The notes beneath the pieces are model-generated. The model saw nothing but the letters and a program-made list of their open reading frames with translations, had not been told where the DNA came from and ran no database searches. Position numbers and translations under genes: made by a program. From assembly GCA_017434185.1 (NCBI GenBank), contig JAFRFV010000187.1, positions 8,035-72,034 of the forward strand: 64,000 nucleotides of DNA, given 5' to 3'. This document shows, one piece after another, positions 1 through 64,000 of the stretch. Origin of the DNA: Coriobacteriales bacterium (GTDB lineage: Bacteria > Actinomycetota > Coriobacteriia > Coriobacteriales > RUG844). The first letter of the stretch is position 1. Each line of letters begins with the position of its first letter.

Positions 1-50
1 AGTTGCTTTTTCCCGCGTTATCGTATCAACGTGGCGAATTCCCAATCCGG

Positions 51-405
51 TTAGTTCCTTGTCATCACCACGACCGTTTCCACATGATACGTTTGCGGGA
101 ACAGGTCGACCGGAGTGATGCGTTCTATCCTGAAACTGTCGCGGCAGAGCAGGGCGAGGTCGCGTGCCAGCGTCGAAGGGTCGCATGACACGTACACGAG
201 CTGTTGCACGCCGCTATCGCAGAGCGAGTCGATGACCTCCGTGGCAAGTCCGGCGCGCGGTGGGTCGATCACGGCGACATCAGCGTACCCCATGCCGGGC
301 AGCTCGCGTGCGACATCGCCACCGATCACCTGTGCGTACAGGTTGGCATTGTCGAGGTTGCGTCGCAGGTCACGTACGCTGCTCCCATAGGATTCCGCCG
401 CGCGC
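51..405 (-). pseudogene. Displaced 3' fragment (C-terminal ~113 aa) of a RumA/RlmD-family rRNA methyltransferase gene
   Basis: ORF 51..422 translates to ESYGSSVRDLRRNLDNANLYAQVIGGDVARELPGMGYADVAVIDPPRAGL...YVSCDPSTLARDLALLCRD...DLFPQTYH. This is nearly identical to the C-terminus of the full-length gene at 1579..2940. The N-terminal TRAM and Fe-S parts are absent. Confidence 0.8.
54..405. repeat. Direct repeat copy A (~350 bp), homologous to 1606..1957
   Basis: Hand alignment at a constant offset of 1552 bp. Positions 256..362 are identical to 1808..1914 (107 bp). The flanks are more diverged, especially toward the gene's 3' end. Confidence 0.85.
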
Positions 406-538
406 CGGATCCCCTTCTCCAAGCTCCCATTTCGACACGGCCTGTCTGCTCACGCCCAACATCTATCGAATCGATTGTGCTATTAGTCTACCATCAGTGG
501 GCCGTATCTCGAAAGTATGGTGTTGAGGGCAATCAACC

Positions 539-1582
539 TCATCCAATGGGGACGTACCCCGGAAGCCGCTCGTCGTCCTCACGCAATTCCACGATCTTCC
601 TTCCATTGGTTTCTTCAAGCTGAATGCCTAGATAATCATGGCTCTCATCGCGCCCGATGCCTTCGACGACAAGCACTCCGTTCTTGTCTGAGAAGATGAG
701 CTTCCTATAGGGTTCTGTGTTGAACAGAGACTCGTAAACACCATGGTCTGTGATGCATGTCACTACGAATGTGAATAATCCGGAAGTTCCTCCCCAAGAG
801 AGAAGCAGCACATCGTCGCTTCCGTCGTTGTCAATGTCGCAAACAGCAACACGCTCCAGTGAAGTGAGGTATTTCTCCGTTCCGTTCACATAGTAGAGGT
901 CGCTGGAGTAATGTTCATTGTCTTCGAACATCAGCGTCTCCCGACCTTCGCTCTTGAAGACGTCGTATGAATACACTGGAACAACGAATAACTGCCCACC
1001 CGTACGTTCGAAGAAGCCTTCGGGCGTGATGTCGATGGGGTGGATCGGGATCTTCGACAGGCTGTTCTCCCGATCCGGCATCAAGATGGCCGCCGCTTCC
1101 TCGTAGGAGATCCCATCTTGCGGCGCGAAGGGACTTCTCTGGTACCAGGAAACCCCGAAGAAAGCATCGTCCTGGGAAGTGGAGTAGTAGCCGTCGTTCA
1201 CACAATACCTTGAGAAGACCATGCAATCATCGCGAAACAGGAAATCGCTGTATTTCGATGAATACAGCGAAAAACCAGCGGCACCAAGTTCGGCTAGAAA
1301 CGAATCGTAGTTTTCGCGAGTGGCACCGTTGCATGAGTAATAGTAGCCGCTCGTGGAAGTCTCTGTCGCACCCTGCAGGGAGAAGGGTGGCTCGCCAATC
1401 GAGTTGAATCGGTTGAAAACCATGATCCCTTCGTCCGAGTCGTGTTTCGGCTCATTGGACACCGAAGAGCCATTCCCGCTTTCTTCGCTTGATTCGAATG
1501 CGCAGGAAACAAGGGAAAGACAAACTGAGAACGAGATCAAAAGCAGCATCAGGTCCTTGATCGTCTTGCTCAATACCCTCAC
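539..1582 (-). CDS. Putative lipoprotein of unknown function with a C-terminal FG-GAP/VCBS-like DxDxDG motif
   Basis: 347 aa ORF. The N-terminus MRVLSKTIKDLMLLLISFSVCLSLVSC has a signal peptide and an LVSC lipobox. The motif CDIDNDGSDDVLLL is present. The region is visibly less GC-rich than its neighbours. I recognise no family. Confidence 0.7.
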   Translation of the reverse strand: MRVLSKTIKDLMLLLISFSVCLSLVSCAFESSEESGNGSSVSNEPKHDSDEGIMVFNRFNSIGEPPFSLQGATETSTSGYYYSCNGATRENYDSFLAELGAAGFSLYSSKYSDFLFRDDCMVFSRYCVNDGYYSTSQDDAFFGVSWYQRSPFAPQDGISYEEAAAILMPDRENSLSKIPIHPIDITPEGFFERTGGQLFVVPVYSYDVFKSEGRETLMFEDNEHYSSDLYYVNGTEKYLTSLERVAVCDIDNDGSDDVLLLSWGGTSGLFTFVVTCITDHGVYESLFNTEPYRKLIFSDKNGVLVVEGIGRDESHDYLGIQLEETNGRKIVELREDDERLPGYVPIG

Positions 1583-2940
1583 CTTCTCCCTATGGATCCA
1601 ACTTTGTTTCGAGTGAGCAGCGTGACCGTCTCACAATGATACGTTTGAGGGAACAGATCAACAGGTACCAGGCGCTCGATCCTGAAAATGTCGCGGCAGA
1701 GCAGCGCCAGGTCTCGCGCCAACGTGGACGGGTCACATGATACATAGACCAAACGCTGCACGCCGCTATCACACAGGGAATCTATGACCTCGGGAGCCAG
1801 ACCGGCACGCGGTGGGTCGATCACGGCGACATCAGCGTACCCCATGCCGGGCAGCTCGCGTGCGACATCGCCACCGATCACCTGTGCGTACAGGTTGGCA
1901 TTGTCGAGGTTGCGGCGCAGGTCACGCACGCTGCTCCCATAGGATTCCACCGCGACGACCTCATCGAAGTCCTGTGCGAGCGGCAGTGTGAAGGTGCCGG
2001 CGCCACTGTACAGATCGAAGGCGGTGCCGTGCGACACGTTCTCGAACGCCCCCATGACGATACGGATAAGCGCAGCAGCTTGTTGGCTGTTCACCTGGAA
2101 GAACGAGGGCGCACTGATGAGATATTCGTTCCCTTGCAGCGATTCCTTCCAGAATCCCTTGCCATGGAGCACTTCGACCTTGCTCACCTCGCGTGCCTTG
2201 GTCTTGCTGTCCTCCTTGAGCATGACCCTCACGACACTACTGCAACCCGGCACCGCCGTGCCCACCACCTGGCTCACGATGCCGCGTGGGAAGGCACCCG
2301 TGCGCGTCCATAAAGCGAGCTCCTGGCTTCCCGTTGCAAGAGAGTAGCGGATGCCAACGCGCAGCACGTCAGCGCCCGCATCACCGGAGAGGGCGTATGC
2401 CAGGGCACCCCGCAGTGAGTCGGGCGTCTTCTGGAGTTTCCTGTCGAGCAACAGACAGCTCTTGACGGGTGCGAAGCCGCCATCGACGCCATGCATGCCC
2501 AGCGCCAACTTGCCGCCTATGTTCGCTTTGACTTCGAGTTCGACCTTGTTGCGATAACCCCATCGCTTGGGCGAGGGGAGCGTGTCGTCAACCAGCTGCT
2601 CGATTCCGGCGTCGAAGCCGCCTATGCGCATGAGAGCATCCAGCAGATTGGCGCGCTTCGCAGCAAGCTGCGCGTCGTAGTCCACATGTTGCCACGGGCA
2701 ACCACCACAAACGCCGGCATAGGGGCAGGGGCTCTTGACACGCGCTTCGCCGGGATCCAGCACTTGGGTCACCGTCGCCTTCGCGAAGCCCTTCTTCTCC
2801 TGGTTGATGTGGGCCTCCACCAGGTCGCCGGGGCATCCACCCGCGACGAAGCAGACCTTCCCGTTCTCCAGATGCGCGATGGAATCAGCGCTGTATGAGA
2901 GGCGCTCGATGCGCAGGCGCTGGGTCTCCATATCGCTCAT
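1579..2940 (-). CDS. 23S rRNA (uracil-5-)-methyltransferase, RumA/RlmD family (TRAM + [4Fe-4S] + SAM methyltransferase)
   Basis: Contains a TRAM-like N-terminus (RIERLSYSADSIAHLENGKVCFVAGGCPGDLV), a Cys cluster (CPYAGVCGGCPWQH) and SAM methyltransferase motifs (DLYSGAGTFTLPLA, VIDPPRAGL). I moved the start to the ATG at 2940 (MSDMETQRL), which forms an ATGA overlap with the maf stop. The track's 83-aa Arg-rich extension is unlikely to be coding. Confidence 0.9.
   Translation of the reverse strand: MSDMETQRLRIERLSYSADSIAHLENGKVCFVAGGCPGDLVEAHINQEKKGFAKATVTQVLDPGEARVKSPCPYAGVCGGCPWQHVDYDAQLAAKRANLLDALMRIGGFDAGIEQLVDDTLPSPKRWGYRNKVELEVKANIGGKLALGMHGVDGGFAPVKSCLLLDRKLQKTPDSLRGALAYALSGDAGADVLRVGIRYSLATGSQELALWTRTGAFPRGIVSQVVGTAVPGCSSVVRVMLKEDSKTKAREVSKVEVLHGKGFWKESLQGNEYLISAPSFFQVNSQQAAALIRIVMGAFENVSHGTAFDLYSGAGTFTLPLAQDFDEVVAVESYGSSVRDLRRNLDNANLYAQVIGGDVARELPGMGYADVAVIDPPRAGLAPEVIDSLCDSGVQRLVYVSCDPSTLARDLALLCRDIFRIERLVPVDLFPQTYHCETVTLLTRNKVGSIGRR
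1606..1957. repeat. Direct repeat copy B, forming the functional 3' end of the methyltransferase gene
   Basis: See copy A. Same orientation, 1552 bp offset. Confidence 0.85.
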
Positions 2941-3596
2941 TGCCCGGCCTCCTCCAGCGATTCCAATTCCTGCATGAGATGGCACAGGGGAAGTCCCACC
3001 ACGTTGAAGTAGTCGCCGTGGATTCCCTGCACGAACAGCGAAGCTTTGCCTTGGATGCCGTACGAGCCCGCTTTGTCCAGCGGTTCTCCGCTGAGGACGT
3101 AATCCTCTATCTCGGCATCGGACAGTTCGCGGAACCTCACGTCGGTACTCTCGTAGAAGCGACGCTCGATGCCGCGAGCGAGTATGCACACTCCACTGAT
3201 GACCTGATGGCTGCGTCCGGACAGGAGCTTCAACATGCGACGGGCGTCATCCGCATCATGGGGCTTGCCCAGGACCTCACGATCCACGAGCACGATGGTG
3301 TCGCAGGCGACTATGGGGCGCTTATCCCCATCATCCACCCGTTCCGCGACCGCATGTGCCTTGGCGGCGGCGCATGCCATCGTCTGCTCCTCCACACTTA
3401 TGAAGGGGCACATTGTCTCATCCGCATGCGAGACCATCACTTCGAAATCCTGCCCGACCATGGCGAGCAGTTCCGCTCTTCGCGGCGAGGCGGACGCGAG
3501 TATGATGCTGTTCCGTTGACTGTCCGTTGGCATGTGTTCCTTGAATTCCTCCAACTCACCGCTTACCGTATGCGCCGGCCCTTTGTAGATTGGCAC
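2937..3596 (-). CDS. maf: Maf-like nucleoside triphosphate pyrophosphatase / septum formation protein
   Basis: Contains IILASASPRRAELL, ACDTIVLVD and GSYGIQG motifs. The true start may be the internal ATG at 3533 (MPTDSQRN). Confidence 0.85.
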   Translation of the reverse strand: MPIYKGPAHTVSGELEEFKEHMPTDSQRNSIILASASPRRAELLAMVGQDFEVMVSHADETMCPFISVEEQTMACAAAKAHAVAERVDDGDKRPIVACDTIVLVDREVLGKPHDADDARRMLKLLSGRSHQVISGVCILARGIERRFYESTDVRFRELSDAEIEDYVLSGEPLDKAGSYGIQGKASLFVQGIHGDYFNVVGLPLCHLMQELESLEEAGQ

Positions 3597-3669
3597 GGAT
3601 GATGGCCAAGCGTGGGGCTTTATAGTGACGGCATTGTGCTTTGCCCCCTAGAACGGAGACGATTGTAAC

Positions 3670-3873
3670 ATGGCTCATATTGGAAACGAAATCCTCAGCG
3701 CTGTCATCGACATCGAGGCCTGTGTCGGTTGTGGCACCTGTGTCGAAGCCTGCCCTCTCGAGTGCCTCGAGCTCTCCGACGAGGGTTATGCCGTGATGGC
3801 CAATGCAGAGGCTTGCGTCCTGGATGGTTCCTGCGAGGCTGCCTGCCCCAACGGCGCCATCTCCATCCAGTAG
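3670..3873 (+). CDS. Small 2x[4Fe-4S] ferredoxin
   Basis: 67 aa with CVGCGTCVEACP and a second motif, CVLDGSCEAACP. Confidence 0.85.
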   Translation: MAHIGNEILSAVIDIEACVGCGTCVEACPLECLELSDEGYAVMANAEACVLDGSCEAACPNGAISIQ

Positions 3874-3926
3874 ACGGTTCGGTCCCGCGCACGGATCCGT
3901 CCGAGCGCGCAGAAGGACGAAACCCC

Positions 3927-3960
3927 GAGCGGAGTCGAGCGACTCCGCTCGTCTCTTTTC
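3927..3960 (+). terminator. Rho-independent terminator after the ferredoxin gene
   Basis: Perfect hairpin GAGCGGAGTC-gagc-GACTCCGCTC followed by GTCTCTTTTC. Confidence 0.7.
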
Positions 3961-4070
3961 CTAGCGTCCGGATATGTGTTCGACAATACAGAAAGTTCTG
4001 TGTACGTCGCTGCCATCTACCTGCGGATACGGTAGAATCATCACAGGTCGAGAGCGGGGAGAGGCTCTTC

Positions 4071-5786
4071 ATGATCGATTACACCAGAGAGCGGGAAGTC
4101 CTGCAGGATGAAGTGGGTGAGGGGTTCTCACTCGCCTATGTCTCCTGTGCCGCCCTGTGCGACATGCTCGAACAATCCGGTTTCATGGTGGGCAGCAGAC
4201 CCGATATCAACAAGAAGGTCTTCGCCTGGTTCGAGCAGAGCGAAGACCTCTCCACCTGCCCTCTCATGAGCCCTGCGGCACGCATCCTGCGCATGTGTGG
4301 TGCCGACAGATGCGCTCCGCTCCTTGACAAGACCCCACGTGCCTATGCACTCCTTGTCACTCCCGACGATGTTTTCCCTGCTGAGCTCATGCGTTTGAGG
4401 AACCGTATCATTCATGTTCCCAACGTACCCGATCCCCGTGTCGTCGCGTCCGCGGTCCAATTCCTGTTCATGCAATCCGTGGTCTGGGAGAACCAGCTGC
4501 GCCGCCTCGCCGCCACCGGTACGTCCCTCAGGCCCCTTCTCGATCTCATGTCGGAGATCTTGCGTGGCTACGTCTGTGTCATCTCCGACGACTGTTCGCT
4601 GATGGGCGAGTGCTCCGGTTTCAGGCGCCCGGTCAAGAGCTTCCGCTTCATGTTCGCCGAGCCCTACTATTCTTCGGAGGATAAGAACGACAGCGAGCTC
4701 ATCTCACTCGACCTCGACGAGGATTCCGAAGCACATGAGGCGCAACCCATCGAGAGCGGAGCCAAGTACTTCCTGCGTTGCCCCCTCTCCATCCATTCCG
4801 CCTACGTCGGTTCCGTCCTGCTCGAGACAGCCGGTACGGATGTGCCTCATGGTCTGAAACTCATGTTCCAGCATCTCACCGCCTACGTCCTCGAGTTCCT
4901 CGGGCGCCAGCATGGCGATAACTTCGACAAGACCTTCATGCAGCATTACTGCCTCACCGCGCTCCTGCGTGGGGATGTCCTGGACAAGGCGACACTCGCA
5001 TCCTTCAAGGAGACACTGAGCATCCCAACGGAGGCCCAATTCAAGATCGTCGCACTCGATGCGAAGGATTGCCCCAACGACAGCAAGGAGCTGCTCATCA
5101 GTTGCATGAGCCGCCTCAACAACGGTTCCAACCACTGTCTCTTCCATAATGGGCGCATCGTCTGCATCTGCTTCGCACCGCTGGAGGCGGGAACGGTCCT
5201 GGCCAACGTCCAGACCTTCGTCGATCTGCGCAACAACGTGTACGTACCCTTGGGCGCTATCTGCGGCTTCTCACAGGTCTTCACGGACATCTACGATGTC
5301 CATCATGCCTACCAGGAGGCCATCTACGTGCTCCAGCACCGCGATCTCATCATGAAGGAGATGCTCGTCGCCAACGACGTGGAGACGGAATGCATCGGTC
5401 TGCCCTTCGAAGCCGCGTTGCCCTACATCGCCATCAACGGCCTGCAGGTGGATGAGCGTCTGCTCGACTTCGCGCTCTCCGGTGCCATCGGTGTGCCCGG
5501 TACGCTCGCAAAGGAGGAGGCATCCGATCCCACTGGGGATTTCGCCCTGTTGTGGTACTTCCTCAAGTACGAGCGCAACGCCTCCAGAGTGGGGCGCATC
5601 ATGTTCATGCACCGCAATTCCGTGCTCTATCGTATCAAGCAAATCGAGAAGCGCTTCGCACTCTCACTCGATGATCAGCTCACCCGCGAACGCATCATCA
5701 TGGAATACCGTCTGGTCTTCCAGCGTCTGGATCGTGAGCGACTCGAAGCCCTGTTCAAGGTCAAACAGGCGGAATCCACCGACTGA
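4071..5786 (+). CDS. PucR/CdaR-family transcriptional regulator
   Basis: The C-terminus LLWYFLKYERNASRVGRIMFMHRNSVLYRIKQIEKRFALSLDD is a typical PucR C-terminal HTH. I moved the start to the ATG at 4071 (MIDYTRERE). The track ORF start at 3729 overlaps the ferredoxin gene and a terminator. Confidence 0.8.
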   Translation: MIDYTREREVLQDEVGEGFSLAYVSCAALCDMLEQSGFMVGSRPDINKKVFAWFEQSEDLSTCPLMSPAARILRMCGADRCAPLLDKTPRAYALLVTPDDVFPAELMRLRNRIIHVPNVPDPRVVASAVQFLFMQSVVWENQLRRLAATGTSLRPLLDLMSEILRGYVCVISDDCSLMGECSGFRRPVKSFRFMFAEPYYSSEDKNDSELISLDLDEDSEAHEAQPIESGAKYFLRCPLSIHSAYVGSVLLETAGTDVPHGLKLMFQHLTAYVLEFLGRQHGDNFDKTFMQHYCLTALLRGDVLDKATLASFKETLSIPTEAQFKIVALDAKDCPNDSKELLISCMSRLNNGSNHCLFHNGRIVCICFAPLEAGTVLANVQTFVDLRNNVYVPLGAICGFSQVFTDIYDVHHAYQEAIYVLQHRDLIMKEMLVANDVETECIGLPFEAALPYIAINGLQVDERLLDFALSGAIGVPGTLAKEEASDPTGDFALLWYFLKYERNASRVGRIMFMHRNSVLYRIKQIEKRFALSLDDQLTRERIIMEYRLVFQRLDRERLEALFKVKQAESTD

Positions 5787-5970
5787 GCAGCGCTTATCCA
5801 CCACTCCGCCCGTGTCCTGTCGGAGGGTTCTTCTCGCAAGTGCCCAATCCATTTCGTGCATCTGATACAGGATACCCTCTTCTTTCCTCGATATATTGAC
5901 TCTGCATAGGAAGGCATGACCCGCCTTGGCTCGTCATGCTCCAGGGATATCGAGTGGAAGGAGAGAGGAA

Positions 5971-7233
5971 ATGGCGGATTCCAACGCCGCTGTCGCAACC
6001 GAGCTGTATCCACAAAGGTGGCTCTGCTTGGTCGGCATGGTAATCGTCTTGTTCACAATGCAGTTCTCCCTGATCATCATGCCCGGCATCGCGCCGTACA
6101 TCATGCAGGAGATGCAGCTCACCCCCGCGCAGTTCGGTATGCTGGCCAATACGCCGTACTTGGCCGGTCTGCTCTTTGGCATCATCACCGGTAACTGGGG
6201 TGATAGGATCGGTATCAAGAAGATCATGATCTTCGCCATCTGCTTCTTCATCGTAGGTGCCTGGTGGCGTGCCTTCGCCCACAGCTTCCTGTGGTTGTTC
6301 GTATCGAGCTTGGTCATGGGCTTCGGTCTGGCTGTCATGAATGCGAACTCCACCAAGGGTATCCGCCTGTGGTTCCCCGGCAAGAACATGGGTATCGCGA
6401 TGGGTATCTACGTCGCCGGTGCCTCCATCGGTGCTGGTGTCGCCCTCAAGTGCGGTGCACTGTGGGGCACCAAGACCTCCCTGCTCGTGAGTGCCATCGC
6501 CAGTCTGGTCGCCATGGCAGTGTGGGTGTTCATGTACAAGACCCATCCCGCCGAGTCCGGTGACAAGTCCTCCACCGTTGGTATGGACGCCTTCAAGGCC
6601 GTCATGAAGGATAAGAACGTCTGGCTGGTCTCCCTCATGATCATGTTCGTCTTCGGTATCTCCACCACCGCTCAGACCTACATGAATGCCTCTCTCGGTA
6701 TCCTCTCCGGTGGCAACATGGGTCTGGTGGGCACCATCGCCCTCGTCTCCACCATCTTCGTCGCCCTGTCCTCCATCTTCGGCCCCGCCGTCGTGGCCAG
6801 GTTCAAGACCTTCCGTGGTGTCATGATCGCCGCCTGCGCGATCCTGGCTGCCTTCACTGCATCCATCCTGTTCTTCCCCTTTGGTATCGCCACTTGGATC
6901 ACCATCATCGGCTTCAGCCTGTTCATGGGTGTCATCCTTGCCATGGGCAAGACGGTCCCCGCGCTGCTTCCCGGTATCGATCCGCGCAACCTGGGCGCTG
7001 TCGGTGGTCTCCAGTCCACCCTGCAGAACCTTGGTGGCTGGCTGATCTGCGGCTACATCATCGCTCCCATCGCACAGAGCATGTATCCCAGTGTGGATGG
7101 TGGCATCACCTTCGGTCTCAACTGCTATCAGGCCATCTACATCGGGGCTGCCATCTGCATCCTCCTTGCGGCTGTCTGCATCTTCCTGCTGCCCAAGAAC
7201 ACGCCGTCGCATCTCGAGATCGGCGAGGAATAG
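5971..7233 (+). CDS. MFS transporter (about 12 TM)
   Basis: Multiple hydrophobic helices, and an MFS-like loop GNWGDRIGIKK after TM2. The ATG at 5971 is preceded by GGAAGGAGAGAGG. Confidence 0.85.
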   Translation: MADSNAAVATELYPQRWLCLVGMVIVLFTMQFSLIIMPGIAPYIMQEMQLTPAQFGMLANTPYLAGLLFGIITGNWGDRIGIKKIMIFAICFFIVGAWWRAFAHSFLWLFVSSLVMGFGLAVMNANSTKGIRLWFPGKNMGIAMGIYVAGASIGAGVALKCGALWGTKTSLLVSAIASLVAMAVWVFMYKTHPAESGDKSSTVGMDAFKAVMKDKNVWLVSLMIMFVFGISTTAQTYMNASLGILSGGNMGLVGTIALVSTIFVALSSIFGPAVVARFKTFRGVMIAACAILAAFTASILFFPFGIATWITIIGFSLFMGVILAMGKTVPALLPGIDPRNLGAVGGLQSTLQNLGGWLICGYIIAPIAQSMYPSVDGGITFGLNCYQAIYIGAAICILLAAVCIFLLPKNTPSHLEIGEE

Positions 7234-7305
7234 CCGGGGCATTATCCAGCGCTCGATCGACCGGGCGCTTATTCAGAAGGGGAAACGAGAAAGAAAGGAG
7301 CGACT

Positions 7306-7818
7306 ATGGAGGGTTATGGGAACCATATCGTCCAGTACTCACCGGAGTATTCCCTCTGCGCTGGCTGCGAAGCCTGCTCCATCATGTGCGGTTTGACCCA
7401 TGAGGGCTTCACGGGTCCCGGCAACTGCAGGATCAGGCTCAAGCTGGCAAGACGATCCCTCATCCACGAGATCCTGTCCTGCCAGCAGTGCGATGACCAT
7501 CCCTGCTACGAGGCCTGCCCGCTCAAGGATGATGCGATGTGCATCGACGCCGACACCGGGATCGTCTACGTGAATGAGGATTCCTGCATCGGCTGCGGAC
7601 GCTGCATGAAGGCATGCAAGTTCACGCCATCGCGTATCTCGCTGCGCAGGAGCAACGTGAAGAGGGGTACCAAGGCCGTCAAGTGCGATCTGTGTCGCGG
7701 CAACCCGGATGGCCCCCAGTGCATCAAGTATTGCCAGGTCGTCTGCATCGGCTTGAGTGACGATTCCGTCCTGCGTGAGGACGGATGGTGGCCCAAGTCC
7801 GCGGCGCCGCAGGATTAG
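7306..7818 (+). CDS. 4x[4Fe-4S] electron-transfer subunit (DmsB/NrfC/YdhY-like)
   Basis: 170 aa with four Cys cluster motifs: CAGCEACSIMC, CQQCDDHPCYEACP, CIGCGRCMKACK and CDLCRGNPDGPQCIKYC. It ends 14 nt upstream of the AOR gene. Confidence 0.85.
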   Translation: MEGYGNHIVQYSPEYSLCAGCEACSIMCGLTHEGFTGPGNCRIRLKLARRSLIHEILSCQQCDDHPCYEACPLKDDAMCIDADTGIVYVNEDSCIGCGRCMKACKFTPSRISLRRSNVKRGTKAVKCDLCRGNPDGPQCIKYCQVVCIGLSDDSVLREDGWWPKSAAPQD

Positions 7819-7832
7819 GGGAGGGGAGAGAC

Positions 7833-10007
7833 ATGCCACACTATTCCAAGCAGGACATCCTCGACAATCCCAACAACACACAGGGCTTCCTTGGTTTCGT
7901 CGGCAAGATCGCGCGCATCAACCTGAGCACCGGTGAAGTGAGCGTCATCGACACCTACCAGTTCGTTCCCAAGTATGTTGGTGGACGCATGATCATCAAC
8001 CGCATCGCCTGGGACGAGCTGCCTCCCGGCACCGGTCCCTTCGATGAGGGCAACAAGTTCATCTACATGACCGGCCCCACCACGGGCACCGGTATCCCGG
8101 CTGGCGGGCGCAGCGAGGCGTGCGCCATCGGCGCCAGCAACAATCCCGAGCAGTACAGCTGGGGCAACATCGGCGGTTGGTTCGCCACGGAGCTCAAGTA
8201 CGCGGGCTGGGACGGTTTCATCGTCGAGGGTAAGGCGCAATCACCGGTCATCATCAAGATCAAGAACGAGAAGATCGAGATCCTGCCCGCAGGCGATCTC
8301 TGGGGCACCCGTGTGCACCAAGCACAGGAGGCCATCGCGCAGAAGTACGGTGAGGAGTACAAGTCCATGGTCATCGGCCCCGCCGGTGAGAATCTGGTGC
8401 GTATCGCCTCCATCACCCATGCCAACGACTGCTGCTTCTCGAAGGGTGGTTTCGGCGCCGTCTGGGGTTCCAAGAAACTCAAGGCCATCACCGTGTGCGG
8501 AACGGGCGTCGTGGCTCCGGCTGATCTGGATAAGCTCATCTACCTGAGAACCCATATGAACCAGCCGGGCATGCGTCCCTCCCCGGTGCTGCACAAGACC
8601 GTGTGCGGTATCCCCGGCAGCGAGTTCCCCGCCGTCTACGATCGTGGCAACGTCGCCTGCAGCCCTGGTTGCAACCAGCATTGCAACGCGCTGCTCATCA
8701 ACGGTGTCTCCGCCTTCGGTCCCGAACGCCAGAACCACATCGAGAAGTGCGTCAGCATGGGCACCTTCGACTACCGGACCGACATCGGTTCGAGCGTTGG
8801 CCAGTTCTGGCCCACCAAGCAGAATTACTGTGCGCCCTGCAAGATGTTGGGTCAGGAGTTCCCGGTGCCCGACTTCAGCGACCCGCACTTCGAGGAGCAG
8901 GCGCAGGGATTCCCCGGTGACACCTATGACCTGTGGCAGCCCGACTACGATCGCGGCACCATCATCAACGATCTGTGCAACGAGTACGGTATCGACAAGT
9001 GGGAAGTCGTCATCTGGATGTGCACTTGGCTTTCCATGTGCCAGAAGGAAGGCCTCTTCGAGGGAATGGACAACCTTGGCTGCTCGCGACCGGTCGATGC
9101 GAGCGATGCCGAATTCATGAAGGAGTTCATCGGCAACCTGGTGTATCGCAGGGGCTACTACGGCAACATCTTCGCCGAAGGCATGTCCCGTGCCATCCGC
9201 ACGCTGGGTTACGAGAAGTTCAGCGAGAGCATCTTCCACAACCGTCATTCCAGGATCCTGGGCGGCAAGCGCACGGATATCCCGGTGAGTTGGGAAGCGG
9301 CCAACGGCCAGTCCGTGCACTGGCAGGGTCGTGGATTCCAGGGTGCCATCGAGAAGCCCACGTGGCTCGCGATGAACATCAACAACATGATGAACACCCG
9401 TGATGCACAGACCGTCGAACACTTCCATGCCGGATTCGAGCACCATGCACCCGCACTTGCGGACCCCTATCACTACCAGGGCGTGATCGACGCGATCATC
9501 CACATCCAGAACTACGCCGATATCAAGGACTCCGTCATGAGCTGCGAGTGGCAGAGCCCCGACCCGCGTTGGCCCGAGATGGAATCGGTCATGTATCAGG
9601 CCGCGACGGGTTATCCAATGACCCCGGAGGAACTCATGGAAGCGGCCTTCCGCTCCAAGCTCCTGTTCCGTGCCTTCCTCATCCGCAATCACGGTCGCAC
9701 CCGTCAAAGCGAGATCGCAAGCATCTGGCGCACCATCTCCATCCCCGATTCCTGGAACGAGGTCGCGGATTGGAAGAGTTGGAACGAGATGGTCGACCTG
9801 GTCTACGAAGCCCGCGGTTTCGATCTGGAGACCGGATGGCCGTATCGCGAGACCTACGAGAAGTACGGCCTGGAGGATGTGGCTGACGAGATGGAGAGGC
9901 TCGGGCTGCTGCCCACTCGTCCCGCTGAGCGCTGGAGCGACTACGGCGAGCCCCCCTTCGTGCTCTTCAGCGAGCTGCGCAAGCTCGAGCCGGATTACGA
10001 GGGCTAG
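7833..10007 (+). CDS. Aldehyde:ferredoxin oxidoreductase (AOR) family molybdo/tungstopterin enzyme, large YdhV-like type
   Basis: 724 aa. The AOR-like N-terminus reads GKIARINLSTGEVSVIDT...GGRMIINRIAWDELPPGTGPFDEGNKFIYMTGPTTGTG. Also present are GPAGENLVRIASI, a Cys cluster (CSPGCNQHC), DLCNEYGIDKWE and the C-terminal YRETYEKYGLEDVADEMERLGLLP. From memory, its size and termini resemble E. coli YdhV. The ATG at 7833 follows GGGAGGGGAGAG. Confidence 0.8.
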   Translation: MPHYSKQDILDNPNNTQGFLGFVGKIARINLSTGEVSVIDTYQFVPKYVGGRMIINRIAWDELPPGTGPFDEGNKFIYMTGPTTGTGIPAGGRSEACAIGASNNPEQYSWGNIGGWFATELKYAGWDGFIVEGKAQSPVIIKIKNEKIEILPAGDLWGTRVHQAQEAIAQKYGEEYKSMVIGPAGENLVRIASITHANDCCFSKGGFGAVWGSKKLKAITVCGTGVVAPADLDKLIYLRTHMNQPGMRPSPVLHKTVCGIPGSEFPAVYDRGNVACSPGCNQHCNALLINGVSAFGPERQNHIEKCVSMGTFDYRTDIGSSVGQFWPTKQNYCAPCKMLGQEFPVPDFSDPHFEEQAQGFPGDTYDLWQPDYDRGTIINDLCNEYGIDKWEVVIWMCTWLSMCQKEGLFEGMDNLGCSRPVDASDAEFMKEFIGNLVYRRGYYGNIFAEGMSRAIRTLGYEKFSESIFHNRHSRILGGKRTDIPVSWEAANGQSVHWQGRGFQGAIEKPTWLAMNINNMMNTRDAQTVEHFHAGFEHHAPALADPYHYQGVIDAIIHIQNYADIKDSVMSCEWQSPDPRWPEMESVMYQAATGYPMTPEELMEAAFRSKLLFRAFLIRNHGRTRQSEIASIWRTISIPDSWNEVADWKSWNEMVDLVYEARGFDLETGWPYRETYEKYGLEDVADEMERLGLLPTRPAERWSDYGEPPFVLFSELRKLEPDYEG

Positions 10008-10101
10008 CGTTCCACTACAGGTTCCAAGGTATGCGCCGCCTTGAAGGGCGCGATGGCTCGGAGAACGATGATTCAAGTGGAGAGAAAGGAAAGGTGTACC
10101 A

Positions 10102-11433
10102 ATGGCAACTGCTAAATCACCCAACTATGCCTGGGTGGTGGCCACCGGCGGTTTCTTCGCGGGTATCGCTGCCATCGCAGGCCCCCAGATCTGGGGCTAT
10201 GTGTCTCCCTATATCGCGGAGGCATTCAAGATCGCGCCCACCGATATCGCGTGGGGTGCCTCACTCTACCAGCTCACCTGCGGTGTGTTCGGCTTCTTCG
10301 TGGGTATGCTGGGTGACCGCTTCGGCGCTCGCAAGCTCGTCGCCCTGGGCCTCATCGGCATGGGTATCTGCTACATCCTGGGTGGCGTCACCGGTGGCGC
10401 CTCTCCCATCGGCCCCTGCATCTTCTACGGCATCGCAGGTCTCTTCGCTGCCTTCGCGCTCGTCAGCCTGCTGCCCAAGCTGATCTCCGATTGGTTCGCG
10501 CCCCAGCTGCGCGCTCGCGGCATGCTGCTCAACGTTCTGGGTGGCACTGCGACCGGTGCTCTCATGGGCATCATCCTTCCCGTCGTCATCCTCAAGAGCG
10601 GCTGGGCGGTCGCTTTCGGTGGCGTCGGTGTCGTTCTGATCATCGCCGGCATCATCTGGTTCCTGATGGTCCGCGACAATCCCTATGATGAGGGGACCAT
10701 CCCGCTGGGTTACACCCCCGAGGAAGCCGAGCGTATGCGTGCTCCCGAGCTCACCGCCGAGGAGAAGGAAGCCAAGAAGAAGGAGGACCGCGCCAACGTC
10801 ATCAAGGCCCTCAAGTATCCTGTCACCTGGATCTTCGCTCTGTCCATGATCCTGTGGTTCTGGATGTTCGTGGGAGCCAACGTGTACCAGGTCGGCGCCA
10901 TCATGGAGGCTGGCTTCAGCATCAAGGTCGCCGGTGGTATCGGTACCGCCATCATGATCGCCAACCTCGTTGGTCTCGCCCTCTGGCCCACCCTGAGCGA
11001 TAAGATCCTCTCCCGCAAGCTCTTCTTCGGTGGTCTGCTCCTTGGTGCAGCGGTCATGTATCTGATCGCGTTCTTCTATCTCAAGGGCGGCGGAAACAAC
11101 ACCTTCGTCCTCTTCGCTATCTTCGTCATCCTGGGCATCTTCACCATCACCGCTCCCATCCAGCAGACGCTGTATGGTGAGGTCTATCCTCCCAATCTGC
11201 GCAATGCGGGCCCCGGTGTCCTGATCACCATCGCCACCATCGGCGCCGCCACCGCTCCCATCATCGGTGGTTGGTGGACCGGCCTCTTCGGTGGCAGCTT
11301 GGTCTACATCTTCCTCTTCACCGCTCTCTCCGCTGTCGGCGCTGCTCTGGTGGCCATCTTCGGTCTGCCCAAGACCGGTGGCAAGTACGGCGATCCGCTG
11401 CTGGAGAAGTATCTCGAGGAAGAGGGCAAGTAG
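10102..11433 (+). CDS. MFS transporter (second copy in the locus)
   Basis: 443 aa with 12 predicted hydrophobic segments, the motif GMLGDRFGARK, and a central charged loop (EEAERMRAPELTAEEKEAKKKEDR). Confidence 0.85.
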   Translation: MATAKSPNYAWVVATGGFFAGIAAIAGPQIWGYVSPYIAEAFKIAPTDIAWGASLYQLTCGVFGFFVGMLGDRFGARKLVALGLIGMGICYILGGVTGGASPIGPCIFYGIAGLFAAFALVSLLPKLISDWFAPQLRARGMLLNVLGGTATGALMGIILPVVILKSGWAVAFGGVGVVLIIAGIIWFLMVRDNPYDEGTIPLGYTPEEAERMRAPELTAEEKEAKKKEDRANVIKALKYPVTWIFALSMILWFWMFVGANVYQVGAIMEAGFSIKVAGGIGTAIMIANLVGLALWPTLSDKILSRKLFFGGLLLGAAVMYLIAFFYLKGGGNNTFVLFAIFVILGIFTITAPIQQTLYGEVYPPNLRNAGPGVLITIATIGAATAPIIGGWWTGLFGGSLVYIFLFTALSAVGAALVAIFGLPKTGGKYGDPLLEKYLEEEGK

Positions 11434-11524
11434 TTCTCCTGTTACGTCTCGTCGTTCTCATCACCTGAAGGTATCAAGCATCCGCGTACTCCGTGGATGA
11501 AGGATGAAGTAGAAAGGAAATCAA

Positions 11525-12289
11525 ATGGGAAGGCTCGATAACAAGTTCGCAGTCGTCACCGGTGCCACCTCCGGCATCGGCGAGGCAACCGCCATCATGT
11601 TCGCCAAGGAAGGCGCCGTGGTCGTCGGTACCGGTCGTAACGAGGCCAAGGGTGCCGAGCTCCTCGCCAAGATCGAGGAGGTTGGCGGCAAGGGCTACTT
11701 CTTCAAGTGCGATGTGCGCTACAAGGATCAGCTCCAGGCCCTGCATGACTTCGCTCTGGAGAAGATGGGCAAGGTCAACGTGCTCTTCAACTGCACCGGT
11801 GTCTGCCCTCCGTTCTGCTCCTTCCTCGAGCAGACCGATGAGAACCTGCAGCTGGTCTTCGAGACCAACTTCAGGTCCTATGCCTGGGGTATGCAGATGT
11901 TCATCCCCGACATGATCGCTGCCGGTGGCGGCTCCATCATCAACGTCGCCTCCATCTCCAGCATCTGGCCGGAGCTGGGTTCCTTCTACTATGGTTCCAT
12001 GAAGGCCGCCGTCTCCAATCTGTCCATGAACGTGGCCAAGGAGTTCGCGAAGCAGAAGGTTCGCGTCAACACCATCCTGCCCGGTCCCATCATGACCAAC
12101 ATGACCCCGGACTTCGTCAAGAACAACCCCGAGGAGCAGGCGAAGATGATCGAGGAGCACTGCTATCTGGGTCGTCTGGGTGTGCCCGATGATATCGCCT
12201 ATGGTGCCGTCTATCTGGCCTCCGACGAGAGCTTCATGATGACCGGTGAGGCTCTGGTCATCGACTGCTGCCTCTGCATCAGCAACTAG
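11525..12289 (+). CDS. Short-chain dehydrogenase/reductase (classical SDR)
   Basis: Cofactor motif TGATSGIGEA, catalytic YGSMK (YxxxK) preceded by NVASISS, and a PG motif (ILPGPIMT). Confidence 0.9.
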   Translation: MGRLDNKFAVVTGATSGIGEATAIMFAKEGAVVVGTGRNEAKGAELLAKIEEVGGKGYFFKCDVRYKDQLQALHDFALEKMGKVNVLFNCTGVCPPFCSFLEQTDENLQLVFETNFRSYAWGMQMFIPDMIAAGGGSIINVASISSIWPELGSFYYGSMKAAVSNLSMNVAKEFAKQKVRVNTILPGPIMTNMTPDFVKNNPEEQAKMIEEHCYLGRLGVPDDIAYGAVYLASDESFMMTGEALVIDCCLCISN

Positions 12290-12313
12290 TCGCCCCATCA
12301 AGCACGACAATAA

Positions 12314-12340
12314 GACGGGCCCGGAGATTCCGGGCCCGTC
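12314..12340. terminator. Bidirectional hairpin terminator between convergent genes
   Basis: Perfect 11-bp stem GACGGGCCCGG-agatt-CCGGGCCCGTC. It is followed by CTGTTTCC on the plus strand and TTATTGTC on the minus strand. Confidence 0.75.
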
Positions 12341-12367
12341 CTGTTTCCCTGTGGATGAGTGCGCGGC

Positions 12368-12985
12368 CTACTTCTTGCTGAGCATGCTGAAGAGGATCTC
12401 CGCGAAGTCGATGCCGTCGTCGCTCTTCTTCTTGCCGCTCGTCTGTGCGGAGCCCAGGGTGCTCAGGAGCGACTGTACGAGGGAGGCACCGGGGCCGGAA
12501 CCCTCCTCGGCTTCCGCGACACCGCTCTTGCCGCTGATCTTGCCCTTGAGCAGCGAGTTGAGCACGGACTCCAGGATGTCGCTCGCGCTGTCCTTCTCGC
12601 CCTTGAGGATCTTCATGGCTGCCTTGCGGGCGTCGCTGTCGGCGGCGCGATAGGCCTCGACGAGCTTCTTCTCGGTGGCGGTCACCTTCATCGAGGTGCC
12701 GCTGCTGCTGGAGCTCGAGCTGCTTGTCTTACCGCTCGAGCTTGAACTGCTGCTGGAACTGGTGGTCTTCACGTTCTTGGGCGCCTCGAGCAGGGACTTC
12801 TGCGTGACCCCGGTGGCCTTCGCTATCTGCTTGAGTTGCTCCTGGGTGAGGTTCTTCTCCTTGCGCTCGCACTTGCCGATGTCGGTCGCGGTGCAGTTCT
12901 TGACCTTGCGCGCCAGCTGCTCCTGCGTCAGACCTGCGGCGACGCGCGCTTCCTTGACCAGATCGCCTTGCTTCTTGACTGCCAT
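12368..12985 (-). CDS. XRE-type HTH protein with two poly-serine tracts and an acidic/lysine-rich C-terminal region
   Basis: N-terminal HTH (LVKEARVAAGLTQEQLARKV...LTQEQLKQIAKATGVTQKSLLE). Ser runs at aa 76-84 and 88-95 (nt 12701..12760). An RBS-like GAGAGGA lies upstream of the ATG. Confidence 0.7.
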   Translation of the reverse strand: MAVKKQGDLVKEARVAAGLTQEQLARKVKNCTATDIGKCERKEKNLTQEQLKQIAKATGVTQKSLLEAPKNVKTTSSSSSSSSSGKTSSSSSSSSGTSMKVTATEKKLVEAYRAADSDARKAAMKILKGEKDSASDILESVLNSLLKGKISGKSGVAEAEEGSGPGASLVQSLLSTLGSAQTSGKKKSDDGIDFAEILFSMLSKK

Positions 12986-13024
12986 GTTGGGGTCCTCTCT
13001 CTTCTTTGAATCCCTTGTCGAAGT

Positions 13025-13981
13025 CTATCGTATCCGAGCCGTCGCCACCCGGGATCCCCGGGGCACCAGCACCTGGTAGGCTTTGGGGAGGATGCGGATG
13101 CGGAAGCTGTCTCCCAGTACTTCCTCTCCATCGGCTTGGGCGGGCACCTGCATCTCGAACTCTACCACGGCATCCCGCGTCCTGCCCATGTTCACATAGC
13201 GCAATCCACCATGTTTCCCCTTCATCGCGAGCCCAAGCACTCCCAGGCCCTTGATCTTGCCCACGGCGTCGGTGAAGCAGTAGTTGAGCATCCCGTCACA
13301 GGGGTCCGCATCGGGGGCGATGGCGAAGCCGCCTCCATAGGTCGCGCCCACGGTGAACGCCAGCATCAGCAGGTCCTTATCCACCGGATCCGCGCCGTCG
13401 AGGGAGAAATGCACGGGGTAGGCGCGGTACTCGTTCCGCAGTACCTGCAGGCCGGCATGCAGGTAGAGCATGGTGCCGCTCTCGTCGGTCTTCTTACGCA
13501 GATCCATGGTGCGGATCGCGATGGCGGCGTCCAGGCCGAACGAGAGGCTCTCGAGGAAGTAGGAGTCGTTGAACATGCCCAGGTCCATGGGAACGACGAC
13601 GCCGTCCAGCAGACCATCGAGCGCTTCCCTGGCGTGTTCCTGGCCCAGCGGGATACCCAACGTGCGGCAGAAGTCGTTGCCCGAGCCCACGGGGAGCACA
13701 CCGAAGGCGGGCCGATCGTTCGCAGGACGCCGCATGATGCCGTTGATGATCTCGTGGGCCGTGCCGTCTCCGCTCACCGCGATGATGACATCGTGCCCCG
13801 TGTCCTCACGCGCCATGCGCAGGGCATCACCCTGCGCCGTGGTGAGCATCACATCGTAGGGGCCGCGGTGCTCCATCCCATCGGCGATGATGGGCAGGTA
13901 GTTCTCGCCCTTGCCGTTCTTGGCAGCGGGGTTGACGATGAAGAGGATCCTATCCATGCGTTCCCGTGCTCTCTCGTCCAA
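13025..13981 (-). CDS. Diacylglycerol kinase-family lipid kinase (YegS/BmrU-like)
   Basis: Contains ILFIVNPAAKNGKG, VSGDGTAHEIINGI and PVGSGNDF motifs. Confidence 0.9.
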   Translation of the reverse strand: MDERARERMDRILFIVNPAAKNGKGENYLPIIADGMEHRGPYDVMLTTAQGDALRMAREDTGHDVIIAVSGDGTAHEIINGIMRRPANDRPAFGVLPVGSGNDFCRTLGIPLGQEHAREALDGLLDGVVVPMDLGMFNDSYFLESLSFGLDAAIAIRTMDLRKKTDESGTMLYLHAGLQVLRNEYRAYPVHFSLDGADPVDKDLLMLAFTVGATYGGGFAIAPDADPCDGMLNYCFTDAVGKIKGLGVLGLAMKGKHGGLRYVNMGRTRDAVVEFEMQVPAQADGEEVLGDSFRIRILPKAYQVLVPRGSRVATARIR

Positions 13982-14094
13982 GCTGTCCTATCCTTCACGC
14001 TTGCGATTTCGTGGGGTCGAAAGCGCCTATGCAAGGATAATATGTAACACGCACATGCGCAAACGCCATTTACGCTGCGTAACAACACGTGCAT

Positions 14095-14170
14095 GCCCTC
14101 TTAGCTCAGGGGATAGAGCGACTGCCTCCGGAGCAGTAGGCCGAAGGTTCGAATCCTTTAGAGGGCGCCA
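14095..14170 (+). tRNA. tRNA-Arg (anticodon CCG), CCA encoded
   Basis: Hand-folded cloverleaf. The acceptor stem GCCCTCT pairs with AGAGGGC. D arm: GCTC-AGGGGATA-GAGC. Anticodon arm: ACTGC-CTCCGGA-GCAGT, giving anticodon CCG. T arm: GAAGG-TTCGAAT-CCTTT. The 3' end is GCCA. Confidence 0.9.
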
Positions 14171-14179
14171 TGAGAACAG

Positions 14180-14205
14180 AGAGCGGGCCCTTTCGGACCC
14201 GCTCT
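14180..14205. terminator. Hairpin between the tRNA-Arg gene and the 3' end of the convergent EF-G paralogue
   Basis: AGAGCGGG at 14180-14187 pairs with CCCGCTCT at 14198-14205. The U-tracts are weak on both strands. Confidence 0.45.
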
Positions 14206-14248
14206 TCTCATTCACAGGTGATAAGCGCTTCTCGTAGCGCTTGGGGAA

Positions 14249-16306
14249 CTACTTCTCGTTCTTGGAGGCCTCGTACTCGGCGATGATCTTGGCGGCCTGG
14301 TCACGCGGGACTTCCTCGTAACCTTCGACCTCGATGGTGTACTCGCCGGAGCCGCGGGTGAGGGAGCGCAGCTGCTTGCCGTACTGCACGACCTCGGCAT
14401 AGGGCACGCGGGCCTTGATGACGCTCTCGCCGAACTCGTTGGTGCTCATGCCCTCGATACGGCCACGCTTGGTGGGCATATCGCTCATGATCGAGCCGGC
14501 GTACTCCTCGTCGACGGTGACGGTGATGTTGGCCATGGGCTCGAGCAGGTACATGTCGGCCTTGGCGCAGGCGTTCTTCAGGCCCAGACGGGCTGCGGTC
14601 TTGAAGGCCATTTCATTGGAGTCGACGGGATGGTAGCTACCATCGTAGACAGCGCACTTGATATCCACCATGGGATAGCCGGCCAGGATGCCGTCGGCCA
14701 TGGTCTCGCGAACGCCCTTGTCGACAGCGGGGATGAAGTTGCGCGGGATGCGACCGCCAACGACCTCATCCAAGAATTCATAGCCCATGCCGGGGTTGGG
14801 CTCGACGCGCAGCCAGCAATCACCGAACTGACCGGAACCGCCGGTCTGCTTCTTGTGACGACCCTGTGCCTGAGCGGTGCGGCGGATGGACTCGCGATAG
14901 GGAACGCGGATGGGAAGCTGGTTGACGGCGATGCCGTTGCGGTCCTTGATGCGGGACAGGACCACGTCGATCTGAGTCTCGCCCAGACCCTTGACGATGG
15001 TCTGATGGGTCTCCTCATCGCGGTACATGACCAGCGTGGGATCGGTTTCGACGGCCTTGGCCAGGAAGTCGCCCAGCTTGTCCTCGTCCTTCTTGTTCGC
15101 CGCCTCGATGGGAACGGGATAGAGGGGCTCGGGCAGCTTGGGACCTTCGACCACAAGATGACCGCCGGCGGAGAGGGTATCGCCCGTGGTGGCTTCGGAG
15201 AGCTTGGGAACGACGATGATGTCACCTGCCACGGCTTCCTTCACGTCGGTGTTCTCCTTGCCCATCATGACGTAGAGGTGACCCAGACGCTCCTTCTTGC
15301 CGGTACGGCCATTGGAGAGTTCGATGTTGGGCTCGAGCTTCCCACTCAGGACCTTGATGTAGCTCAGGCGGCCGACGAAGGGATCGGAGAGGGTCTTGAA
15401 GACATAGCCGGCGGGTTCGCCAGCGGGATCGATTTCGATATCGCCGTCGTTGCTGGCGATGGGAGCGTGCTCGGTGGGGGCGGGGAAGTAGGCGGCGATG
15501 TCCTCCATGAGGCCATAGACGCCCTGCATGACCAGGGTGCTGCCAACGAACACGGGGACGAAGATGTCCTGGGAGATGGCGAGCTTCAGGAGGGTCTCGA
15601 TCTCATCCTGCTCGAAGGGCTCGCCCTCGAAGTACTTCATCAGGAGTTCGTCATCCGCCTCGGCGATGAGTTCGCACAGAGTCTCACGGGCGGATTCGGC
15701 GGCGTCGGCGTATTCGGCGGGGATGTCGGTGATGATCTCCTTGCCGTCCTTCCAAACACGTGCCTTCATGCGCACGATGTCGACGACGCCCTTGAAGTTC
15801 TCGGCGACGCCCATGGGGATGGTCACGGCGCCCAGGCGCTTGCCGAAGGCCTTGGTGAGGGCATCCATGACGATGTCGAAGTCGGTGTGCTCACGGTCGA
15901 CGTGGTTGATGAAGATCGCGCGGGCCATGTTGGTCTCATCGGCCTTACGCCACAGCTTCTTCGTCGCGACCTGGGGACCGGCGACGGCGTCGACGACGAA
16001 CAGGCCCAGCTCAGCCGCGAACATGGCGGCGACGGTGTCACCCATGAAATCGGAGAAGCCCGAGGTGTCCAGGAGATTGAACTTGTAATCACCGAAGGTG
16101 ATGGGAGCGATGGAAGTGGAGATCGTGAACTTGCGCTTGATCTCCTCGGAATCGAAGTCCAGATTGGACTTGCCGTCGCTGGTGGTACCCATGCGGTTGG
16201 TACGCTTGGTCATGTACAGCATGGCTTCTGCCAAGCTGGTCTTACCGGATCCATCCTGTCCCAGCAGGACGAGGTTGCGGATCTTGTCGGTGCTAAGGGC
16301 CCCCAT
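14249..16306 (-). CDS. Elongation factor G paralogue (EFG II-like) with divergent GTPase motifs
   Basis: 685 aa. G1 is GQDGSGKTS, G3 is DTSGFSDF and G4 is INHVD. The EF-G domains II-V are recognisable (for example GRLSYIKVLSGKL and HPVDSNEMAFKTAA). I moved the start to the ATG at 16306, which follows AAGGAGG. Confidence 0.85.
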   Translation of the reverse strand: MGALSTDKIRNLVLLGQDGSGKTSLAEAMLYMTKRTNRMGTTSDGKSNLDFDSEEIKRKFTISTSIAPITFGDYKFNLLDTSGFSDFMGDTVAAMFAAELGLFVVDAVAGPQVATKKLWRKADETNMARAIFINHVDREHTDFDIVMDALTKAFGKRLGAVTIPMGVAENFKGVVDIVRMKARVWKDGKEIITDIPAEYADAAESARETLCELIAEADDELLMKYFEGEPFEQDEIETLLKLAISQDIFVPVFVGSTLVMQGVYGLMEDIAAYFPAPTEHAPIASNDGDIEIDPAGEPAGYVFKTLSDPFVGRLSYIKVLSGKLEPNIELSNGRTGKKERLGHLYVMMGKENTDVKEAVAGDIIVVPKLSEATTGDTLSAGGHLVVEGPKLPEPLYPVPIEAANKKDEDKLGDFLAKAVETDPTLVMYRDEETHQTIVKGLGETQIDVVLSRIKDRNGIAVNQLPIRVPYRESIRRTAQAQGRHKKQTGGSGQFGDCWLRVEPNPGMGYEFLDEVVGGRIPRNFIPAVDKGVRETMADGILAGYPMVDIKCAVYDGSYHPVDSNEMAFKTAARLGLKNACAKADMYLLEPMANITVTVDEEYAGSIMSDMPTKRGRIEGMSTNEFGESVIKARVPYAEVVQYGKQLRSLTRGSGEYTIEVEGYEEVPRDQAAKIIAEYEASKNEK

Positions 16307-16617
16307 GTTTATCGCCTCCTTTACAGCCCGCCTCTTGCAGGCTGCAGTCTCGCCAGCTCCCGCCGGCACCTGTGAAGTGATGTGCGCAATTCGCATCAAT
16401 GCGCACAACATTGCTAGTTAATCACAGCGGGGGGTCACATACAAGGCTCATTCGGGCTTCCCACGACAATCATCACATGTGATGGGAGGTCATTCGCCCT
16501 CCGTTCGCATCCGCCCTAGCGGGAATAATCGTGTATTCTCTGCTATCCTATTAACTGGCGGCCTTCGTGCCGCTACGATATGCAGGATAATGCCGTCTAG
16601 AAGATGGAGGCTACAAC

Positions 16618-17103
16618 ATGCCCTACGCACCGCTCTACACCCCCGCATACAAGCCCAACGGCAAGGAGATCGCCGTCATCGAGACCAACAAGGGCACCAT
16701 CCGCGTGCGGCTGCACGGCTTCGATGCTCCCATCCACGTTGGCAACTTCGTCGAACTGGCCAAGAAGGGCTTCTACGATGGTCTGAAGTTCCATCGCTAC
16801 GTTCCCAACTTCGTCATCCAGGGTGGCGACCCCATGGGCAACGGCAGGGGCGGTCCGGGCTACAGCATCAAGGGCGAGTGGAAGACCAACCCCAACAACC
16901 GCCACAAGGACGGCACCCTGGCTATGGCCCGCTCCAGCATGCCCGATTCCGCCGGCAGCCAGTTCTACCTCTGCCTTGGCCCCCAGCCCTTCCTGGATCG
17001 CGACTACACCGTATTCGGCGACACCATCGAGGGCCTCGACGTCGTCCACAGTCTGCGTCAGGGCGACATCATGAAGAAGATCAGCATCGAGAACGCCGAC
17101 TAG
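16618..17103 (+). CDS. ppiB: Peptidyl-prolyl cis-trans isomerase, cyclophilin type
   Basis: Contains FHRYVPNFVIQGGDPMGNGRGGPGY and GSQFYLCLG. Confidence 0.9.
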   Translation: MPYAPLYTPAYKPNGKEIAVIETNKGTIRVRLHGFDAPIHVGNFVELAKKGFYDGLKFHRYVPNFVIQGGDPMGNGRGGPGYSIKGEWKTNPNNRHKDGTLAMARSSMPDSAGSQFYLCLGPQPFLDRDYTVFGDTIEGLDVVHSLRQGDIMKKISIENAD

Positions 17104-17181
17104 CACCATCCCTTAGCACGACCGCGCGAGCCATGCTCGCTTGACGCAGCCCAAACGCACCCGCAGCGAACGAGGAGTCAC

Positions 17182-18486
17182 ATGAACCCGCAATCATCAA
17201 CGATCGCGAAGGAAGCCTACGAAGCCGGCAACTATGCGCTGGCATTGGAGACCTATCTGCGCATACTGCGCGAGGAATCGGCTTCCATCGAGCCCGGCGA
17301 GACGGGCTTCATCTACCATCAGATGGGCAACTGCCTGGTCAAGATGAAGCGCCTGGACAAGGCCATCCCCGCCTATGGGAAGGCGCTGGACGATCCCGAC
17401 TACGATCGTCGCTCCGCCCTTCTCGTCAACATGGGTCTCGCCTATGCCGCTTCCGGTGATTACGAAGGTGCCCTGCCCTTCTATGAGGAAGCTCTGGCCG
17501 ATGAGGCCAACGACGCTCCCTACAAGGCCTACAACGCACAGGGCCAGGCGCTTCTGAAGCTTGGCAAGGCCGCTGAGGCCGGCACCGCCTTCCGTGCCGC
17601 CGCCTTGGACGAGGCCAATCCCGACCCTGCCCGCTCCCTGGTGAACCTGGGCGTGTGCTTCATGGCTCTCAACCGTCCCCATGATGCCGTCGAGGCCTAC
17701 CGCGCGAGTCTCGAGTTCGACACGAGTGACTCCAACCGTAGCAAGGCATTCGCCAACCTGGGTCAAGCCTATTACGTGACCGGCCGCATGCGCGAGGCTG
17801 TCAGCTCGTTCGAGTCCGCCCTCGAGAACGGTGACTACCAACTCTCCAAGGCGGCCCAGGCTGATTACGTCGCTGCCAAGGCCGCGGTTGGTGATGTTCC
17901 CGCCGAGGCACCCGGTGCCGTCGACCAGGAAGCTCTCATGGCCGCCTACAAGGCCGGATCGACCGGCAGCTGGGAGGCGGCGACCGATGACAGCGCCTAC
18001 ATCCCGCCCGTCGATGACACCGGTTTCTTCAGCGTGACCGAGGATCAGATCAACCAGATGGGTCGTGAGTACGTACGCCAGGAGCGTAAGCTCAAGAACA
18101 TCGGTCTCAAGATCCTCCTCGCCCTGGCCATCCTCATCCTGCTCGCCCTTGGCGCCGTGGGCTTCGCCTATTACAAGGGTTATGGTTACCCGATGCAGGA
18201 AACCGTCGTCACCGATATGTTCCACGCCTATGCCAGCGGTGGCGACCTGACCCAGTACTGGGCCCAGGCGGATGAAGACGACATCATGCAGGTTATGTCC
18301 ATGGTTCCCAAGAGCGACAAGGTCAAGATCACCTCGATGCAGCGCAGCATGACCGATTCCACTGCATCCGTGGTCGTGACCACCCCGCAGGGCGGCGATC
18401 TCAAATACGTCGTCACCTTGGGTCGCGACATGCTGGGCTGGAAGATCACCAACGTCGAGCTGGTCTTCGCCAGCACCCAACCCTGA
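17182..18486 (+). CDS. TPR-repeat protein with one TM helix and a small C-terminal extracytoplasmic domain
   Basis: Several TPR-like repeats (AYEAGNYALALETYLRIL..., GDYEGALPFYEEAL...). The TM segment is IGLKILLALAILILLALGAVGFAYY. Confidence 0.7.
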   Translation: MNPQSSTIAKEAYEAGNYALALETYLRILREESASIEPGETGFIYHQMGNCLVKMKRLDKAIPAYGKALDDPDYDRRSALLVNMGLAYAASGDYEGALPFYEEALADEANDAPYKAYNAQGQALLKLGKAAEAGTAFRAAALDEANPDPARSLVNLGVCFMALNRPHDAVEAYRASLEFDTSDSNRSKAFANLGQAYYVTGRMREAVSSFESALENGDYQLSKAAQADYVAAKAAVGDVPAEAPGAVDQEALMAAYKAGSTGSWEAATDDSAYIPPVDDTGFFSVTEDQINQMGREYVRQERKLKNIGLKILLALAILILLALGAVGFAYYKGYGYPMQETVVTDMFHAYASGGDLTQYWAQADEDDIMQVMSMVPKSDKVKITSMQRSMTDSTASVVVTTPQGGDLKYVVTLGRDMLGWKITNVELVFASTQP

Positions 18487-18544
18487 TCCACATCCTCGAT
18501 ATAAGAACAGCCATCTGGAAGAAGACGAGAAAGGACCCCAAGAC

Positions 18545-18952
18545 ATGGCAGAGTTCCAAAGGACCTACATCATGCTCAAGCCGGATGCCGTGCGCAACGG
18601 CCACATCGGCGAGATCATCAACCGCTTCGAGCGTGCCGGTTTGAAGTTCGAGCGCATCGAGCTCGCGAACGTAACCCCCGAGCAGGCCGCAGCCAATTAC
18701 AAGGAGCATGAGGGTAAGCCCTTCTACGCGGGTCTTATCAGCTACATCACCTCCGGTCCCGTGGTCAAGTGCGTCGTCGCCGGCCCCGATGCCGTCGCCA
18801 ACGCCCGTCGTCTCATGGGTCCCACCAACCCGCTCAATGCCGGCCCCGGCACCATCCGCGGTGATTTCGGCCTGGTCATGGACGAGAACGTCATCCACGG
18901 TTCCGATTCCCCCGCATCCGCCGAGCGTGAGATCGGCATCTTCTTCGGTTAG
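18545..18952 (+). CDS. ndk: Nucleoside diphosphate kinase
   Basis: Contains RTYIMLKPDAV, NPLNAGPGTIRGDF and NVIHGSDS. Confidence 0.95.
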   Translation: MAEFQRTYIMLKPDAVRNGHIGEIINRFERAGLKFERIELANVTPEQAAANYKEHEGKPFYAGLISYITSGPVVKCVVAGPDAVANARRLMGPTNPLNAGPGTIRGDFGLVMDENVIHGSDSPASAEREIGIFFG

Positions 18953-18973
18953 GTCGCGGGGTAGGGGCAGGAC

Positions 18974-20038
18974 ATGCTCTTCCGCGTGATCGATAAGAAC
19001 GAGGTTCCATCGCTCGTGCGCGGCTTCGCGGCCCATTACGAGGTCGTCGGTCCGGTCGAGCGCAATGGCGGTTTCGCCTTCGACGAGGTGGGCAGCGACC
19101 CCTCGCGTCTGCGTGTCGACTACGACACCACCCTGCTGCCGCCCAAGAAGTACCTGTTCCCTCCCAAGGCGGAGCTGTTCACCTACGACACCGTGAACAA
19201 CGAGGTCAAGGACATCGACATCCCCGTGGTGCCGCGTGTCCTCTTTGGCCTCCATTCATGCGATATCAATGCGATCAATCGTCTGGATGCCGTCTTCATG
19301 GCCAGTGATTTCCCGGATCCCTACTATCGCGCCCAGCGTGAAGCGACCATGATCGTGGGCATCGATTGCACGCCCAACGATCACTGCTTCTGCAACCTGT
19401 GGGGCACCGATGAGGTGACCCAGGGCTACGATCTGTTCCTGCACGACCTGGGCGATCGCTATCTCGTGTCCATCCTGTCCGTCACCGCGGCGGAGATCCT
19501 GGCTGTCGCCACCAGCGCGCGTCCCGCCAGCCCCAAGGACTCCATCGACTTCCAGGAGAAGGCGCGCGCCTTCAAGAACAGCTTCAGCAGTGGTCCCGCC
19601 GTCTACGAGCTGCCCATCCTGATGGATGCCTTCTACAACGACGGGCTCTGGGACGAGCTGGGCGATCGATGCTTGTCATGCACCGCCTGCTCGATGGTCT
19701 GCCCCACCTGCTACTGTTTCAACATGGTGGACAAGCTCGACGCCGGCGGACGATCGGGCGCCCGCCTGAGGCTCTGGGATTCCTGTTGCTCGCCTTCCTT
19801 CGCGCTCGTGGCGGGTGGCCACAACTTCCGTCCCACCGCCGCGTCGCGCGTGCGCAATCGCTTCTACCACAAGTTCCTGGGGTATCTCTCCAAGTACGGC
19901 AACACCCTTTGCACCGGCTGCGGTCGTTGCGAACGTGCCTGCAAGGCGCATATCAGCCCCCGCGTCGTCATCCAGGGCCTGCAGCACAAGGCGGTCCAGA
20001 GCGATGCGGCCGCACAAGGGGAAGGAGGCCGCTCGTGA
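18974..20038 (+). CDS. Hydrogenase beta subunit (4Fe-4S, AsrA/HydB-like)
   Basis: Contains CLSCTACSMVCPTCYCF and CTGCGRCERACKAHI. It is the first of four contiguous or overlapping genes. Confidence 0.75.
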   Translation: MLFRVIDKNEVPSLVRGFAAHYEVVGPVERNGGFAFDEVGSDPSRLRVDYDTTLLPPKKYLFPPKAELFTYDTVNNEVKDIDIPVVPRVLFGLHSCDINAINRLDAVFMASDFPDPYYRAQREATMIVGIDCTPNDHCFCNLWGTDEVTQGYDLFLHDLGDRYLVSILSVTAAEILAVATSARPASPKDSIDFQEKARAFKNSFSSGPAVYELPILMDAFYNDGLWDELGDRCLSCTACSMVCPTCYCFNMVDKLDAGGRSGARLRLWDSCCSPSFALVAGGHNFRPTAASRVRNRFYHKFLGYLSKYGNTLCTGCGRCERACKAHISPRVVIQGLQHKAVQSDAAAQGEGGRS

Positions 20039-20892
20039 CCCAGCTGGCAAAGCCATCCATGTTCGAGAATCCCTACCGCCCCTGGCCTGCACGTATCACT
20101 TCCATCACCGAGCTCACCTCCACCGAGAAGCTCTTCGAGCTGCGCATCATCGATCCCGATGTCCGCGAGGCCTTCCATCACAGTGATGGTCAGTTCGTCG
20201 AACTCTCCATCTTCGGTGTGGGTGAGGCCCCCATCTCGATCTCAAGTTCGCCTTCCAAGCAGGGCTTCATCGAGCTGTGCGTACGCCGTGCCGGTACCGT
20301 GACCACGGTGCTCCACGACATGCAATGCGGCGATGTCGTGGGCCTGCGCGGTCCCTTCGGCCATGGCTTCCCCTTCGAGGAGATGAAGGGGAAGGACATC
20401 CTGCTCGTGGCCGGTGGTCTGGGCATCGCACCCCTGCGCTCGCTCATCAACCACATCCACGATGAACGCAGCGAGTTCGGCAACGTTACCATCATCTATG
20501 GCTCCCGCAATCCCGCTGAGGTCATGTTCCGTTCCCAGTTCGAGATGTGGCGCCACCGCAAGGACTTCAACCTCATCCTCACGGTCGATCGCACCAACGA
20601 CCTCCCGTGGGATGGCGAGGTGGGTCTTGTGACCAAGTTCATCCCCGGTCTCGAACTCGATCCCTCCAACACCTACGGAGCCATCGTCGGCCCTCCGGGC
20701 ATGTACCGCTTCGTCATCGCCGAGATGCGTAAGAAGGGTCTGCATTACGACAAGATCTACGTCTCTTTCGAGCGACAGATGAAATGCGGTATGGGCCGTT
20801 GCGGTCACTGCATGGTGGGCCACCAGTACACCTGCATCGACGGGCCGGTGTTCAACTACTGGGAAGCCGTCAACATCCAGGGGGCGATGTAG
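20035..20892 (+). CDS. Hydrogenase gamma subunit (FAD/NAD(P)-binding, C-terminal [2Fe-2S]; AsrB/HydG-like)
   Basis: Ferredoxin-reductase-type fold motifs (GQFVELSIFGVGEAPISISS, LLVAGGLGIAPL) and a C-terminal CGMGRCGHCMVG. The GTG at 20035 follows GGAAGGAGG and forms a GTGA overlap with the upstream stop. Confidence 0.75.
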   Translation: MTQLAKPSMFENPYRPWPARITSITELTSTEKLFELRIIDPDVREAFHHSDGQFVELSIFGVGEAPISISSSPSKQGFIELCVRRAGTVTTVLHDMQCGDVVGLRGPFGHGFPFEEMKGKDILLVAGGLGIAPLRSLINHIHDERSEFGNVTIIYGSRNPAEVMFRSQFEMWRHRKDFNLILTVDRTNDLPWDGEVGLVTKFIPGLELDPSNTYGAIVGPPGMYRFVIAEMRKKGLHYDKIYVSFERQMKCGMGRCGHCMVGHQYTCIDGPVFNYWEAVNIQGAM

Positions 20893-21705
20893 ATGGCAGG
20901 CAAGAAGGTATTCGGACTCAACCAGATCAATCCCGCCTCCCATGCCCTCGAGCACAAGGAAGCTGCCAAGGTGGCCGTCTTCGGTCTGGCGAGCGACTTC
21001 GGCTGCCAAGTGCAGATGACCAATATCGAGAGGGAACTTCTCGATGTGCTGGGTATGTTCGAGCTCGTCTACTGGCAGCTCGTGTCGAGTGCTCCGCTGC
21101 CGGAAGACTTCGATATCGCCATCATCGAGGGTGCGGTGTGCACCCAGGAGCACGTCGAGACACTCCAGTGGATAAGGGAGCGCGCGAAGGTCGTCATCGC
21201 CATAGGCGCCTGTGCCGTCACCGGTGGCATCCCGGGGCTCGCCCGCGGGAACGTGGATGACTTCGCAAAACGGGTCTACGGCGATGTGCCCGCATCCTGT
21301 GGCAGCATGGCCAGCCCGCGTCCCGTGAGCGATATCATCGCGGTCGATTTCACCGTACCCGGTTGTCCCATCGAACCCCTCGAACTCGTCGCGGTGCTCC
21401 AACGTGCCCTCATGGGTGGCAATCCGGAAGCCGGAGGCCGTTCCATGTGCGGCGACTGTCGCTTGAATGAGGACGTGTGCTTCTTCGAGCGCGGCAGGAT
21501 CTGTCTTGGGCTCGTGACCCGCGCCGGTTGCGGTGCTCCCTGCATCAAACTCGGCTATCCCTGCAATGGTTGCCGCGGTCTGGCGGCGAGCGCCAATCTG
21601 GATAGCGCGCGCGATATCGTCGCCGGTTACGGCCTTGATGTCGCGGACTTCGATGCCCGTCTGCAGATCTTCAACAAGGCCGGTCAGGACAGTTCGCGGT
21701 CCTGA
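20893..21705 (+). CDS. [NiFe] hydrogenase small (delta) subunit
   Basis: Contains FGLASDFGCQVQM, IGACAVTGGIPG and VPGCP, plus additional Cys clusters (CGDCRLNEDVCFF, GCGAPC, CNGC). The start codon abuts the upstream stop. Confidence 0.8.
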   Translation: MAGKKVFGLNQINPASHALEHKEAAKVAVFGLASDFGCQVQMTNIERELLDVLGMFELVYWQLVSSAPLPEDFDIAIIEGAVCTQEHVETLQWIRERAKVVIAIGACAVTGGIPGLARGNVDDFAKRVYGDVPASCGSMASPRPVSDIIAVDFTVPGCPIEPLELVAVLQRALMGGNPEAGGRSMCGDCRLNEDVCFFERGRICLGLVTRAGCGAPCIKLGYPCNGCRGLAASANLDSARDIVAGYGLDVADFDARLQIFNKAGQDSSRS

Positions 21706-21724
21706 TGGCGAAAGGTGGATCCAG

Positions 21725-22996
21725 ATGACCCAAACGAGATTGAACATCCACCACGTGGCCAGGATCGAAGGCCATGGCAACGTGAACATAGAGGTGCAGG
21801 ATGGCGTCTTGACGGACGTCGAGATGAACATCACCGAACCCGCGCGCATGTTCGAACAGATGGTGCGCGGACGTAGCTGCACGGAAGTCTCCTACATCGC
21901 GAGCCGCATCTGCGGCATCTGCTCTCCCAACCATGCCATCACCTCTCTCCTGTGCCTTGAGGATGCGATGGGCATCGAGGTGAGTGAGCGTACCTCCAAG
22001 CTGCGCTCCCTGCTCATCCGCGGTTCCTATCTGCAGAATCACGCCACCCACCTGTATGTGCTCGCTGCTCCGGACTACGTTGGGCTCCAGAGCGCCTTCC
22101 CGCTGGCGACCGCAGCACCCGATGTGCTCAGCCGTGCTTTGGAGATCAAGCGTCTGGGTAACGAGCTCTGCAACGCGGTTGGAGGTCGCAGCGTACATCC
22201 CAACACCTGCGTCATCGGTGGCTTCACCGCGGAACCCGACCCCAAGGTCCTGCTCGCCCTCGCCGATCGTCTCCAGGCGATCGCGGATGACTGCATCGCC
22301 ACGGGCGATCTGTTCGGTCATTTCGAGGTGCCCGATTTCAAGAGCCAGGGTGACCTTCTGTGCCTGGTGGAGGACGACGACTACGCTGTCATCTCCGGAC
22401 AGACCCGCGCTTTGCTCTCAGCGTGGACCCGTCCGGTGGGGGAGTACCGCGATTTCATCATCGAGCGCTCGCGTCCGTATTCCAACGCCAAGTTCTCCAC
22501 GCTTCCCAACGGCCGCACCTTCATGACCGGTGCGATCGCCCGCGTGAACCAGAGCTGGGGCAAGCTCTCACCCGCCGCCCGCATCGTCGCCGCCAAGGCG
22601 GGTCTCCGCCCCGTGTGGCTCAACAGTTTCAAGAACAACCTCTCGCAGGCCATCGAACTCGTTGACTGCGTCGAGCGCTGCGCTCAGCTCTGCCGCGAGA
22701 TCGCCGCTGACACCGGCAGCAGTGCCCCCGCTCCCTTCGAGTTCAAATCGGGCCATGGCGTCGCTGCCACGGAAGCTCCCCGCGGCACCGTCTACTATGA
22801 GATCGATGTGGACGATAAGGGCCGCGTGGAGTACGCCAACATCCTGACTCCCACCGCTCAGAGTCTTGCGAACCTTGAGAACGACCTGCGCCTGTTCGTT
22901 CCGCGGATCGTCGACCGTGATCCCGATACCTTCAAGATGCTGGTCGAGAAGCTCGTGCGTGCATACGATCCCTGCCTGTCCTGTGCCGTTCATTAG
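21725..22996 (+). CDS. [NiFe] hydrogenase large (alpha) subunit
   Basis: N-terminal HVARIEGHG, the L1 motif RICGICSPNH, and a C-terminal DPCLSCAVH followed directly by a stop. I moved the start to the ATG at 21725. Confidence 0.9.
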   Translation: MTQTRLNIHHVARIEGHGNVNIEVQDGVLTDVEMNITEPARMFEQMVRGRSCTEVSYIASRICGICSPNHAITSLLCLEDAMGIEVSERTSKLRSLLIRGSYLQNHATHLYVLAAPDYVGLQSAFPLATAAPDVLSRALEIKRLGNELCNAVGGRSVHPNTCVIGGFTAEPDPKVLLALADRLQAIADDCIATGDLFGHFEVPDFKSQGDLLCLVEDDDYAVISGQTRALLSAWTRPVGEYRDFIIERSRPYSNAKFSTLPNGRTFMTGAIARVNQSWGKLSPAARIVAAKAGLRPVWLNSFKNNLSQAIELVDCVERCAQLCREIAADTGSSAPAPFEFKSGHGVAATEAPRGTVYYEIDVDDKGRVEYANILTPTAQSLANLENDLRLFVPRIVDRDPDTFKMLVEKLVRAYDPCLSCAVH

Positions 22997-23157
22997 CCGG
23001 TATCGGTTACGTGAGGATGTAAAGCATCCGTTGATTCACGGAAATAGGATGGAGATGCACGTGCTGTGCTACACTTGAATACCAACCATCTGTCATGATG
23101 GTCGTCTTGTGTCGCATGCCGTCCTTCGGGACCCGTTAGTAGAAATGGATCGACATC

Positions 23158-24198
23158 GTGTCTATCTTCGATGCACTCTTCGCCAACTGGGCCAGTGACA
23201 TGGCCATCGACCTGGGTACCGCCAACACCCTTGTTCTGGTGCGCGGTCAGGGCCTCGTGCTCAACGAGCCCTCCGTCGTGGCCATCGAGCAGCAGGAGAA
23301 GCGCGTCCTCGCCGTCGGTTTGGATGCGAAGGACCTGTTGGGCCGCACTCCCGGCAATATCGTCGCCCTGCGTCCGCTGCGTGATGGCGTCATCGCCGAC
23401 TACGACGTCACCGAGGCGATGCTGCGCTATTTCATCAACAAGGCTCTGCCCCGTAAGTACCCCTGGCAGTCCAAGCCCCGCATCGTCATCTGCGTTCCCA
23501 CCGGTGCCACCAGCGTCGAGCGCAAGGCCGTCTACGAGGCCTGCATCGATGCGGGCGCCCGTCAGGCGTTCCTCATCGAAGAGCCCATGGCTGCTGCCAT
23601 CGGCGCTGGTCTTCCCGTTGAGGAACCCACCGGCTCCATGGTCGTCGACATCGGCGGTGGTACGAGCGAAGTCGCCGTCATCTCGTTCGGCGGTATCGTC
23701 GCGAGCACTCCGGTGCGTGTCGCCGGCAACGCCTTCGATGCGGCCATCCAGGAATATGCCAAGGAAGCCTACAACCTGGTGATCGGCGAGCGCACCGCCG
23801 AGGAGATCAAGATCAAGATCGGCTCGGCCGCTCCACTCCTTGAGGAACTCGATGCCGAGGTCTGCGGTCGCGACAACCTCACCGGCAGCCCCCGTACGAT
23901 CCGCTTCGAATCCGAAGAGATCCGCGATGCCCTCAAGCCCTGCGTCGACGAGATCGTCAAGGGTGTCAAGGCCACTCTGCGCGAGACCCCCGCTGATCTT
24001 TCCGCCGATCTCATGGAGTACGGCATCCTGCTCACCGGAGGTGGCGGACTGCTCCGTGGCCTCGATGAACGCATCATGGCCGAGACCGGTGTTCCCGTAT
24101 ACGTTTCCCCCACTGCGCTGACCAATGTGGTCGAAGGTTGCGCGAAGGTCCTCGAAGTCCCCGGAGCTCTCACTCAGCCTTATCTGCAGAATCGATAG
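23158..24198 (+). CDS. mreB: Rod shape-determining protein MreB
   Basis: Contains DMAIDLGTANTLV, DIGGGTSEVAVIS and LTGGGGLLRGLD. GTG start. Confidence 0.95.
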   Translation: MSIFDALFANWASDMAIDLGTANTLVLVRGQGLVLNEPSVVAIEQQEKRVLAVGLDAKDLLGRTPGNIVALRPLRDGVIADYDVTEAMLRYFINKALPRKYPWQSKPRIVICVPTGATSVERKAVYEACIDAGARQAFLIEEPMAAAIGAGLPVEEPTGSMVVDIGGGTSEVAVISFGGIVASTPVRVAGNAFDAAIQEYAKEAYNLVIGERTAEEIKIKIGSAAPLLEELDAEVCGRDNLTGSPRTIRFESEEIRDALKPCVDEIVKGVKATLRETPADLSADLMEYGILLTGGGGLLRGLDERIMAETGVPVYVSPTALTNVVEGCAKVLEVPGALTQPYLQNR

Positions 24199-24213
24199 CC
24201 AGGGCGTCCCATC

Positions 24214-25086
24214 ATGAGGATCATCGGCACCGCAAGGAAGAAGAACGCCACGGGGTGGTACTACCTCCTGGCCTTCGTCATCCTCTCCCTCGTCCTGCTC
24301 ACCTGTTGGGCGCGGGAAGGGGAGGATGGTGTGCTGCATGACGTCCGTAGCGGCAGCAAGGTCATCACGACGCCCTTATCCCACTTCGGTTCCATCCTGG
24401 GTGCCCCCTTCAGGGCCGTTGGCAACGCGTTCTCAAACATGGGAACCAGCCCCAGCGAGATCGCTGCGCTCAAGTACCAGAACGACGAACTCATGGCGCA
24501 GGTCATGCAACTCGAGGAATACCGCCAGGAGGCGGAGCGCCTACAGGGTCTGCTCGCCATCCGTGATGCCTACAACGTGCAGGCCGTGGGTGCCAGCGTG
24601 ATCGGCCGTTCGTCCAACAGCTGGAGCTTCTCCATCGAGATCAACAAGGGTTCGCGTGATGGCATCGAGGTGGGCATGCCCGTCATGAACTCCGCCGGTC
24701 TGATCGGTCAGGTCGAGGACGTGAGTTACATGTCCTCCACCGTTCGCCTGATCACCGATGAGAACAGTGGCGTCGCCGCCATGATCCAATCCTCCCGTGC
24801 CGAAGGCATCCTGAACGGTTCCATCAACGGCACTCTGTATTTGAACTACATCACTCGTGACCAGAAGGTGCAGGTTGGTGATGTCATCATCACCAGTGGC
24901 ATGGGTGGTGTGTATCCCAAGGGCATCGCCATCGGAGAGATCGTGAGCGTCGAAGGAGACGAGGGCGATCTGTACTACACCATCGTGGTGGCGCCTCTCA
25001 CGAGCGCCAGATACTCCGAGGAAGTCCTTGTACTGACCGGTGACGAGATCGAGGTCTCGCGTATCGACCAGCAGGCGGGTGATTAG
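24214..25086 (+). CDS. mreC: Rod shape-determining protein MreC
   Basis: N-terminal TM helix, a coiled-coil segment (LKYQNDELMAQVMQLEEYRQEAERLQ) and beta-rich repeats (GLIGQVEDV, ITSGMGGVYPKGIAIGEI). Confidence 0.9.
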   Translation: MRIIGTARKKNATGWYYLLAFVILSLVLLTCWAREGEDGVLHDVRSGSKVITTPLSHFGSILGAPFRAVGNAFSNMGTSPSEIAALKYQNDELMAQVMQLEEYRQEAERLQGLLAIRDAYNVQAVGASVIGRSSNSWSFSIEINKGSRDGIEVGMPVMNSAGLIGQVEDVSYMSSTVRLITDENSGVAAMIQSSRAEGILNGSINGTLYLNYITRDQKVQVGDVIITSGMGGVYPKGIAIGEIVSVEGDEGDLYYTIVVAPLTSARYSEEVLVLTGDEIEVSRIDQQAGD

Positions 25087-25089
25087 TCC

Positions 25090-25641
25090 ATGGAGGATAC
25101 CGACCTGCGCTTCTACCTGATCGTCTGCGTCATCTGCCTTCTGTTGCAGCTCATGGTGGCCCCCAACATCGCCATCAACGGCATCGTGCCCAACATCCTC
25201 TTCGTCCCGGTCACGCTGGCGGGTTTCCTCTACGACAGCCGTTGGGGTTGCACCGTGGGTTTCATCGCCGGCCTCCTGCTCGACCTGTTGGGTGTCGGGC
25301 CTCTTGGTGGCATGGCTCTCATCTGCTCCATCATGGGTTTCGCATGCAGTCTGCTTCCGCGCAGCATCTTCAGTGAGAGTTGGCTGTCGCCGGTGGGATG
25401 GTTCGCGCTGTGCGCACTGGGCGCCAACCTGGTCTATGGTCTGCTCCTGCTCATCATGGGCGAGGCGAGCAGCTTGGGCGGCATCCTGCTGTATCGCATT
25501 ATCCCCAATACGCTGTATGACAGCGCCTTCGCCTTCCTGGTGTACCCGTTCGTCTACTGGCAGCTCTCCCAGAACAAGCCCCGCATCCGCGCTGGCCACA
25601 GGGCGAGCCGTCGCAAGAGCAGCGGCAAGAAGCTCAAGTAG
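25090..25641 (+). CDS. mreD: Rod shape-determining protein MreD
   Basis: Polytopic membrane protein immediately downstream of mreC. Confidence 0.75.
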   Translation: MEDTDLRFYLIVCVICLLLQLMVAPNIAINGIVPNILFVPVTLAGFLYDSRWGCTVGFIAGLLLDLLGVGPLGGMALICSIMGFACSLLPRSIFSESWLSPVGWFALCALGANLVYGLLLLIMGEASSLGGILLYRIIPNTLYDSAFAFLVYPFVYWQLSQNKPRIRAGHRASRRKSSGKKLK

Positions 25642-25651
25642 GTGGTGGGGC

Positions 25652-27727
25652 GTGGAAGCTGCGATCAAAGCTGCGGTCGTCTCACTGCTCATCATCGTAC
25701 TGTTGGTAGTGGTGGCGGTTATCGTCAAGACAATCTACGACCGGCAGAAGCCTCTCATGCTGCGCGGTTCGAGGGAATCCGGTCGCAAGAAGGGCATCGG
25801 TGTCGCGCGCACCACCAAGACCCTACCCTCCACACAGAACACCGAGGATGAGGACTTCGGCGAGAAGAAATCCGTCTTCAAGCCCCGCTTCGCCTTCCTC
25901 GAGACTGGTGTCGTGGCCATTCTCGCGACGCTCTTCGTGAAACTCTGGTCGATGCAGCTCATCAATTCCGAATCCTATGCGAAGCGCGCGGATTCCAACC
26001 GCACCACCACCTTCACCACCCGCGCGGTGCGCGGGCGCATCTTCGACCGCAATGGTGTCGAGTTGATCGGCAATCGCATATCACTCGCCGTGGTCGCCGA
26101 TGCGGACGTTGCCAACAACCGCAACGTGGTACATCGTCTCTCCAATGTGCTGGGCATTCCGCGTCAGGCCATCCGCCAGAGCATCCGCGACGAAAGCGAG
26201 GGAGCCCAGGCCAAGCGCGTCGTGGCGACCGATGTCCCCATGCGGGCGGTCGCCTTCATCGAGGAACACCCCGGCATCTTCCCCGGTGTCTCCATCGAAT
26301 CCCGCACCGTGCGCACGTATCCCCAAGGTGATCTCGCCTGCCACGTGTTGGGCTACACCGGTGCCATCAGCGCCGAGCAGCTCGAGGAATCGCAGGTCAC
26401 GGAAGGTATCAGCTACGAGCCTGGCGACATCGTGGGCAAGTCCGGTGTCGAGCTCGCCTTCGAGAGCGTCCTCCAGGGTGTGCGTGGCGTGAACACCGTC
26501 GAGGTGGATGCCAAGGGCAACGTCGTATCCCAGATCGATCAGGTCGCCCCCCAAGCGGGCAAGGACATCCGTCTGACCATCGATGTCGATATCCAGAGAA
26601 CGGCTGAGGAGGCTCTGTACGAGGGACTCCAACGAGCACAGGATGATTACAAGATGTGGGATGCCACCGCTGGCGCTGTCATCTGTTTGGATCTGGAGGA
26701 CGGTGGTGTCCTTGCCATGGCGAGTTACCCCACCTACAGTCCCTCCAAGTTCATCGGCGGCATCACCAGCGAGCTCTGGGAATCCCTCACGAGCCCCGAA
26801 TCCGGCCAGCCCCTCAACAACCGTTGCATCAGCGGTCTCTACCCCGCTGCGTCCACCATCAAGCCTTTCGCGAGCATGACCGCCCTCAAGCACGGTATCG
26901 TCAACGATGGCTCGACATGGGTCTGCAAGGGTGTTTGGACCGAATTGGGCGAACAGTGGGCCAAGAAATGTTGGAGTACGAGCGGCCACGGGCGCATCGA
27001 CCTGCCCAATGCGCTCAGATATTCCTGTGACATCGCCTTCTACAACATCTCACTCAACTTCTATCGCAATCGAGCCGAGGAACCCAATGCCCTGCAGGAT
27101 GGACTCATGGAGTGGGGCTTCGGAAGCAAGACGGGCTTCGAGTTGACCGGTGAGGCCGTCGGGCGCATCCCCACCGCCGCTTGGAAGGCGGCGTACAACG
27201 TGGATACCCCGGAATATGCCACCTGGCTTCCCGGTGATATGGCCAACCTGATCATCGGCCAAGGTGACGTGCTCATCACACCTCTACAGAACGCGGTCGC
27301 CTATTCAGGTATCGCCATCGGCAAGTGCGTGAAACCGCATGTCCTCAAAGAGGTCCTGTCCAGCAAAGGTGAAGTGCTCATCAGCAAGGGCATGGAATAC
27401 TCCCATGAACCCGAATACAACGAGGATGACCTGAGTCTGGTGCGGTACGGTCTCAGATTGGTCGCGCGGGAGAACGGTTACATCCGTGACTTCCCCATAA
27501 CCACCGCCGGTAAGACCGGCACCGCCGAGGTCGCGGGCAAGGACGACTTCGGTTGGTACGTTGGCTACGCACCTGCCGGTGACCCCAAGTACCTGGTCGT
27601 CGCCCTTCTGGAGCAGGCCGGTTTCGGTGGCACCATCTGCCCGCCGGTCGTACGCAAGGTTCTCGCCAAATGTCTTGGGATCGAAGACAACGTCGAGTTC
27701 GGCGCGTACGTGGATGAGTCCAGGTGA
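25652..27727 (+). CDS. mrdA: Penicillin-binding protein 2 (elongasome transpeptidase)
   Basis: Contains an N-terminal TM helix plus the SxxK motif (ASTIKPF) and KTGTAEV. The only start upstream of the TM helix is the GTG at 25652. The track ORF start at 25292 overlaps mreD. Confidence 0.9.
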   Translation: MEAAIKAAVVSLLIIVLLVVVAVIVKTIYDRQKPLMLRGSRESGRKKGIGVARTTKTLPSTQNTEDEDFGEKKSVFKPRFAFLETGVVAILATLFVKLWSMQLINSESYAKRADSNRTTTFTTRAVRGRIFDRNGVELIGNRISLAVVADADVANNRNVVHRLSNVLGIPRQAIRQSIRDESEGAQAKRVVATDVPMRAVAFIEEHPGIFPGVSIESRTVRTYPQGDLACHVLGYTGAISAEQLEESQVTEGISYEPGDIVGKSGVELAFESVLQGVRGVNTVEVDAKGNVVSQIDQVAPQAGKDIRLTIDVDIQRTAEEALYEGLQRAQDDYKMWDATAGAVICLDLEDGGVLAMASYPTYSPSKFIGGITSELWESLTSPESGQPLNNRCISGLYPAASTIKPFASMTALKHGIVNDGSTWVCKGVWTELGEQWAKKCWSTSGHGRIDLPNALRYSCDIAFYNISLNFYRNRAEEPNALQDGLMEWGFGSKTGFELTGEAVGRIPTAAWKAAYNVDTPEYATWLPGDMANLIIGQGDVLITPLQNAVAYSGIAIGKCVKPHVLKEVLSSKGEVLISKGMEYSHEPEYNEDDLSLVRYGLRLVARENGYIRDFPITTAGKTGTAEVAGKDDFGWYVGYAPAGDPKYLVVALLEQAGFGGTICPPVVRKVLAKCLGIEDNVEFGAYVDESR

Positions 27728-28920
27728 TGGCCATGTTCGCATTACCAGGATCGAGCTCGAACAGCCAACGCATCATCAGACAGGAGCGCAAGCCCCTGTT
27801 CTTCCTCAACGTACCCTTCCTGCTCGCCGTCTTCGCCTTGGTGGCCTATGGTCTCATCGTGGTGCACAGCGCCGTCGAAGGCTCGGTCGATTACAGCTTC
27901 AGGCGCCAGGTCACCGGTGTCGTCCTAGGCTTCTGCGTGATGCTGCTGTTCTGGTCCTTCGACTATCGCAAGCTCGCCGGCTACGTGCCCCTGCTCCTGG
28001 GCCTCACCATCCTGCTGCTGCTCTCACCCCATCTTCCCTTCGTGGGCGTCTCGGTCAAGGGAGCGACTTCCTGGGTGAAGATATTCGGCGTGCAGTTCCA
28101 GCCAGGTGAGCCCGCCAAGATCGTCGCCATCCTTTTGATGGCTGCCGTGGTATCAAAGTATCGCGGCTATATCCGCACGGGCCGTGAGTACCTGAAGGTG
28201 CTGGGCATCTGCGCCGTGCCCTTCATCTGCTTCCTCTCCCAACCCGACCTTGGCAGCGGTCTGGTGACCATCGCCATCGCCGCCTGCATCCTGTTCGTGG
28301 GAGGCTCCAACCACAAGTGGTTGCTGCTCACGGTGGCCGCCGGCATCGCCTGCATTGCCCTTGTGCTGTGGATGGACCCCATCCTCGATGCCCACTTCGG
28401 CGAGGATGTGTTCATGAAGGACTACCAGATGAACCGTCTGCTGGTCTTCATCGACCCAGAGCTCGACCCAACCGGTGCGGGATACAATCTCGACCAGGCC
28501 AAGATAGCCATCGGCAGCGGCGGTCTTTTGGGCAAGGGTCTGGGCAATGGCACCCAGTCCACCCTGGGCTTCCTGCCCGAGGCTCCCACGGACTTCATCT
28601 TCTGTGTCATCGGAGAAGAGCTGGGCTTCGTGGGCACCTCCATGCTCCTGCTTCTCTATCTGGCTCTCTTCGTCACCGCCTTCCACATCTCCCTCAAGGC
28701 CAACGACCTCTTCGGTAGCCTCATCGTGATAGGTGTCATCGGTATGTGGGCCTTCCAGGTGCTGGAGAACATCGGCATGTGTTCGGGTCTTATGCCTATC
28801 ACGGGTATCCCGCTTCCATTCATAAGTTACGGTTCGTCATTCATGATCACCAACTTCATGGCACTTGGGCTTATCATGTCCGTGTGGACGCGCAGACCCA
28901 GCGCCATCAAGCGTCAATAG
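27724..28920 (+). CDS. rodA: SEDS-family peptidoglycan polymerase RodA
   Basis: FtsW/RodA/SpoVE-type polytopic protein (QPGEPAKI, GSGGLLGKGLGNGTQ, GLMPITGIPLPFISYGSS). Its start overlaps the mrdA stop. Confidence 0.9.
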   Translation: MMAMFALPGSSSNSQRIIRQERKPLFFLNVPFLLAVFALVAYGLIVVHSAVEGSVDYSFRRQVTGVVLGFCVMLLFWSFDYRKLAGYVPLLLGLTILLLLSPHLPFVGVSVKGATSWVKIFGVQFQPGEPAKIVAILLMAAVVSKYRGYIRTGREYLKVLGICAVPFICFLSQPDLGSGLVTIAIAACILFVGGSNHKWLLLTVAAGIACIALVLWMDPILDAHFGEDVFMKDYQMNRLLVFIDPELDPTGAGYNLDQAKIAIGSGGLLGKGLGNGTQSTLGFLPEAPTDFIFCVIGEELGFVGTSMLLLLYLALFVTAFHISLKANDLFGSLIVIGVIGMWAFQVLENIGMCSGLMPITGIPLPFISYGSSFMITNFMALGLIMSVWTRRPSAIKRQ

Positions 28921-28938
28921 GATCGGACAGGAGGAGAT

Positions 28939-30192
28939 ATGGCATCAGGATCGATCCCCGTCGATATCAAGGATATACTCAACGCCAGCAGCGAGGCGTC
29001 AAAGGCCCAGTCCGAAGCCGTCAAGGTGGATGTCTACGTCGACCTCAGCGCGAGTGAGCAACTCGTTTCCGCCGTCAAGCAGGCCTTCACTCCCCAGGCT
29101 GCCAATGCGTACCTGCACATCGAGGCTTTCGATGACAGCACCGTCGAGCTGCCGCAGATCTCCAGGGACACCGACCTCGTGGTGATCATCGCGGGCACGT
29201 CCATCACCGCCACGCGTCTGGCGAACCATGCGCACAACCTCAAGGTCCCCACGCTCACGGTCGCCATGACCTTATCCGATGCCCTCGCCAATTCCACCGC
29301 CTCCGGCTTCCCGCTGGTGGCGGCTGACACCATCCCCTTCATGCAGGCCAACGAGACCGCCGAGGACGCGGGGGAGGACTTCCTTCCCAATGTGGGCCAG
29401 TGGATCGTCGACCGCTGCAGCGCCAAGCGCCTTGCCTTCGCGAACGCCTTCGCGTTCATCCGCAAGCCGCTTGCTCTGGAGATCACCAAGAATACGAGCT
29501 TCCAGAACGGCGCACTGGGCGCTGTACTGTTCATCCCCGGTGCCGACATGCCGGTGATGACCGCCAACCAGATCAAGATGATCCTGCAGATTGCCGCTGC
29601 GTACGGTCAGAAGATCGGGCTGGAGCGTGCCAAGGAGCTCGCCGTCGTGGTTGGCGGTGGCTTCGCCTTCCGCACCATCGCGCGCGAGTTGGTAGCGCTC
29701 ATCCCGGCCTATGGCTGGGCGGTCAAAGCGGGTGTCGGTTACTCCGGCACCTTCGCCATGGGTCGCGCCGCTATCGAGTACTTCGAGAGTGGTGGCACCG
29801 TTGCGGGCGTTGGAGAGAAGGTCGTCAGCGCCCGGAACAAGGTCATGGAGAAGGCCAGGGAAGCCAAGAGCAGCTACGACGAGCATCGTCAGGAGCGCGC
29901 CAAACTCTCCGCAGCCAGCAAGCAGGAGAAGGCCGAATCCAAGCAGGCGAAGGCCGAATCCAAGCAACAGGCCAAGCAGGAGAAGGCATCGAAGGCCCAG
30001 GACGCCCCCAAGAAGGGTTTCACGTCTCCCGCGCGTCGCCATGCCAAGCGTGTGGTGAGCGAGGATGCACCCCGTAGGTTCCCGCTCAGGGGCTTCCCGC
30101 TGCACCGTGACGGCAAGGCTACGGACGATCCCATCTTGGTCGAGCCCCTTGAAGTCACGACCGTCGACCGTGAAGGCGGAGACCAGGAGTGA
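28939..30192 (+). CDS. Hypothetical protein with a DUF697-like hydrophobic segment and a Lys/Gln/Glu-rich repetitive tail
   Basis: 417 aa. GALGAVLFIPGADMPVMTANQIKMILQIAAAYGQKIG resembles DUF697 (family assigned from memory, not verified). The tail reads KQEKAESKQAKAESKQQAKQEKASK. It lies 18 nt after rodA and its stop overlaps the next gene's start. Confidence 0.6.
   Translation: MASGSIPVDIKDILNASSEASKAQSEAVKVDVYVDLSASEQLVSAVKQAFTPQAANAYLHIEAFDDSTVELPQISRDTDLVVIIAGTSITATRLANHAHNLKVPTLTVAMTLSDALANSTASGFPLVAADTIPFMQANETAEDAGEDFLPNVGQWIVDRCSAKRLAFANAFAFIRKPLALEITKNTSFQNGALGAVLFIPGADMPVMTANQIKMILQIAAAYGQKIGLERAKELAVVVGGGFAFRTIARELVALIPAYGWAVKAGVGYSGTFAMGRAAIEYFESGGTVAGVGEKVVSARNKVMEKAREAKSSYDEHRQERAKLSAASKQEKAESKQAKAESKQQAKQEKASKAQDAPKKGFTSPARRHAKRVVSEDAPRRFPLRGFPLHRDGKATDDPILVEPLEVTTVDREGGDQE
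29928..29969 (+). repeat. 21-bp tandem duplication (x2) inside the CDS
   Basis: GAAGGCCGAATCCAAGCAGGC is followed by GAAGGCCGAATCCAAGCAACA, encoding the KAESKQ repeat. Confidence 0.7.
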
Positions 30193-32045
30193 GCGAGGAG
30201 CTCTGGCAGCGGGTCGAACGCCACCTTCGTCAAGTCGAGAAGCCCAGCCGCTACATAGATCATGAGTTCGGCATCACCGTGAAGGACTCATGGGACTACC
30301 ATGCCGTCATGATCTACCCCGACACCTACGAGATCGGCCAGTCCAACCAGGGTCTGGCCATCATCCGTCAGGTCCTTAACGAGGTGCCCGGCATCTACTG
30401 TGAACGTGGCTACCTGCCCTGGACCGACATGGCGGACATCATGCGTGCCGAGCGCATCCCCCTGTTCTCGTTGGAGACCTACACGCCCATAGCGGATTTC
30501 GACCTGTTGGGTTTCACGCTGCCCCATGAGATGGCCATCAGCAACGTGCTCGAGTGCCTCGACCTCGCACAGTTGCCCCTGCTGGCGAGTGAGCGCGGCG
30601 AGGATGCACCCATCGTGATCGCCGGTGGCCCGTGCACCTACAATCCCGAACCCTTCGTCGACTTCATCGATGCCTTCATGATAGGGGAGGGCGAGGAGCT
30701 CGATCCCGAAGTCGCCATCCTGCATCGCCGTCTGCGCGACGAGGGCAAGAGCAAGCGTGAGATCCTGGAGGCCATGGCGGGTATCGAAGGTGTCTACGTG
30801 CCCAGTCTCTTCGAACGCGTGAGCGACGACTCCTACCAGCTGCGATGCACCGTTCCCGGTCTTCCGGACACGGTGAGGAAGCGCGTGTACGCCCAGTTCG
30901 CCCAGGTACCTCCGGATACCAGCCCCATCGTGCCCTTCGTCGAGGCGACCCATGACCGCCTGAGCATCGAGGTGTTACGCGGTTGCGCCCGCGGTTGTCG
31001 GTTCTGCCAGGCGGGCATGATCTACCGTCCCGTTCGCGAGCGTACGGCGGATCAGGTCGTCGCATCCGTCATCAACGGGCTCGCCTGCACCGGCTACGAC
31101 GAGGTCTCGCTCACGAGCCTCTCCACCACCGACCATTCCCAACTCGAGTCCATCCTGCGCCGGCTCAACAGCCGTCTGGATGGTTCCGGTATCGCCGTCT
31201 CCATTCCCTCGCAGCGCCTGGACGCCTTCGGCGTGGCCATGGCGGAACTGGTGGCCGGTAACAAGAAGGGCGGTCTCACCTTCGCCCCAGAAGCCGGCAC
31301 CCAGCGTCTGCGTGACATCATCAACAAGGGTGTGACCCAGGAGAACCTGGTCAATGCCATCCAGCGTTCCTTCGATGCGGGTTGGCGCCGCGTGAAGCTC
31401 TACTTCATGTGCGGGCTTCCCCTTGAGACCGACGATGATCTGCGAGGCATCGGGCAACTCGCCGGCTTGGCCTACGAGACGGCTCGCGATGCGGTTCCCC
31501 AACGGGATAAGGGCAGCGTCAAGGTGAGTCTCTCATGTGCCGTCTTCGTTCCCAAGACGCATACCCCCTTCCAGTGGTGCGGGCAGATCCCACGGGACGA
31601 AGTGAAGCGTCGCATCAACGTGATCCGCAGCTCGATACCCTATCGCGCCATCGATTTCCGCTGGCATGACCCGGGTACGAGCCTGCTCGAGGCGGTCATC
31701 TCCCGTGGCGATCGAAGCGTGGGCAAGCTCATCAAGCGCGCCTGGGAACTCGGCGCGCGCTTCGACGCGTGGACCGACCAGTTCCACTTCGAGTATTGGG
31801 CGCAGGCGGCACAGGACCTGGGGTACGACCTCCAGGCTATGGCCTCGCGCTCGTATACGGTCGACGAGGTCCTGCCCTGGCAGCACATCGATGCCGGCGT
31901 CACCTGGCGCTATCTCCAGCGCGAATGGGACCGCGCCCAGAAGGGCATCACCACCCCCGATTGCACTTTCCACGGCTGCACCGGCTGCGGTATCTGCCAA
32001 CGCCTTGGCTGCGAGAACGTATTGGCGGGTGAGCGCGATGGCTGA
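30189..32045 (+). CDS. Radical SAM protein with an N-terminal B12-binding-like domain (TIGR03960-like)
   Basis: 618 aa with CARGCRFCQAGMIY (CxxxCxxC) and a C-terminal Cys cluster (CTFHGCTGCGIC). It is paired with a downstream DUF2344-like gene. Confidence 0.8.
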   Translation: MSEELWQRVERHLRQVEKPSRYIDHEFGITVKDSWDYHAVMIYPDTYEIGQSNQGLAIIRQVLNEVPGIYCERGYLPWTDMADIMRAERIPLFSLETYTPIADFDLLGFTLPHEMAISNVLECLDLAQLPLLASERGEDAPIVIAGGPCTYNPEPFVDFIDAFMIGEGEELDPEVAILHRRLRDEGKSKREILEAMAGIEGVYVPSLFERVSDDSYQLRCTVPGLPDTVRKRVYAQFAQVPPDTSPIVPFVEATHDRLSIEVLRGCARGCRFCQAGMIYRPVRERTADQVVASVINGLACTGYDEVSLTSLSTTDHSQLESILRRLNSRLDGSGIAVSIPSQRLDAFGVAMAELVAGNKKGGLTFAPEAGTQRLRDIINKGVTQENLVNAIQRSFDAGWRRVKLYFMCGLPLETDDDLRGIGQLAGLAYETARDAVPQRDKGSVKVSLSCAVFVPKTHTPFQWCGQIPRDEVKRRINVIRSSIPYRAIDFRWHDPGTSLLEAVISRGDRSVGKLIKRAWELGARFDAWTDQFHFEYWAQAAQDLGYDLQAMASRSYTVDEVLPWQHIDAGVTWRYLQREWDRAQKGITTPDCTFHGCTGCGICQRLGCENVLAGERDG

Positions 32046-32739
32046 GGGTCAATTCCGCCTGCGCATCCGCTACTGCAAGAAGGGGCGCCTGTGCCATCTC
32101 TCGCATCTGGAACTCGTGCACGCTCAGGAGCGTATCATCCGTCGTGCCGGGCTGCCCTTCGCCGTGTCGCAGGGTTTCAGTCCCCATATGAAGCTCGCGT
32201 TCGGGCCCGCCATTGGCGTGGGCACCGGTAGTCTCGACGAGTATCTGGATGTCTGGCTCACCCGTTACGTTGACCCGCAGGAAGCCCTCGATGCCCTCCA
32301 TGCGGCACAGGTACCCGACCTCGCGGTGCTCCAGTGCTCCTATGTGGGGGATAAGGACGCCAGTCTCGTGACGGCGCTCACGGTCTCCCAGTATCTGATC
32401 GACCTGTTCCCTGCAGGCGAACAGCCGGATCTGGAAGCGCTTATCCAGAAAGGGCTCGATGATATCCGGGCTGCCGGCAGCATACAGGTGATGAAGAAGA
32501 ACAAGGTCAAGACATACGACCTCTCGCTGTCCACCGTCGAACCCGCGCGCATCATCTACTGCGAGGACGGGGTCTGTCAGATAGAGCTCATGTGCCGCAG
32601 CAGGGACGATGGTTCACTGCGTCCGGAACTGTTCGTTCAGGAACTCTCACGTGTTGCGGGCGTGGAACTTGTGATATCATGCCTCCTGCGCGTCGCCCAG
32701 TACGTTGAGGACCAAGAGGGTCTGCATCGTCTGGTATGA
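32038..32739 (+). CDS. Radical-SAM-linked protein (DUF2344 / TIGR03936-like)
   Basis: Contains RIRYCKKGRLCHLSHLELVHAQERIIRRAGLPFAVSQGFSPHMKLAFGPAIGVG. The ATG at 32038 overlaps the upstream stop by 8 nt. Confidence 0.75.
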   Translation: MAEGQFRLRIRYCKKGRLCHLSHLELVHAQERIIRRAGLPFAVSQGFSPHMKLAFGPAIGVGTGSLDEYLDVWLTRYVDPQEALDALHAAQVPDLAVLQCSYVGDKDASLVTALTVSQYLIDLFPAGEQPDLEALIQKGLDDIRAAGSIQVMKKNKVKTYDLSLSTVEPARIIYCEDGVCQIELMCRSRDDGSLRPELFVQELSRVAGVELVISCLLRVAQYVEDQEGLHRLV

Positions 32740-32879
32740 TCGCGTAAGAAGAAGCGGCAGATGCCATCCTTCACACCAGTGGCTTTCCCTCCCACGGTGA
32801 GAAGGTTGTCGTTCGTCGTCTTTTTCGCACGCTATAGGGATTTTGCCGTTGGGTTTCATCCGTCCGAGTGCTACCCTCG

Positions 32880-32908
32880 TTGACTTGTGGGGTGAGCGCG
32901 TGTAGGAT
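32880..32908 (+). promoter_or_regulatory. Candidate sigma-70-type promoter for rplU-rpmA-obg
   Basis: TTGACT-N17-TAGGAT, about 37 nt upstream of the rplU ATG. Confidence 0.5.
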
Positions 32909-32944
32909 GATGCCCCGCATGCGAATTTGACTGAAGGGTAAACG

Positions 32945-33253
32945 ATGTACGCAATAGTTTCTACGGGTGGCAAGCAATACAAGGTCGAGAAGGGCGATGT
33001 CATCGCCGTCGAGAAGCTCGATGTCGCCGATGGTGAGGAGATCTCCCTGGACGTTCTCTGCATTGCCGATGACGGCAAGGTCGTCGTCGATGCCGATGCT
33101 CTGGCGGCCGCCAAGGTCACCGCTCAGGTCGTCGAGCAGTTCAAGGGCGAGAAGGCTCTCGTCTTCAAGTTCAAGAAGCGCAAGGGTTACAAGAAGCTGC
33201 GCGGTCATCGTCAGCAGCTCACCCGCGTCAAGATCACCGATATCGCCCTCTAG
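32945..33253 (+). CDS. rplU: 50S ribosomal protein L21
   Basis: Begins MYAIVSTGGKQYKVEKGDVI and contains KKRKGYKKLRGHRQ. Confidence 0.95.
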   Translation: MYAIVSTGGKQYKVEKGDVIAVEKLDVADGEEISLDVLCIADDGKVVVDADALAAAKVTAQVVEQFKGEKALVFKFKKRKGYKKLRGHRQQLTRVKITDIAL

Positions 33254-33280
33254 GCGTCAAGACTAAGGTAGGTAGTTGAA

Positions 33281-35016
<1,736 letters not shown>

Positions 35017-35021
35017 GGGTC

Positions 35022-36161
35022 ATGAGCGAGAGTGCGCAGACCTCCAAGTACCGCCGTATCGTGGTGAAGGTTGGCACGAGCACCCTCACGCGCGGTACGG
35101 GACGCATCTCACAGCAGGCGGTGGATGGTCTTGTCGCCCAGATCGCCTGTCTGCGTGAACAGGGGACCCAGGTGCTTCTGGTCACCAGTGGTGCCATCAC
35201 CGCTGGGCTCGAGCGTCTGGGCCTGGAGTCCGCCCGCCCCAGTGACATGCCCAGTCTGCAGGCTGCCGCTGCCATCGGCCAGATCGAGCTCGCCCGCCGC
35301 TACGAGCATTCCGCTTCCTACTACCGTATGCTCATAGGTCAGGTTCTTCTCACCCGCAACGACACCGGTGATCGCCAGGCCTACCTGCATGCTCGTGACA
35401 CTCTGGAACGCCTGCTCGAGATGGGAGCGCTCCCGGTCATCAACGAGAACGACACCGTCTCCGTCGACGAGATCCGCTTTGGTGACAACGATACGCTTGC
35501 TGCCACCATCGCGACCCTGGTAGGTGCGGATCTGGTCATCCTGCTCTCCGACATCAAGGGTCTCTACACCGCGGATCCCCGCAAGCAGGAGGACGCTCGA
35601 TTCCTCGAGCGTGTCGAGGCCTTCACCCAGGATATCGTCGATGCGGCCGGCGGTGCCGGCAGTGTCACGGGTTCCGGTGGCATGGCCACCAAGGTCAACG
35701 CCGCCCGCGTGCTCATGCGTGCCGGTATCCCCATGGTCATCTGCGAAGGGGATCGCCCCAACGCCATCCTGGACATCGCCGCCGGCCGCTCTATCGGGAC
35801 GCTCTTCTCCCAGCAGGAGGGGTCCGACGTCGCTTCCGCCAAGAAGCTCTGGATCGCCCTTGGCAACAAGGCGCAGGGCAGTCTGGTGATCGATCAAGGC
35901 GCGGTCACCGCCCTTACCAAGAAGGGCTCGAGCCTCCTGCCCGTAGGTGTGAGTCGAGTGGAAGGTTCCTTCGAATCCGGCGATGTGGTCAATGTGGTGG
36001 ATGATAAGGGCCGCTTGGTCGCGCGTGGATTGGTGCGCTTCGACTGCGCTGAAGCGCAAGCTACGGCGGGCTGTAACAGCAGTCAGCTCCAGCAGGATGC
36101 CGGACTGTCGCATCTGGCTGGCAAGGATATCATCCATCGCGACGAGATGATCGTCTTCTAG
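35022..36161 (+). CDS. proB: Glutamate 5-kinase (with PUA domain)
   Basis: Contains IVVKVGTSTLT, VTSGAI and INENDTV, and ends in a C-terminal PUA region. Confidence 0.95.
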   Translation: MSESAQTSKYRRIVVKVGTSTLTRGTGRISQQAVDGLVAQIACLREQGTQVLLVTSGAITAGLERLGLESARPSDMPSLQAAAAIGQIELARRYEHSASYYRMLIGQVLLTRNDTGDRQAYLHARDTLERLLEMGALPVINENDTVSVDEIRFGDNDTLAATIATLVGADLVILLSDIKGLYTADPRKQEDARFLERVEAFTQDIVDAAGGAGSVTGSGGMATKVNAARVLMRAGIPMVICEGDRPNAILDIAAGRSIGTLFSQQEGSDVASAKKLWIALGNKAQGSLVIDQGAVTALTKKGSSLLPVGVSRVEGSFESGDVVNVVDDKGRLVARGLVRFDCAEAQATAGCNSSQLQQDAGLSHLAGKDIIHRDEMIVF

Positions 36162-36180
36162 CTGCGGGAAAGGAGCAGTC

Positions 36181-37446
36181 ATGGAGCAGATGAGCGAGGT
36201 CATGAGGATCGCCCTCCAAGCCCGGGAGGCTGCCAAGGGGCTGGGGCTTCTGAGCGGCGCCCAGCGTGATGCCATTCTGCTCGCGATGGCGGATGCGCTC
36301 GAGACGCAGCAGGAGCGGCTGCTCTCCGCGAATGCGCAGGACATGGAAGCAGCCCGTGCCAAGGGAACGCCGGCGCCGTTGCTCGACCGTCTCATGCTGG
36401 ATGCCAAGCGCATCGCCGGTATCGCCAACGCGTTGCGTGACCTGGCCGCATTGTCCGATCCCCTTGCCGGCGTTCTTGAGGAGCGCGTGCTCTACAACGG
36501 TATCAAGCTGCGCAAGGTCCCGGTTCCGCTGGGAGTCGTGGGCATGATCTACGAGGCCCGTCCCAATGTGACCGCCGACGCGGCCGGACTGTGCATCAAG
36601 ACCGGTAACGCCTGCATCCTGCGTGGTGGTAGCCTCGCTCTGCGTTCCAATCTGAGCATGGCGAAGGTGCTCGAGGACGCCGCCGTCGCTGCGGGCGCCC
36701 CCGTGAACTGCATCCAGGCGATCTCCGATCCCAGCCATGCGGCCACCGATGAGCTCATGACCCTGCACGGTCTCGTCGACGTGCTCATCCCGCGTGGCGG
36801 CGCGGGTCTCATCCAGCACTGCGTGATGAATTCCAAGGTGCCCGTCATCGAGACCGGTGTGGGCAACTGCCACACCTATGTGCACGCGAGTGCTGATCAG
36901 GACATGGCGTTGTCCATCATCCGCAATGCGAAATGCTCGCGACCCGGCGTTTGCAACGCCTGCGAGAGCGTGCTCGTGGATGAGGCCATCGCCGGTGCCT
37001 TCCTACCGCGGCTCATCGACATGCTGCTCGCGCAGGGCGTCGTGATCCACGGTGATGAGCGTGTGATCGCCGCAGCTGGTGACGCGGCGAATCGCATCAT
37101 TCCCGCAACCACCGATGACTGGGCACGGGAGTACCTCGACCTCGAGATCTCCATCCACGTGATCGCTGGAATCCAGGAGGCCATCGATCACGTGAACCGC
37201 TACGGGACCAAGCACAGCGAATGCATCGTCGCAGCCGATCAGGCGGCTTGCGAAGCCTTCCTGACCCAAATCGATGCAGCTGCGGTCTACGCCAATTGCT
37301 CCACTCGTTTCACTGATGGCGGGGAGTTCGGCCTTGGTGCCGAGATAGGCATCTCCACCCAGAAGCTGCATGCCCGTGGCCCCATGGGTCTTCAAGCGAT
37401 GACCAGCTACAAGTACCAGCTGCAAGGCGAGGGGCAGATACGTTGA
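36181..37446 (+). CDS. proA: Glutamate-5-semialdehyde dehydrogenase
   Basis: Contains YEARPNVT, NACILRGG, CNACESVLV and HSECIV motifs. Confidence 0.95.
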   Translation: MEQMSEVMRIALQAREAAKGLGLLSGAQRDAILLAMADALETQQERLLSANAQDMEAARAKGTPAPLLDRLMLDAKRIAGIANALRDLAALSDPLAGVLEERVLYNGIKLRKVPVPLGVVGMIYEARPNVTADAAGLCIKTGNACILRGGSLALRSNLSMAKVLEDAAVAAGAPVNCIQAISDPSHAATDELMTLHGLVDVLIPRGGAGLIQHCVMNSKVPVIETGVGNCHTYVHASADQDMALSIIRNAKCSRPGVCNACESVLVDEAIAGAFLPRLIDMLLAQGVVIHGDERVIAAAGDAANRIIPATTDDWAREYLDLEISIHVIAGIQEAIDHVNRYGTKHSECIVAADQAACEAFLTQIDAAAVYANCSTRFTDGGEFGLGAEIGISTQKLHARGPMGLQAMTSYKYQLQGEGQIR

Positions 37447-38072
37447 AACGCATCCTGCGCATAGGGATCATGGGTGGCACCTTCGATCCCATCCATCGGG
37501 GTCATGTCGGGGTTGCGAAGCAGGTGAAGGAGCGTTTCCAACTCGACCAAGTGCTCTTCATCCCCACGGGTGACCCCCATTTCAAGCAGGGGATGACCAG
37601 CGCTTCTCCCCAGGATCGTCTGGTGATGACCCAGCTCGCCATCCGGGATATCGACGGCTTCATCGCAAGCGATATGGAGGTATGCCGTGAGGGCGTCACC
37701 TACAGTGTCGATACGCTCGAGGAACTATCCCGCCTGCATCCCAACGATTCGTTCTTCTTCATCCTTGCCAGCGATGCGGCCACGCAACTCCATCGCTGGT
37801 ATCGGGTGGAACGTCTCGCCCAGCTCTGCGATTTCATCGTGGTCTCGCGTCCTGGGTATCCGTTCGACGAAGCGCTCATCCATAACCTTGGCCTCGTGCC
37901 GGGACTGCGTTACGTGCTCCTGGATGGCTTGAGCTACGACGTGTCCTCAACGGGCCTGCGGGAGGCGCTCGCAGCGGGAGAAAGCGTGGAGGATTGGCTC
38001 GACCCCGCTGTCGCGGAGTATATTCGCTCCCATGGACTGTATGTTGGTCATGAGAGCGATGGGAGGTCCTGA
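37443..38072 (+). CDS. nadD: Nicotinate-nucleotide adenylyltransferase
   Basis: Contains GIMGGTFDPIHRGH and VSSTGLR. Confidence 0.9.
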   Translation: MKRILRIGIMGGTFDPIHRGHVGVAKQVKERFQLDQVLFIPTGDPHFKQGMTSASPQDRLVMTQLAIRDIDGFIASDMEVCREGVTYSVDTLEELSRLHPNDSFFFILASDAATQLHRWYRVERLAQLCDFIVVSRPGYPFDEALIHNLGLVPGLRYVLLDGLSYDVSSTGLREALAAGESVEDWLDPAVAEYIRSHGLYVGHESDGRS

Positions 38073-38076
38073 TTCC

Positions 38077-38706
38077 ATGAGCCAAGCTTCCAAGGAACTC
38101 ATCCCCTGGGCGGAGCAGGCGATCCGCGAGCGCCTGAAGGGTGGCCGATTGGCGCATTCCTTCAGTGTCGCGGAAACCGCCGTCTCGCTCGCTTCGATCT
38201 ACGGCGAGGACCAGGATGACGCCCGCTTGGCTGGACTCCTGCATGATTGGGACAAGCAGCTCGGTGACGCGGAGCTGTTGGCGCGTGTTGCGGATCTTGG
38301 CCTCGAGCTCCCGCAGGAAGTGCTCGACATGCCCATACTCCTGCACGGACCCACTGCGGCGGCTGCGCTCAGGCGCGAGTTCCCGCAGATCCCCGAGCGC
38401 GTTCTGTCCGCCATCCATCTGCATACCGTCGCATCCGTTGAGATGTCGCCACTCGACATGATCATCTACGTGGCGGATAAGATTGAGCCCAAGCGGAGCT
38501 CACGTGACGCCCAGTTCATCCGTGACGAGGTGGGCCAGGTGAGCCTGCGTGAGCTCTTCATCGACGCTTACGGCTCCAGCATCATCCATCTGGTCAAACG
38601 CCATCGCTACATCTACCCCGGTGCCCTGGATGTCTGGAATCCACTGGTCACTGAATATCGCAAGTCACCGGCATACCGCGAACAGGCCCAGGGGCGCGCC
38701 AAATAG
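38077..38706 (+). CDS. yqeK: HD-domain phosphohydrolase YqeK
   Basis: HD motif LAGLLHDWDK, in the conserved position after nadD. I moved the start to the ATG at 38077. Confidence 0.8.
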   Translation: MSQASKELIPWAEQAIRERLKGGRLAHSFSVAETAVSLASIYGEDQDDARLAGLLHDWDKQLGDAELLARVADLGLELPQEVLDMPILLHGPTAAAALRREFPQIPERVLSAIHLHTVASVEMSPLDMIIYVADKIEPKRSSRDAQFIRDEVGQVSLRELFIDAYGSSIIHLVKRHRYIYPGALDVWNPLVTEYRKSPAYREQAQGRAK

Positions 38707-38755
38707 CATGTGTTAGAATGCCCATGCAGGCATGATGCCTGTTCAGGCCTTGTGA

Positions 38756-39169
38756 ATGGAGGGACTTTTGACTTCTAGGGAATACGCTCTGCTCGCCGCA
38801 TCCGCCGCCGATGCCAAGAAGGGCAGCGACATCATCATCCAGGATGTGTCCGAACTTCTGCAGATCACCGATTACTTCGTGGTGGTGACCGGGCAGAATG
38901 CCCGCCAGGTCGATTCGATCCAGGAGGCGGTGGAGGAGAAGCTCACCCAGGAAGCCGGCCTCAAGCCCATAAGCATCGAAGGATTGGATGGTCTGGATTG
39001 GGTGCTCATGGACTTCGGCTCCATCATCGTGCATGTGTTCCAGCCCGACATCCGCGATTTCTACCGTCTCGAGACCCTGTGGGGCGATGCTCCCATCGTC
39101 GACCTCTCCGAGGCGGGTATCCAGGAGCCCGTGTTCAGCCAGCGTATCCAGGAGTTCCTTGAGCGCTAA
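38756..39169 (+). CDS. rsfS: Ribosome silencing factor RsfS (iojap family)
   Basis: Contains ITDYFVVVTGQNARQV, DWVLMDFGSIIVHVF and YRLETLW. Confidence 0.9.
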   Translation: MEGLLTSREYALLAASAADAKKGSDIIIQDVSELLQITDYFVVVTGQNARQVDSIQEAVEEKLTQEAGLKPISIEGLDGLDWVLMDFGSIIVHVFQPDIRDFYRLETLWGDAPIVDLSEAGIQEPVFSQRIQEFLER

Positions 39170-40449
39170 TCGTCAGGTACGTTCTGCTTGGGTGTACCGC
39201 TGCCCTTGCCCCTGAACCGCAGGTCACGGCCATAGAGCAGGAGATCGTCCCCGAAACGCTCCCGAATCGCGTCGCTTGCCTTCGCCAAGCGACGCTTCTC
39301 TTCTCTGTCCGGTAGAGGCAGCGCTGAGATGTCATCGTCTTCGTCGAGAAGGCTCAATTGTTCGCTCCGCTCCTGGAAACCGCTGATGCCAACGCCAAGC
39401 AGCCGCACTTTGCAGCCTGGCTGCCAGAGCTCTGGGACGAGTCCCATGAGTTGCGGGATGAACTCGTCTTCCAGGTCCGTGCTCATTGGGAGCGGCTTGC
39501 GTGCCGTTCGCACGGACAGGTCGTCGTACTTGAGTTTGAGGATCACGGTCGAACCCGTCATGCCCTTGGCGCGTAGACGTCGTCCCACCTTCGCGGCGAG
39601 CATCTTGATGGCTTCGCGGATCTCCCGCTCATCCACGAGGTCCGTGCTGAAGGTCATCTCGTTGGAAACCGATTTCACCTCGTGGTCAGTGCTGATGGGG
39701 GAGTCGTCGATACCCCTGCAACGATCGAGGACCATCATGGTGTTCACGCCGAAGATGCGGTTGAGAACGCTCGGGTCGCTCTTCGCGAGCGTTCCAAGGT
39801 CCCGTATGCCCATCTCCTCCAGCTTCGCAGCCGTCTGCCCGCCGATTCCCGGTAGTTTCCGCAGCGCAAGGGGCGCGAGGAAGCCCTCCTCGCGACCGGG
39901 CCAGACGACGGTGATCCCGCGGGGCTTGTCCATGTCGCTCGCTATCTTCGCGACCGTCTTGGATGTCGCAAGGCCGATGGAGCAGGTGATACCCAGCGCG
40001 GCGACGCGCTTCTGTATGCGGTTGGCGATGAGCAGGGGATGCTCGTTGTTGTAGCGTCCCGGACTCACGTCAAGGAACGCCTCGTCGATGGAGACCTGCT
40101 GCAGCAGGGGTGATTCGTCGCGGAGGATGTCCATGACGGCAGCGCTCATCTCGCGGTACCGGTCGAAGTGTCCGTGGGTCCAGATGGCTTGGGGGCAGAG
40201 TCTCCTGGCGGTCATGCTGGGCATGGCGCTGCGAACGCCGAAGGCACGGGCCTCGTATGAACAGGTGGAGACCACGCCGCGCTTATCCGCATCACCACCC
40301 ACGATCACCGGCTTACCCCGCCATTCGGGGTGATCGAGTTGCTCGACGCTGGCGAAGAAGGCATCCAGATCCACCAGGAGGATGGCGCGACCGGTCCAAG
40401 GTGCCAGTCCATCACCCAGCGTTCCATCGTATGTCCATACTTCCTCCAT
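39166..40449 (-). CDS. dinB: DNA polymerase IV (Y-family)
   Basis: Contains ILLVDLDAFFASVEQ, SIDEAFLDV and GIGGQTAAKL. Confidence 0.95.
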   Translation of the reverse strand: MEEVWTYDGTLGDGLAPWTGRAILLVDLDAFFASVEQLDHPEWRGKPVIVGGDADKRGVVSTCSYEARAFGVRSAMPSMTARRLCPQAIWTHGHFDRYREMSAAVMDILRDESPLLQQVSIDEAFLDVSPGRYNNEHPLLIANRIQKRVAALGITCSIGLATSKTVAKIASDMDKPRGITVVWPGREEGFLAPLALRKLPGIGGQTAAKLEEMGIRDLGTLAKSDPSVLNRIFGVNTMMVLDRCRGIDDSPISTDHEVKSVSNEMTFSTDLVDEREIREAIKMLAAKVGRRLRAKGMTGSTVILKLKYDDLSVRTARKPLPMSTDLEDEFIPQLMGLVPELWQPGCKVRLLGVGISGFQERSEQLSLLDEDDDISALPLPDREEKRRLAKASDAIRERFGDDLLLYGRDLRFRGKGSGTPKQNVPDD

Positions 40450-40598
40450 GCGGCAACTATAACACAGGCCTTATGAGCACGAAGGCCCCACATGCCTTAA
40501 GATTCGTCGTCATGAGGATGACGGAAGATTCCCGTCGCTGCGTTGGAGGAGGAGTGGCAGCGTATCCTTTGCGCAAGCACTGCTCAAGAGGGTTTCCG

Positions 40599-41318
40599 AT
40601 GTCGTTGAAAGGGATGAACATGGCTTCCATATTGGAGTGCAGGAACCTGAGCAAGACCTACGGTCCCGTTGTGGCCATCGATCAGATGGACCTGGTGATG
40701 GGAGAGGACCGTATCGTGGGCCGTCTGGGCCCCAACGGCAGTGGCAAGACCACGCTCATGAAGCTGGCTGCCGGCTTGCTGCAACCCACGTCCGGCGAGA
40801 TCCTGGTCGCGGGACAGAAGGTGGGCCCCGCGACCAAGGCGCTGGTCTCGTATCTTCCGGATCAGACCTATCTGCCCGCGTCGATGAACAGCCTCAAGGC
40901 CATCGAGATGTTCAAGGACTTCTATTCGGACTTCGATGCGGCCAAGGCGATGGAGATGATCAAGCGTCTGGGCATCGACCCCAACATGCGTTTCAAAGCG
41001 CTCTCGAAAGGCAACAAGGAGAAGATCCAGCTCATATTGGTCATGTCGCGCAATGCCAGGCTCTTCGTGCTCGACGAGCCCATCGGCGGTGTCGACCCGG
41101 CGACGCGCGACTTCATCCTGCAGACCATCGTGAGCAACCATCAAGCGGGTTCGAGTGTGCTCATCTCCACCCACTTGGTGGCGGACGTCGAGCCCATCCT
41201 GGATGACGTCGTCATGATCAACAGTGGGCGCGTCGTCTACGCCGGCGGCGCGGAGGAGATGAGGCGACAGCGTGGAAAGACGCTCGATGCCGCGTTCAGA
41301 GAGGAGTTCCGATGCTAG
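40599..41318 (+). CDS. ABC transporter ATP-binding protein
   Basis: Walker A GPNGSGKTT, signature-like LSKGNKEKI and Walker B LFVLDEP. The start is ambiguous (ATG at 40599, 40614 or 40620). Confidence 0.85.
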   Translation: MSLKGMNMASILECRNLSKTYGPVVAIDQMDLVMGEDRIVGRLGPNGSGKTTLMKLAAGLLQPTSGEILVAGQKVGPATKALVSYLPDQTYLPASMNSLKAIEMFKDFYSDFDAAKAMEMIKRLGIDPNMRFKALSKGNKEKIQLILVMSRNARLFVLDEPIGGVDPATRDFILQTIVSNHQAGSSVLISTHLVADVEPILDDVVMINSGRVVYAGGAEEMRRQRGKTLDAAFREEFRC

Positions 41319-42172
41319 GCAAACTCCTCAAGTACGAATTCAAATCCACGGGACTCTTCTTCCTCATCGCCTATGCGGTCACCTTCATGACCGCGGTGGC
41401 CGTACGGATCTCATATGTGATCCTCTCTCGTTTCCCCAACACCTATTCGACCGAGATCCCGCTCTTCGGTCTGGGCGGATACTACACGAACTCGGAAGGT
41501 CAGGAGGTCGTGCTCACGCTCGCACAGGCGTTCAACTACGCCACGAGCCAGGCCTTCATATCGCTGATCGGCATCCTTCCCACCGTTCTGCTCGTGATCC
41601 TGCTCTATCGCTTCTATCGCAGCATGTATTCGACCGAGGGCAATCTCACCCACACCCTGCCCGTGGGTTCATCGACCATCCTCGCTTCCAAAGCCATCGC
41701 CGCCATCATCTGGATGTTCGCGACCGCGTTCGTCGTAGTCGTCTCGTTGGCGGTCGTATTCTGGGGTGTCGTGAGCTTCGATGATCTGAGCAGGTTCTTC
41801 CGCGAGCTCGTGGATGTCTACTTCGACATGGACGCAGCGGGAAGGGCGTGCCTTTGGGCCTTGATGGTGGGTGCCTTCTTCGCTCCGTTCTTCCGCCTCT
41901 TCCTGTGCTATGCCAGCTTCGCCCTGGGACAGCTCTTCAACAAGCATCGCGTGCTCGCCGCTATCCTCATCTACGCTGGAATCTACATGCTGGGCAGCTT
42001 CCTGCTCATACTGGGTGGCAGTTTCTGCATCGCCTGGCTTGCGACCGTCGCCAGCGATGAATGGATGCTGGTGGGTATCGTCTGGGCGATCGTCGCACTG
42101 GAGGTCATCTGCACCGTCGGTTTCTATGTGGTAACGGATCGCATCACCAACAAGCGTCTCACTCTGGAGTGA
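41312..42172 (+). CDS. ABC-2-type membrane permease, family unassigned
   Basis: 286 aa with about 6 hydrophobic helices. It overlaps the ATPase gene by 7 nt. Confidence 0.65.
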   Translation: MLGKLLKYEFKSTGLFFLIAYAVTFMTAVAVRISYVILSRFPNTYSTEIPLFGLGGYYTNSEGQEVVLTLAQAFNYATSQAFISLIGILPTVLLVILLYRFYRSMYSTEGNLTHTLPVGSSTILASKAIAAIIWMFATAFVVVVSLAVVFWGVVSFDDLSRFFRELVDVYFDMDAAGRACLWALMVGAFFAPFFRLFLCYASFALGQLFNKHRVLAAILIYAGIYMLGSFLLILGGSFCIAWLATVASDEWMLVGIVWAIVALEVICTVGFYVVTDRITNKRLTLE

Positions 42173-42202
42173 TCGCAGAGCGCTTGGTAGACAGGACTTC
42201 GA

Positions 42203-42242
42203 ACGGTCGGATAAGATACTCTCTTATCCGGCCGTTAGTTTT
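42203..42242 (+). terminator. Rho-independent terminator after the ABC operon
   Basis: Stem ACGGTCGGATAAGA-tactc-TCTTATCCGGCCGT, followed by TAGTTTT. Confidence 0.7.
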
Positions 42243-42253
42243 CGAGAGGATGA

Positions 42254-43477
42254 ATGATGGGAATCTATGAGGAGTTGCAGGCGCGTGGACTCATCGCCCA
42301 GGTGACCGACGAGGAGGAGATAAGGGAGCTCATCAACAAGGGTGGAGCCCGCTTCTACATCGGCTTCGACCCTACGGCGGACTCCCTGCATGTCGGGCAC
42401 TTCATGGCCCTGTGCCTTATGAAGCGCTTGCAACTGGCGGGCAACAAGCCCATCGTGTTGTTGGGCGGCGGCACCGGCATGATCGGTGATCCCTCCGGCC
42501 GCACCGACATGCGCGCCATGATGACGCCCGAGACGATCGAACACAACTGCGACTGCTTCCTTGAGCAGATCGGCAGGTTCATCGAGTTCGGCCCTGACAA
42601 GGCCATCGTCGTGAACAACGCGGATTGGCTGCTCGACCTCAGGTATGTGGACATGCTGCGTGAGGTGGGCACCTACTTCAGCGTGAACAACATGCTGCGC
42701 GCTGAATGCTACAAGCAGCGCATGGAGCGCGGCCTGTCGTTCTTCGAGTTCAACTACATGATCATGCAGTCCTATGACTTCTACTACCTGCATCAGAACT
42801 ACGGCTGCAACATGCAGTTCGGCGGCGATGACCAGTGGAGCAACATGCTGGGCGGCACGGATCTGATCCGCAAGAAGACCGGTGATGACGCCTACGCCAT
42901 GACCATCACCCTGCTGCTCAACAGCGAGGGCAAGAAGATGGGCAAGACCGCCAAGGGCGCCGTTTGGCTGGACCCCAAGAAGACGAGCCCCTTCGAGTTC
43001 TACCAGTACTGGCGAAACGTGGATGATGCCGACGTGATCAAGTGCATGAAGATGCTCACCTTCATCCCGCTCGACGAGATCACCGCGATGGAAGCCTGGG
43101 ATGATTCCCGCATCAACGAGAAGAAGGAGATCCTTGCCTTCAGTCTCACGAGCCTCGTGCATGGCGAGGAGGAGGCCAGGAAGGCCCAGGATACCGCCCA
43201 TGCGCTCTTTGGTGGCGCTGGTGACGACGAGAACATGCCCACCACCGTGGTGGGGGAGGCGGACCTTGTGGACGGCAGCATAGGCATCATCGAGATGCTC
43301 GTGCTCTCCGGTCTCGCCAAGAGCAAGGGTGATGCCCGCAAACTCATCGCCGGTGGCGGCGTGAGTGTGGATGGCGTCAAGGTTGACGACATCATGCAGC
43401 GCGTGGGCAGGGAACAGCTTGCTTCCGCTGTCATCCTGCGAAAGGGGAAGAAGGTTTATCGCAAGTTCACGCTCTAG
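42254..43477 (+). CDS. tyrS: Tyrosyl-tRNA synthetase
   Basis: HIGH-type motif LHVGH, KMSKS-type motif KMGKT, and a C-terminal S4 domain. Confidence 0.95.
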   Translation: MMGIYEELQARGLIAQVTDEEEIRELINKGGARFYIGFDPTADSLHVGHFMALCLMKRLQLAGNKPIVLLGGGTGMIGDPSGRTDMRAMMTPETIEHNCDCFLEQIGRFIEFGPDKAIVVNNADWLLDLRYVDMLREVGTYFSVNNMLRAECYKQRMERGLSFFEFNYMIMQSYDFYYLHQNYGCNMQFGGDDQWSNMLGGTDLIRKKTGDDAYAMTITLLLNSEGKKMGKTAKGAVWLDPKKTSPFEFYQYWRNVDDADVIKCMKMLTFIPLDEITAMEAWDDSRINEKKEILAFSLTSLVHGEEEARKAQDTAHALFGGAGDDENMPTTVVGEADLVDGSIGIIEMLVLSGLAKSKGDARKLIAGGGVSVDGVKVDDIMQRVGREQLASAVILRKGKKVYRKFTL

Positions 43478-43527
43478 GAAGCGTGCTATACTTGTCGTAA
43501 CGCCGCCATCGAGAAGAGGAGAGAGAA

Positions 43528-43917
43528 ATGGCAGATCCCATCTACACCCCCGTCGACCCCAACCAGCAGTACCAGGCGCCGCAGCCCCAGCAGTACCAGG
43601 CTCCGCAGGCCCAGTACCAGGCTCCGCAGCAGTACTATCAGCCCCAACAGGTCCAGAGCGTGAACAAGAAGCCGCTCATCGCCATGATCCTCGGTATCAT
43701 CTCTCTCATCGCGTGGTTCATCCCCATCTTCGGCTATGCCACCTCCATCCCCGCGATCATCCTGGGCGTCCAGGGTCGCCAGGATCCGGCTGGCAAGGGC
43801 AAGGCAACCGCCGGCATGGTCATGGGCATCATCGGCCTCGTCCTCTCGCTGATCAACTCCGTCCTGGGTGTTATCCTGGCCCTCCAGAACGGCACTCTCG
43901 GTATCGTCCTGTTCTAA
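43528..43917 (+). CDS. Small membrane protein (DUF4190-like) with a Gln/Pro-rich N-terminus
   Basis: YQAPQ-type repeats (PQPQQYQAPQAQYQAPQQYYQPQQ) followed by two or three TM helices. Confidence 0.65.
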   Translation: MADPIYTPVDPNQQYQAPQPQQYQAPQAQYQAPQQYYQPQQVQSVNKKPLIAMILGIISLIAWFIPIFGYATSIPAIILGVQGRQDPAGKGKATAGMVMGIIGLVLSLINSVLGVILALQNGTLGIVLF

Positions 43918-43936
43918 GCGCTTATCCGCTTCAGAT

Positions 43937-43980
43937 GATTCCCCGGCCTGCGTAAAGGACACGTGGGCCGGGGAATCTTT
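43937..43980 (+). terminator. Hairpin terminator after the small membrane protein gene
   Basis: Perfect 12-bp stem (GATTCCCCGGCC pairs with GGCCGGGGAATC), a 17-nt loop, then TTT. Confidence 0.55.
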
Positions 43981-44007
43981 GCATCCGCGCTCCCGCTGCG
44001 TTATCAT
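43979..44007 (+). promoter_or_regulatory. Candidate promoter of the ileS leader
   Basis: TTGCAT-N17-TATCAT. Confidence 0.5.
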
Positions 44008-44013
44008 CGCCTG

Positions 44014-44296
44014 CAACGGCATTGAAGAGGACGAGTAGCTTCGTGCAACGCCAGAGCAGCGAGCGGGGGATGGTGCGAGCCCTGTTGGTGGAGCGGAGTG
44101 AATATCACCTCGGAGCTTCGGGCTGAACGCGCGATGTTGGCGCAATTAAGCTTCGACGGGCGCTCCCGTTACAGGGCGACCGAGTGGTGCGGCGGGGGAG
44201 ACCCATGCTGCACAAGCTGGGTGGTACCGCGGAGACACGCTCACACAAGGCGCTTCTTCGTCCCGGCACAGGGGCGGAAGCGTCTTTTCTTTTCCC
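44014..44296 (+). promoter_or_regulatory. T-box riboswitch leader, Ile (AUC) specifier, with an intrinsic terminator
   Basis: Stem I motifs are AGAGC and GGTGCGA. The specifier-loop GAAT-ATC-A places the codon at 44104..44106. The T-box sequence AAGCTGGGTGGTACCGCGG lies at 44214..44232. A terminator hairpin at 44251..44285 is followed by TCTTTTCTTTT. The element lies directly upstream of ileS. Confidence 0.85.
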
Positions 44297-44339
44297 CTGA
44301 ACGGCACCGCGGGATTGTTGGAAGAAGAAGGAGAACAAG

Positions 44340-47156
44340 GTGGCCAACGACTACAAGAGCAGTATGAACCTGCCCAAGACGGACTTCCCCATGAGGGCCG
44401 GCTTGCCCAAGAGCGAGCCCATTCGCCTGAAGAAATGGGAGGAGACCAACATCTACGAACGTGTTCTGGAGAAGAACAAGGATGGCGAGCATTACGTCCT
44501 GCACGATGGCCCGCCCTATGCCAACGGCCCCATCCACATCGGCCACGCCTTCAACAAGATTCTCAAGGACATCGTGGTCAAGTACAAGTCACAGCAGGGT
44601 TTCTATGCGCCCTACACCCCCGGTTGGGACTGCCACGGTCAGCCCATCGAGCACATGGTCGAGGAGAAGCTGGGTCCCGTCAAGATGAAGCAGATCGACC
44701 GCCCCACGCTCCGTCGTCTCTGCCGTGATTGGGCCATGAAGCACGTCGACCTCCAGCGTGAGGGCTTCAAGCGCCTGGGTGTGCGCGGTGACTGGGACAA
44801 CCCCTACCTCACGCTCACCCACGACTACGAGGTGGGCAACGTCGAGATCTTCAAGAAGATGTACGAGGATGGCGCCGTCTATCGTGGCCGCAAGCCCGTG
44901 CATTGGTGCAAGCACTGCCACACCGCCCTGGCCGAGGCGGAGATCGAATACGGCGATGAGGTCAGCCCCTCCATCTACGTCAAGTTCCGCATGCTGCAGG
45001 TGCCCGAGGCCTTCGATGCCATCAAGGACGCAGCCGATCTCGTGATCTGGACCACCACGCCCTGGACCCTGCCTGCCAACACCGCCGTGTCGTTGGCTCC
45101 CGACGCCGGCTATGTCGCGGTCCTGAAGGACGGACAGGCGCTCATCATGGCCGAGGCGCTCGTTCCCGCCGTCGGGGAGGTTTGTGGCTGGCAGGATGAG
45201 CCCGTCTTCCTGATGGGAGACGATGGCGAGCCCGTTCGCGTGAAGGGTGTCGACTTCGCCGGCATGCTCTACGTACACCCCATTCTCGAAGGCGAGACCG
45301 GTGTCATGATCTACGGTGACCACGTCGACCTGTCCACCGGTACCGGCGCGGTCCACACCGCCCCCGGCCATGGTGCTGATGACTATCTGGTTGGCCTCAA
45401 GTTCGATGTGCGTATGCGCATGCCCGTCGACGACAACGGCGTCCTCACCAAGGAAGCCGGTCGCTTCGCCGGCATCAGCGTCGACGAAGCCAACAAGGTC
45501 ATCCCCGTCTGGCTGGCCGAGCAGGGCACGCTGCTGGCTTCCCTCAAGATCAGCCACAGCTACCCGCACTGCTGGCGCTGCCATGAGCCGGTCATCTTCC
45601 GCGCCACCGACCAGTGGTTCGTCTCGATGGACAAGACCGGTCTGCGTCAGGCCGCCCTCGATCAGATCGACGCCGTCAAGTGGGTTCCCGCCTGGGCTTC
45701 CAACCGCATCGGCGCCATGGTCGCTGATCGTCCCGACTGGTGCATCTCCCGCCAGCGTTCCTGGGGTGTTCCCATCCCGGTGTTCAAGTGCGGCGATTGC
45801 AGCGAGACCATCGCCACTCCCGCCACCTTCGATGCGGTCATCGACCTGTTCGCTCGCGAGGGCGCCGATGCCTGGTACACCCATGCGCCGGCGGACTATC
45901 TGCCCGCCGATACCTGCTGCCCGCGTTGCGGCAGCAAGAACATCCTGCCCGAAAAGGACATCCTGGATGTCTGGTGGGAGTCCGGCGTGAGCCATACGAG
46001 CGTATGCGATAAGAACCCCCGCCTGCATCGTCCCGCCGATCTGTATCTGGAGGGTTCCGACCAGCACCGCGGTTGGTTCCAGAGCGCGCTGCTCACCAGT
46101 GTGGGCGCCTACGGCATCGCTCCCTACAAGGCCGTCATGAGCTGCGGCTTCATCGTCGACGAGCAGAAGCGCAAGATGAGCAAGTCCCTTGGCAACGGTG
46201 TCGATCCGGCGGACGTCATCGCCAAGAGCGGCGCCGATGTCCTGCGTCTGTGGGTTGGCTCCGTCGACTATTCGCAGGATGTCTCCATCAGCGACCAGAT
46301 CGTGCAACGCTCGAGTGACGCCTATCGCAACATCCGCAACACCTTCCGCTTCCTGCTGGGCAACCTGTATGACTTCGATGATCAGGTGGACGCCGTCAGC
46401 TACGATGAGATGCTCGAGGTGGACAGGTGGGCCATGGCCCGTATCATGGACCTGACCGCTACGGTGACGGATTGCTACGAGAACCTGAGCTTCCACACCG
46501 CCTATCGCGCCATCAGCGACTACACCAGCGAGCTCTCCAGCGTCTACATGGACATGCTCAAGGACCGTCTGTACTCCGCTGCCGCGAAGAGCGTCGAGCG
46601 CCGCAGCGCCCAGACCGCCCTCATGAACATCCTCGAGGCGCTGGTTCGTCTGTGGGCTCCCATCCTCACCTTCACCTGCGACGAGGTCTGGGACTACTAT
46701 CCCGAGCCCGTCAAGGCGCATCGTGATCCCGCCATCGACAGCGTGCAACTTGCTGGTTGGCCCCATCAGGAGGACTTCGTACCGCAGATCCCCGCCGACG
46801 AGCGAAAGATGCTGCTCGCCAGCTACGAACAGCTCTTCAAGATCCGTGACGTGGTCTGCAAGGCCCTCGAGGAGGCCCGTGCCGCCAAGGTGATCAACAA
46901 GAGCCAGGAAGCCATCGTGCACGTGAACGTTCCCGCGAGCATGATGGGGGCCATCACCCCCATGACCGATCTGGCGGAGCTCTTCATCGTCAGCAAGGTC
47001 GAACTCGCCACCCGTCTGGACGGTGATGAGACCGTCTTCGCCGATGTGGAGGTCGCACAGGGTGATAAGTGCCCGCGTTGCTGGAACATCCGTGAGTTGG
47101 GTGCTGATGGTCTGTGCGAGCGCTGCGCCGCCGTCATGAAGGGTCTGGAGGCTTAA
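44340..47156 (+). CDS. ileS: Isoleucyl-tRNA synthetase
   Basis: Contains PYANGPIHIGHAFN, KMSKSLGN and C-terminal Zn-finger Cys pairs. The GTG start follows GAAGGAGAA. Confidence 0.95.
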   Translation: MANDYKSSMNLPKTDFPMRAGLPKSEPIRLKKWEETNIYERVLEKNKDGEHYVLHDGPPYANGPIHIGHAFNKILKDIVVKYKSQQGFYAPYTPGWDCHGQPIEHMVEEKLGPVKMKQIDRPTLRRLCRDWAMKHVDLQREGFKRLGVRGDWDNPYLTLTHDYEVGNVEIFKKMYEDGAVYRGRKPVHWCKHCHTALAEAEIEYGDEVSPSIYVKFRMLQVPEAFDAIKDAADLVIWTTTPWTLPANTAVSLAPDAGYVAVLKDGQALIMAEALVPAVGEVCGWQDEPVFLMGDDGEPVRVKGVDFAGMLYVHPILEGETGVMIYGDHVDLSTGTGAVHTAPGHGADDYLVGLKFDVRMRMPVDDNGVLTKEAGRFAGISVDEANKVIPVWLAEQGTLLASLKISHSYPHCWRCHEPVIFRATDQWFVSMDKTGLRQAALDQIDAVKWVPAWASNRIGAMVADRPDWCISRQRSWGVPIPVFKCGDCSETIATPATFDAVIDLFAREGADAWYTHAPADYLPADTCCPRCGSKNILPEKDILDVWWESGVSHTSVCDKNPRLHRPADLYLEGSDQHRGWFQSALLTSVGAYGIAPYKAVMSCGFIVDEQKRKMSKSLGNGVDPADVIAKSGADVLRLWVGSVDYSQDVSISDQIVQRSSDAYRNIRNTFRFLLGNLYDFDDQVDAVSYDEMLEVDRWAMARIMDLTATVTDCYENLSFHTAYRAISDYTSELSSVYMDMLKDRLYSAAAKSVERRSAQTALMNILEALVRLWAPILTFTCDEVWDYYPEPVKAHRDPAIDSVQLAGWPHQEDFVPQIPADERKMLLASYEQLFKIRDVVCKALEEARAAKVINKSQEAIVHVNVPASMMGAITPMTDLAELFIVSKVELATRLDGDETVFADVEVAQGDKCPRCWNIRELGADGLCERCAAVMKGLEA

Positions 47157-47162
47157 GGGTCC

Positions 47163-47702
47163 TTGCCTTCCGATCACGGACATACTGCTGGAATCGGGAA
47201 GCGCCGCCCCCTGGGTGGGCGCTTCCTGTGCTTCGCGCTCATCGTGGCGTCGATCGTGCTCGCGGATCAGTTCAGCAAGATATGGGCCAGGGCCCACCTG
47301 GCCGGTCAAGGAAGCCAGGTGTTCATCCCCGGGCTCGTGAACCTGCAGCTCGCTTTCAACAGCGGAGCCGCGTTCTCCATGCTCTCGGGTGCCAAGTGGT
47401 TCTTCATCTGCATGGCCGTTCTCGTGACCGCCCTTATCGTCTGCTACCTGATCTTCTGGGGCAGCGGCAAGCTGATCGAGTTCATCATCTCGGCCATGGT
47501 CGTGGGCGGTGCCATCGGGAACCTGATCGATCGTATCGCCTATGGCTATGTGACCGACTTCTTCGATCTCGCTTTCATGGACTTCGCCATCTTCAACGTG
47601 GCGGACATCTTCGTGACCTGCGGTTGCATCGCATTCATCCTCATCATCCTGCTCCAGGGGAGGAAACCTGCGGAAGGGGAGGAGGGAAGCGATCATGAAT
47701 GA
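47163..47702 (+). CDS. lspA: Lipoprotein signal peptidase (signal peptidase II)
   Basis: Contains NSGAAFSM, GGAIGNLIDR and FNVADIF. The TTG start is uncertain. Confidence 0.85.
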   Translation: MPSDHGHTAGIGKRRPLGGRFLCFALIVASIVLADQFSKIWARAHLAGQGSQVFIPGLVNLQLAFNSGAAFSMLSGAKWFFICMAVLVTALIVCYLIFWGSGKLIEFIISAMVVGGAIGNLIDRIAYGYVTDFFDLAFMDFAIFNVADIFVTCGCIAFILIILLQGRKPAEGEEGSDHE

Positions 47703-48740
47703 GAAGCACATCCACATCGTGGATGACGAGGAAGCAGGTCTGCGTCTCGACTATGTGCTCGGTTCCCTGCCCGCCCTGCGTTCCCGCAGTGCCGCCTCCA
47801 AGCTCATCGATCAGGGCATGGTCACCGTCGACGGCCTGAACGTGAGCAAGAAGCATCTGCTGAGCGGTGGCGAGGTGATCGAATACGAAACCACTGAGCC
47901 AGTTCCCATGAGCTTCCCCATCGCGGAACCCATCCCGCTCGACATCCGCTTCGAGGACCAATGGCTGCTCGTGATATCCAAGCAGGCGGACCTGTGCTGC
48001 CATCCTTCCCCCGGGCATGAGACGGGTACGCTTGTGAATGCGCTCGTCGCGCACTGTGGAGCCGCCAATCTGGGCATCATGCAGGGCGAGGACCGCCCCG
48101 GCCTCGTGCATCGTCTGGATAAGGACACCAGCGGCCTCATGTTGGCTGCCAAGGACAACGAGACCCAGGCGGCGCTCCAAGCGGCCATCCGCGCCAAAGA
48201 CGTCGATCGTCGCTATCTGGCCCTGGTGCATGGCAACATCGTGCCCGACAGCGGTCTCATCGATGCGCCCATAGCACGCAGCCGCACGGTCCGCATAAAG
48301 ATGGAGATAAGCGACCGCGACAACTCCCGCGAGTCCACCACCACGTTCAAGGTGCTCGAGCGTTTCGACGCCGGTCGCTTCGACGACGGATACACGCTGC
48401 TGGAGTGCAGGCTCCACACCGGGCGTACCCATCAGATCCGCGTACACATGGACTACATCCACCATCCCTGCGTGGGCGACCAGCTCTACGGCTTCCGACG
48501 CAGCAAGGACGAGTTCGAACTCGAGCGCCAGTTCCTGCATTCCTACTACCTGGATTTCGAGCATCCGGAGACGGGGGTGCACCTTCGTTTCCTCGATCCA
48601 CTCCCGGCCGATCTCGCACAGGTGCTCGACGCTCTGTCCGATCGTTCGCGTGGGAGGACCGAGCGGGGTCTTGAGGTGTTCGAGTCGCTTGCCGGCCAAC
48701 GGCTCGACACGGACGCTTCCACGCGCTATCATCGGAACGA

Positions 48741-48747
<7 letters not shown>
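47695..48747 (+). CDS. rluD: RluA-family 23S rRNA pseudouridine synthase (RluD-like, with S4 domain)
   Basis: Contains HRLDKDTSGLML and GRTHQIRVH. Confidence 0.9.
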
Positions 48748-49463
<716 letters not shown>

Positions 49464-49470
49464 TGCACCC

Positions 49471-50400
49471 GTGAAAGCCAGGAACCTCATAACCATCCAG
49501 GATCTGGACCGCCAGGACATCATCGAGGTGCTCGACACCGCGCGTTCCTTCAAGGCGATCAACGACCGCACCATCAAGAAGCTGCCCACCTTCAGGGGGC
49601 GCACCATCATCAACCTCTTCATGGAGCCCTCCACACGCACGCGCACGAGCTTCGAGATCGCCGCCAAGCGCTTATCCGCCGACGCCATCAACATGACCGG
49701 CTCGAGCAGCTCGACCGTCAAGGGCGAGTCTCTGGCCGATACTGCCCAGACGCTCGCGGCCATGAATTGCGATCTGGTGGTCATCAGGCATCGTTATGCC
49801 GGCGCTCCCGGCATCCTGGCCAAGAACATGGACTGCCATGTGATAAACGCAGGCGACGGCAAGCACCAGCATCCCACGCAGACCCTGCTCGACCTCTTCA
49901 CCATGCGTGAGACCTTCGGGCACATCGCGGGCCTCAAGGTGGGTATCGTGGGTGACATCGTCCACTCGCGTGTTGCCGGATCACTCGCCCCCGCACTCAC
50001 CATGCTGGGTGCCGATGTGACCTTCGTGGGAGCTCCCACGCTCATGCCCTCGCGCAGTGACGTGCTGGGTGCCAAGGTCTCGTACCACTTGGACCCGGTG
50101 CTTCCAGACTTCGATGTCCTCTACATGCTGCGTGTGCAGCAGGAGCGCCTGGACAACTCCCCGTTCCCCAGTATCCGCGAGTATTCGATGCTCTATGGCA
50201 TAGACGAACGGCGTCTGGAGGCAATGAAACCCGGTGCCATCATCATGCATCCCGGTCCCATCAACCGCGGTGTCGAGCTGTCCGCCGCAGCCGCCGATTC
50301 GCCCCGCACGAAGATCCTCGACCAGGTGAACGCTGGTGTGGCGGTGCGTATGGCACTCATGTATCTCATGCTTGGAGGTGACGAGAATGCTTCTGCTTAA
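49471..50400 (+). CDS. pyrB: Aspartate carbamoyltransferase catalytic subunit
   Basis: Contains EPSTRTRTSFE, HPTQ and HPGPINRG. GTG start. Confidence 0.95.
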   Translation: MKARNLITIQDLDRQDIIEVLDTARSFKAINDRTIKKLPTFRGRTIINLFMEPSTRTRTSFEIAAKRLSADAINMTGSSSSTVKGESLADTAQTLAAMNCDLVVIRHRYAGAPGILAKNMDCHVINAGDGKHQHPTQTLLDLFTMRETFGHIAGLKVGIVGDIVHSRVAGSLAPALTMLGADVTFVGAPTLMPSRSDVLGAKVSYHLDPVLPDFDVLYMLRVQQERLDNSPFPSIREYSMLYGIDERRLEAMKPGAIIMHPGPINRGVELSAAAADSPRTKILDQVNAGVAVRMALMYLMLGGDENASA

Positions 50401-51676
50401 GGGCGCCCGACTGGTCGACCCACAACTGGGTCTCGACTCGATCGCCAACTTGCTCATCGACGGTGAGCGCATCGCAGCCGTCGGAACCGATGTCACGGCG
50501 CCGCAGGGCGCTCAGGTGCGCGATATGAGCGGCAAGGTGATCATGCCCGGTTTCATCGACGTGCATGTGCACCTGCGTGAGCCCGGACAGGAATACAAGG
50601 AGACCATCGCGACGGGTTCGCGAGCCGCCGTCAAGGGTGGCTTCGTGGGCGTCGCTCCCATGGCCAACACCAATCCCGTGTGCGATACCGGCTCAAGGGT
50701 GACCTTCCTGCTCGAGAGGGAACAGGAGGAGGCGGTGTGTCGTATCCACCCCATCGGTGCCTGCACGAAGGGCCTGAAGGGCGAGACCCTGGCCGAGATA
50801 GGCGACATGGTCGCAGCCGGCGCCGTCGCCTTCTCCGACGATGGTCGCGGTGTACAGGATGACGGCGTCATGCGCCGTGTGATGGATTACGTCAAGATGT
50901 TCGATAAGTGCGTCATGAGCCACTGCCAGCGCGAGGACCTGGTGGGAAGCGGCGTCGTGAACGAAGGTGTGGTGAGCACCCGTCTGGGCATGGCGGGGTG
51001 GCCCGCCGCCGGCGAGGAGATCCAGATCTCGCGCGATATCGCGCTCTCGAACCTCACCCGCTGCAAGCTGCATATCCAGCACATCACCACCGCCGCGGGC
51101 GTGGAGCTCGTGCAACGTGCGAAGGCGGCTGGTATCCCCGTTACCTGCGAGGTCACACCGCATCATCTCTTCCTGTGCGAGGATGACATCGGGGTCGACT
51201 ACGACACGAATCTCAAGATGAACCCACCGCTGCGTACGGCAAAGGATACGAAGGCGCTCCAAGAAGCGCTTATCCGCGGTGATATCGATTGCGTCGCCAC
51301 CGATCACGCCCCCCATGCGGCACACGAGAAGGCGCTCGAATTCGAACTCGCGCCCTTTGGCACCACGGGTCTGGAATCCGCTGTCGCCTTGCTCATGGAT
51401 CGTCTGGTGAACAGCGGGCGCATGGGCTACGACCGCCTGGTGCAGGTCCTCTCCGTCAATCCACGCAAGGTGCTCGGACTCGAGCCTCTCAGGCTCGAAG
51501 CGGGCGCCATCGCTGATCTGAGCATCGTGGACCCGAATGCGAAGCTGATCGTGGGTGAAGGTGGCTTCGAATCCAAGAGCGCCAACAGCGCCTTCCTGGG
51601 CTGGGAGCTCAGCGGTGCACCCAGCGATGTGTATGTGGGTGGCGTTGCGCGCATGATCGATGGGAAGCTGGTGTGA
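50387..51676 (+). CDS. pyrC: Dihydroorotase
   Basis: Contains GFIDVHVHLREPG and ATDHAPH. I moved the start to the ATG at 50387. Confidence 0.9.
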   Translation: MLLLKGARLVDPQLGLDSIANLLIDGERIAAVGTDVTAPQGAQVRDMSGKVIMPGFIDVHVHLREPGQEYKETIATGSRAAVKGGFVGVAPMANTNPVCDTGSRVTFLLEREQEEAVCRIHPIGACTKGLKGETLAEIGDMVAAGAVAFSDDGRGVQDDGVMRRVMDYVKMFDKCVMSHCQREDLVGSGVVNEGVVSTRLGMAGWPAAGEEIQISRDIALSNLTRCKLHIQHITTAAGVELVQRAKAAGIPVTCEVTPHHLFLCEDDIGVDYDTNLKMNPPLRTAKDTKALQEALIRGDIDCVATDHAPHAAHEKALEFELAPFGTTGLESAVALLMDRLVNSGRMGYDRLVQVLSVNPRKVLGLEPLRLEAGAIADLSIVDPNAKLIVGEGGFESKSANSAFLGWELSGAPSDVYVGGVARMIDGKLV

Positions 51677-52461
51677 GCATGGGTAAGCTCTTCGAACGTT
51701 GCAGTGTGCTCGAGAACGAAGCCGTCGCCCAGGATGTGTATTCCATCACGCTCACGTCCCCCATGGTTGCTGCGGCTCTGGAACCCGGTCAATTCGTGCA
51801 TCTGCACCTGAACAACAATGACAGCGAGATCCTCCGCCTGCCATTCTCGGTCTACGATGTGGTGCCGGAGCTGGGCGCCATCGTCATCCTCTATCAGGTC
51901 CTGGGTAACGGGACCCGGCATATGACCCGACTGCAGATGGGGGACATCTGCGACGTCATCGGGCCCATCGGCCGTGGATGGTTCCCTCCCAAGAACTGCT
52001 CGCGCGCACTGCTCGTAGGCGGCGGTCTTGGTACGGCGCCGTTGTATCTGCTCGCGAAGCAGCTCAAGGATCAAGGCGCCATCGTCGACGTGGTCATGGG
52101 CGCTGGCTGCTCGAGCCGCGTCATCTGCCGCGATACCATGGCCGCCTTCGACAGTCTGCACATCGCCACCGACGACGGCAGCGAGGGCTTCAAGGGTTTC
52201 TGCACGAGTCTGAGCAAGGACCTGCTCGCTCTGAACGACTACGACTACGTTGCGACCTGCGGTCCCGAGCCCATGCAGCGCATCGTCGCCGCACAGTGCA
52301 AGGATGCCGGTGTACCGTGTCAGGTGAGCATGGAGCGTCTCATGGCCTGCGGCGTTGGCGCCTGCCTCTCCTGCGTGCTCAAGACTACCGCCGGCCTCAA
52401 ACGATGCTGTGTGGACGGCCCCGTCTTCGACGCCATGGAGGTGATCTGGGATGCCAAGTAG
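51673..52461 (+). CDS. pyrK: Dihydroorotate dehydrogenase electron-transfer subunit
   Basis: FAD/NAD fold (LLVGGGLGTAPL) and C-terminal [2Fe-2S] cysteines (MACGVGACLSC...C). An alternative ATG lies at 51679. Confidence 0.9.
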   Translation: MSMGKLFERCSVLENEAVAQDVYSITLTSPMVAAALEPGQFVHLHLNNNDSEILRLPFSVYDVVPELGAIVILYQVLGNGTRHMTRLQMGDICDVIGPIGRGWFPPKNCSRALLVGGGLGTAPLYLLAKQLKDQGAIVDVVMGAGCSSRVICRDTMAAFDSLHIATDDGSEGFKGFCTSLSKDLLALNDYDYVATCGPEPMQRIVAAQCKDAGVPCQVSMERLMACGVGACLSCVLKTTAGLKRCCVDGPVFDAMEVIWDAK

Positions 52462-53371
52462 GATCGATCTCGCCGTGAACCTTGGCGGGTTGGCCATGGC
52501 CAATCCCGTCACGGTGTGCAGCGGCACCTTCGCCTCCGGACGTGAGTACTCCGACTTCTACAATCTGTCGCTTCTGGGTGCCGTCACCACCAAGGGCGTC
52601 TCCCTCGAACCCTGGGCTGGTAATGCCACTCCTCGCATCGCTGAGACGGCCAGCGGCATGCTCAACTCCATCGGACTGCAGAATCCCGGCGTCGAGGTGT
52701 TCTGCAGCAAGGATCTTCCCTGGCTTTCGCAACAGGGTGTTCCCATAATCGTCAACGTTTCCGGCCACAGCGTGGACGAGTACAGAGCCGTCGTGGAGCG
52801 CCTGGAGCGGGAACCCAGCGTGGGCGCCTACGAGATCAACATCTCATGTCCCAACGTGGATCACGGCGGCATGACCATCGGTACGGATCCGGTGCTTGCC
52901 GCCCAGGTGACCGCCGCCTGCAGGCAGGCCACCAAGCGTCCCCTGATCGTCAAGCTCACGCCCAACGTGACCAGTGTCGCCAGCATCGCGCAGGCGGTCG
53001 AGGCTGAAGGCGCGGATGCCATCTCCCTTATCAACACCGTCCTTGGCATGTCCATCGACGCCAAGCGCCGCAAGCCCCGTCTTGCCCGCGTGGTCGGTGG
53101 TCTCTCCGGTCCCGCCATCAAACCCATCGCCCTGCGCATGGTCTGGGAGGTCCACAAGGCGGTGCAGGTGCCGATCCTGGGTATGGGTGGCATCATGACG
53201 GGGGAGGATGCCGTCGAGTTCATGTTGGCAGGTGCGACCGCGATCGCAGTGGGAACCGCAAGTTTCGTGAATCCTGTTGCACCCATACAGGTACTTGCGG
53301 GTATCATTGGGTATTGCGAGGAACAAGGCGTCACCGACATCAATGAACTCATCGGAGGTCTTGTATGCTAG
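52451..53371 (+). CDS. pyrD: Dihydroorotate dehydrogenase (type 1B) catalytic subunit
   Basis: Contains NPVTVCSGTF, EINISCPN and GGIMTGEDAVEF. Confidence 0.95.
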   Translation: MPSRIDLAVNLGGLAMANPVTVCSGTFASGREYSDFYNLSLLGAVTTKGVSLEPWAGNATPRIAETASGMLNSIGLQNPGVEVFCSKDLPWLSQQGVPIIVNVSGHSVDEYRAVVERLEREPSVGAYEINISCPNVDHGGMTIGTDPVLAAQVTAACRQATKRPLIVKLTPNVTSVASIAQAVEAEGADAISLINTVLGMSIDAKRRKPRLARVVGGLSGPAIKPIALRMVWEVHKAVQVPILGMGGIMTGEDAVEFMLAGATAIAVGTASFVNPVAPIQVLAGIIGYCEEQGVTDINELIGGLVC

Positions 53372-54084
53372 ATAAGGACTACCGTGACCGCGTGATCGTC
53401 GCTCTGGATTGCAGTCGGGAGCGCGCACGCGAGCTCGCACGCGACCTGCAGGGTCACGCTCGTTGGCTCAAGGTTGGCATGACGCTCTACTACGCCGCCG
53501 GCCCTTCCATCGTCGACGAGTTCAAGGCACTCGGGTTCAAAGTATTCCTGGATCTCAAGTTGCATGACATCCCGCATCAGGTCCAAGGTGCCGCACGGGT
53601 GCTCGCTGCCAGCGGAGCCGACATGCTCACGATCCATGCGGGTGGTGGTCCCGCCATGGCTTCTGCCGCTGCAGGTGCGCTGCGGGAAGTACGCCCCGAT
53701 GATGCTCCCATCCTTCTGGGCGTCACTGTTCTCACCAGCATGGATGCAGCGACGCTCGAACAACTCGGTGTGAGCAGGCCGCTCGATGACCAGGTGGGCG
53801 CTCTCGCTTCGATGGCCTGTCAGGCGGGCTGTGATGGCGTCGTCTGCTCGCCGTGGGAGGCTCCGCGCATCCGCGAACTCCTGGGGCCCGATGCCGCCAT
53901 CGTCACACCCGGTGTCCGCCCCAAGGGCGCGTCGTTGGATGATCAGTCCCGTGTCATGACGCCCAGCATGGCCCTGCAGCGAGGTGCATCGCACATAGTC
54001 ATCGGTAGGCCCGTCACGGGGGCTCAGGACCCCGTGGCTGCATTCGAATCGATCGTCAAGGATATGGAGGAGGAACTCTCATGA
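53365..54084 (+). CDS. pyrF: Orotidine 5'-phosphate decarboxylase
   Basis: Contains VFLDLKLHDIP and HIVIGRPV. Confidence 0.9.
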   Translation: MLDKDYRDRVIVALDCSRERARELARDLQGHARWLKVGMTLYYAAGPSIVDEFKALGFKVFLDLKLHDIPHQVQGAARVLAASGADMLTIHAGGGPAMASAAAGALREVRPDDAPILLGVTVLTSMDAATLEQLGVSRPLDDQVGALASMACQAGCDGVVCSPWEAPRIRELLGPDAAIVTPGVRPKGASLDDQSRVMTPSMALQRGASHIVIGRPVTGAQDPVAAFESIVKDMEEELS

Positions 54085-54677
54085 GCGAACTCATGACCCA
54101 CGAGCAGATACTCGCTGCCCTCGAAGAGGTGCAGGCCGTGAGGAAGGGGCACTTCGTGCTCACCAGCGGCCGTCATTCCGACACTTACATCCAATGCGCC
54201 CGCATCCTTGAGTACCCCCGTCTCACGCGTGAGCTGGCACGTGTTGCCGTTTCCAAGCTGCCGGCGGATGCCAACATCAACCTGGTCGTCTCGCCTGCCG
54301 TGGGAGGTATCCTCTACGGCTTCGCCGTGGCGGATGTACTCGATGTCAACTTCATCTTCGCTGAACGTGAGAGCGGCACCATGGTGTTCCGTCGTAGCTT
54401 CCAGATACCGCAAGGGGCCCGTGTCTTGGTTTGTGAGGACGTTGTAACGACCGGTGGCTCCGTGAAAGAGGTCTGTAACCTTATTGAACAGGCCGGAGGC
54501 ATCGTAGTAGCGGTATCCTCTCTCATAGACCGCGGTGGTGAACGCAAGTTCAGCCATCCGTTCTATCCTCTGGTGGAGCTGCCCACTGCTTCTTGGGCGG
54601 CGGAGGATTGTCATCTTTGTGAAGCGGGGATCCCCACCTATTCCCCCGGAAGTCGTCGATTGAATGAGGCACGGTGA
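54081..54677 (+). CDS. pyrE: Orotate phosphoribosyltransferase
   Basis: Contains the PRPP motif VLVCEDVVTTGGS. Confidence 0.9.
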   Translation: MSELMTHEQILAALEEVQAVRKGHFVLTSGRHSDTYIQCARILEYPRLTRELARVAVSKLPADANINLVVSPAVGGILYGFAVADVLDVNFIFAERESGTMVFRRSFQIPQGARVLVCEDVVTTGGSVKEVCNLIEQAGGIVVAVSSLIDRGGERKFSHPFYPLVELPTASWAAEDCHLCEAGIPTYSPGSRRLNEAR

Positions 54678-54683
54678 TCAATA

Positions 54684-54992
54684 ATGGCATTGCCCAAACT
54701 GACTGAAGCGGATCGTAAGGCAGCCCTCGAGAAGGCTATGATGGTGCGCCAGGAGCGCGCCAAGATCAAGGCCCAGCTCAAGAGCGGTGAGCTTACCATG
54801 GCCCAGTTGATGGAGCAGGTTGGCGTCGAGGTCGTCGGCAAGTTCATGGTCAAGAGCCTTCTAGAGTCCATGCCCGGTATCGGCAAGGCCCGCGCCGCCA
54901 AGATCATGGAGGATCTCAACATCGCCGAGAGCCGCAACATCAAGGGTCTTGGTCCCAAGCAGCTGGAGAACCTGCTCAAGCTCTTCAAGTAG
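54684..54992 (+). CDS. mihF: Actinobacterial integration host factor mIHF
   Basis: Contains LPKLTEADRKAALEKAMMVRQERAKIKAQLKSGE and LESMPGIGKARAAKIMEDL. It sits in the conserved position before gmk-rpoZ. Confidence 0.85.
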   Translation: MALPKLTEADRKAALEKAMMVRQERAKIKAQLKSGELTMAQLMEQVGVEVVGKFMVKSLLESMPGIGKARAAKIMEDLNIAESRNIKGLGPKQLENLLKLFK

Positions 54993-55031
54993 TCCAACGT
55001 ACGTAACATCGCGAACAAGGAGGAGGACATC

Positions 55032-55598
55032 ATGGCCAGGGGAAAGCTCTTCGTGGTATCCGGTCCTTCCGGTGTGGGCAAGGGGACGTTGGTCAAGGCC
55101 CTCACCGCTGTTCGCGATGGTTATTGGCTCAGTGTGTCCGCCACCACCCGTGCTCCCCGTGAAGGGGAGCAGGATGGGGTGGATTACTTCTTCCTCAGCG
55201 AGGAGCGTTTCCAAGACCTGATCGACCAGGACGGGTTCTTGGAGTATGCGGGTGTCCACGGCAAGCACTATGGAACACCCAAGGCTCCGGTCATGGAGCA
55301 TCTCGATGCCGGCCAGAACGTGATCCTCGAGATCGATGTCCAAGGTGCCGCCATCGTGCATGCCAACATGCCCGAGTCCATCATGGTCTTCATCCAGCCG
55401 CCATCTCTCGAAGCGTTGCGCGAGCGCCTCGAGAAGCGGGGCACGGAGAGCGCTGACCAGATTTCCAAGCGCGTTGAGAATGCAAGTCTGGAGCTCATGC
55501 GCATGAACGAGTATGATGTCGTGGTCAAAAACGACAAGCTCGAGGATGCTATCAGGCTCTTCATCGCCATCTTCGACTGTTACGCCAACGCCGAGTAG
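55032..55598 (+). CDS. gmk: Guanylate kinase
   Basis: Contains GPSGVGKGT, TTRAPREGE and YGT. Confidence 0.95.
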   Translation: MARGKLFVVSGPSGVGKGTLVKALTAVRDGYWLSVSATTRAPREGEQDGVDYFFLSEERFQDLIDQDGFLEYAGVHGKHYGTPKAPVMEHLDAGQNVILEIDVQGAAIVHANMPESIMVFIQPPSLEALRERLEKRGTESADQISKRVENASLELMRMNEYDVVVKNDKLEDAIRLFIAIFDCYANAE

Positions 55599-55610
55599 GA
55601 AAGAGTACAG

Positions 55611-55868
55611 ATGTCCGTTGTCAATCCAGAGATCGACGAGCTGCTGGAGCACACCGAGAACGACAAGTTCCTCCTGTGCGCTATCGCCAGCAAGCGTGCT
55701 CGCGATATCAACGATATGATGCGTGGCCAGCGCGATCGCGCTCTGGCCCTCCAGTCCGTCAGCGAGATCGCCAAGATCGCGGGCCGCAAGCCCCTCTCCC
55801 TTGCCATGGAAGAGATCGCTCGAGGCGAGGTCTCCTACGACAGCAGCTCATTCCACGAGCAGGATTAG
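55611..55868 (+). CDS. rpoZ: DNA-directed RNA polymerase subunit omega
   Basis: 85 aa containing NKFLLCAIASKRARDIN. It follows gmk. Confidence 0.9.
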   Translation: MSVVNPEIDELLEHTENDKFLLCAIASKRARDINDMMRGQRDRALALQSVSEIAKIAGRKPLSLAMEEIARGEVSYDSSSFHEQD

Positions 55869-55874
55869 CGCATC

Positions 55875-57068
55875 ATGGCCTCCCAGAGGCTCTGCTTCAT
55901 CCATTACCATGAGCTGGGGCTCAAGGGCCGCAACAGGCTGGCCTTCGAGCGTGCGCTCATGGACAACATCGACCGCAACTTGGCCGGATATCAGGTGGAT
56001 AAGGTCCGCCGGATCTCCGGCCATCTTGTTGTCGATATCGATGACGGCGATGACATCCAAGCGGTTGCCGCGGCCATCGCTGCCACACCCGGTGTAGCGA
56101 AGGTATCGCTCGCCTGGCGCTGCGACCGCGACATCCAGGAGATGGGCCGGACCGCCTGCCTCGCCCTTGCGGAATGCGAACCGTATCAGACCTTCAAGGC
56201 GAGCTGCAGACGTTCCAACACCGATTTCCCCATCGACTCCATGGAGCTCAACCAGCTCATGGGAGAAGCGCTCTGCGCATTCGCCCCCAACAAGCAGGTC
56301 AAGATGAAGGATCCGGATGTGACGGTGAACGTCTGGGTCATCCAGGGTTCCGCCTACATCTTCGCCCGTGCGCTGCAGGGCGTGGGAGGCCTGCCCGTTG
56401 GAACAGGCGGTCGAGTGGTCACACTGCTCTCCGCCGGTATCGATTCACCCGTGGCGACCTGGCGCATTGTGAAGCGCGGGGCCGTGGCTATCTGTGTCCA
56501 CTTCTCCGGTCGTCCTCAAACGTCCGATTCGAGCGAGTATCTGGTGCGTGACATCATCGACGCCCTCGCACCCGCTGGCGGAATCGCACGTCTCTACGTG
56601 ATCCCCTTCGGCGATTACCAACGTGCGATCGCTGCCCGATGCCCCGGCAAGCTGCGTGTGATCATGTACCGCAGGCTCATGTTCGCCGTAGCCCAACGCA
56701 TCGCTTCCATCGAAGAGGCCAAGGCGCTCGTCACAGGGGAGAGTCTGGGCCAAGTCGCTTCCCAGACCCTCGACAACATCTGGGCTACCGATGACGCCGT
56801 CGACATGCCCGTCCTGCGCCCACTCATCGGTTCCGACAAACAGGAGATCATCCGCGAGGCCAAGGCACTGGGTACCTACGAGATCTCGATCCAGAACCAG
56901 TCCGATTGCTGTACGCTCTTCATGCCCCGCAACCCGGAGACCCATGCGGACCTTCGCGAAGTGCGTGAGGCTTGGTCACAGCTGCCCACCGATGAATGGA
57001 TCGAGAGCATCGTGCAGGATGCCGAGATCACTGTCTTCGATTGCCTCGGTTATCGCATGAGGCACTGA
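55875..57068 (+). CDS. thiI: tRNA 4-thiouridine(8) synthase ThiI (no rhodanese domain)
   Basis: Ferredoxin-like and THUMP N-terminal region, the PP-loop LSAGIDSPVA, and GESLGQVASQT. Confidence 0.9.
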   Translation: MASQRLCFIHYHELGLKGRNRLAFERALMDNIDRNLAGYQVDKVRRISGHLVVDIDDGDDIQAVAAAIAATPGVAKVSLAWRCDRDIQEMGRTACLALAECEPYQTFKASCRRSNTDFPIDSMELNQLMGEALCAFAPNKQVKMKDPDVTVNVWVIQGSAYIFARALQGVGGLPVGTGGRVVTLLSAGIDSPVATWRIVKRGAVAICVHFSGRPQTSDSSEYLVRDIIDALAPAGGIARLYVIPFGDYQRAIAARCPGKLRVIMYRRLMFAVAQRIASIEEAKALVTGESLGQVASQTLDNIWATDDAVDMPVLRPLIGSDKQEIIREAKALGTYEISIQNQSDCCTLFMPRNPETHADLREVREAWSQLPTDEWIESIVQDAEITVFDCLGYRMRH

Positions 57069-57235
57069 TCCAGTTCGATCATCTGCTTTCTTGCCGTTCA
57101 CGGAGAAGACTTTTAAGACTGGGATCAGATTCAGGTTGGAAACAACCCTCTTCGGATTCAGATCCTTCGTGATTATTTTCAGACCGCATCCGTATCATCG
57201 TCTTCGAATGGCTGTTGATGCGGAGGGTGGTCGTT

Positions 57236-57883
57236 ATGTCACAGAAGAGACATGAGCGCTTGGGCGCCGTTGAACGTTTTCTCAGGAGAACGGGAATCTA
57301 CCAGGTGGACAGGAAGCTCCTGCTCGCATTCGCGCTCCTCTCATGTGTGCTCGTCGTCATCCTGCTGCTCCGTTTCTGGCCTGCTACAGCCTTGGAACCG
57401 GAGGAGCGGATGGAGCTTCCCGAGGATGAATGGACAACCGCTCCTTTCGAACAGGAACGGGAACAGGAGCGGATGGTCGTTTGTGTGAGCGGGGAGGTGC
57501 GGAGTCCGGGTGTCTACGAACTCCCGCAGGGAAGTCGCATCATCGATCTGATCGATGCGGCGGGCGGTTTCACGCAGGATGCGAATACGACGCAGATCAA
57601 CCTGGCGCGCCCCCTCCAGGATGCGGAACTCATCTGGGTGCCGAGTTCGCAGGCCGAGACCGGAACCGGTGTACAGGCGCCCAGCGCCGCATCTCCCATC
57701 AACATCAACACAGCTGATGAGACAACGCTTCAGACCCTGCCCGGTGTAGGGGAGGCGACCGCCCGGAAGATAGTCGCGGATAGACAGAAGAACGGTCCCT
57801 TCAAGAGCAAGGAGGATATCCAGAGGGTACCGGGCATAGGCAGTGCCAAGTTCGCGCAGATAGAGGACATGATCTGTGTCTGA
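57236..57883 (+). CDS. comEA: ComEA-family DNA-binding competence protein
   Basis: N-terminal TM helix, a SLBB-like segment (VSGEVRSPGVYELPQGSRIIDLI) and a C-terminal HhH pair (INTADETTLQTLPGVGEATARKIV...VPGIGSAKF). The ATG at 57236 follows GGAGGG. Confidence 0.85.
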   Translation: MSQKRHERLGAVERFLRRTGIYQVDRKLLLAFALLSCVLVVILLLRFWPATALEPEERMELPEDEWTTAPFEQEREQERMVVCVSGEVRSPGVYELPQGSRIIDLIDAAGGFTQDANTTQINLARPLQDAELIWVPSSQAETGTGVQAPSAASPININTADETTLQTLPGVGEATARKIVADRQKNGPFKSKEDIQRVPGIGSAKFAQIEDMICV

Positions 57884-60275
57884 AGCACTGGTCAAGGGCG
57901 ATCAGAAGAGCACACGGGCCTCCCTGCGACCCAGCTTCCCCTTCATGCTCATCGCCATGGCGGCGTTCTTCAGCACGCTCCTGTTCGTGGAAGGCATGTT
58001 CTGGACTTCATATCACGATGGGCTCGAAGGGCCGGATGTCCTTCGGATCCTACTACCTGCCGTCTCCCTGTTACCCTTGGCATTCGTTGTCAGCCGGCTT
58101 CCCACAACAGTGCGCTCGTCCGCGGCGACTCTGCTGTTGTCGGTCGCATGCGCTTATTTGAGCGGAGCCGCATACTGGGGATGGTGGGCATCAGGCGTAC
58201 AGCGGCTTGGAACGCTTCCCGGAGGTGAACATGTATTCCTTGTCTGTGGCGATGCCCAGCAGGGAAGCTATGGCGCCTATTCCAATGGCGCGCTCATCTT
58301 GGACGACGGTAGTCGTTACCCTCTGCGCCTCTATTGGCCAGTTGGGATCGAGCCTCTTCCCTGCGGCATGCGATTCAGCGCCTATGGCGAGATAAGGACG
58401 CCCGCATGCGACGACTTGGGCCATCGTCAGCATCGCGAGGGCTCATTCGGGAGTGTCAGACTCCGTGCCGTCACGACGGGAACATGGCGGAGTGGCCCGC
58501 AGGGCCTTTCCGGTCGAATGCGTCAACGTATGCGCGGGATCATCGTTCAAGATGGGGTGGACGGTGGCGGTTGGCGAAGCGATGGAGCGGCTCTCCTTCT
58601 GGGTATCGACCTGGGCGACAGGTCGCTCATACGACAGAGCGATCTGCAACAGGATTTCAGGATCTGCGGTCTCTCGCATATGCTCGCTGTTTCCGGAACG
58701 CATCTGGTGATCGTCGCGGCACTGATGTCATGGGCGTTCGAGAAGATGCGCATGGGCAAAGGGGTCAAGGCAGTCCTCCTCTCGTTCGCTTTGATCACCT
58801 ACGTCTTCCTCTCCGGCTTGCAGACCTCGGCCATCCGCTCCTGCATCATGGCGATAACGGGAACCTTCGCGGAGCGAGCGAAACGTCGTAGGGATCCTCT
58901 CTCATCCTGCGCGCTCACCATCATGCTGCTCTTGGGGCAGGACCCCAGTACCGCTTTCGACTTCTCCTTCAGGCTCTCCGTCTGCGCGGTCCTGGGCATC
59001 ATCTGCTTCAGCCGTTATCTGGAGGCTTGGATCCTCTGTCTCACCCCCAAAAGCATGCAGGGGCTTGCGAACCCCCTGGCTGTCACACTCGCCGCACAAG
59101 GGGCGACCATGCCCCTGATCGTGAGCGGGTTCTCCTGCCTACCACTTCTCTCGCCTGTATCCAATCTCATCATCGCCCCTTTGCTCAGCGTCACGCTGGG
59201 TGCCAGCCTGATCATGCTGCCCATCTGCCTCATCATCCCGTCAATGCAATCAGTGCTCATGGCGCTTCCTCTGTTCCTTGGAGGGCTCATCGCGCGTATC
59301 GCATCCCTTCTCGCGCTTATCCCCAACAGCAATCTCCCAATCTGCTGCGACCAAGGCACGGCGTTGCTGTGCATGACCATCCTCTCAGCAACTCTATGGT
59401 TCTTCTGGCCGCAGCCCAGCAGGAGAAGGGCGCAATGGGCTTCCGTCACCATCTGCAGCGCAGCGCTCGCCCTCGCATGTGTCCCCATCCTGCCGCTGAG
59501 CCCGCGCATGATCGTGCTTGATGTCGGTCAGGGTGATGCGATCCTGATCCGCGACGGAAGACGAACCGTCCTCATCGATGCCGGGCCCATGGACGATGCC
59601 CTCTTGAAGGCTCTGGCCAGGCAGCACGTACGCCACATCGACTGCCTCATCATCACGCATCCCCATGAGGATCACTATGGGGGTATCGTCCGCCTGCGCG
59701 GAGCCGTCACGATCGATGAACTCATCATGCCCGGTCCGATGCTCGACCGGGACTTCCCGGCCTATGATGTCATCCTTCCTCTCTTCGATGACGACCGGAT
59801 CCATCCCATGCACGTCGGACAGCGTCTGAAGCTCAAACACATGGAGATCACCATGCTCGGGCCCAGCGAGCTCACGGATGAAGGCGACAACCAGGACAGT
59901 CTCATCCTCTTCGTAGACGTGGATGCTGACTCGGATGGCACAGGGGATGCCCAGGTCCTCCTGACCGGTGATGCGGAAGCGGAGACGCTCGAGAGGCCCG
60001 AGCATGCATACGACCTCTCCTGCGTCGACGTTTTCAAACTGGGGCATCACGGTTCCGCCGTGTCAATCGATCGGGATACCCTGCGCGAGATGGATCCCCA
60101 CTGCGTGCTCATAAGCGTGGGGCGCGACAACGACTACGGGCACCCGGACCCCAACGTGTTGTCACTGTTGGAGGATGCAGGGGTGACGGTTGGCAGGACG
60201 GACATGATGGGCGACCTGACAGTCACCTTCGCATCCGCGTCCGTCAGCCTTCGCTGTGATACCATGGGCCCATGA
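57876..60275 (+). CDS. comEC: ComEC/Rec2 DNA internalisation channel with a metallo-beta-lactamase domain
   Basis: Polytopic competence domain (GLSHMLAVSGTHL) and a C-terminal MBL domain (LDVGQGDAILI, THPHEDHYGG, KLGHHGS). Confidence 0.9.
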   Translation: MSEALVKGDQKSTRASLRPSFPFMLIAMAAFFSTLLFVEGMFWTSYHDGLEGPDVLRILLPAVSLLPLAFVVSRLPTTVRSSAATLLLSVACAYLSGAAYWGWWASGVQRLGTLPGGEHVFLVCGDAQQGSYGAYSNGALILDDGSRYPLRLYWPVGIEPLPCGMRFSAYGEIRTPACDDLGHRQHREGSFGSVRLRAVTTGTWRSGPQGLSGRMRQRMRGIIVQDGVDGGGWRSDGAALLLGIDLGDRSLIRQSDLQQDFRICGLSHMLAVSGTHLVIVAALMSWAFEKMRMGKGVKAVLLSFALITYVFLSGLQTSAIRSCIMAITGTFAERAKRRRDPLSSCALTIMLLLGQDPSTAFDFSFRLSVCAVLGIICFSRYLEAWILCLTPKSMQGLANPLAVTLAAQGATMPLIVSGFSCLPLLSPVSNLIIAPLLSVTLGASLIMLPICLIIPSMQSVLMALPLFLGGLIARIASLLALIPNSNLPICCDQGTALLCMTILSATLWFFWPQPSRRRAQWASVTICSAALALACVPILPLSPRMIVLDVGQGDAILIRDGRRTVLIDAGPMDDALLKALARQHVRHIDCLIITHPHEDHYGGIVRLRGAVTIDELIMPGPMLDRDFPAYDVILPLFDDDRIHPMHVGQRLKLKHMEITMLGPSELTDEGDNQDSLILFVDVDADSDGTGDAQVLLTGDAEAETLERPEHAYDLSCVDVFKLGHHGSAVSIDRDTLREMDPHCVLISVGRDNDYGHPDPNVLSLLEDAGVTVGRTDMMGDLTVTFASASVSLRCDTMGP

Positions 60276-60293
60276 TGAAAGGAGAGCCACTGC

Positions 60294-61271
60294 ATGGCAG
60301 CCAAGGATGGACATATGGATCCCGTCTTCCTCATCCACGGTGAGGACGACCTGAAGCGCGAGGCGATGGTCAAGCGCCTGCTCAAGCGTTTCCAGGACAT
60401 GGGTGACATCGATTTCAACAGCGACAACTTCCTGGGAAGCAGTGCGAGCGCGAATGACATCATCGCTTCCTGCAACACCCTGCCCTTTCTCTCTCCCTAC
60501 CGTTTGGTCATGGTCAAGGATGTGGATAAGCTCCCCAAGGACGACCAGAAGGCGCTGGCCGACTATCTCAAGTCTCCTTGCGAGAGCACCGTTCTGGCGC
60601 TGGTCGCCGTCAAGCTCCCCAAGACCAGCGCCCTTTACAAGGCGGTTGAGAAGAACTACCCCAAGTGCATCATCGATTGTGCGCCCAAGAGCCGCAAGGA
60701 ACTCCCGTTGCTCGTGCAGAGGATGGCCCAAACCTATGGAGCGAGCATCGCTCCGGATGCGATCGACCTTCTCATCTCGTATGTTGGCGAATCGACGGTG
60801 CGTTTGGATGCCGAGCTCTCCAAACTCGCCGCCTCACTGCACGACAGCAACCGCATAGGCGTCGAGGACGTCGACCGCATGGTCACGCGCACGACGCAGG
60901 CCAAGCCCTGGTCCTTCACCGATGCACTCGCGAACCGCAACGCGCAGGAATGCCTCCGTCTTCTCGATCGCATGGACGACCAATCGTGGCTGGGTCTGCT
61001 CTCCCTCAGTGTCACGCGCATACGCGAGCTCATGATCACCAAGTCGCTCGAGAAGAGGGGAGAGGCTTGGCGCCTCGCCGAGCAACTGGGCAAGAAGGAC
61101 TGGCAGGTACGGTCGCATCGTTCCTGTGCCGCACGTTTCAGCGAAGAGGAGCTGGCGGACGCCCTCGATCGCGCCGCACAGGCTGAGATGGCCATGAAGT
61201 CCGGCAGTGACCAGCGCCTCCAGCTAGAACTCTGGACCCTCGACACCTGCTTGGGCGTGAAACGCGCTTGA
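60294..61271 (+). CDS. holA: DNA polymerase III delta subunit
   Basis: Its size, the conserved position after comEC, and the motifs IHGEDDLKRE and LSKLA are consistent with HolA. Confidence 0.8.
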   Translation: MAAKDGHMDPVFLIHGEDDLKREAMVKRLLKRFQDMGDIDFNSDNFLGSSASANDIIASCNTLPFLSPYRLVMVKDVDKLPKDDQKALADYLKSPCESTVLALVAVKLPKTSALYKAVEKNYPKCIIDCAPKSRKELPLLVQRMAQTYGASIAPDAIDLLISYVGESTVRLDAELSKLAASLHDSNRIGVEDVDRMVTRTTQAKPWSFTDALANRNAQECLRLLDRMDDQSWLGLLSLSVTRIRELMITKSLEKRGEAWRLAEQLGKKDWQVRSHRSCAARFSEEELADALDRAAQAEMAMKSGSDQRLQLELWTLDTCLGVKRA

Positions 61272-61421
61272 ACCATCCATGTCTTGACCGATAACCGGTA
61301 AGGTAAATGCTCATCGAAAGAGCGTATACACAATCCAGCGTTGCTATGTTAGACTTGCACGGTTCGTGTAGCAGCCCCACTGCGACACAGGGACAAGAGT
61401 TCACGAGAGGAAACAAGAACA

Positions 61422-61685
61422 GTGGCTAACATCAAGAGTCAGAAGAAGCGCATCATCACCGCCGAGAAGGCCCGCATCCGCAACAGGGCTGCCAAGAGCG
61501 AGCTCAAGACCGCCGTCAAGCGTGTCCGCGCCGCCGTCGAGGCTGGCAACGCCGAGGAAGCCCAGAAGCAGGCCCAGGTTGCTTGCCGTCTGCTTGACAA
61601 GGCTGCCTCCAAGGGCATCATCCATGCCAACCAGGCTGCCAACCGCAAGTCCGGCGTCATGAAGCTGGCCAACACCATCAAGTAG
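61422..61685 (+). CDS. rpsT: 30S ribosomal protein S20
   Basis: Begins MANIKSQKKRIITAEKARIRNRAAKSELKT. GTG start. Confidence 0.95.
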   Translation: MANIKSQKKRIITAEKARIRNRAAKSELKTAVKRVRAAVEAGNAEEAQKQAQVACRLLDKAASKGIIHANQAANRKSGVMKLANTIK

Positions 61686-61909
61686 ATCCATCCGGGACGG
61701 CAGCTCATATGCTGGGGGCTGCCGCCCTATCGGATCGGTTGTGGCGTATCCGCATGCGACGCCGCTTCGATCCATCCCGTGAACGAGAGTGACGTGGAGA
61801 GGCCTTTGGGCCTCTTCCCTGTTATCCGGCCCCTTGGTCATTTGCCGCAGGGCCGTTTTGCGTTAGACTTTCATCAACATATCAAACACGCTCCAACAGG
61901 AGGCCATCC

Positions 61910-62353
61910 ATGAAGAAGCTCGGTCGCGTCATCCTCGTCGCTCTCTTCTGCGCAGCCTGCGTCATGCTGCTTTCCGCTTGCTCCAAGTACCATCAGGTCA
62001 TTCCCAACAAGGAAGACTGCGTCAAGTGCCACAGCGAAGCCAAGCCCATCGTTGACGTTTCCAATCCCGCTGGCGCCCTCATCAGCAACGATGGTGTCAT
62101 CAACGTGACCGTGAGCGGCAACGACGGTTTCAGCGTGTGCCAGGTCATCTTCACCAAGGACGACGGCAGCCACTTCGTGCCCTATTCCCCCATGCACAGG
62201 ACCGCGAAGGCTGGCGAGACGGTGCAGGTGAAGCTCGATCAGGGCACCTGGGCCATCTGCGCAGGCAAGGACGAGACGCCCACGTCCCAGATCATCGTGG
62301 TCGATCCCAGTGCCACGAGCAACTTCGACGGAAATCTCTCCCTCAAGGGATAA
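61910..62353 (+). CDS. Small lipoprotein with a single CxxCH motif
   Basis: Signal peptide and lipobox (MKKLGRVILVALFCAACVMLLSAC), with CVKCH at aa 37-41. The ATG follows an AGGAGG RBS. Confidence 0.65.
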   Translation: MKKLGRVILVALFCAACVMLLSACSKYHQVIPNKEDCVKCHSEAKPIVDVSNPAGALISNDGVINVTVSGNDGFSVCQVIFTKDDGSHFVPYSPMHRTAKAGETVQVKLDQGTWAICAGKDETPTSQIIVVDPSATSNFDGNLSLKG

Positions 62354-62379
62354 GCGCTTTCAGCCGGTAACGACCCACC

Positions 62380-64000
62380 ATGCCATACGACCCGCGGCTC
62401 ATACGTAACTTCTCCATCATCGCGCATATCGATCACGGCAAGTCCACTCTGGCCGATCGCATCCTCGAGCTCACCCACACGGTGTCCGAGCGCGACATGG
62501 TCGATCAGCTCCTGGACAGCATGGACATCGAACGCGAACGCGGGATCACCATCAAGAGCCAGGCCGTACGCGTCATGTTCGATTCCAAGGATGGCAACAC
62601 CTACCAGTTCAACCTGATCGACACGCCCGGTCACGTCGACTTCACCTACGAGGTCTCCCGCTCGCTGGCAGCCTGCGAGGGCGCTGTGCTCGTGGTCGAT
62701 TCCACCCAGGGTGTCGAAGCGCAGACCGTCGCCAACGCCATCATGGCGATGAATGCGAACCTCGAGATCATCCCGCTCATCAACAAGATCGACCTTCCCG
62801 CCGCCGATCCCGACCGCGTTCGCGGTGAGATCGAGGAAGGTCTGGCCATTCCCGCCGATGAGGCGGTGCTCACCAGTGCCAAGACCGGTCAAGGCGTCGA
62901 CGAACTGCTCGAATCCGTCGTACGCAACATCCCCGCTCCGGTGGGGGATGAGGATGCTCCCCTGCGAGCCCTCATCTTCGATTCCTACTTCGATTCCTAC
63001 CGCGGTGTCGTCGCGCTTATCCGCGTTGTCGATGGTACGATCCGCGCCAACCAGCGCATCCTGCTCATGCAGTCGCAGGTGGTCTGCGACGTGGAGGAAG
63101 TGGGCGTGCGCAGCCCCTTCAACATGCCGCTCGATTGCCTGGGCGTGGGTGAAGTGGGCTATCTCATCACCGGTCTCAAGGATCCGTCCCTGGTGAAGGT
63201 GGGCGATACCGTCACCCTGGCCAAGGGCGGAGTGGATACGCCGCTTCCGGGCTATCGCGAAGTGAAACCCATGGTCTTCACCGGCGTGTATCCCATCGAC
63301 GGCGATGATTACCCCAACCTGCGCGACGCCCTCGAGAAGCTCAAGCTCAACGACCCCGCTCTGGTGTACACCCCCGAGACGAGCCACGCGCTCGGTTTCG
63401 GCTTCCGCGTGGGCTTCCTCGGTCTGCTGCACATGGAGGTCGTGAAGGAACGCCTCGAGCGTGAATTCAACCTCGATCTCATCGCGACCGCTCCCAGTGT
63501 GGAATACCACGTGTTCAAGACCAACGGCGAGATGATCGTCGTCCATTCCCCGCAGGATATGCCCGATCCGGGGCAGATCGACCATATCGAAGAACCTTAT
63601 CTGACTGCCAAGATCCTGGTGCCGCCTGACTACGTGGGTGCCGTCATGGATCTGACCGTGAGCCGTCGTGGCACCTTCGTCGACATGCAGTACCTGAGCG
63701 TGAGCACGGTGGAGCTGCACTACGAGATGCCGCTCTCCGAGCTCATCATGGACTATTTCGATCAACTCAAGAGTCGCACCAAGGGTTTCGCCTCCCTCGA
63801 TTACGACTTCCTGGGCTACAAGCCCTCCGATCTCTGTCGCCTGGACATCCTGCTCTCCGGCAAGACCGTGGATGCGCTCTCGTTCATCGTCCACAAGGAC
63901 AAGGCCTACGAGCGCGGCAGCGTGCTCTGCAAGAAGATGAAGGAACTCATCCCGCGCCAGCAATTCGACATCCCCATCCAGGCTGCCATCGGCGGTCGCA
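62380..64000 (+). CDS. lepA: Elongation factor 4 (LepA), 3'-truncated by the window edge
   Basis: My own translation from the ATG at 62380 gives [32 protein letters not shown]...[14 protein letters not shown]...DTPGHVDF. The frame stays open to the window end, so it is absent from the ORF track. Confidence 0.9.

Follow-up and report, generated by a model that had tools for sequence, protein, structure and literature searches.

The radical SAM protein and the DUF2344 protein encoded behind rodA in this Coriobacteriales genome are best explained, with a probability of about 0.55, as an orphan RNA-directed radical SAM enzyme located within an inherited gene order. Their target is most likely RNA rather than the cell wall, to judge from a predicted fold and from the gene neighbourhood. 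The pair had been described beforehand as biochemically uncharacterised, and no paper defining its function was found in the literature searched.

The window, i.e. the whole 64-kb stretch of DNA that was analysed, contains a tightly packed string of eight genes, mreB-mreC-mreD-mrdA-rodA-DUF697-rSAM-DUF2344 (Table 1). The last three are real genes and form the distal end of this near-gapless string, in which the successive gaps, from mreB to the DUF2344 gene, are 15, 3, 10, −4, 18, −4 and −8 nt. The identities of mreB, mreC, mreD, the PBP2 gene and rodA are backed by both Pfam and NCBIfam, and a terminator-like hairpin (23085–23102) is located upstream of mreB. The mrdA gene lies within a longer open reading frame (25292–27727); its start is most likely the GTG codon at 25652, since mreD ends 10 nt before it and a hydrophobic anchor follows. 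The mrdA and rodA genes overlap by 4 nt. The rodA stop (28920) is separated by 18 nt from the ATG of the DUF697-like gene, which is preceded by a Shine-Dalgarno sequence, GGAGGAG, at 28930–28936. The TGA stop of the DUF697-like gene shares the letters GTGA with the GTG start of the radical SAM gene, while the ATG of the DUF2344 gene begins inside the radical SAM gene, 8 nt before its stop. The three reading frames of 417, 618 and 233 amino acids, the 18-nt gap and the 4- and 8-nt overlaps given in the preliminary description are all borne out, as are its family assignments, with scores above the respective thresholds (Table 1). An independent gene call in the NCBI metagenome-assembled genome GCA_017431545.1 contains identical 618- and 233-residue products.

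Table 1. Features of the locus, in window coordinates
Feature	Position	Strand	Basis
mreB	23158..24198	+	Pfam MreB_Mbl, E 1e-134; heads the string
mreC	24214..25086	+	Pfam MreC, E 1.6e-46
mreD	25090..25641	+	Pfam MreD, E 1e-10
mrdA (PBP2 transpeptidase), most likely start	25652..27727	+	PBP_dimer and Transpeptidase domains
rodA (SEDS glycosyltransferase)	27724..28920	+	TIGR02210 rodA_shape, 352.3 bits (cutoff 336.7)
DUF697-like protein, 417 aa, ATG	28939..30192	+	PF05128, 30.8 bits (gathering score 27.7)
N-terminal alpha/beta domain, residues ~25–135	29011..29343	+	AF2 secondary structure
Helical core, residues ~141–290	29359..29808	+	Invariant columns A168 to A277 all inside; Pfam DUF697 match, residues 184–247
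Variable Lys/Ala/Glu-rich tail	29809..30189	+	Long predicted helix to residue 353, disordered after
21-bp tandem repeat in tail (KQEKAES / KQAKAES)	29919..29966	+	TRF: period 21, 2.3 copies, 96% match
TIGR03960 radical SAM protein, 618 aa, GTG	30189..32045	+	719.9 bits (cutoff 462.3)
CX3CX2C motif, C266/C270/C273, RGCARGCRFCQAG	30984..31007	+	Site for radical SAM [4Fe-4S] cluster
C-terminal CX4CX2CX2C motif, C592/C597/C600/C603, CTFHGCTGCGIC	31962..31997	+	Putative auxiliary Fe-S site
TIGR03936/DUF2344 protein, 233 aa, ATG	32038..32739	+	TIGR03936, 148.5 bits (cutoff 71.9); DUF2344, E 5e-37
Most conserved DUF2344 loop, SQGFSPHMK	32167..32193	+	62-sequence cross-phylum alignment: G46 100%, P49 93%
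Intergenic gap, 205 nt	32740..32944	+	Promoter-like TTGACT-17-TAGGAT at 32880–32908, consensus scan
rplU	32945..33253	+	TIGR00061 above cutoff
rpmA	33281..33541	+	TIGR00062 above cutoff
obg	33592..35016	+	ObgE model above cutoff; rplU-rpmA-obg block 32945..35016

The radical SAM protein contains a Radical_SAM_N2 domain (residues 55–205) and a Radical_SAM domain (residues 260–421), as recognised by Pfam. Both cysteine motifs noted earlier are present: the three cysteines of the first are invariant across an alignment of 37 diverse homologues, and in the same alignment C592, C597 and C600 of the second are at least 90% conserved. From its sequence, this C-terminal CX4CX2C motif probably holds a second Fe-S cluster. 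The closest solved relative is MgmA (PDB entry 9ccb), followed by RimO and MiaB. MgmA is a protein Gln C-methyltransferase that modifies MCR, and RimO is a methylthiotransferase acting on S12; with protein modifiers among the nearest solved relatives, a protein substrate is possible. MiaB, on the other hand, is a tRNA enzyme.

The AF2 model of the DUF2344 protein (pLDDT 91.3) has a pseudouridine-synthase-like fold. Nearly all of its top Foldseek matches in the PDB are pseudouridine synthases, among them TruA, Pus3, Pus1 and Cbf5 (E ~1e-7, probability 1.0, TMq 0.5–0.6), the likeness being moderate with TM 0.5–0.6 and an r.m.s.d. of 6–10 Å. Pfam independently assigns DUF2344 to the clan of pseudouridine synthase domains (PMC7955657). 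Comparing its profile with that of E. coli TruA yielded no significant match, and searching the PDB sequences by profile gave nothing. Going by the order of secondary structure elements, the SQGFSPHMK loop, which contains no Asp, would occupy the position of the pseudouridine synthase catalytic loop; pLDDT is low at residues 45–50 of the model. Although the fold is alike, the invariant catalytic Asp of the pseudouridine synthases is missing: the 62-sequence cross-phylum alignment contains no invariant Asp, either in this loop or elsewhere. Five of the 11 universally conserved residues in that alignment are basic (K14, R32, R36, K156 and R218).

In about 120 of the 150 best-matching 50%-cluster representatives the radical SAM and DUF2344 proteins form a single chain of 796–1152 amino acids, a share of about four fifths that was assessed by length; those scanned have DUF2344 at the carboxy-terminus. 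The fused chains indicate that the two proteins are halves of one enzyme. One cluster representative has an N-terminal HD domain.

These observations bear on whether the pair might instead modify a protein post-translationally, for example L21, L27 or RNase E/G, with DUF2344 as a protein-docking module that merely resembles pseudouridine synthases. RimO on S12 and MgmA on MCR would be the precedents, the adjacency to rplU-rpmA and RNase E/G is conserved, and a DUF2344 protein lacking the invariant Asp would be no active pseudouridine synthase. However, the conserved basic residues and the presence of MiaB among the nearest relatives argue against a protein target, as do two loci (L001 and L003) that keep the pair though adjacency to both rng and rplU is lost. 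To our knowledge, moreover, the pseudouridine synthase fold is found in RNA-binding proteins only. We consider protein modification unlikely.

A tblastn map of 82 loci, with 80 genome loci taken as the best matches to the window protein and so over-sampling Bacillota and Actinomycetota, reveals the string to be the form that an ancient gene order, common to Bacillota, Actinomycetota, Chloroflexota and Atribacterota, takes in Coriobacteriia. This order consists of elongasome genes, variable genes, rSAM, DUF2344, RNase E/G, rplU, rpmA and obg. The mreBCD-mrdA-rodA-DUF697-rSAM-DUF2344 string is present in 8 of the 10 Coriobacteriia-like loci sampled, and mreB through rodA-DUF697 is found upstream in all eight with at least 6 kb of upstream sequence. 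RodA is located less than 300 nt from the radical SAM gene in at least seven loci of other lineages (L029, L043, L046, L052, L058, L069 and L071), from Negativicutes, Atribacteria, Nonomuraea and other Bacillota. The fusion to the elongasome genes, described beforehand as different here, is thus not particular to this genome; nor is the missing RNase E/G gene, rng being often absent at this position in Coriobacteriia, including Collinsella. MreB, PBP2 or RodA is upstream in 13 of the 39 other-lineage loci, while 26 of the 39 have no elongasome gene within the 6–10 kb fetched upstream.

The constant neighbour across phyla is RNase E/G, often followed by rplU-rpmA, and not the elongasome. In 36 of 55 loci, DUF2344 is immediately followed by an RNase_E_G reading frame; among 45 non-Coriobacteriia loci, 33 have RNase E/G no more than 3.5 kb downstream and about a quarter lack it there, and L21/L27 are downstream in 20 of 41 loci. 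The association with RNase E/G and rplU-rpmA-obg that the preliminary description gave for the pair is therefore borne out. In the four Calditrichota/KSB1-type loci the gene is fused and the upstream genes are unrelated, yet RNase E/G follows directly in all four and rplU-rpmA in two. As this genome and Collinsella retain the pair with no RNase E/G gene adjacent, the pair does not strictly depend on this neighbour. Peptidase_M50 is the upstream reading frame in 14 of 62 loci, which fits the known order in B. subtilis, mreBCD-minCD-spoIVFA-spoIVFB-rplU-ysxB-rpmA-spo0B-obg. As far as we know B. subtilis does not have the pair, yet mreBCD is upstream of rplU-rpmA-obg, so the juxtaposition predates any functional tie.

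Within the string, a consensus scan with E. coli-type motifs, which are weak for Actinomycetota, detected no terminator-like site between genes, and the sole promoter-like site in an intergenic gap is that in front of rplU. Together with the gaps of −8 to 18 nt, this makes the proposed co-transcription of the DUF697-like, radical SAM and DUF2344 genes with rodA plausible from the sequence. The 205-nt gap, in which no Rfam leader was found, likely is the boundary to the rplU-rpmA-obg unit, which begins about 200 nt downstream as described previously. The RNase E/G gene is indeed absent, six RNase E/G queries giving nothing across the 64-kb window. Read-through from the mre promoter would probably cover all three genes, but would not in itself point to an envelope role.

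The DUF697-like protein is matched by PF05128 over profile positions 27–90 of 162 only. It has 546 homologues, the nearest 51% identical; the few with a source name are all from Coriobacteriia. In its AF2 model (pLDDT 83), the N-terminal domain has weak Foldseek matches only, to SIS, receiver and IRG-GTPase folds (TM 0.2–0.3), and the homologue alignment contains no P-loop motif GxxxxGK[ST]. The helical core has no clear transmembrane helix: its Kyte-Doolittle maximum in a 19-residue window is 1.36, against a usual threshold of 1.6 and a maximum of 2.38 for RodA, so its earlier description as hydrophobic was overstated. The tail, where the reported 21-bp duplication was recovered, is not kept among homologues and has pLDDT below 50 from residue 358. 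The protein would thus combine an alpha/beta domain lacking a P-loop with a helical bundle rich in Gly and Ala and a charged tail that varies. The gene was met only directly after rodA in the mapped loci and appears to be an insert in the rodA-rSAM slot, mainly of Coriobacteriia and so far always beside rodA. The protein could be a membrane-peripheral scaffold of the elongasome.

The constant position of the DUF697-like gene, the tight coupling to rodA by an 18-nt gap and overlapping starts, the conservation of the string in Coriobacteriia-like loci and the seven further RodA contacts would fit a role of all three proteins as accessories of the elongation machinery, co-translated with PBP2 and RodA and acting on an envelope substrate, for instance in lipid or peptidoglycan precursor modification or in elongasome regulation. 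The recurrent RodA-rSAM adjacency in several phyla could reflect selection and not history. Nevertheless, an envelope role is less probable still than protein modification, given the 26 loci without upstream elongasome genes, the B. subtilis order, and Pfam and NCBIfam scans that gave no membrane or envelope domain match for the radical SAM or DUF2344 protein. Of the two links put forward in the preliminary description, that to envelope growth lacks support in view of the Calditrichota/KSB1-type loci and the predicted RNA-enzyme fold of DUF2344, and that to the ribosome or RNA is favoured.

Least probable is an uninformative neighbourhood, with the pair a housekeeping enzyme of unrelated metabolism, such as cofactor or small-molecule chemistry, that happens to lie where the chromosome rearranges slowly. 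In its favour, many small molecules are substrates of radical SAM enzymes with a B12-binding-like domain, one representative has the HD domain, and about a quarter of non-Coriobacteriia loci lack downstream RNase E/G and half of them L21/L27. Against it, RNase E/G stays adjacent even in phyla whose remaining neighbours have all changed, as a functional link would give, and a macromolecular substrate is suggested by the permanent fusion or adjacency to a domain with the pseudouridine synthase fold.

As an RNA-directed enzyme, the pair would have four modules: a B12-binding-like N-terminal domain, the radical SAM core with its CX3CX2C cluster, the C-terminal Cys motif and the pseudouridine-synthase-fold module. 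It is most likely through the last, with basic residues kept and the catalytic Asp missing, that an RNA is bound and presented; the chemistry would fall to the radical SAM half and would be C-methylation or methylthiolation by analogy with MgmA, RimO and MiaB. The contact with rodA would result from inherited gene order and the loss of genes in between, which in Clostridia include SpoIVFB-like M50 peptidases; in the present lineage, rng downstream of DUF2344 would have been lost too. As the persistent neighbour is RNase E/G and then L21/L27, and not the elongasome, the substrate RNA is likely a stable one (rRNA or tRNA) or else a transcript handled in large-subunit biogenesis.

Eleven genes, all on the plus strand, occupy positions 23158–35016 of the window, which has a G+C content of about 61%. 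The elongasome genes mreB, mreC, mreD, mrdA and rodA are followed by three reading frames, encoding a DUF697-like protein, a radical SAM protein of the TIGR03960 family and its TIGR03936/DUF2344 partner, and then, after a spacer of 205 nt, by rplU, rpmA and obg. The junctions are those of the preliminary description. The 417-residue reading frame starts after an 18-nt gap that contains a GGAGGAG ribosome-binding site, its stop overlaps the start of the radical SAM gene as GTGA, and the radical SAM gene overlaps the DUF2344 gene by 8 nt, an adjacency expected from the family definition. The 21-bp tandem repeat was found at 29919–29966, in 2.3 copies. In a public Coriobacteriales metagenome-assembled genome (MAG), GCA_017431545.1, the gene calls for the radical SAM and DUF2344 proteins are identical to those of the window.

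Genes of the elongasome–radical SAM–obg string (window coordinates)
Feature	Coordinates	Strand	Remarks
mreB	23158–24198	+	
mreC	24214–25086	+	
mreD	25090–25641	+	
mrdA (PBP2 gene)	25652–27727	+	likeliest start GTG 25652, within longer ORF 25292–27727
rodA	27724–28920	+	
DUF697-like ORF	28939–30192	+	417 aa
Radical SAM ORF	30189–32045	+	618 aa
DUF2344 ORF	32038–32739	+	233 aa
rplU	32945–33253	+	
rpmA	33281–33541	+	
obg	33592–35016	+	

From mreB to the DUF2344 gene, the distances between successive genes of the same strand are 15, 3, 10, -4, 18, -4 and -8 nt. A terminator-like hairpin is located 5' of mreB (23085–23102), while a consensus-based scan of the plus strand gave no terminator-like site between any of the genes from mreB to the DUF2344 gene. 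The short gaps and the lack of an internal terminator-like site make read-through of the three genes from the mre promoter plausible, and the co-expression with rodA that had been proposed is probable. The sole intergenic promoter-like site (TTGACT-17-TAGGAT, 32880–32908) lies in the gap before rplU and one further plus-strand match (26712–26740) is internal to mrdA; both the promoter and the terminator scans use consensus motifs, which are weak for this phylum. Upstream of rplU, Rfam contains no match to an RNA leader at the gathering threshold or at E ≤ 1.

Directly upstream of mreB (18974–22996), four genes encode a Fer4_22 iron-sulfur protein, an FAD/NAD-binding DHODB-like protein, an Oxidored_q6 small subunit and a NiFeSe hydrogenase large subunit, which together look like a soluble multi-subunit [NiFe] hydrogenase; the same four genes precede mreB in an Eggerthellaceae genome (locus L001 of the synteny survey). 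After obg (35013–38706) come proB, proA, nadD and an HD-domain gene, as in survey locus L002, where RsfS follows; this is the ribosome-associated neighbourhood usually found, obg-nadD-yqeK-rsfS. Elsewhere in the window, tyrS (42254–43477) lies just before a T-box leader (44013–44268, 105.7 bits), itself upstream of the gene for a 938-residue class I aminoacyl-tRNA synthetase of the Ile/Leu/Val/Met type (44340–47156). On the minus strand, genes for a 719-residue EF-G-family GTPase (14249–16411, adjoining a tRNA gene at 14095–14167) and a Y-family DNA polymerase (IMS, 39166–40449) are present.

The family assignments of all three proteins score above the model cutoffs. The radical SAM protein matches TIGR03960, also named B12-binding radical SAM or 'rSAM_fuse_unch', with 719.9 bits (cutoff 462.3), its residues 11–607 covering positions 2–602 of the 605 in the model. 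It contains Radical_SAM_N2 and Radical_SAM domains, the first being an N-terminal, B12-binding-like match to PF19864 (residues 55–205, E 1e-56). The B12-binding domain PF02310, for which the gathering score is 32.1, reaches just 17.1 bits. Both cysteine motifs noticed earlier, RGCARGCRFCQAG and CTFHGCTGCGIC, are present. In an alignment of 37 diverse homologues, the CX3CX2C motif (C266, C270 and C273) is invariant and C592, C597 and C600 are at least 90% conserved, which makes the latter three a candidate auxiliary Fe-S site.

The closest relatives of solved structure are MgmA (PDB entry 9ccb), followed by RimO and MiaB, with alignments limited to the radical SAM core. MgmA (PMC11796369) methylates a glutamine carbon of methyl-coenzyme M reductase in a B12-dependent radical SAM reaction. 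It gives the best sequence match to a solved structure (E 1.5e-13, core residues 262–432, with a weak N-terminal match), and TIGR04014 is the second-best NCBIfam match; however, the core alone aligns, with 48.6 bits where the cutoff is 360, and MgmA comes from other organisms, has another gene context and lacks a DUF2344 partner. The radical SAM protein falls far below the cutoffs of the MiaB/RimO models (TIGR00089, 19.7 bits versus 251; MtaB, 19.0 versus 357) and Pfam reports neither a UPF0004 nor a TRAM domain in it. MiaB and RimO do resemble the pair formed by the radical SAM and DUF2344 proteins in combining a radical SAM core, a second cysteine cluster and a separate substrate-recognition domain. 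They differ in that the extra cluster of the pair is C-terminal instead of being part of an N-terminal UPF0004 domain, and in that a domain with a predicted pseudouridine-synthase fold takes the place of TRAM.

This last domain is the DUF2344 protein, which matches TIGR03936 with 148.5 bits (cutoff 71.9) and PF10105, the 'radical SAM-associated protein' family, with 127.9 bits (gathering score 23.8) over all 176 profile positions; DUF2344 is its sole Pfam match. Far above the cutoffs, of full model length and with overlapping genes, the pair in the window is of the same kind as the catalogued TIGR03960 and TIGR03936 family. The AlphaFold2 model of the DUF2344 protein has a pLDDT of 91.3 and a pTM of 0.87, and almost all its top Foldseek matches in the PDB are pseudouridine synthases (TruA, Pus3, Pus1 and Cbf5; probability 1.0, TMq 0.5–0.6, E-values from 8e-8 to 1e-4), while tandem ACT-like proteins score far lower (TMq about 0.25). 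The core is thus predicted to have a pseudouridine-synthase fold, in which two alpha/beta subdomains form a cleft. The relation is not new, as Pfam places DUF2344 in the pseudouridine synthase domain clan (PMC7955657). At the sequence level, comparison of the DUF2344 alignment with E. coli TruA by hhalign is not significant (probability 0.1), and an hmmsearch of PDB sequences with the profile of this alignment gave no match at E-values up to 10.

No variation is seen at H23, R36, G46 and E68 in an alignment of 62 DUF2344 sequences from several phyla; K14, L24, R32, P49, G62, K156, R218 and a leucine column (Ile59 in the window) are 90–98% conserved. E68 is the invariant acidic residue; no column of these 62 sequences contains an invariant aspartate, the best being D71 (81% Asp, 19% Glu). 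The most conserved loop, SQGFxPH (residues 44–50), follows helix 1 and strand 2, has a low pLDDT and does not contain an aspartate. From the order of the secondary-structure elements, this loop would lie at the position of the TruA GRTDxGVH motif. The DUF2344 protein differs from TruA, Pus1, Pus3 and Cbf5 in having GFxPH where TruA has GRTDxGVH, and in always being paired with, or fused to, a radical SAM enzyme. On the evidence of the alignment, which lacks an invariant aspartate, and of the profile comparisons, which gave no significant similarity, the DUF2344 protein is probably not an active pseudouridine synthase. The only stretch that hhalign aligned, at a negligible probability (0.1), pairs the 'TRTD' of Eggerthellaceae proteins with the 'GRTD' of the TruA catalytic motif GRTDAGVH, and is probably a coincidence. 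It belongs to a C-terminal strand with consensus TTRTDTLIE in an Eggerthellaceae-weighted alignment (window 32638–32709, around residues 201–224), in which R218 is kept by 98% of the cross-phylum sequences whereas the aspartate is not conserved; the window reads RVAQ.

The two halves are commonly found in one polypeptide. About 120 of the 150 best representatives at 50% identity are 796–1152 residues long, with a C-terminal DUF2344 domain in those scanned, whereas the split form, as in the window, is that of nearly all Bacillota and Actinomycetota loci fetched. Genes that are split in some genomes and fused in others normally encode parts of one enzyme. The family is large: in a 50%-identity cluster library, phmmer gave 3161 representatives at E ≤ 1e-30, a number that rises to 11599 at E ≤ 0.001. 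One TIGR03960 representative of 796 residues (P0337) starts with an HD phosphohydrolase domain, lacks DUF2344, and is either a real fusion or a gene-call artefact; this was the one extra-domain fusion seen among the unusually long homologues, too little to build on. In the literature searched, no function is described for TIGR03960, TIGR03936/DUF2344 or DUF697. The pair is missing from E. coli and is not known from B. subtilis, which may explain why it has no assigned function.

The DUF697-like protein matches PF05128 with 30.8 bits (gathering score 27.7) over profile positions 27–90 of 162, or about 40% of the model; a match to EcsC (PF12787) is weak. A search gave 546 homologues at E ≤ 0.001, the closest 51% identical; most carry a precomputed PF05128 annotation and, where the source is named, they come from Eggerthellaceae, Raoultibacter and Coriobacteriia. 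Their alignment shows a moderately conserved amino-terminal region, a highly conserved core (around residues 150–290, with T186, N190, P200, G201, D203 and P205 among the invariant residues) and an unconserved tail. In the AlphaFold2 model (pLDDT 83), a five-stranded alpha/beta domain (residues 25–135) is followed by a helical bundle (residues 141–353) and a disordered end. The alpha/beta domain has no P-loop anywhere in the alignment. Foldseek gave weak generic matches alone (IRG GTPases, SIS and receiver domains; TM 0.2–0.3), so that no fold was assigned, and no meaningful match emerged when PDB sequences were searched with its profile. The DUF697 match comes from conserved, Gly/Ala-rich helices (residues 184–247). 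The term 'hydrophobic core' used previously is an overstatement, the 19-residue hydropathy maximum being 1.36 compared to 2.38 for RodA. An integral membrane protein is not supported, this maximum being below 1.6 and no transmembrane helix being clear. Other DUF697 members have transmembrane segments or, sometimes, an associated GTPase domain; the window protein differs from the DUF697 and EcsC families in having neither a clear transmembrane helix nor a P-loop, and in its lineage-specific charged tail. In the mapped loci its gene is always located between rodA and the radical SAM gene, a placement that fits a partnership with either. We regard it as an insert mainly of Coriobacteriia and related MAGs.

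The window proteins were mapped onto 80 genome loci obtained with the diverse radical SAM alignment and two obtained via DUF697 homologues. Counting Collinsella once and including L059, labelled only 'Actinomycetes', the order mreB-mreC-(mreD)-PBP2-rodA-DUF697-radical SAM-DUF2344 is present in all eight Coriobacteriia-like loci with at least 6 kb of upstream sequence; L004 and L047, where the upstream sequence is short, have other genes there. The same string, including the DUF697 gene, is found in an Anaerolineae MAG (L022), and its cultured carriers include Parvibacter caecicola DSM 22242 (L003) and Collinsella sp. (L013). The claim that the locus is different does not hold, and a unique rearrangement was rejected on the strength of this survey. 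In 13 of 39 loci from other lineages, MreB, PBP2 or RodA is encoded upstream on the same strand, and RodA ends less than 300 nt from the start of the radical SAM gene in Selenomonadaceae (L069), Acidaminococcales (L071), Atribacteria (L043), Nonomuraea (L052 and L058) and Bacillota (L029 and L046). In Clostridia, the radical SAM gene is often directly preceded by an M50 peptidase gene (14 of 62 loci), with rng (the RNase E/G gene), rplU, rpmA and obg after the pair. This upstream reading frame is about 290 residues long (for instance L025 9055–9975 and L048 9065–9925), and sometimes an M23 peptidase is present too.

The order in B. subtilis is mreBCD-minCD-spoIVFA-spoIVFB-rplU-ysxB-rpmA-spo0B-obg and, like the window, places elongasome genes upstream of rplU-rpmA-obg on the same strand. 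The clostridial M50 peptidase occupies the slot of SpoIVFB, while the Coriobacteriia slot holds the DUF697-like gene, which is weakly EcsC-like. Compared to the Bacillota order, the window lacks the min genes, the M23 and M50 peptidases, rng and the Prp protease gene and contains the DUF697-like gene, which leaves rodA and the radical SAM pair almost contiguous. The elongasome genes and the rplU-rpmA-obg block have therefore long been neighbours, with the radical SAM pair lying inside this old contact. The system is catalogued but functionally orphan, its gene order is inherited, and the locus is an ordinary example of it. What the preliminary description observed is confirmed, and its interpretation is supported in part: the families and the probable co-expression stand, the uniqueness and the envelope link do not.

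The one neighbour that survives across phyla is RNase E/G. It is the next reading frame after DUF2344 in 36 of 55 loci and, in a search with five diverse queries, is found within 3.5 kb downstream in 33 of 45 loci outside the Coriobacteriia; L21/L27 are downstream in 20 of 41. In four Calditrichota/KSB1-type loci, where the halves are fused (852–889 residues), the genes upstream show no relation to one another or to the elongasome, while RNase E/G immediately follows the fused gene in all four and rplU-rpmA is present in two. At the pair position in Coriobacteriia, rng is often missing: it is full-length in L047 and L059 and short in L002, while Collinsella, L001, L003, L021 and the window lack it. 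A tblastn search of the whole window with one Coriobacteriia query and the five diverse queries found no RNase E/G, which bears out the absence noted before. In this respect the window is typical of its class. The L002 copy (13660–14586) encodes 308 residues, compared to 400–570 elsewhere, and was missed by the five diverse queries at E 1e-6. This short copy, together with the absence in Collinsella and the window, suggests that in Coriobacteriia the gene is decaying at the pair position.

The halves being fused or adjacent, the pseudouridine-synthase fold without its aspartate and the persistent RNase E/G neighbour lead to the testable hypothesis that the pair acts on RNA as a radical SAM enzyme and is linked to RNA processing or to the biogenesis of the 50S subunit. 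The DUF2344 half, having lost the catalytic aspartate of its fold and kept basic residues, would bind and present the RNA, and the radical SAM half would perform the radical chemistry; its relatives offer C-methylation and methylthiolation as precedents. That RNase E/G and L21/L27 persist as neighbours suggests that the process served concerns rRNA, tRNA or the biogenesis of the large subunit. The main rival, drawn by analogy with RimO and MgmA, is that the pair may modify a protein, for example L21, L27 or RNase E/G itself. The link to the envelope put forward in the preliminary description is possible, given that the adjacency of RodA and the radical SAM protein recurs, but both the cross-phylum comparison and the fold of DUF2344 lower its likelihood. 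To the RNA-directed enzyme in its fullest form we give roughly one chance in five: TIGR03960-DUF2344 would install an undescribed RNA modification by means of a dead pseudouridine-synthase domain that recognises the RNA, alongside RNase E/G in rRNA or 50S maturation, and in Coriobacteriia the mre-rodA operon would have taken over its transcription, keeping the expression of wall elongation and ribosome maturation in step, with the DUF697-like protein maybe as the physical link.

By itself the window adds little, as one more instance of a system that is catalogued but unstudied; what is gained is a more sharply drawn hypothesis for the whole family of pairs. If true, it would mean a new enzyme architecture for RNA modification, and would explain a long-conserved gene neighbourhood.
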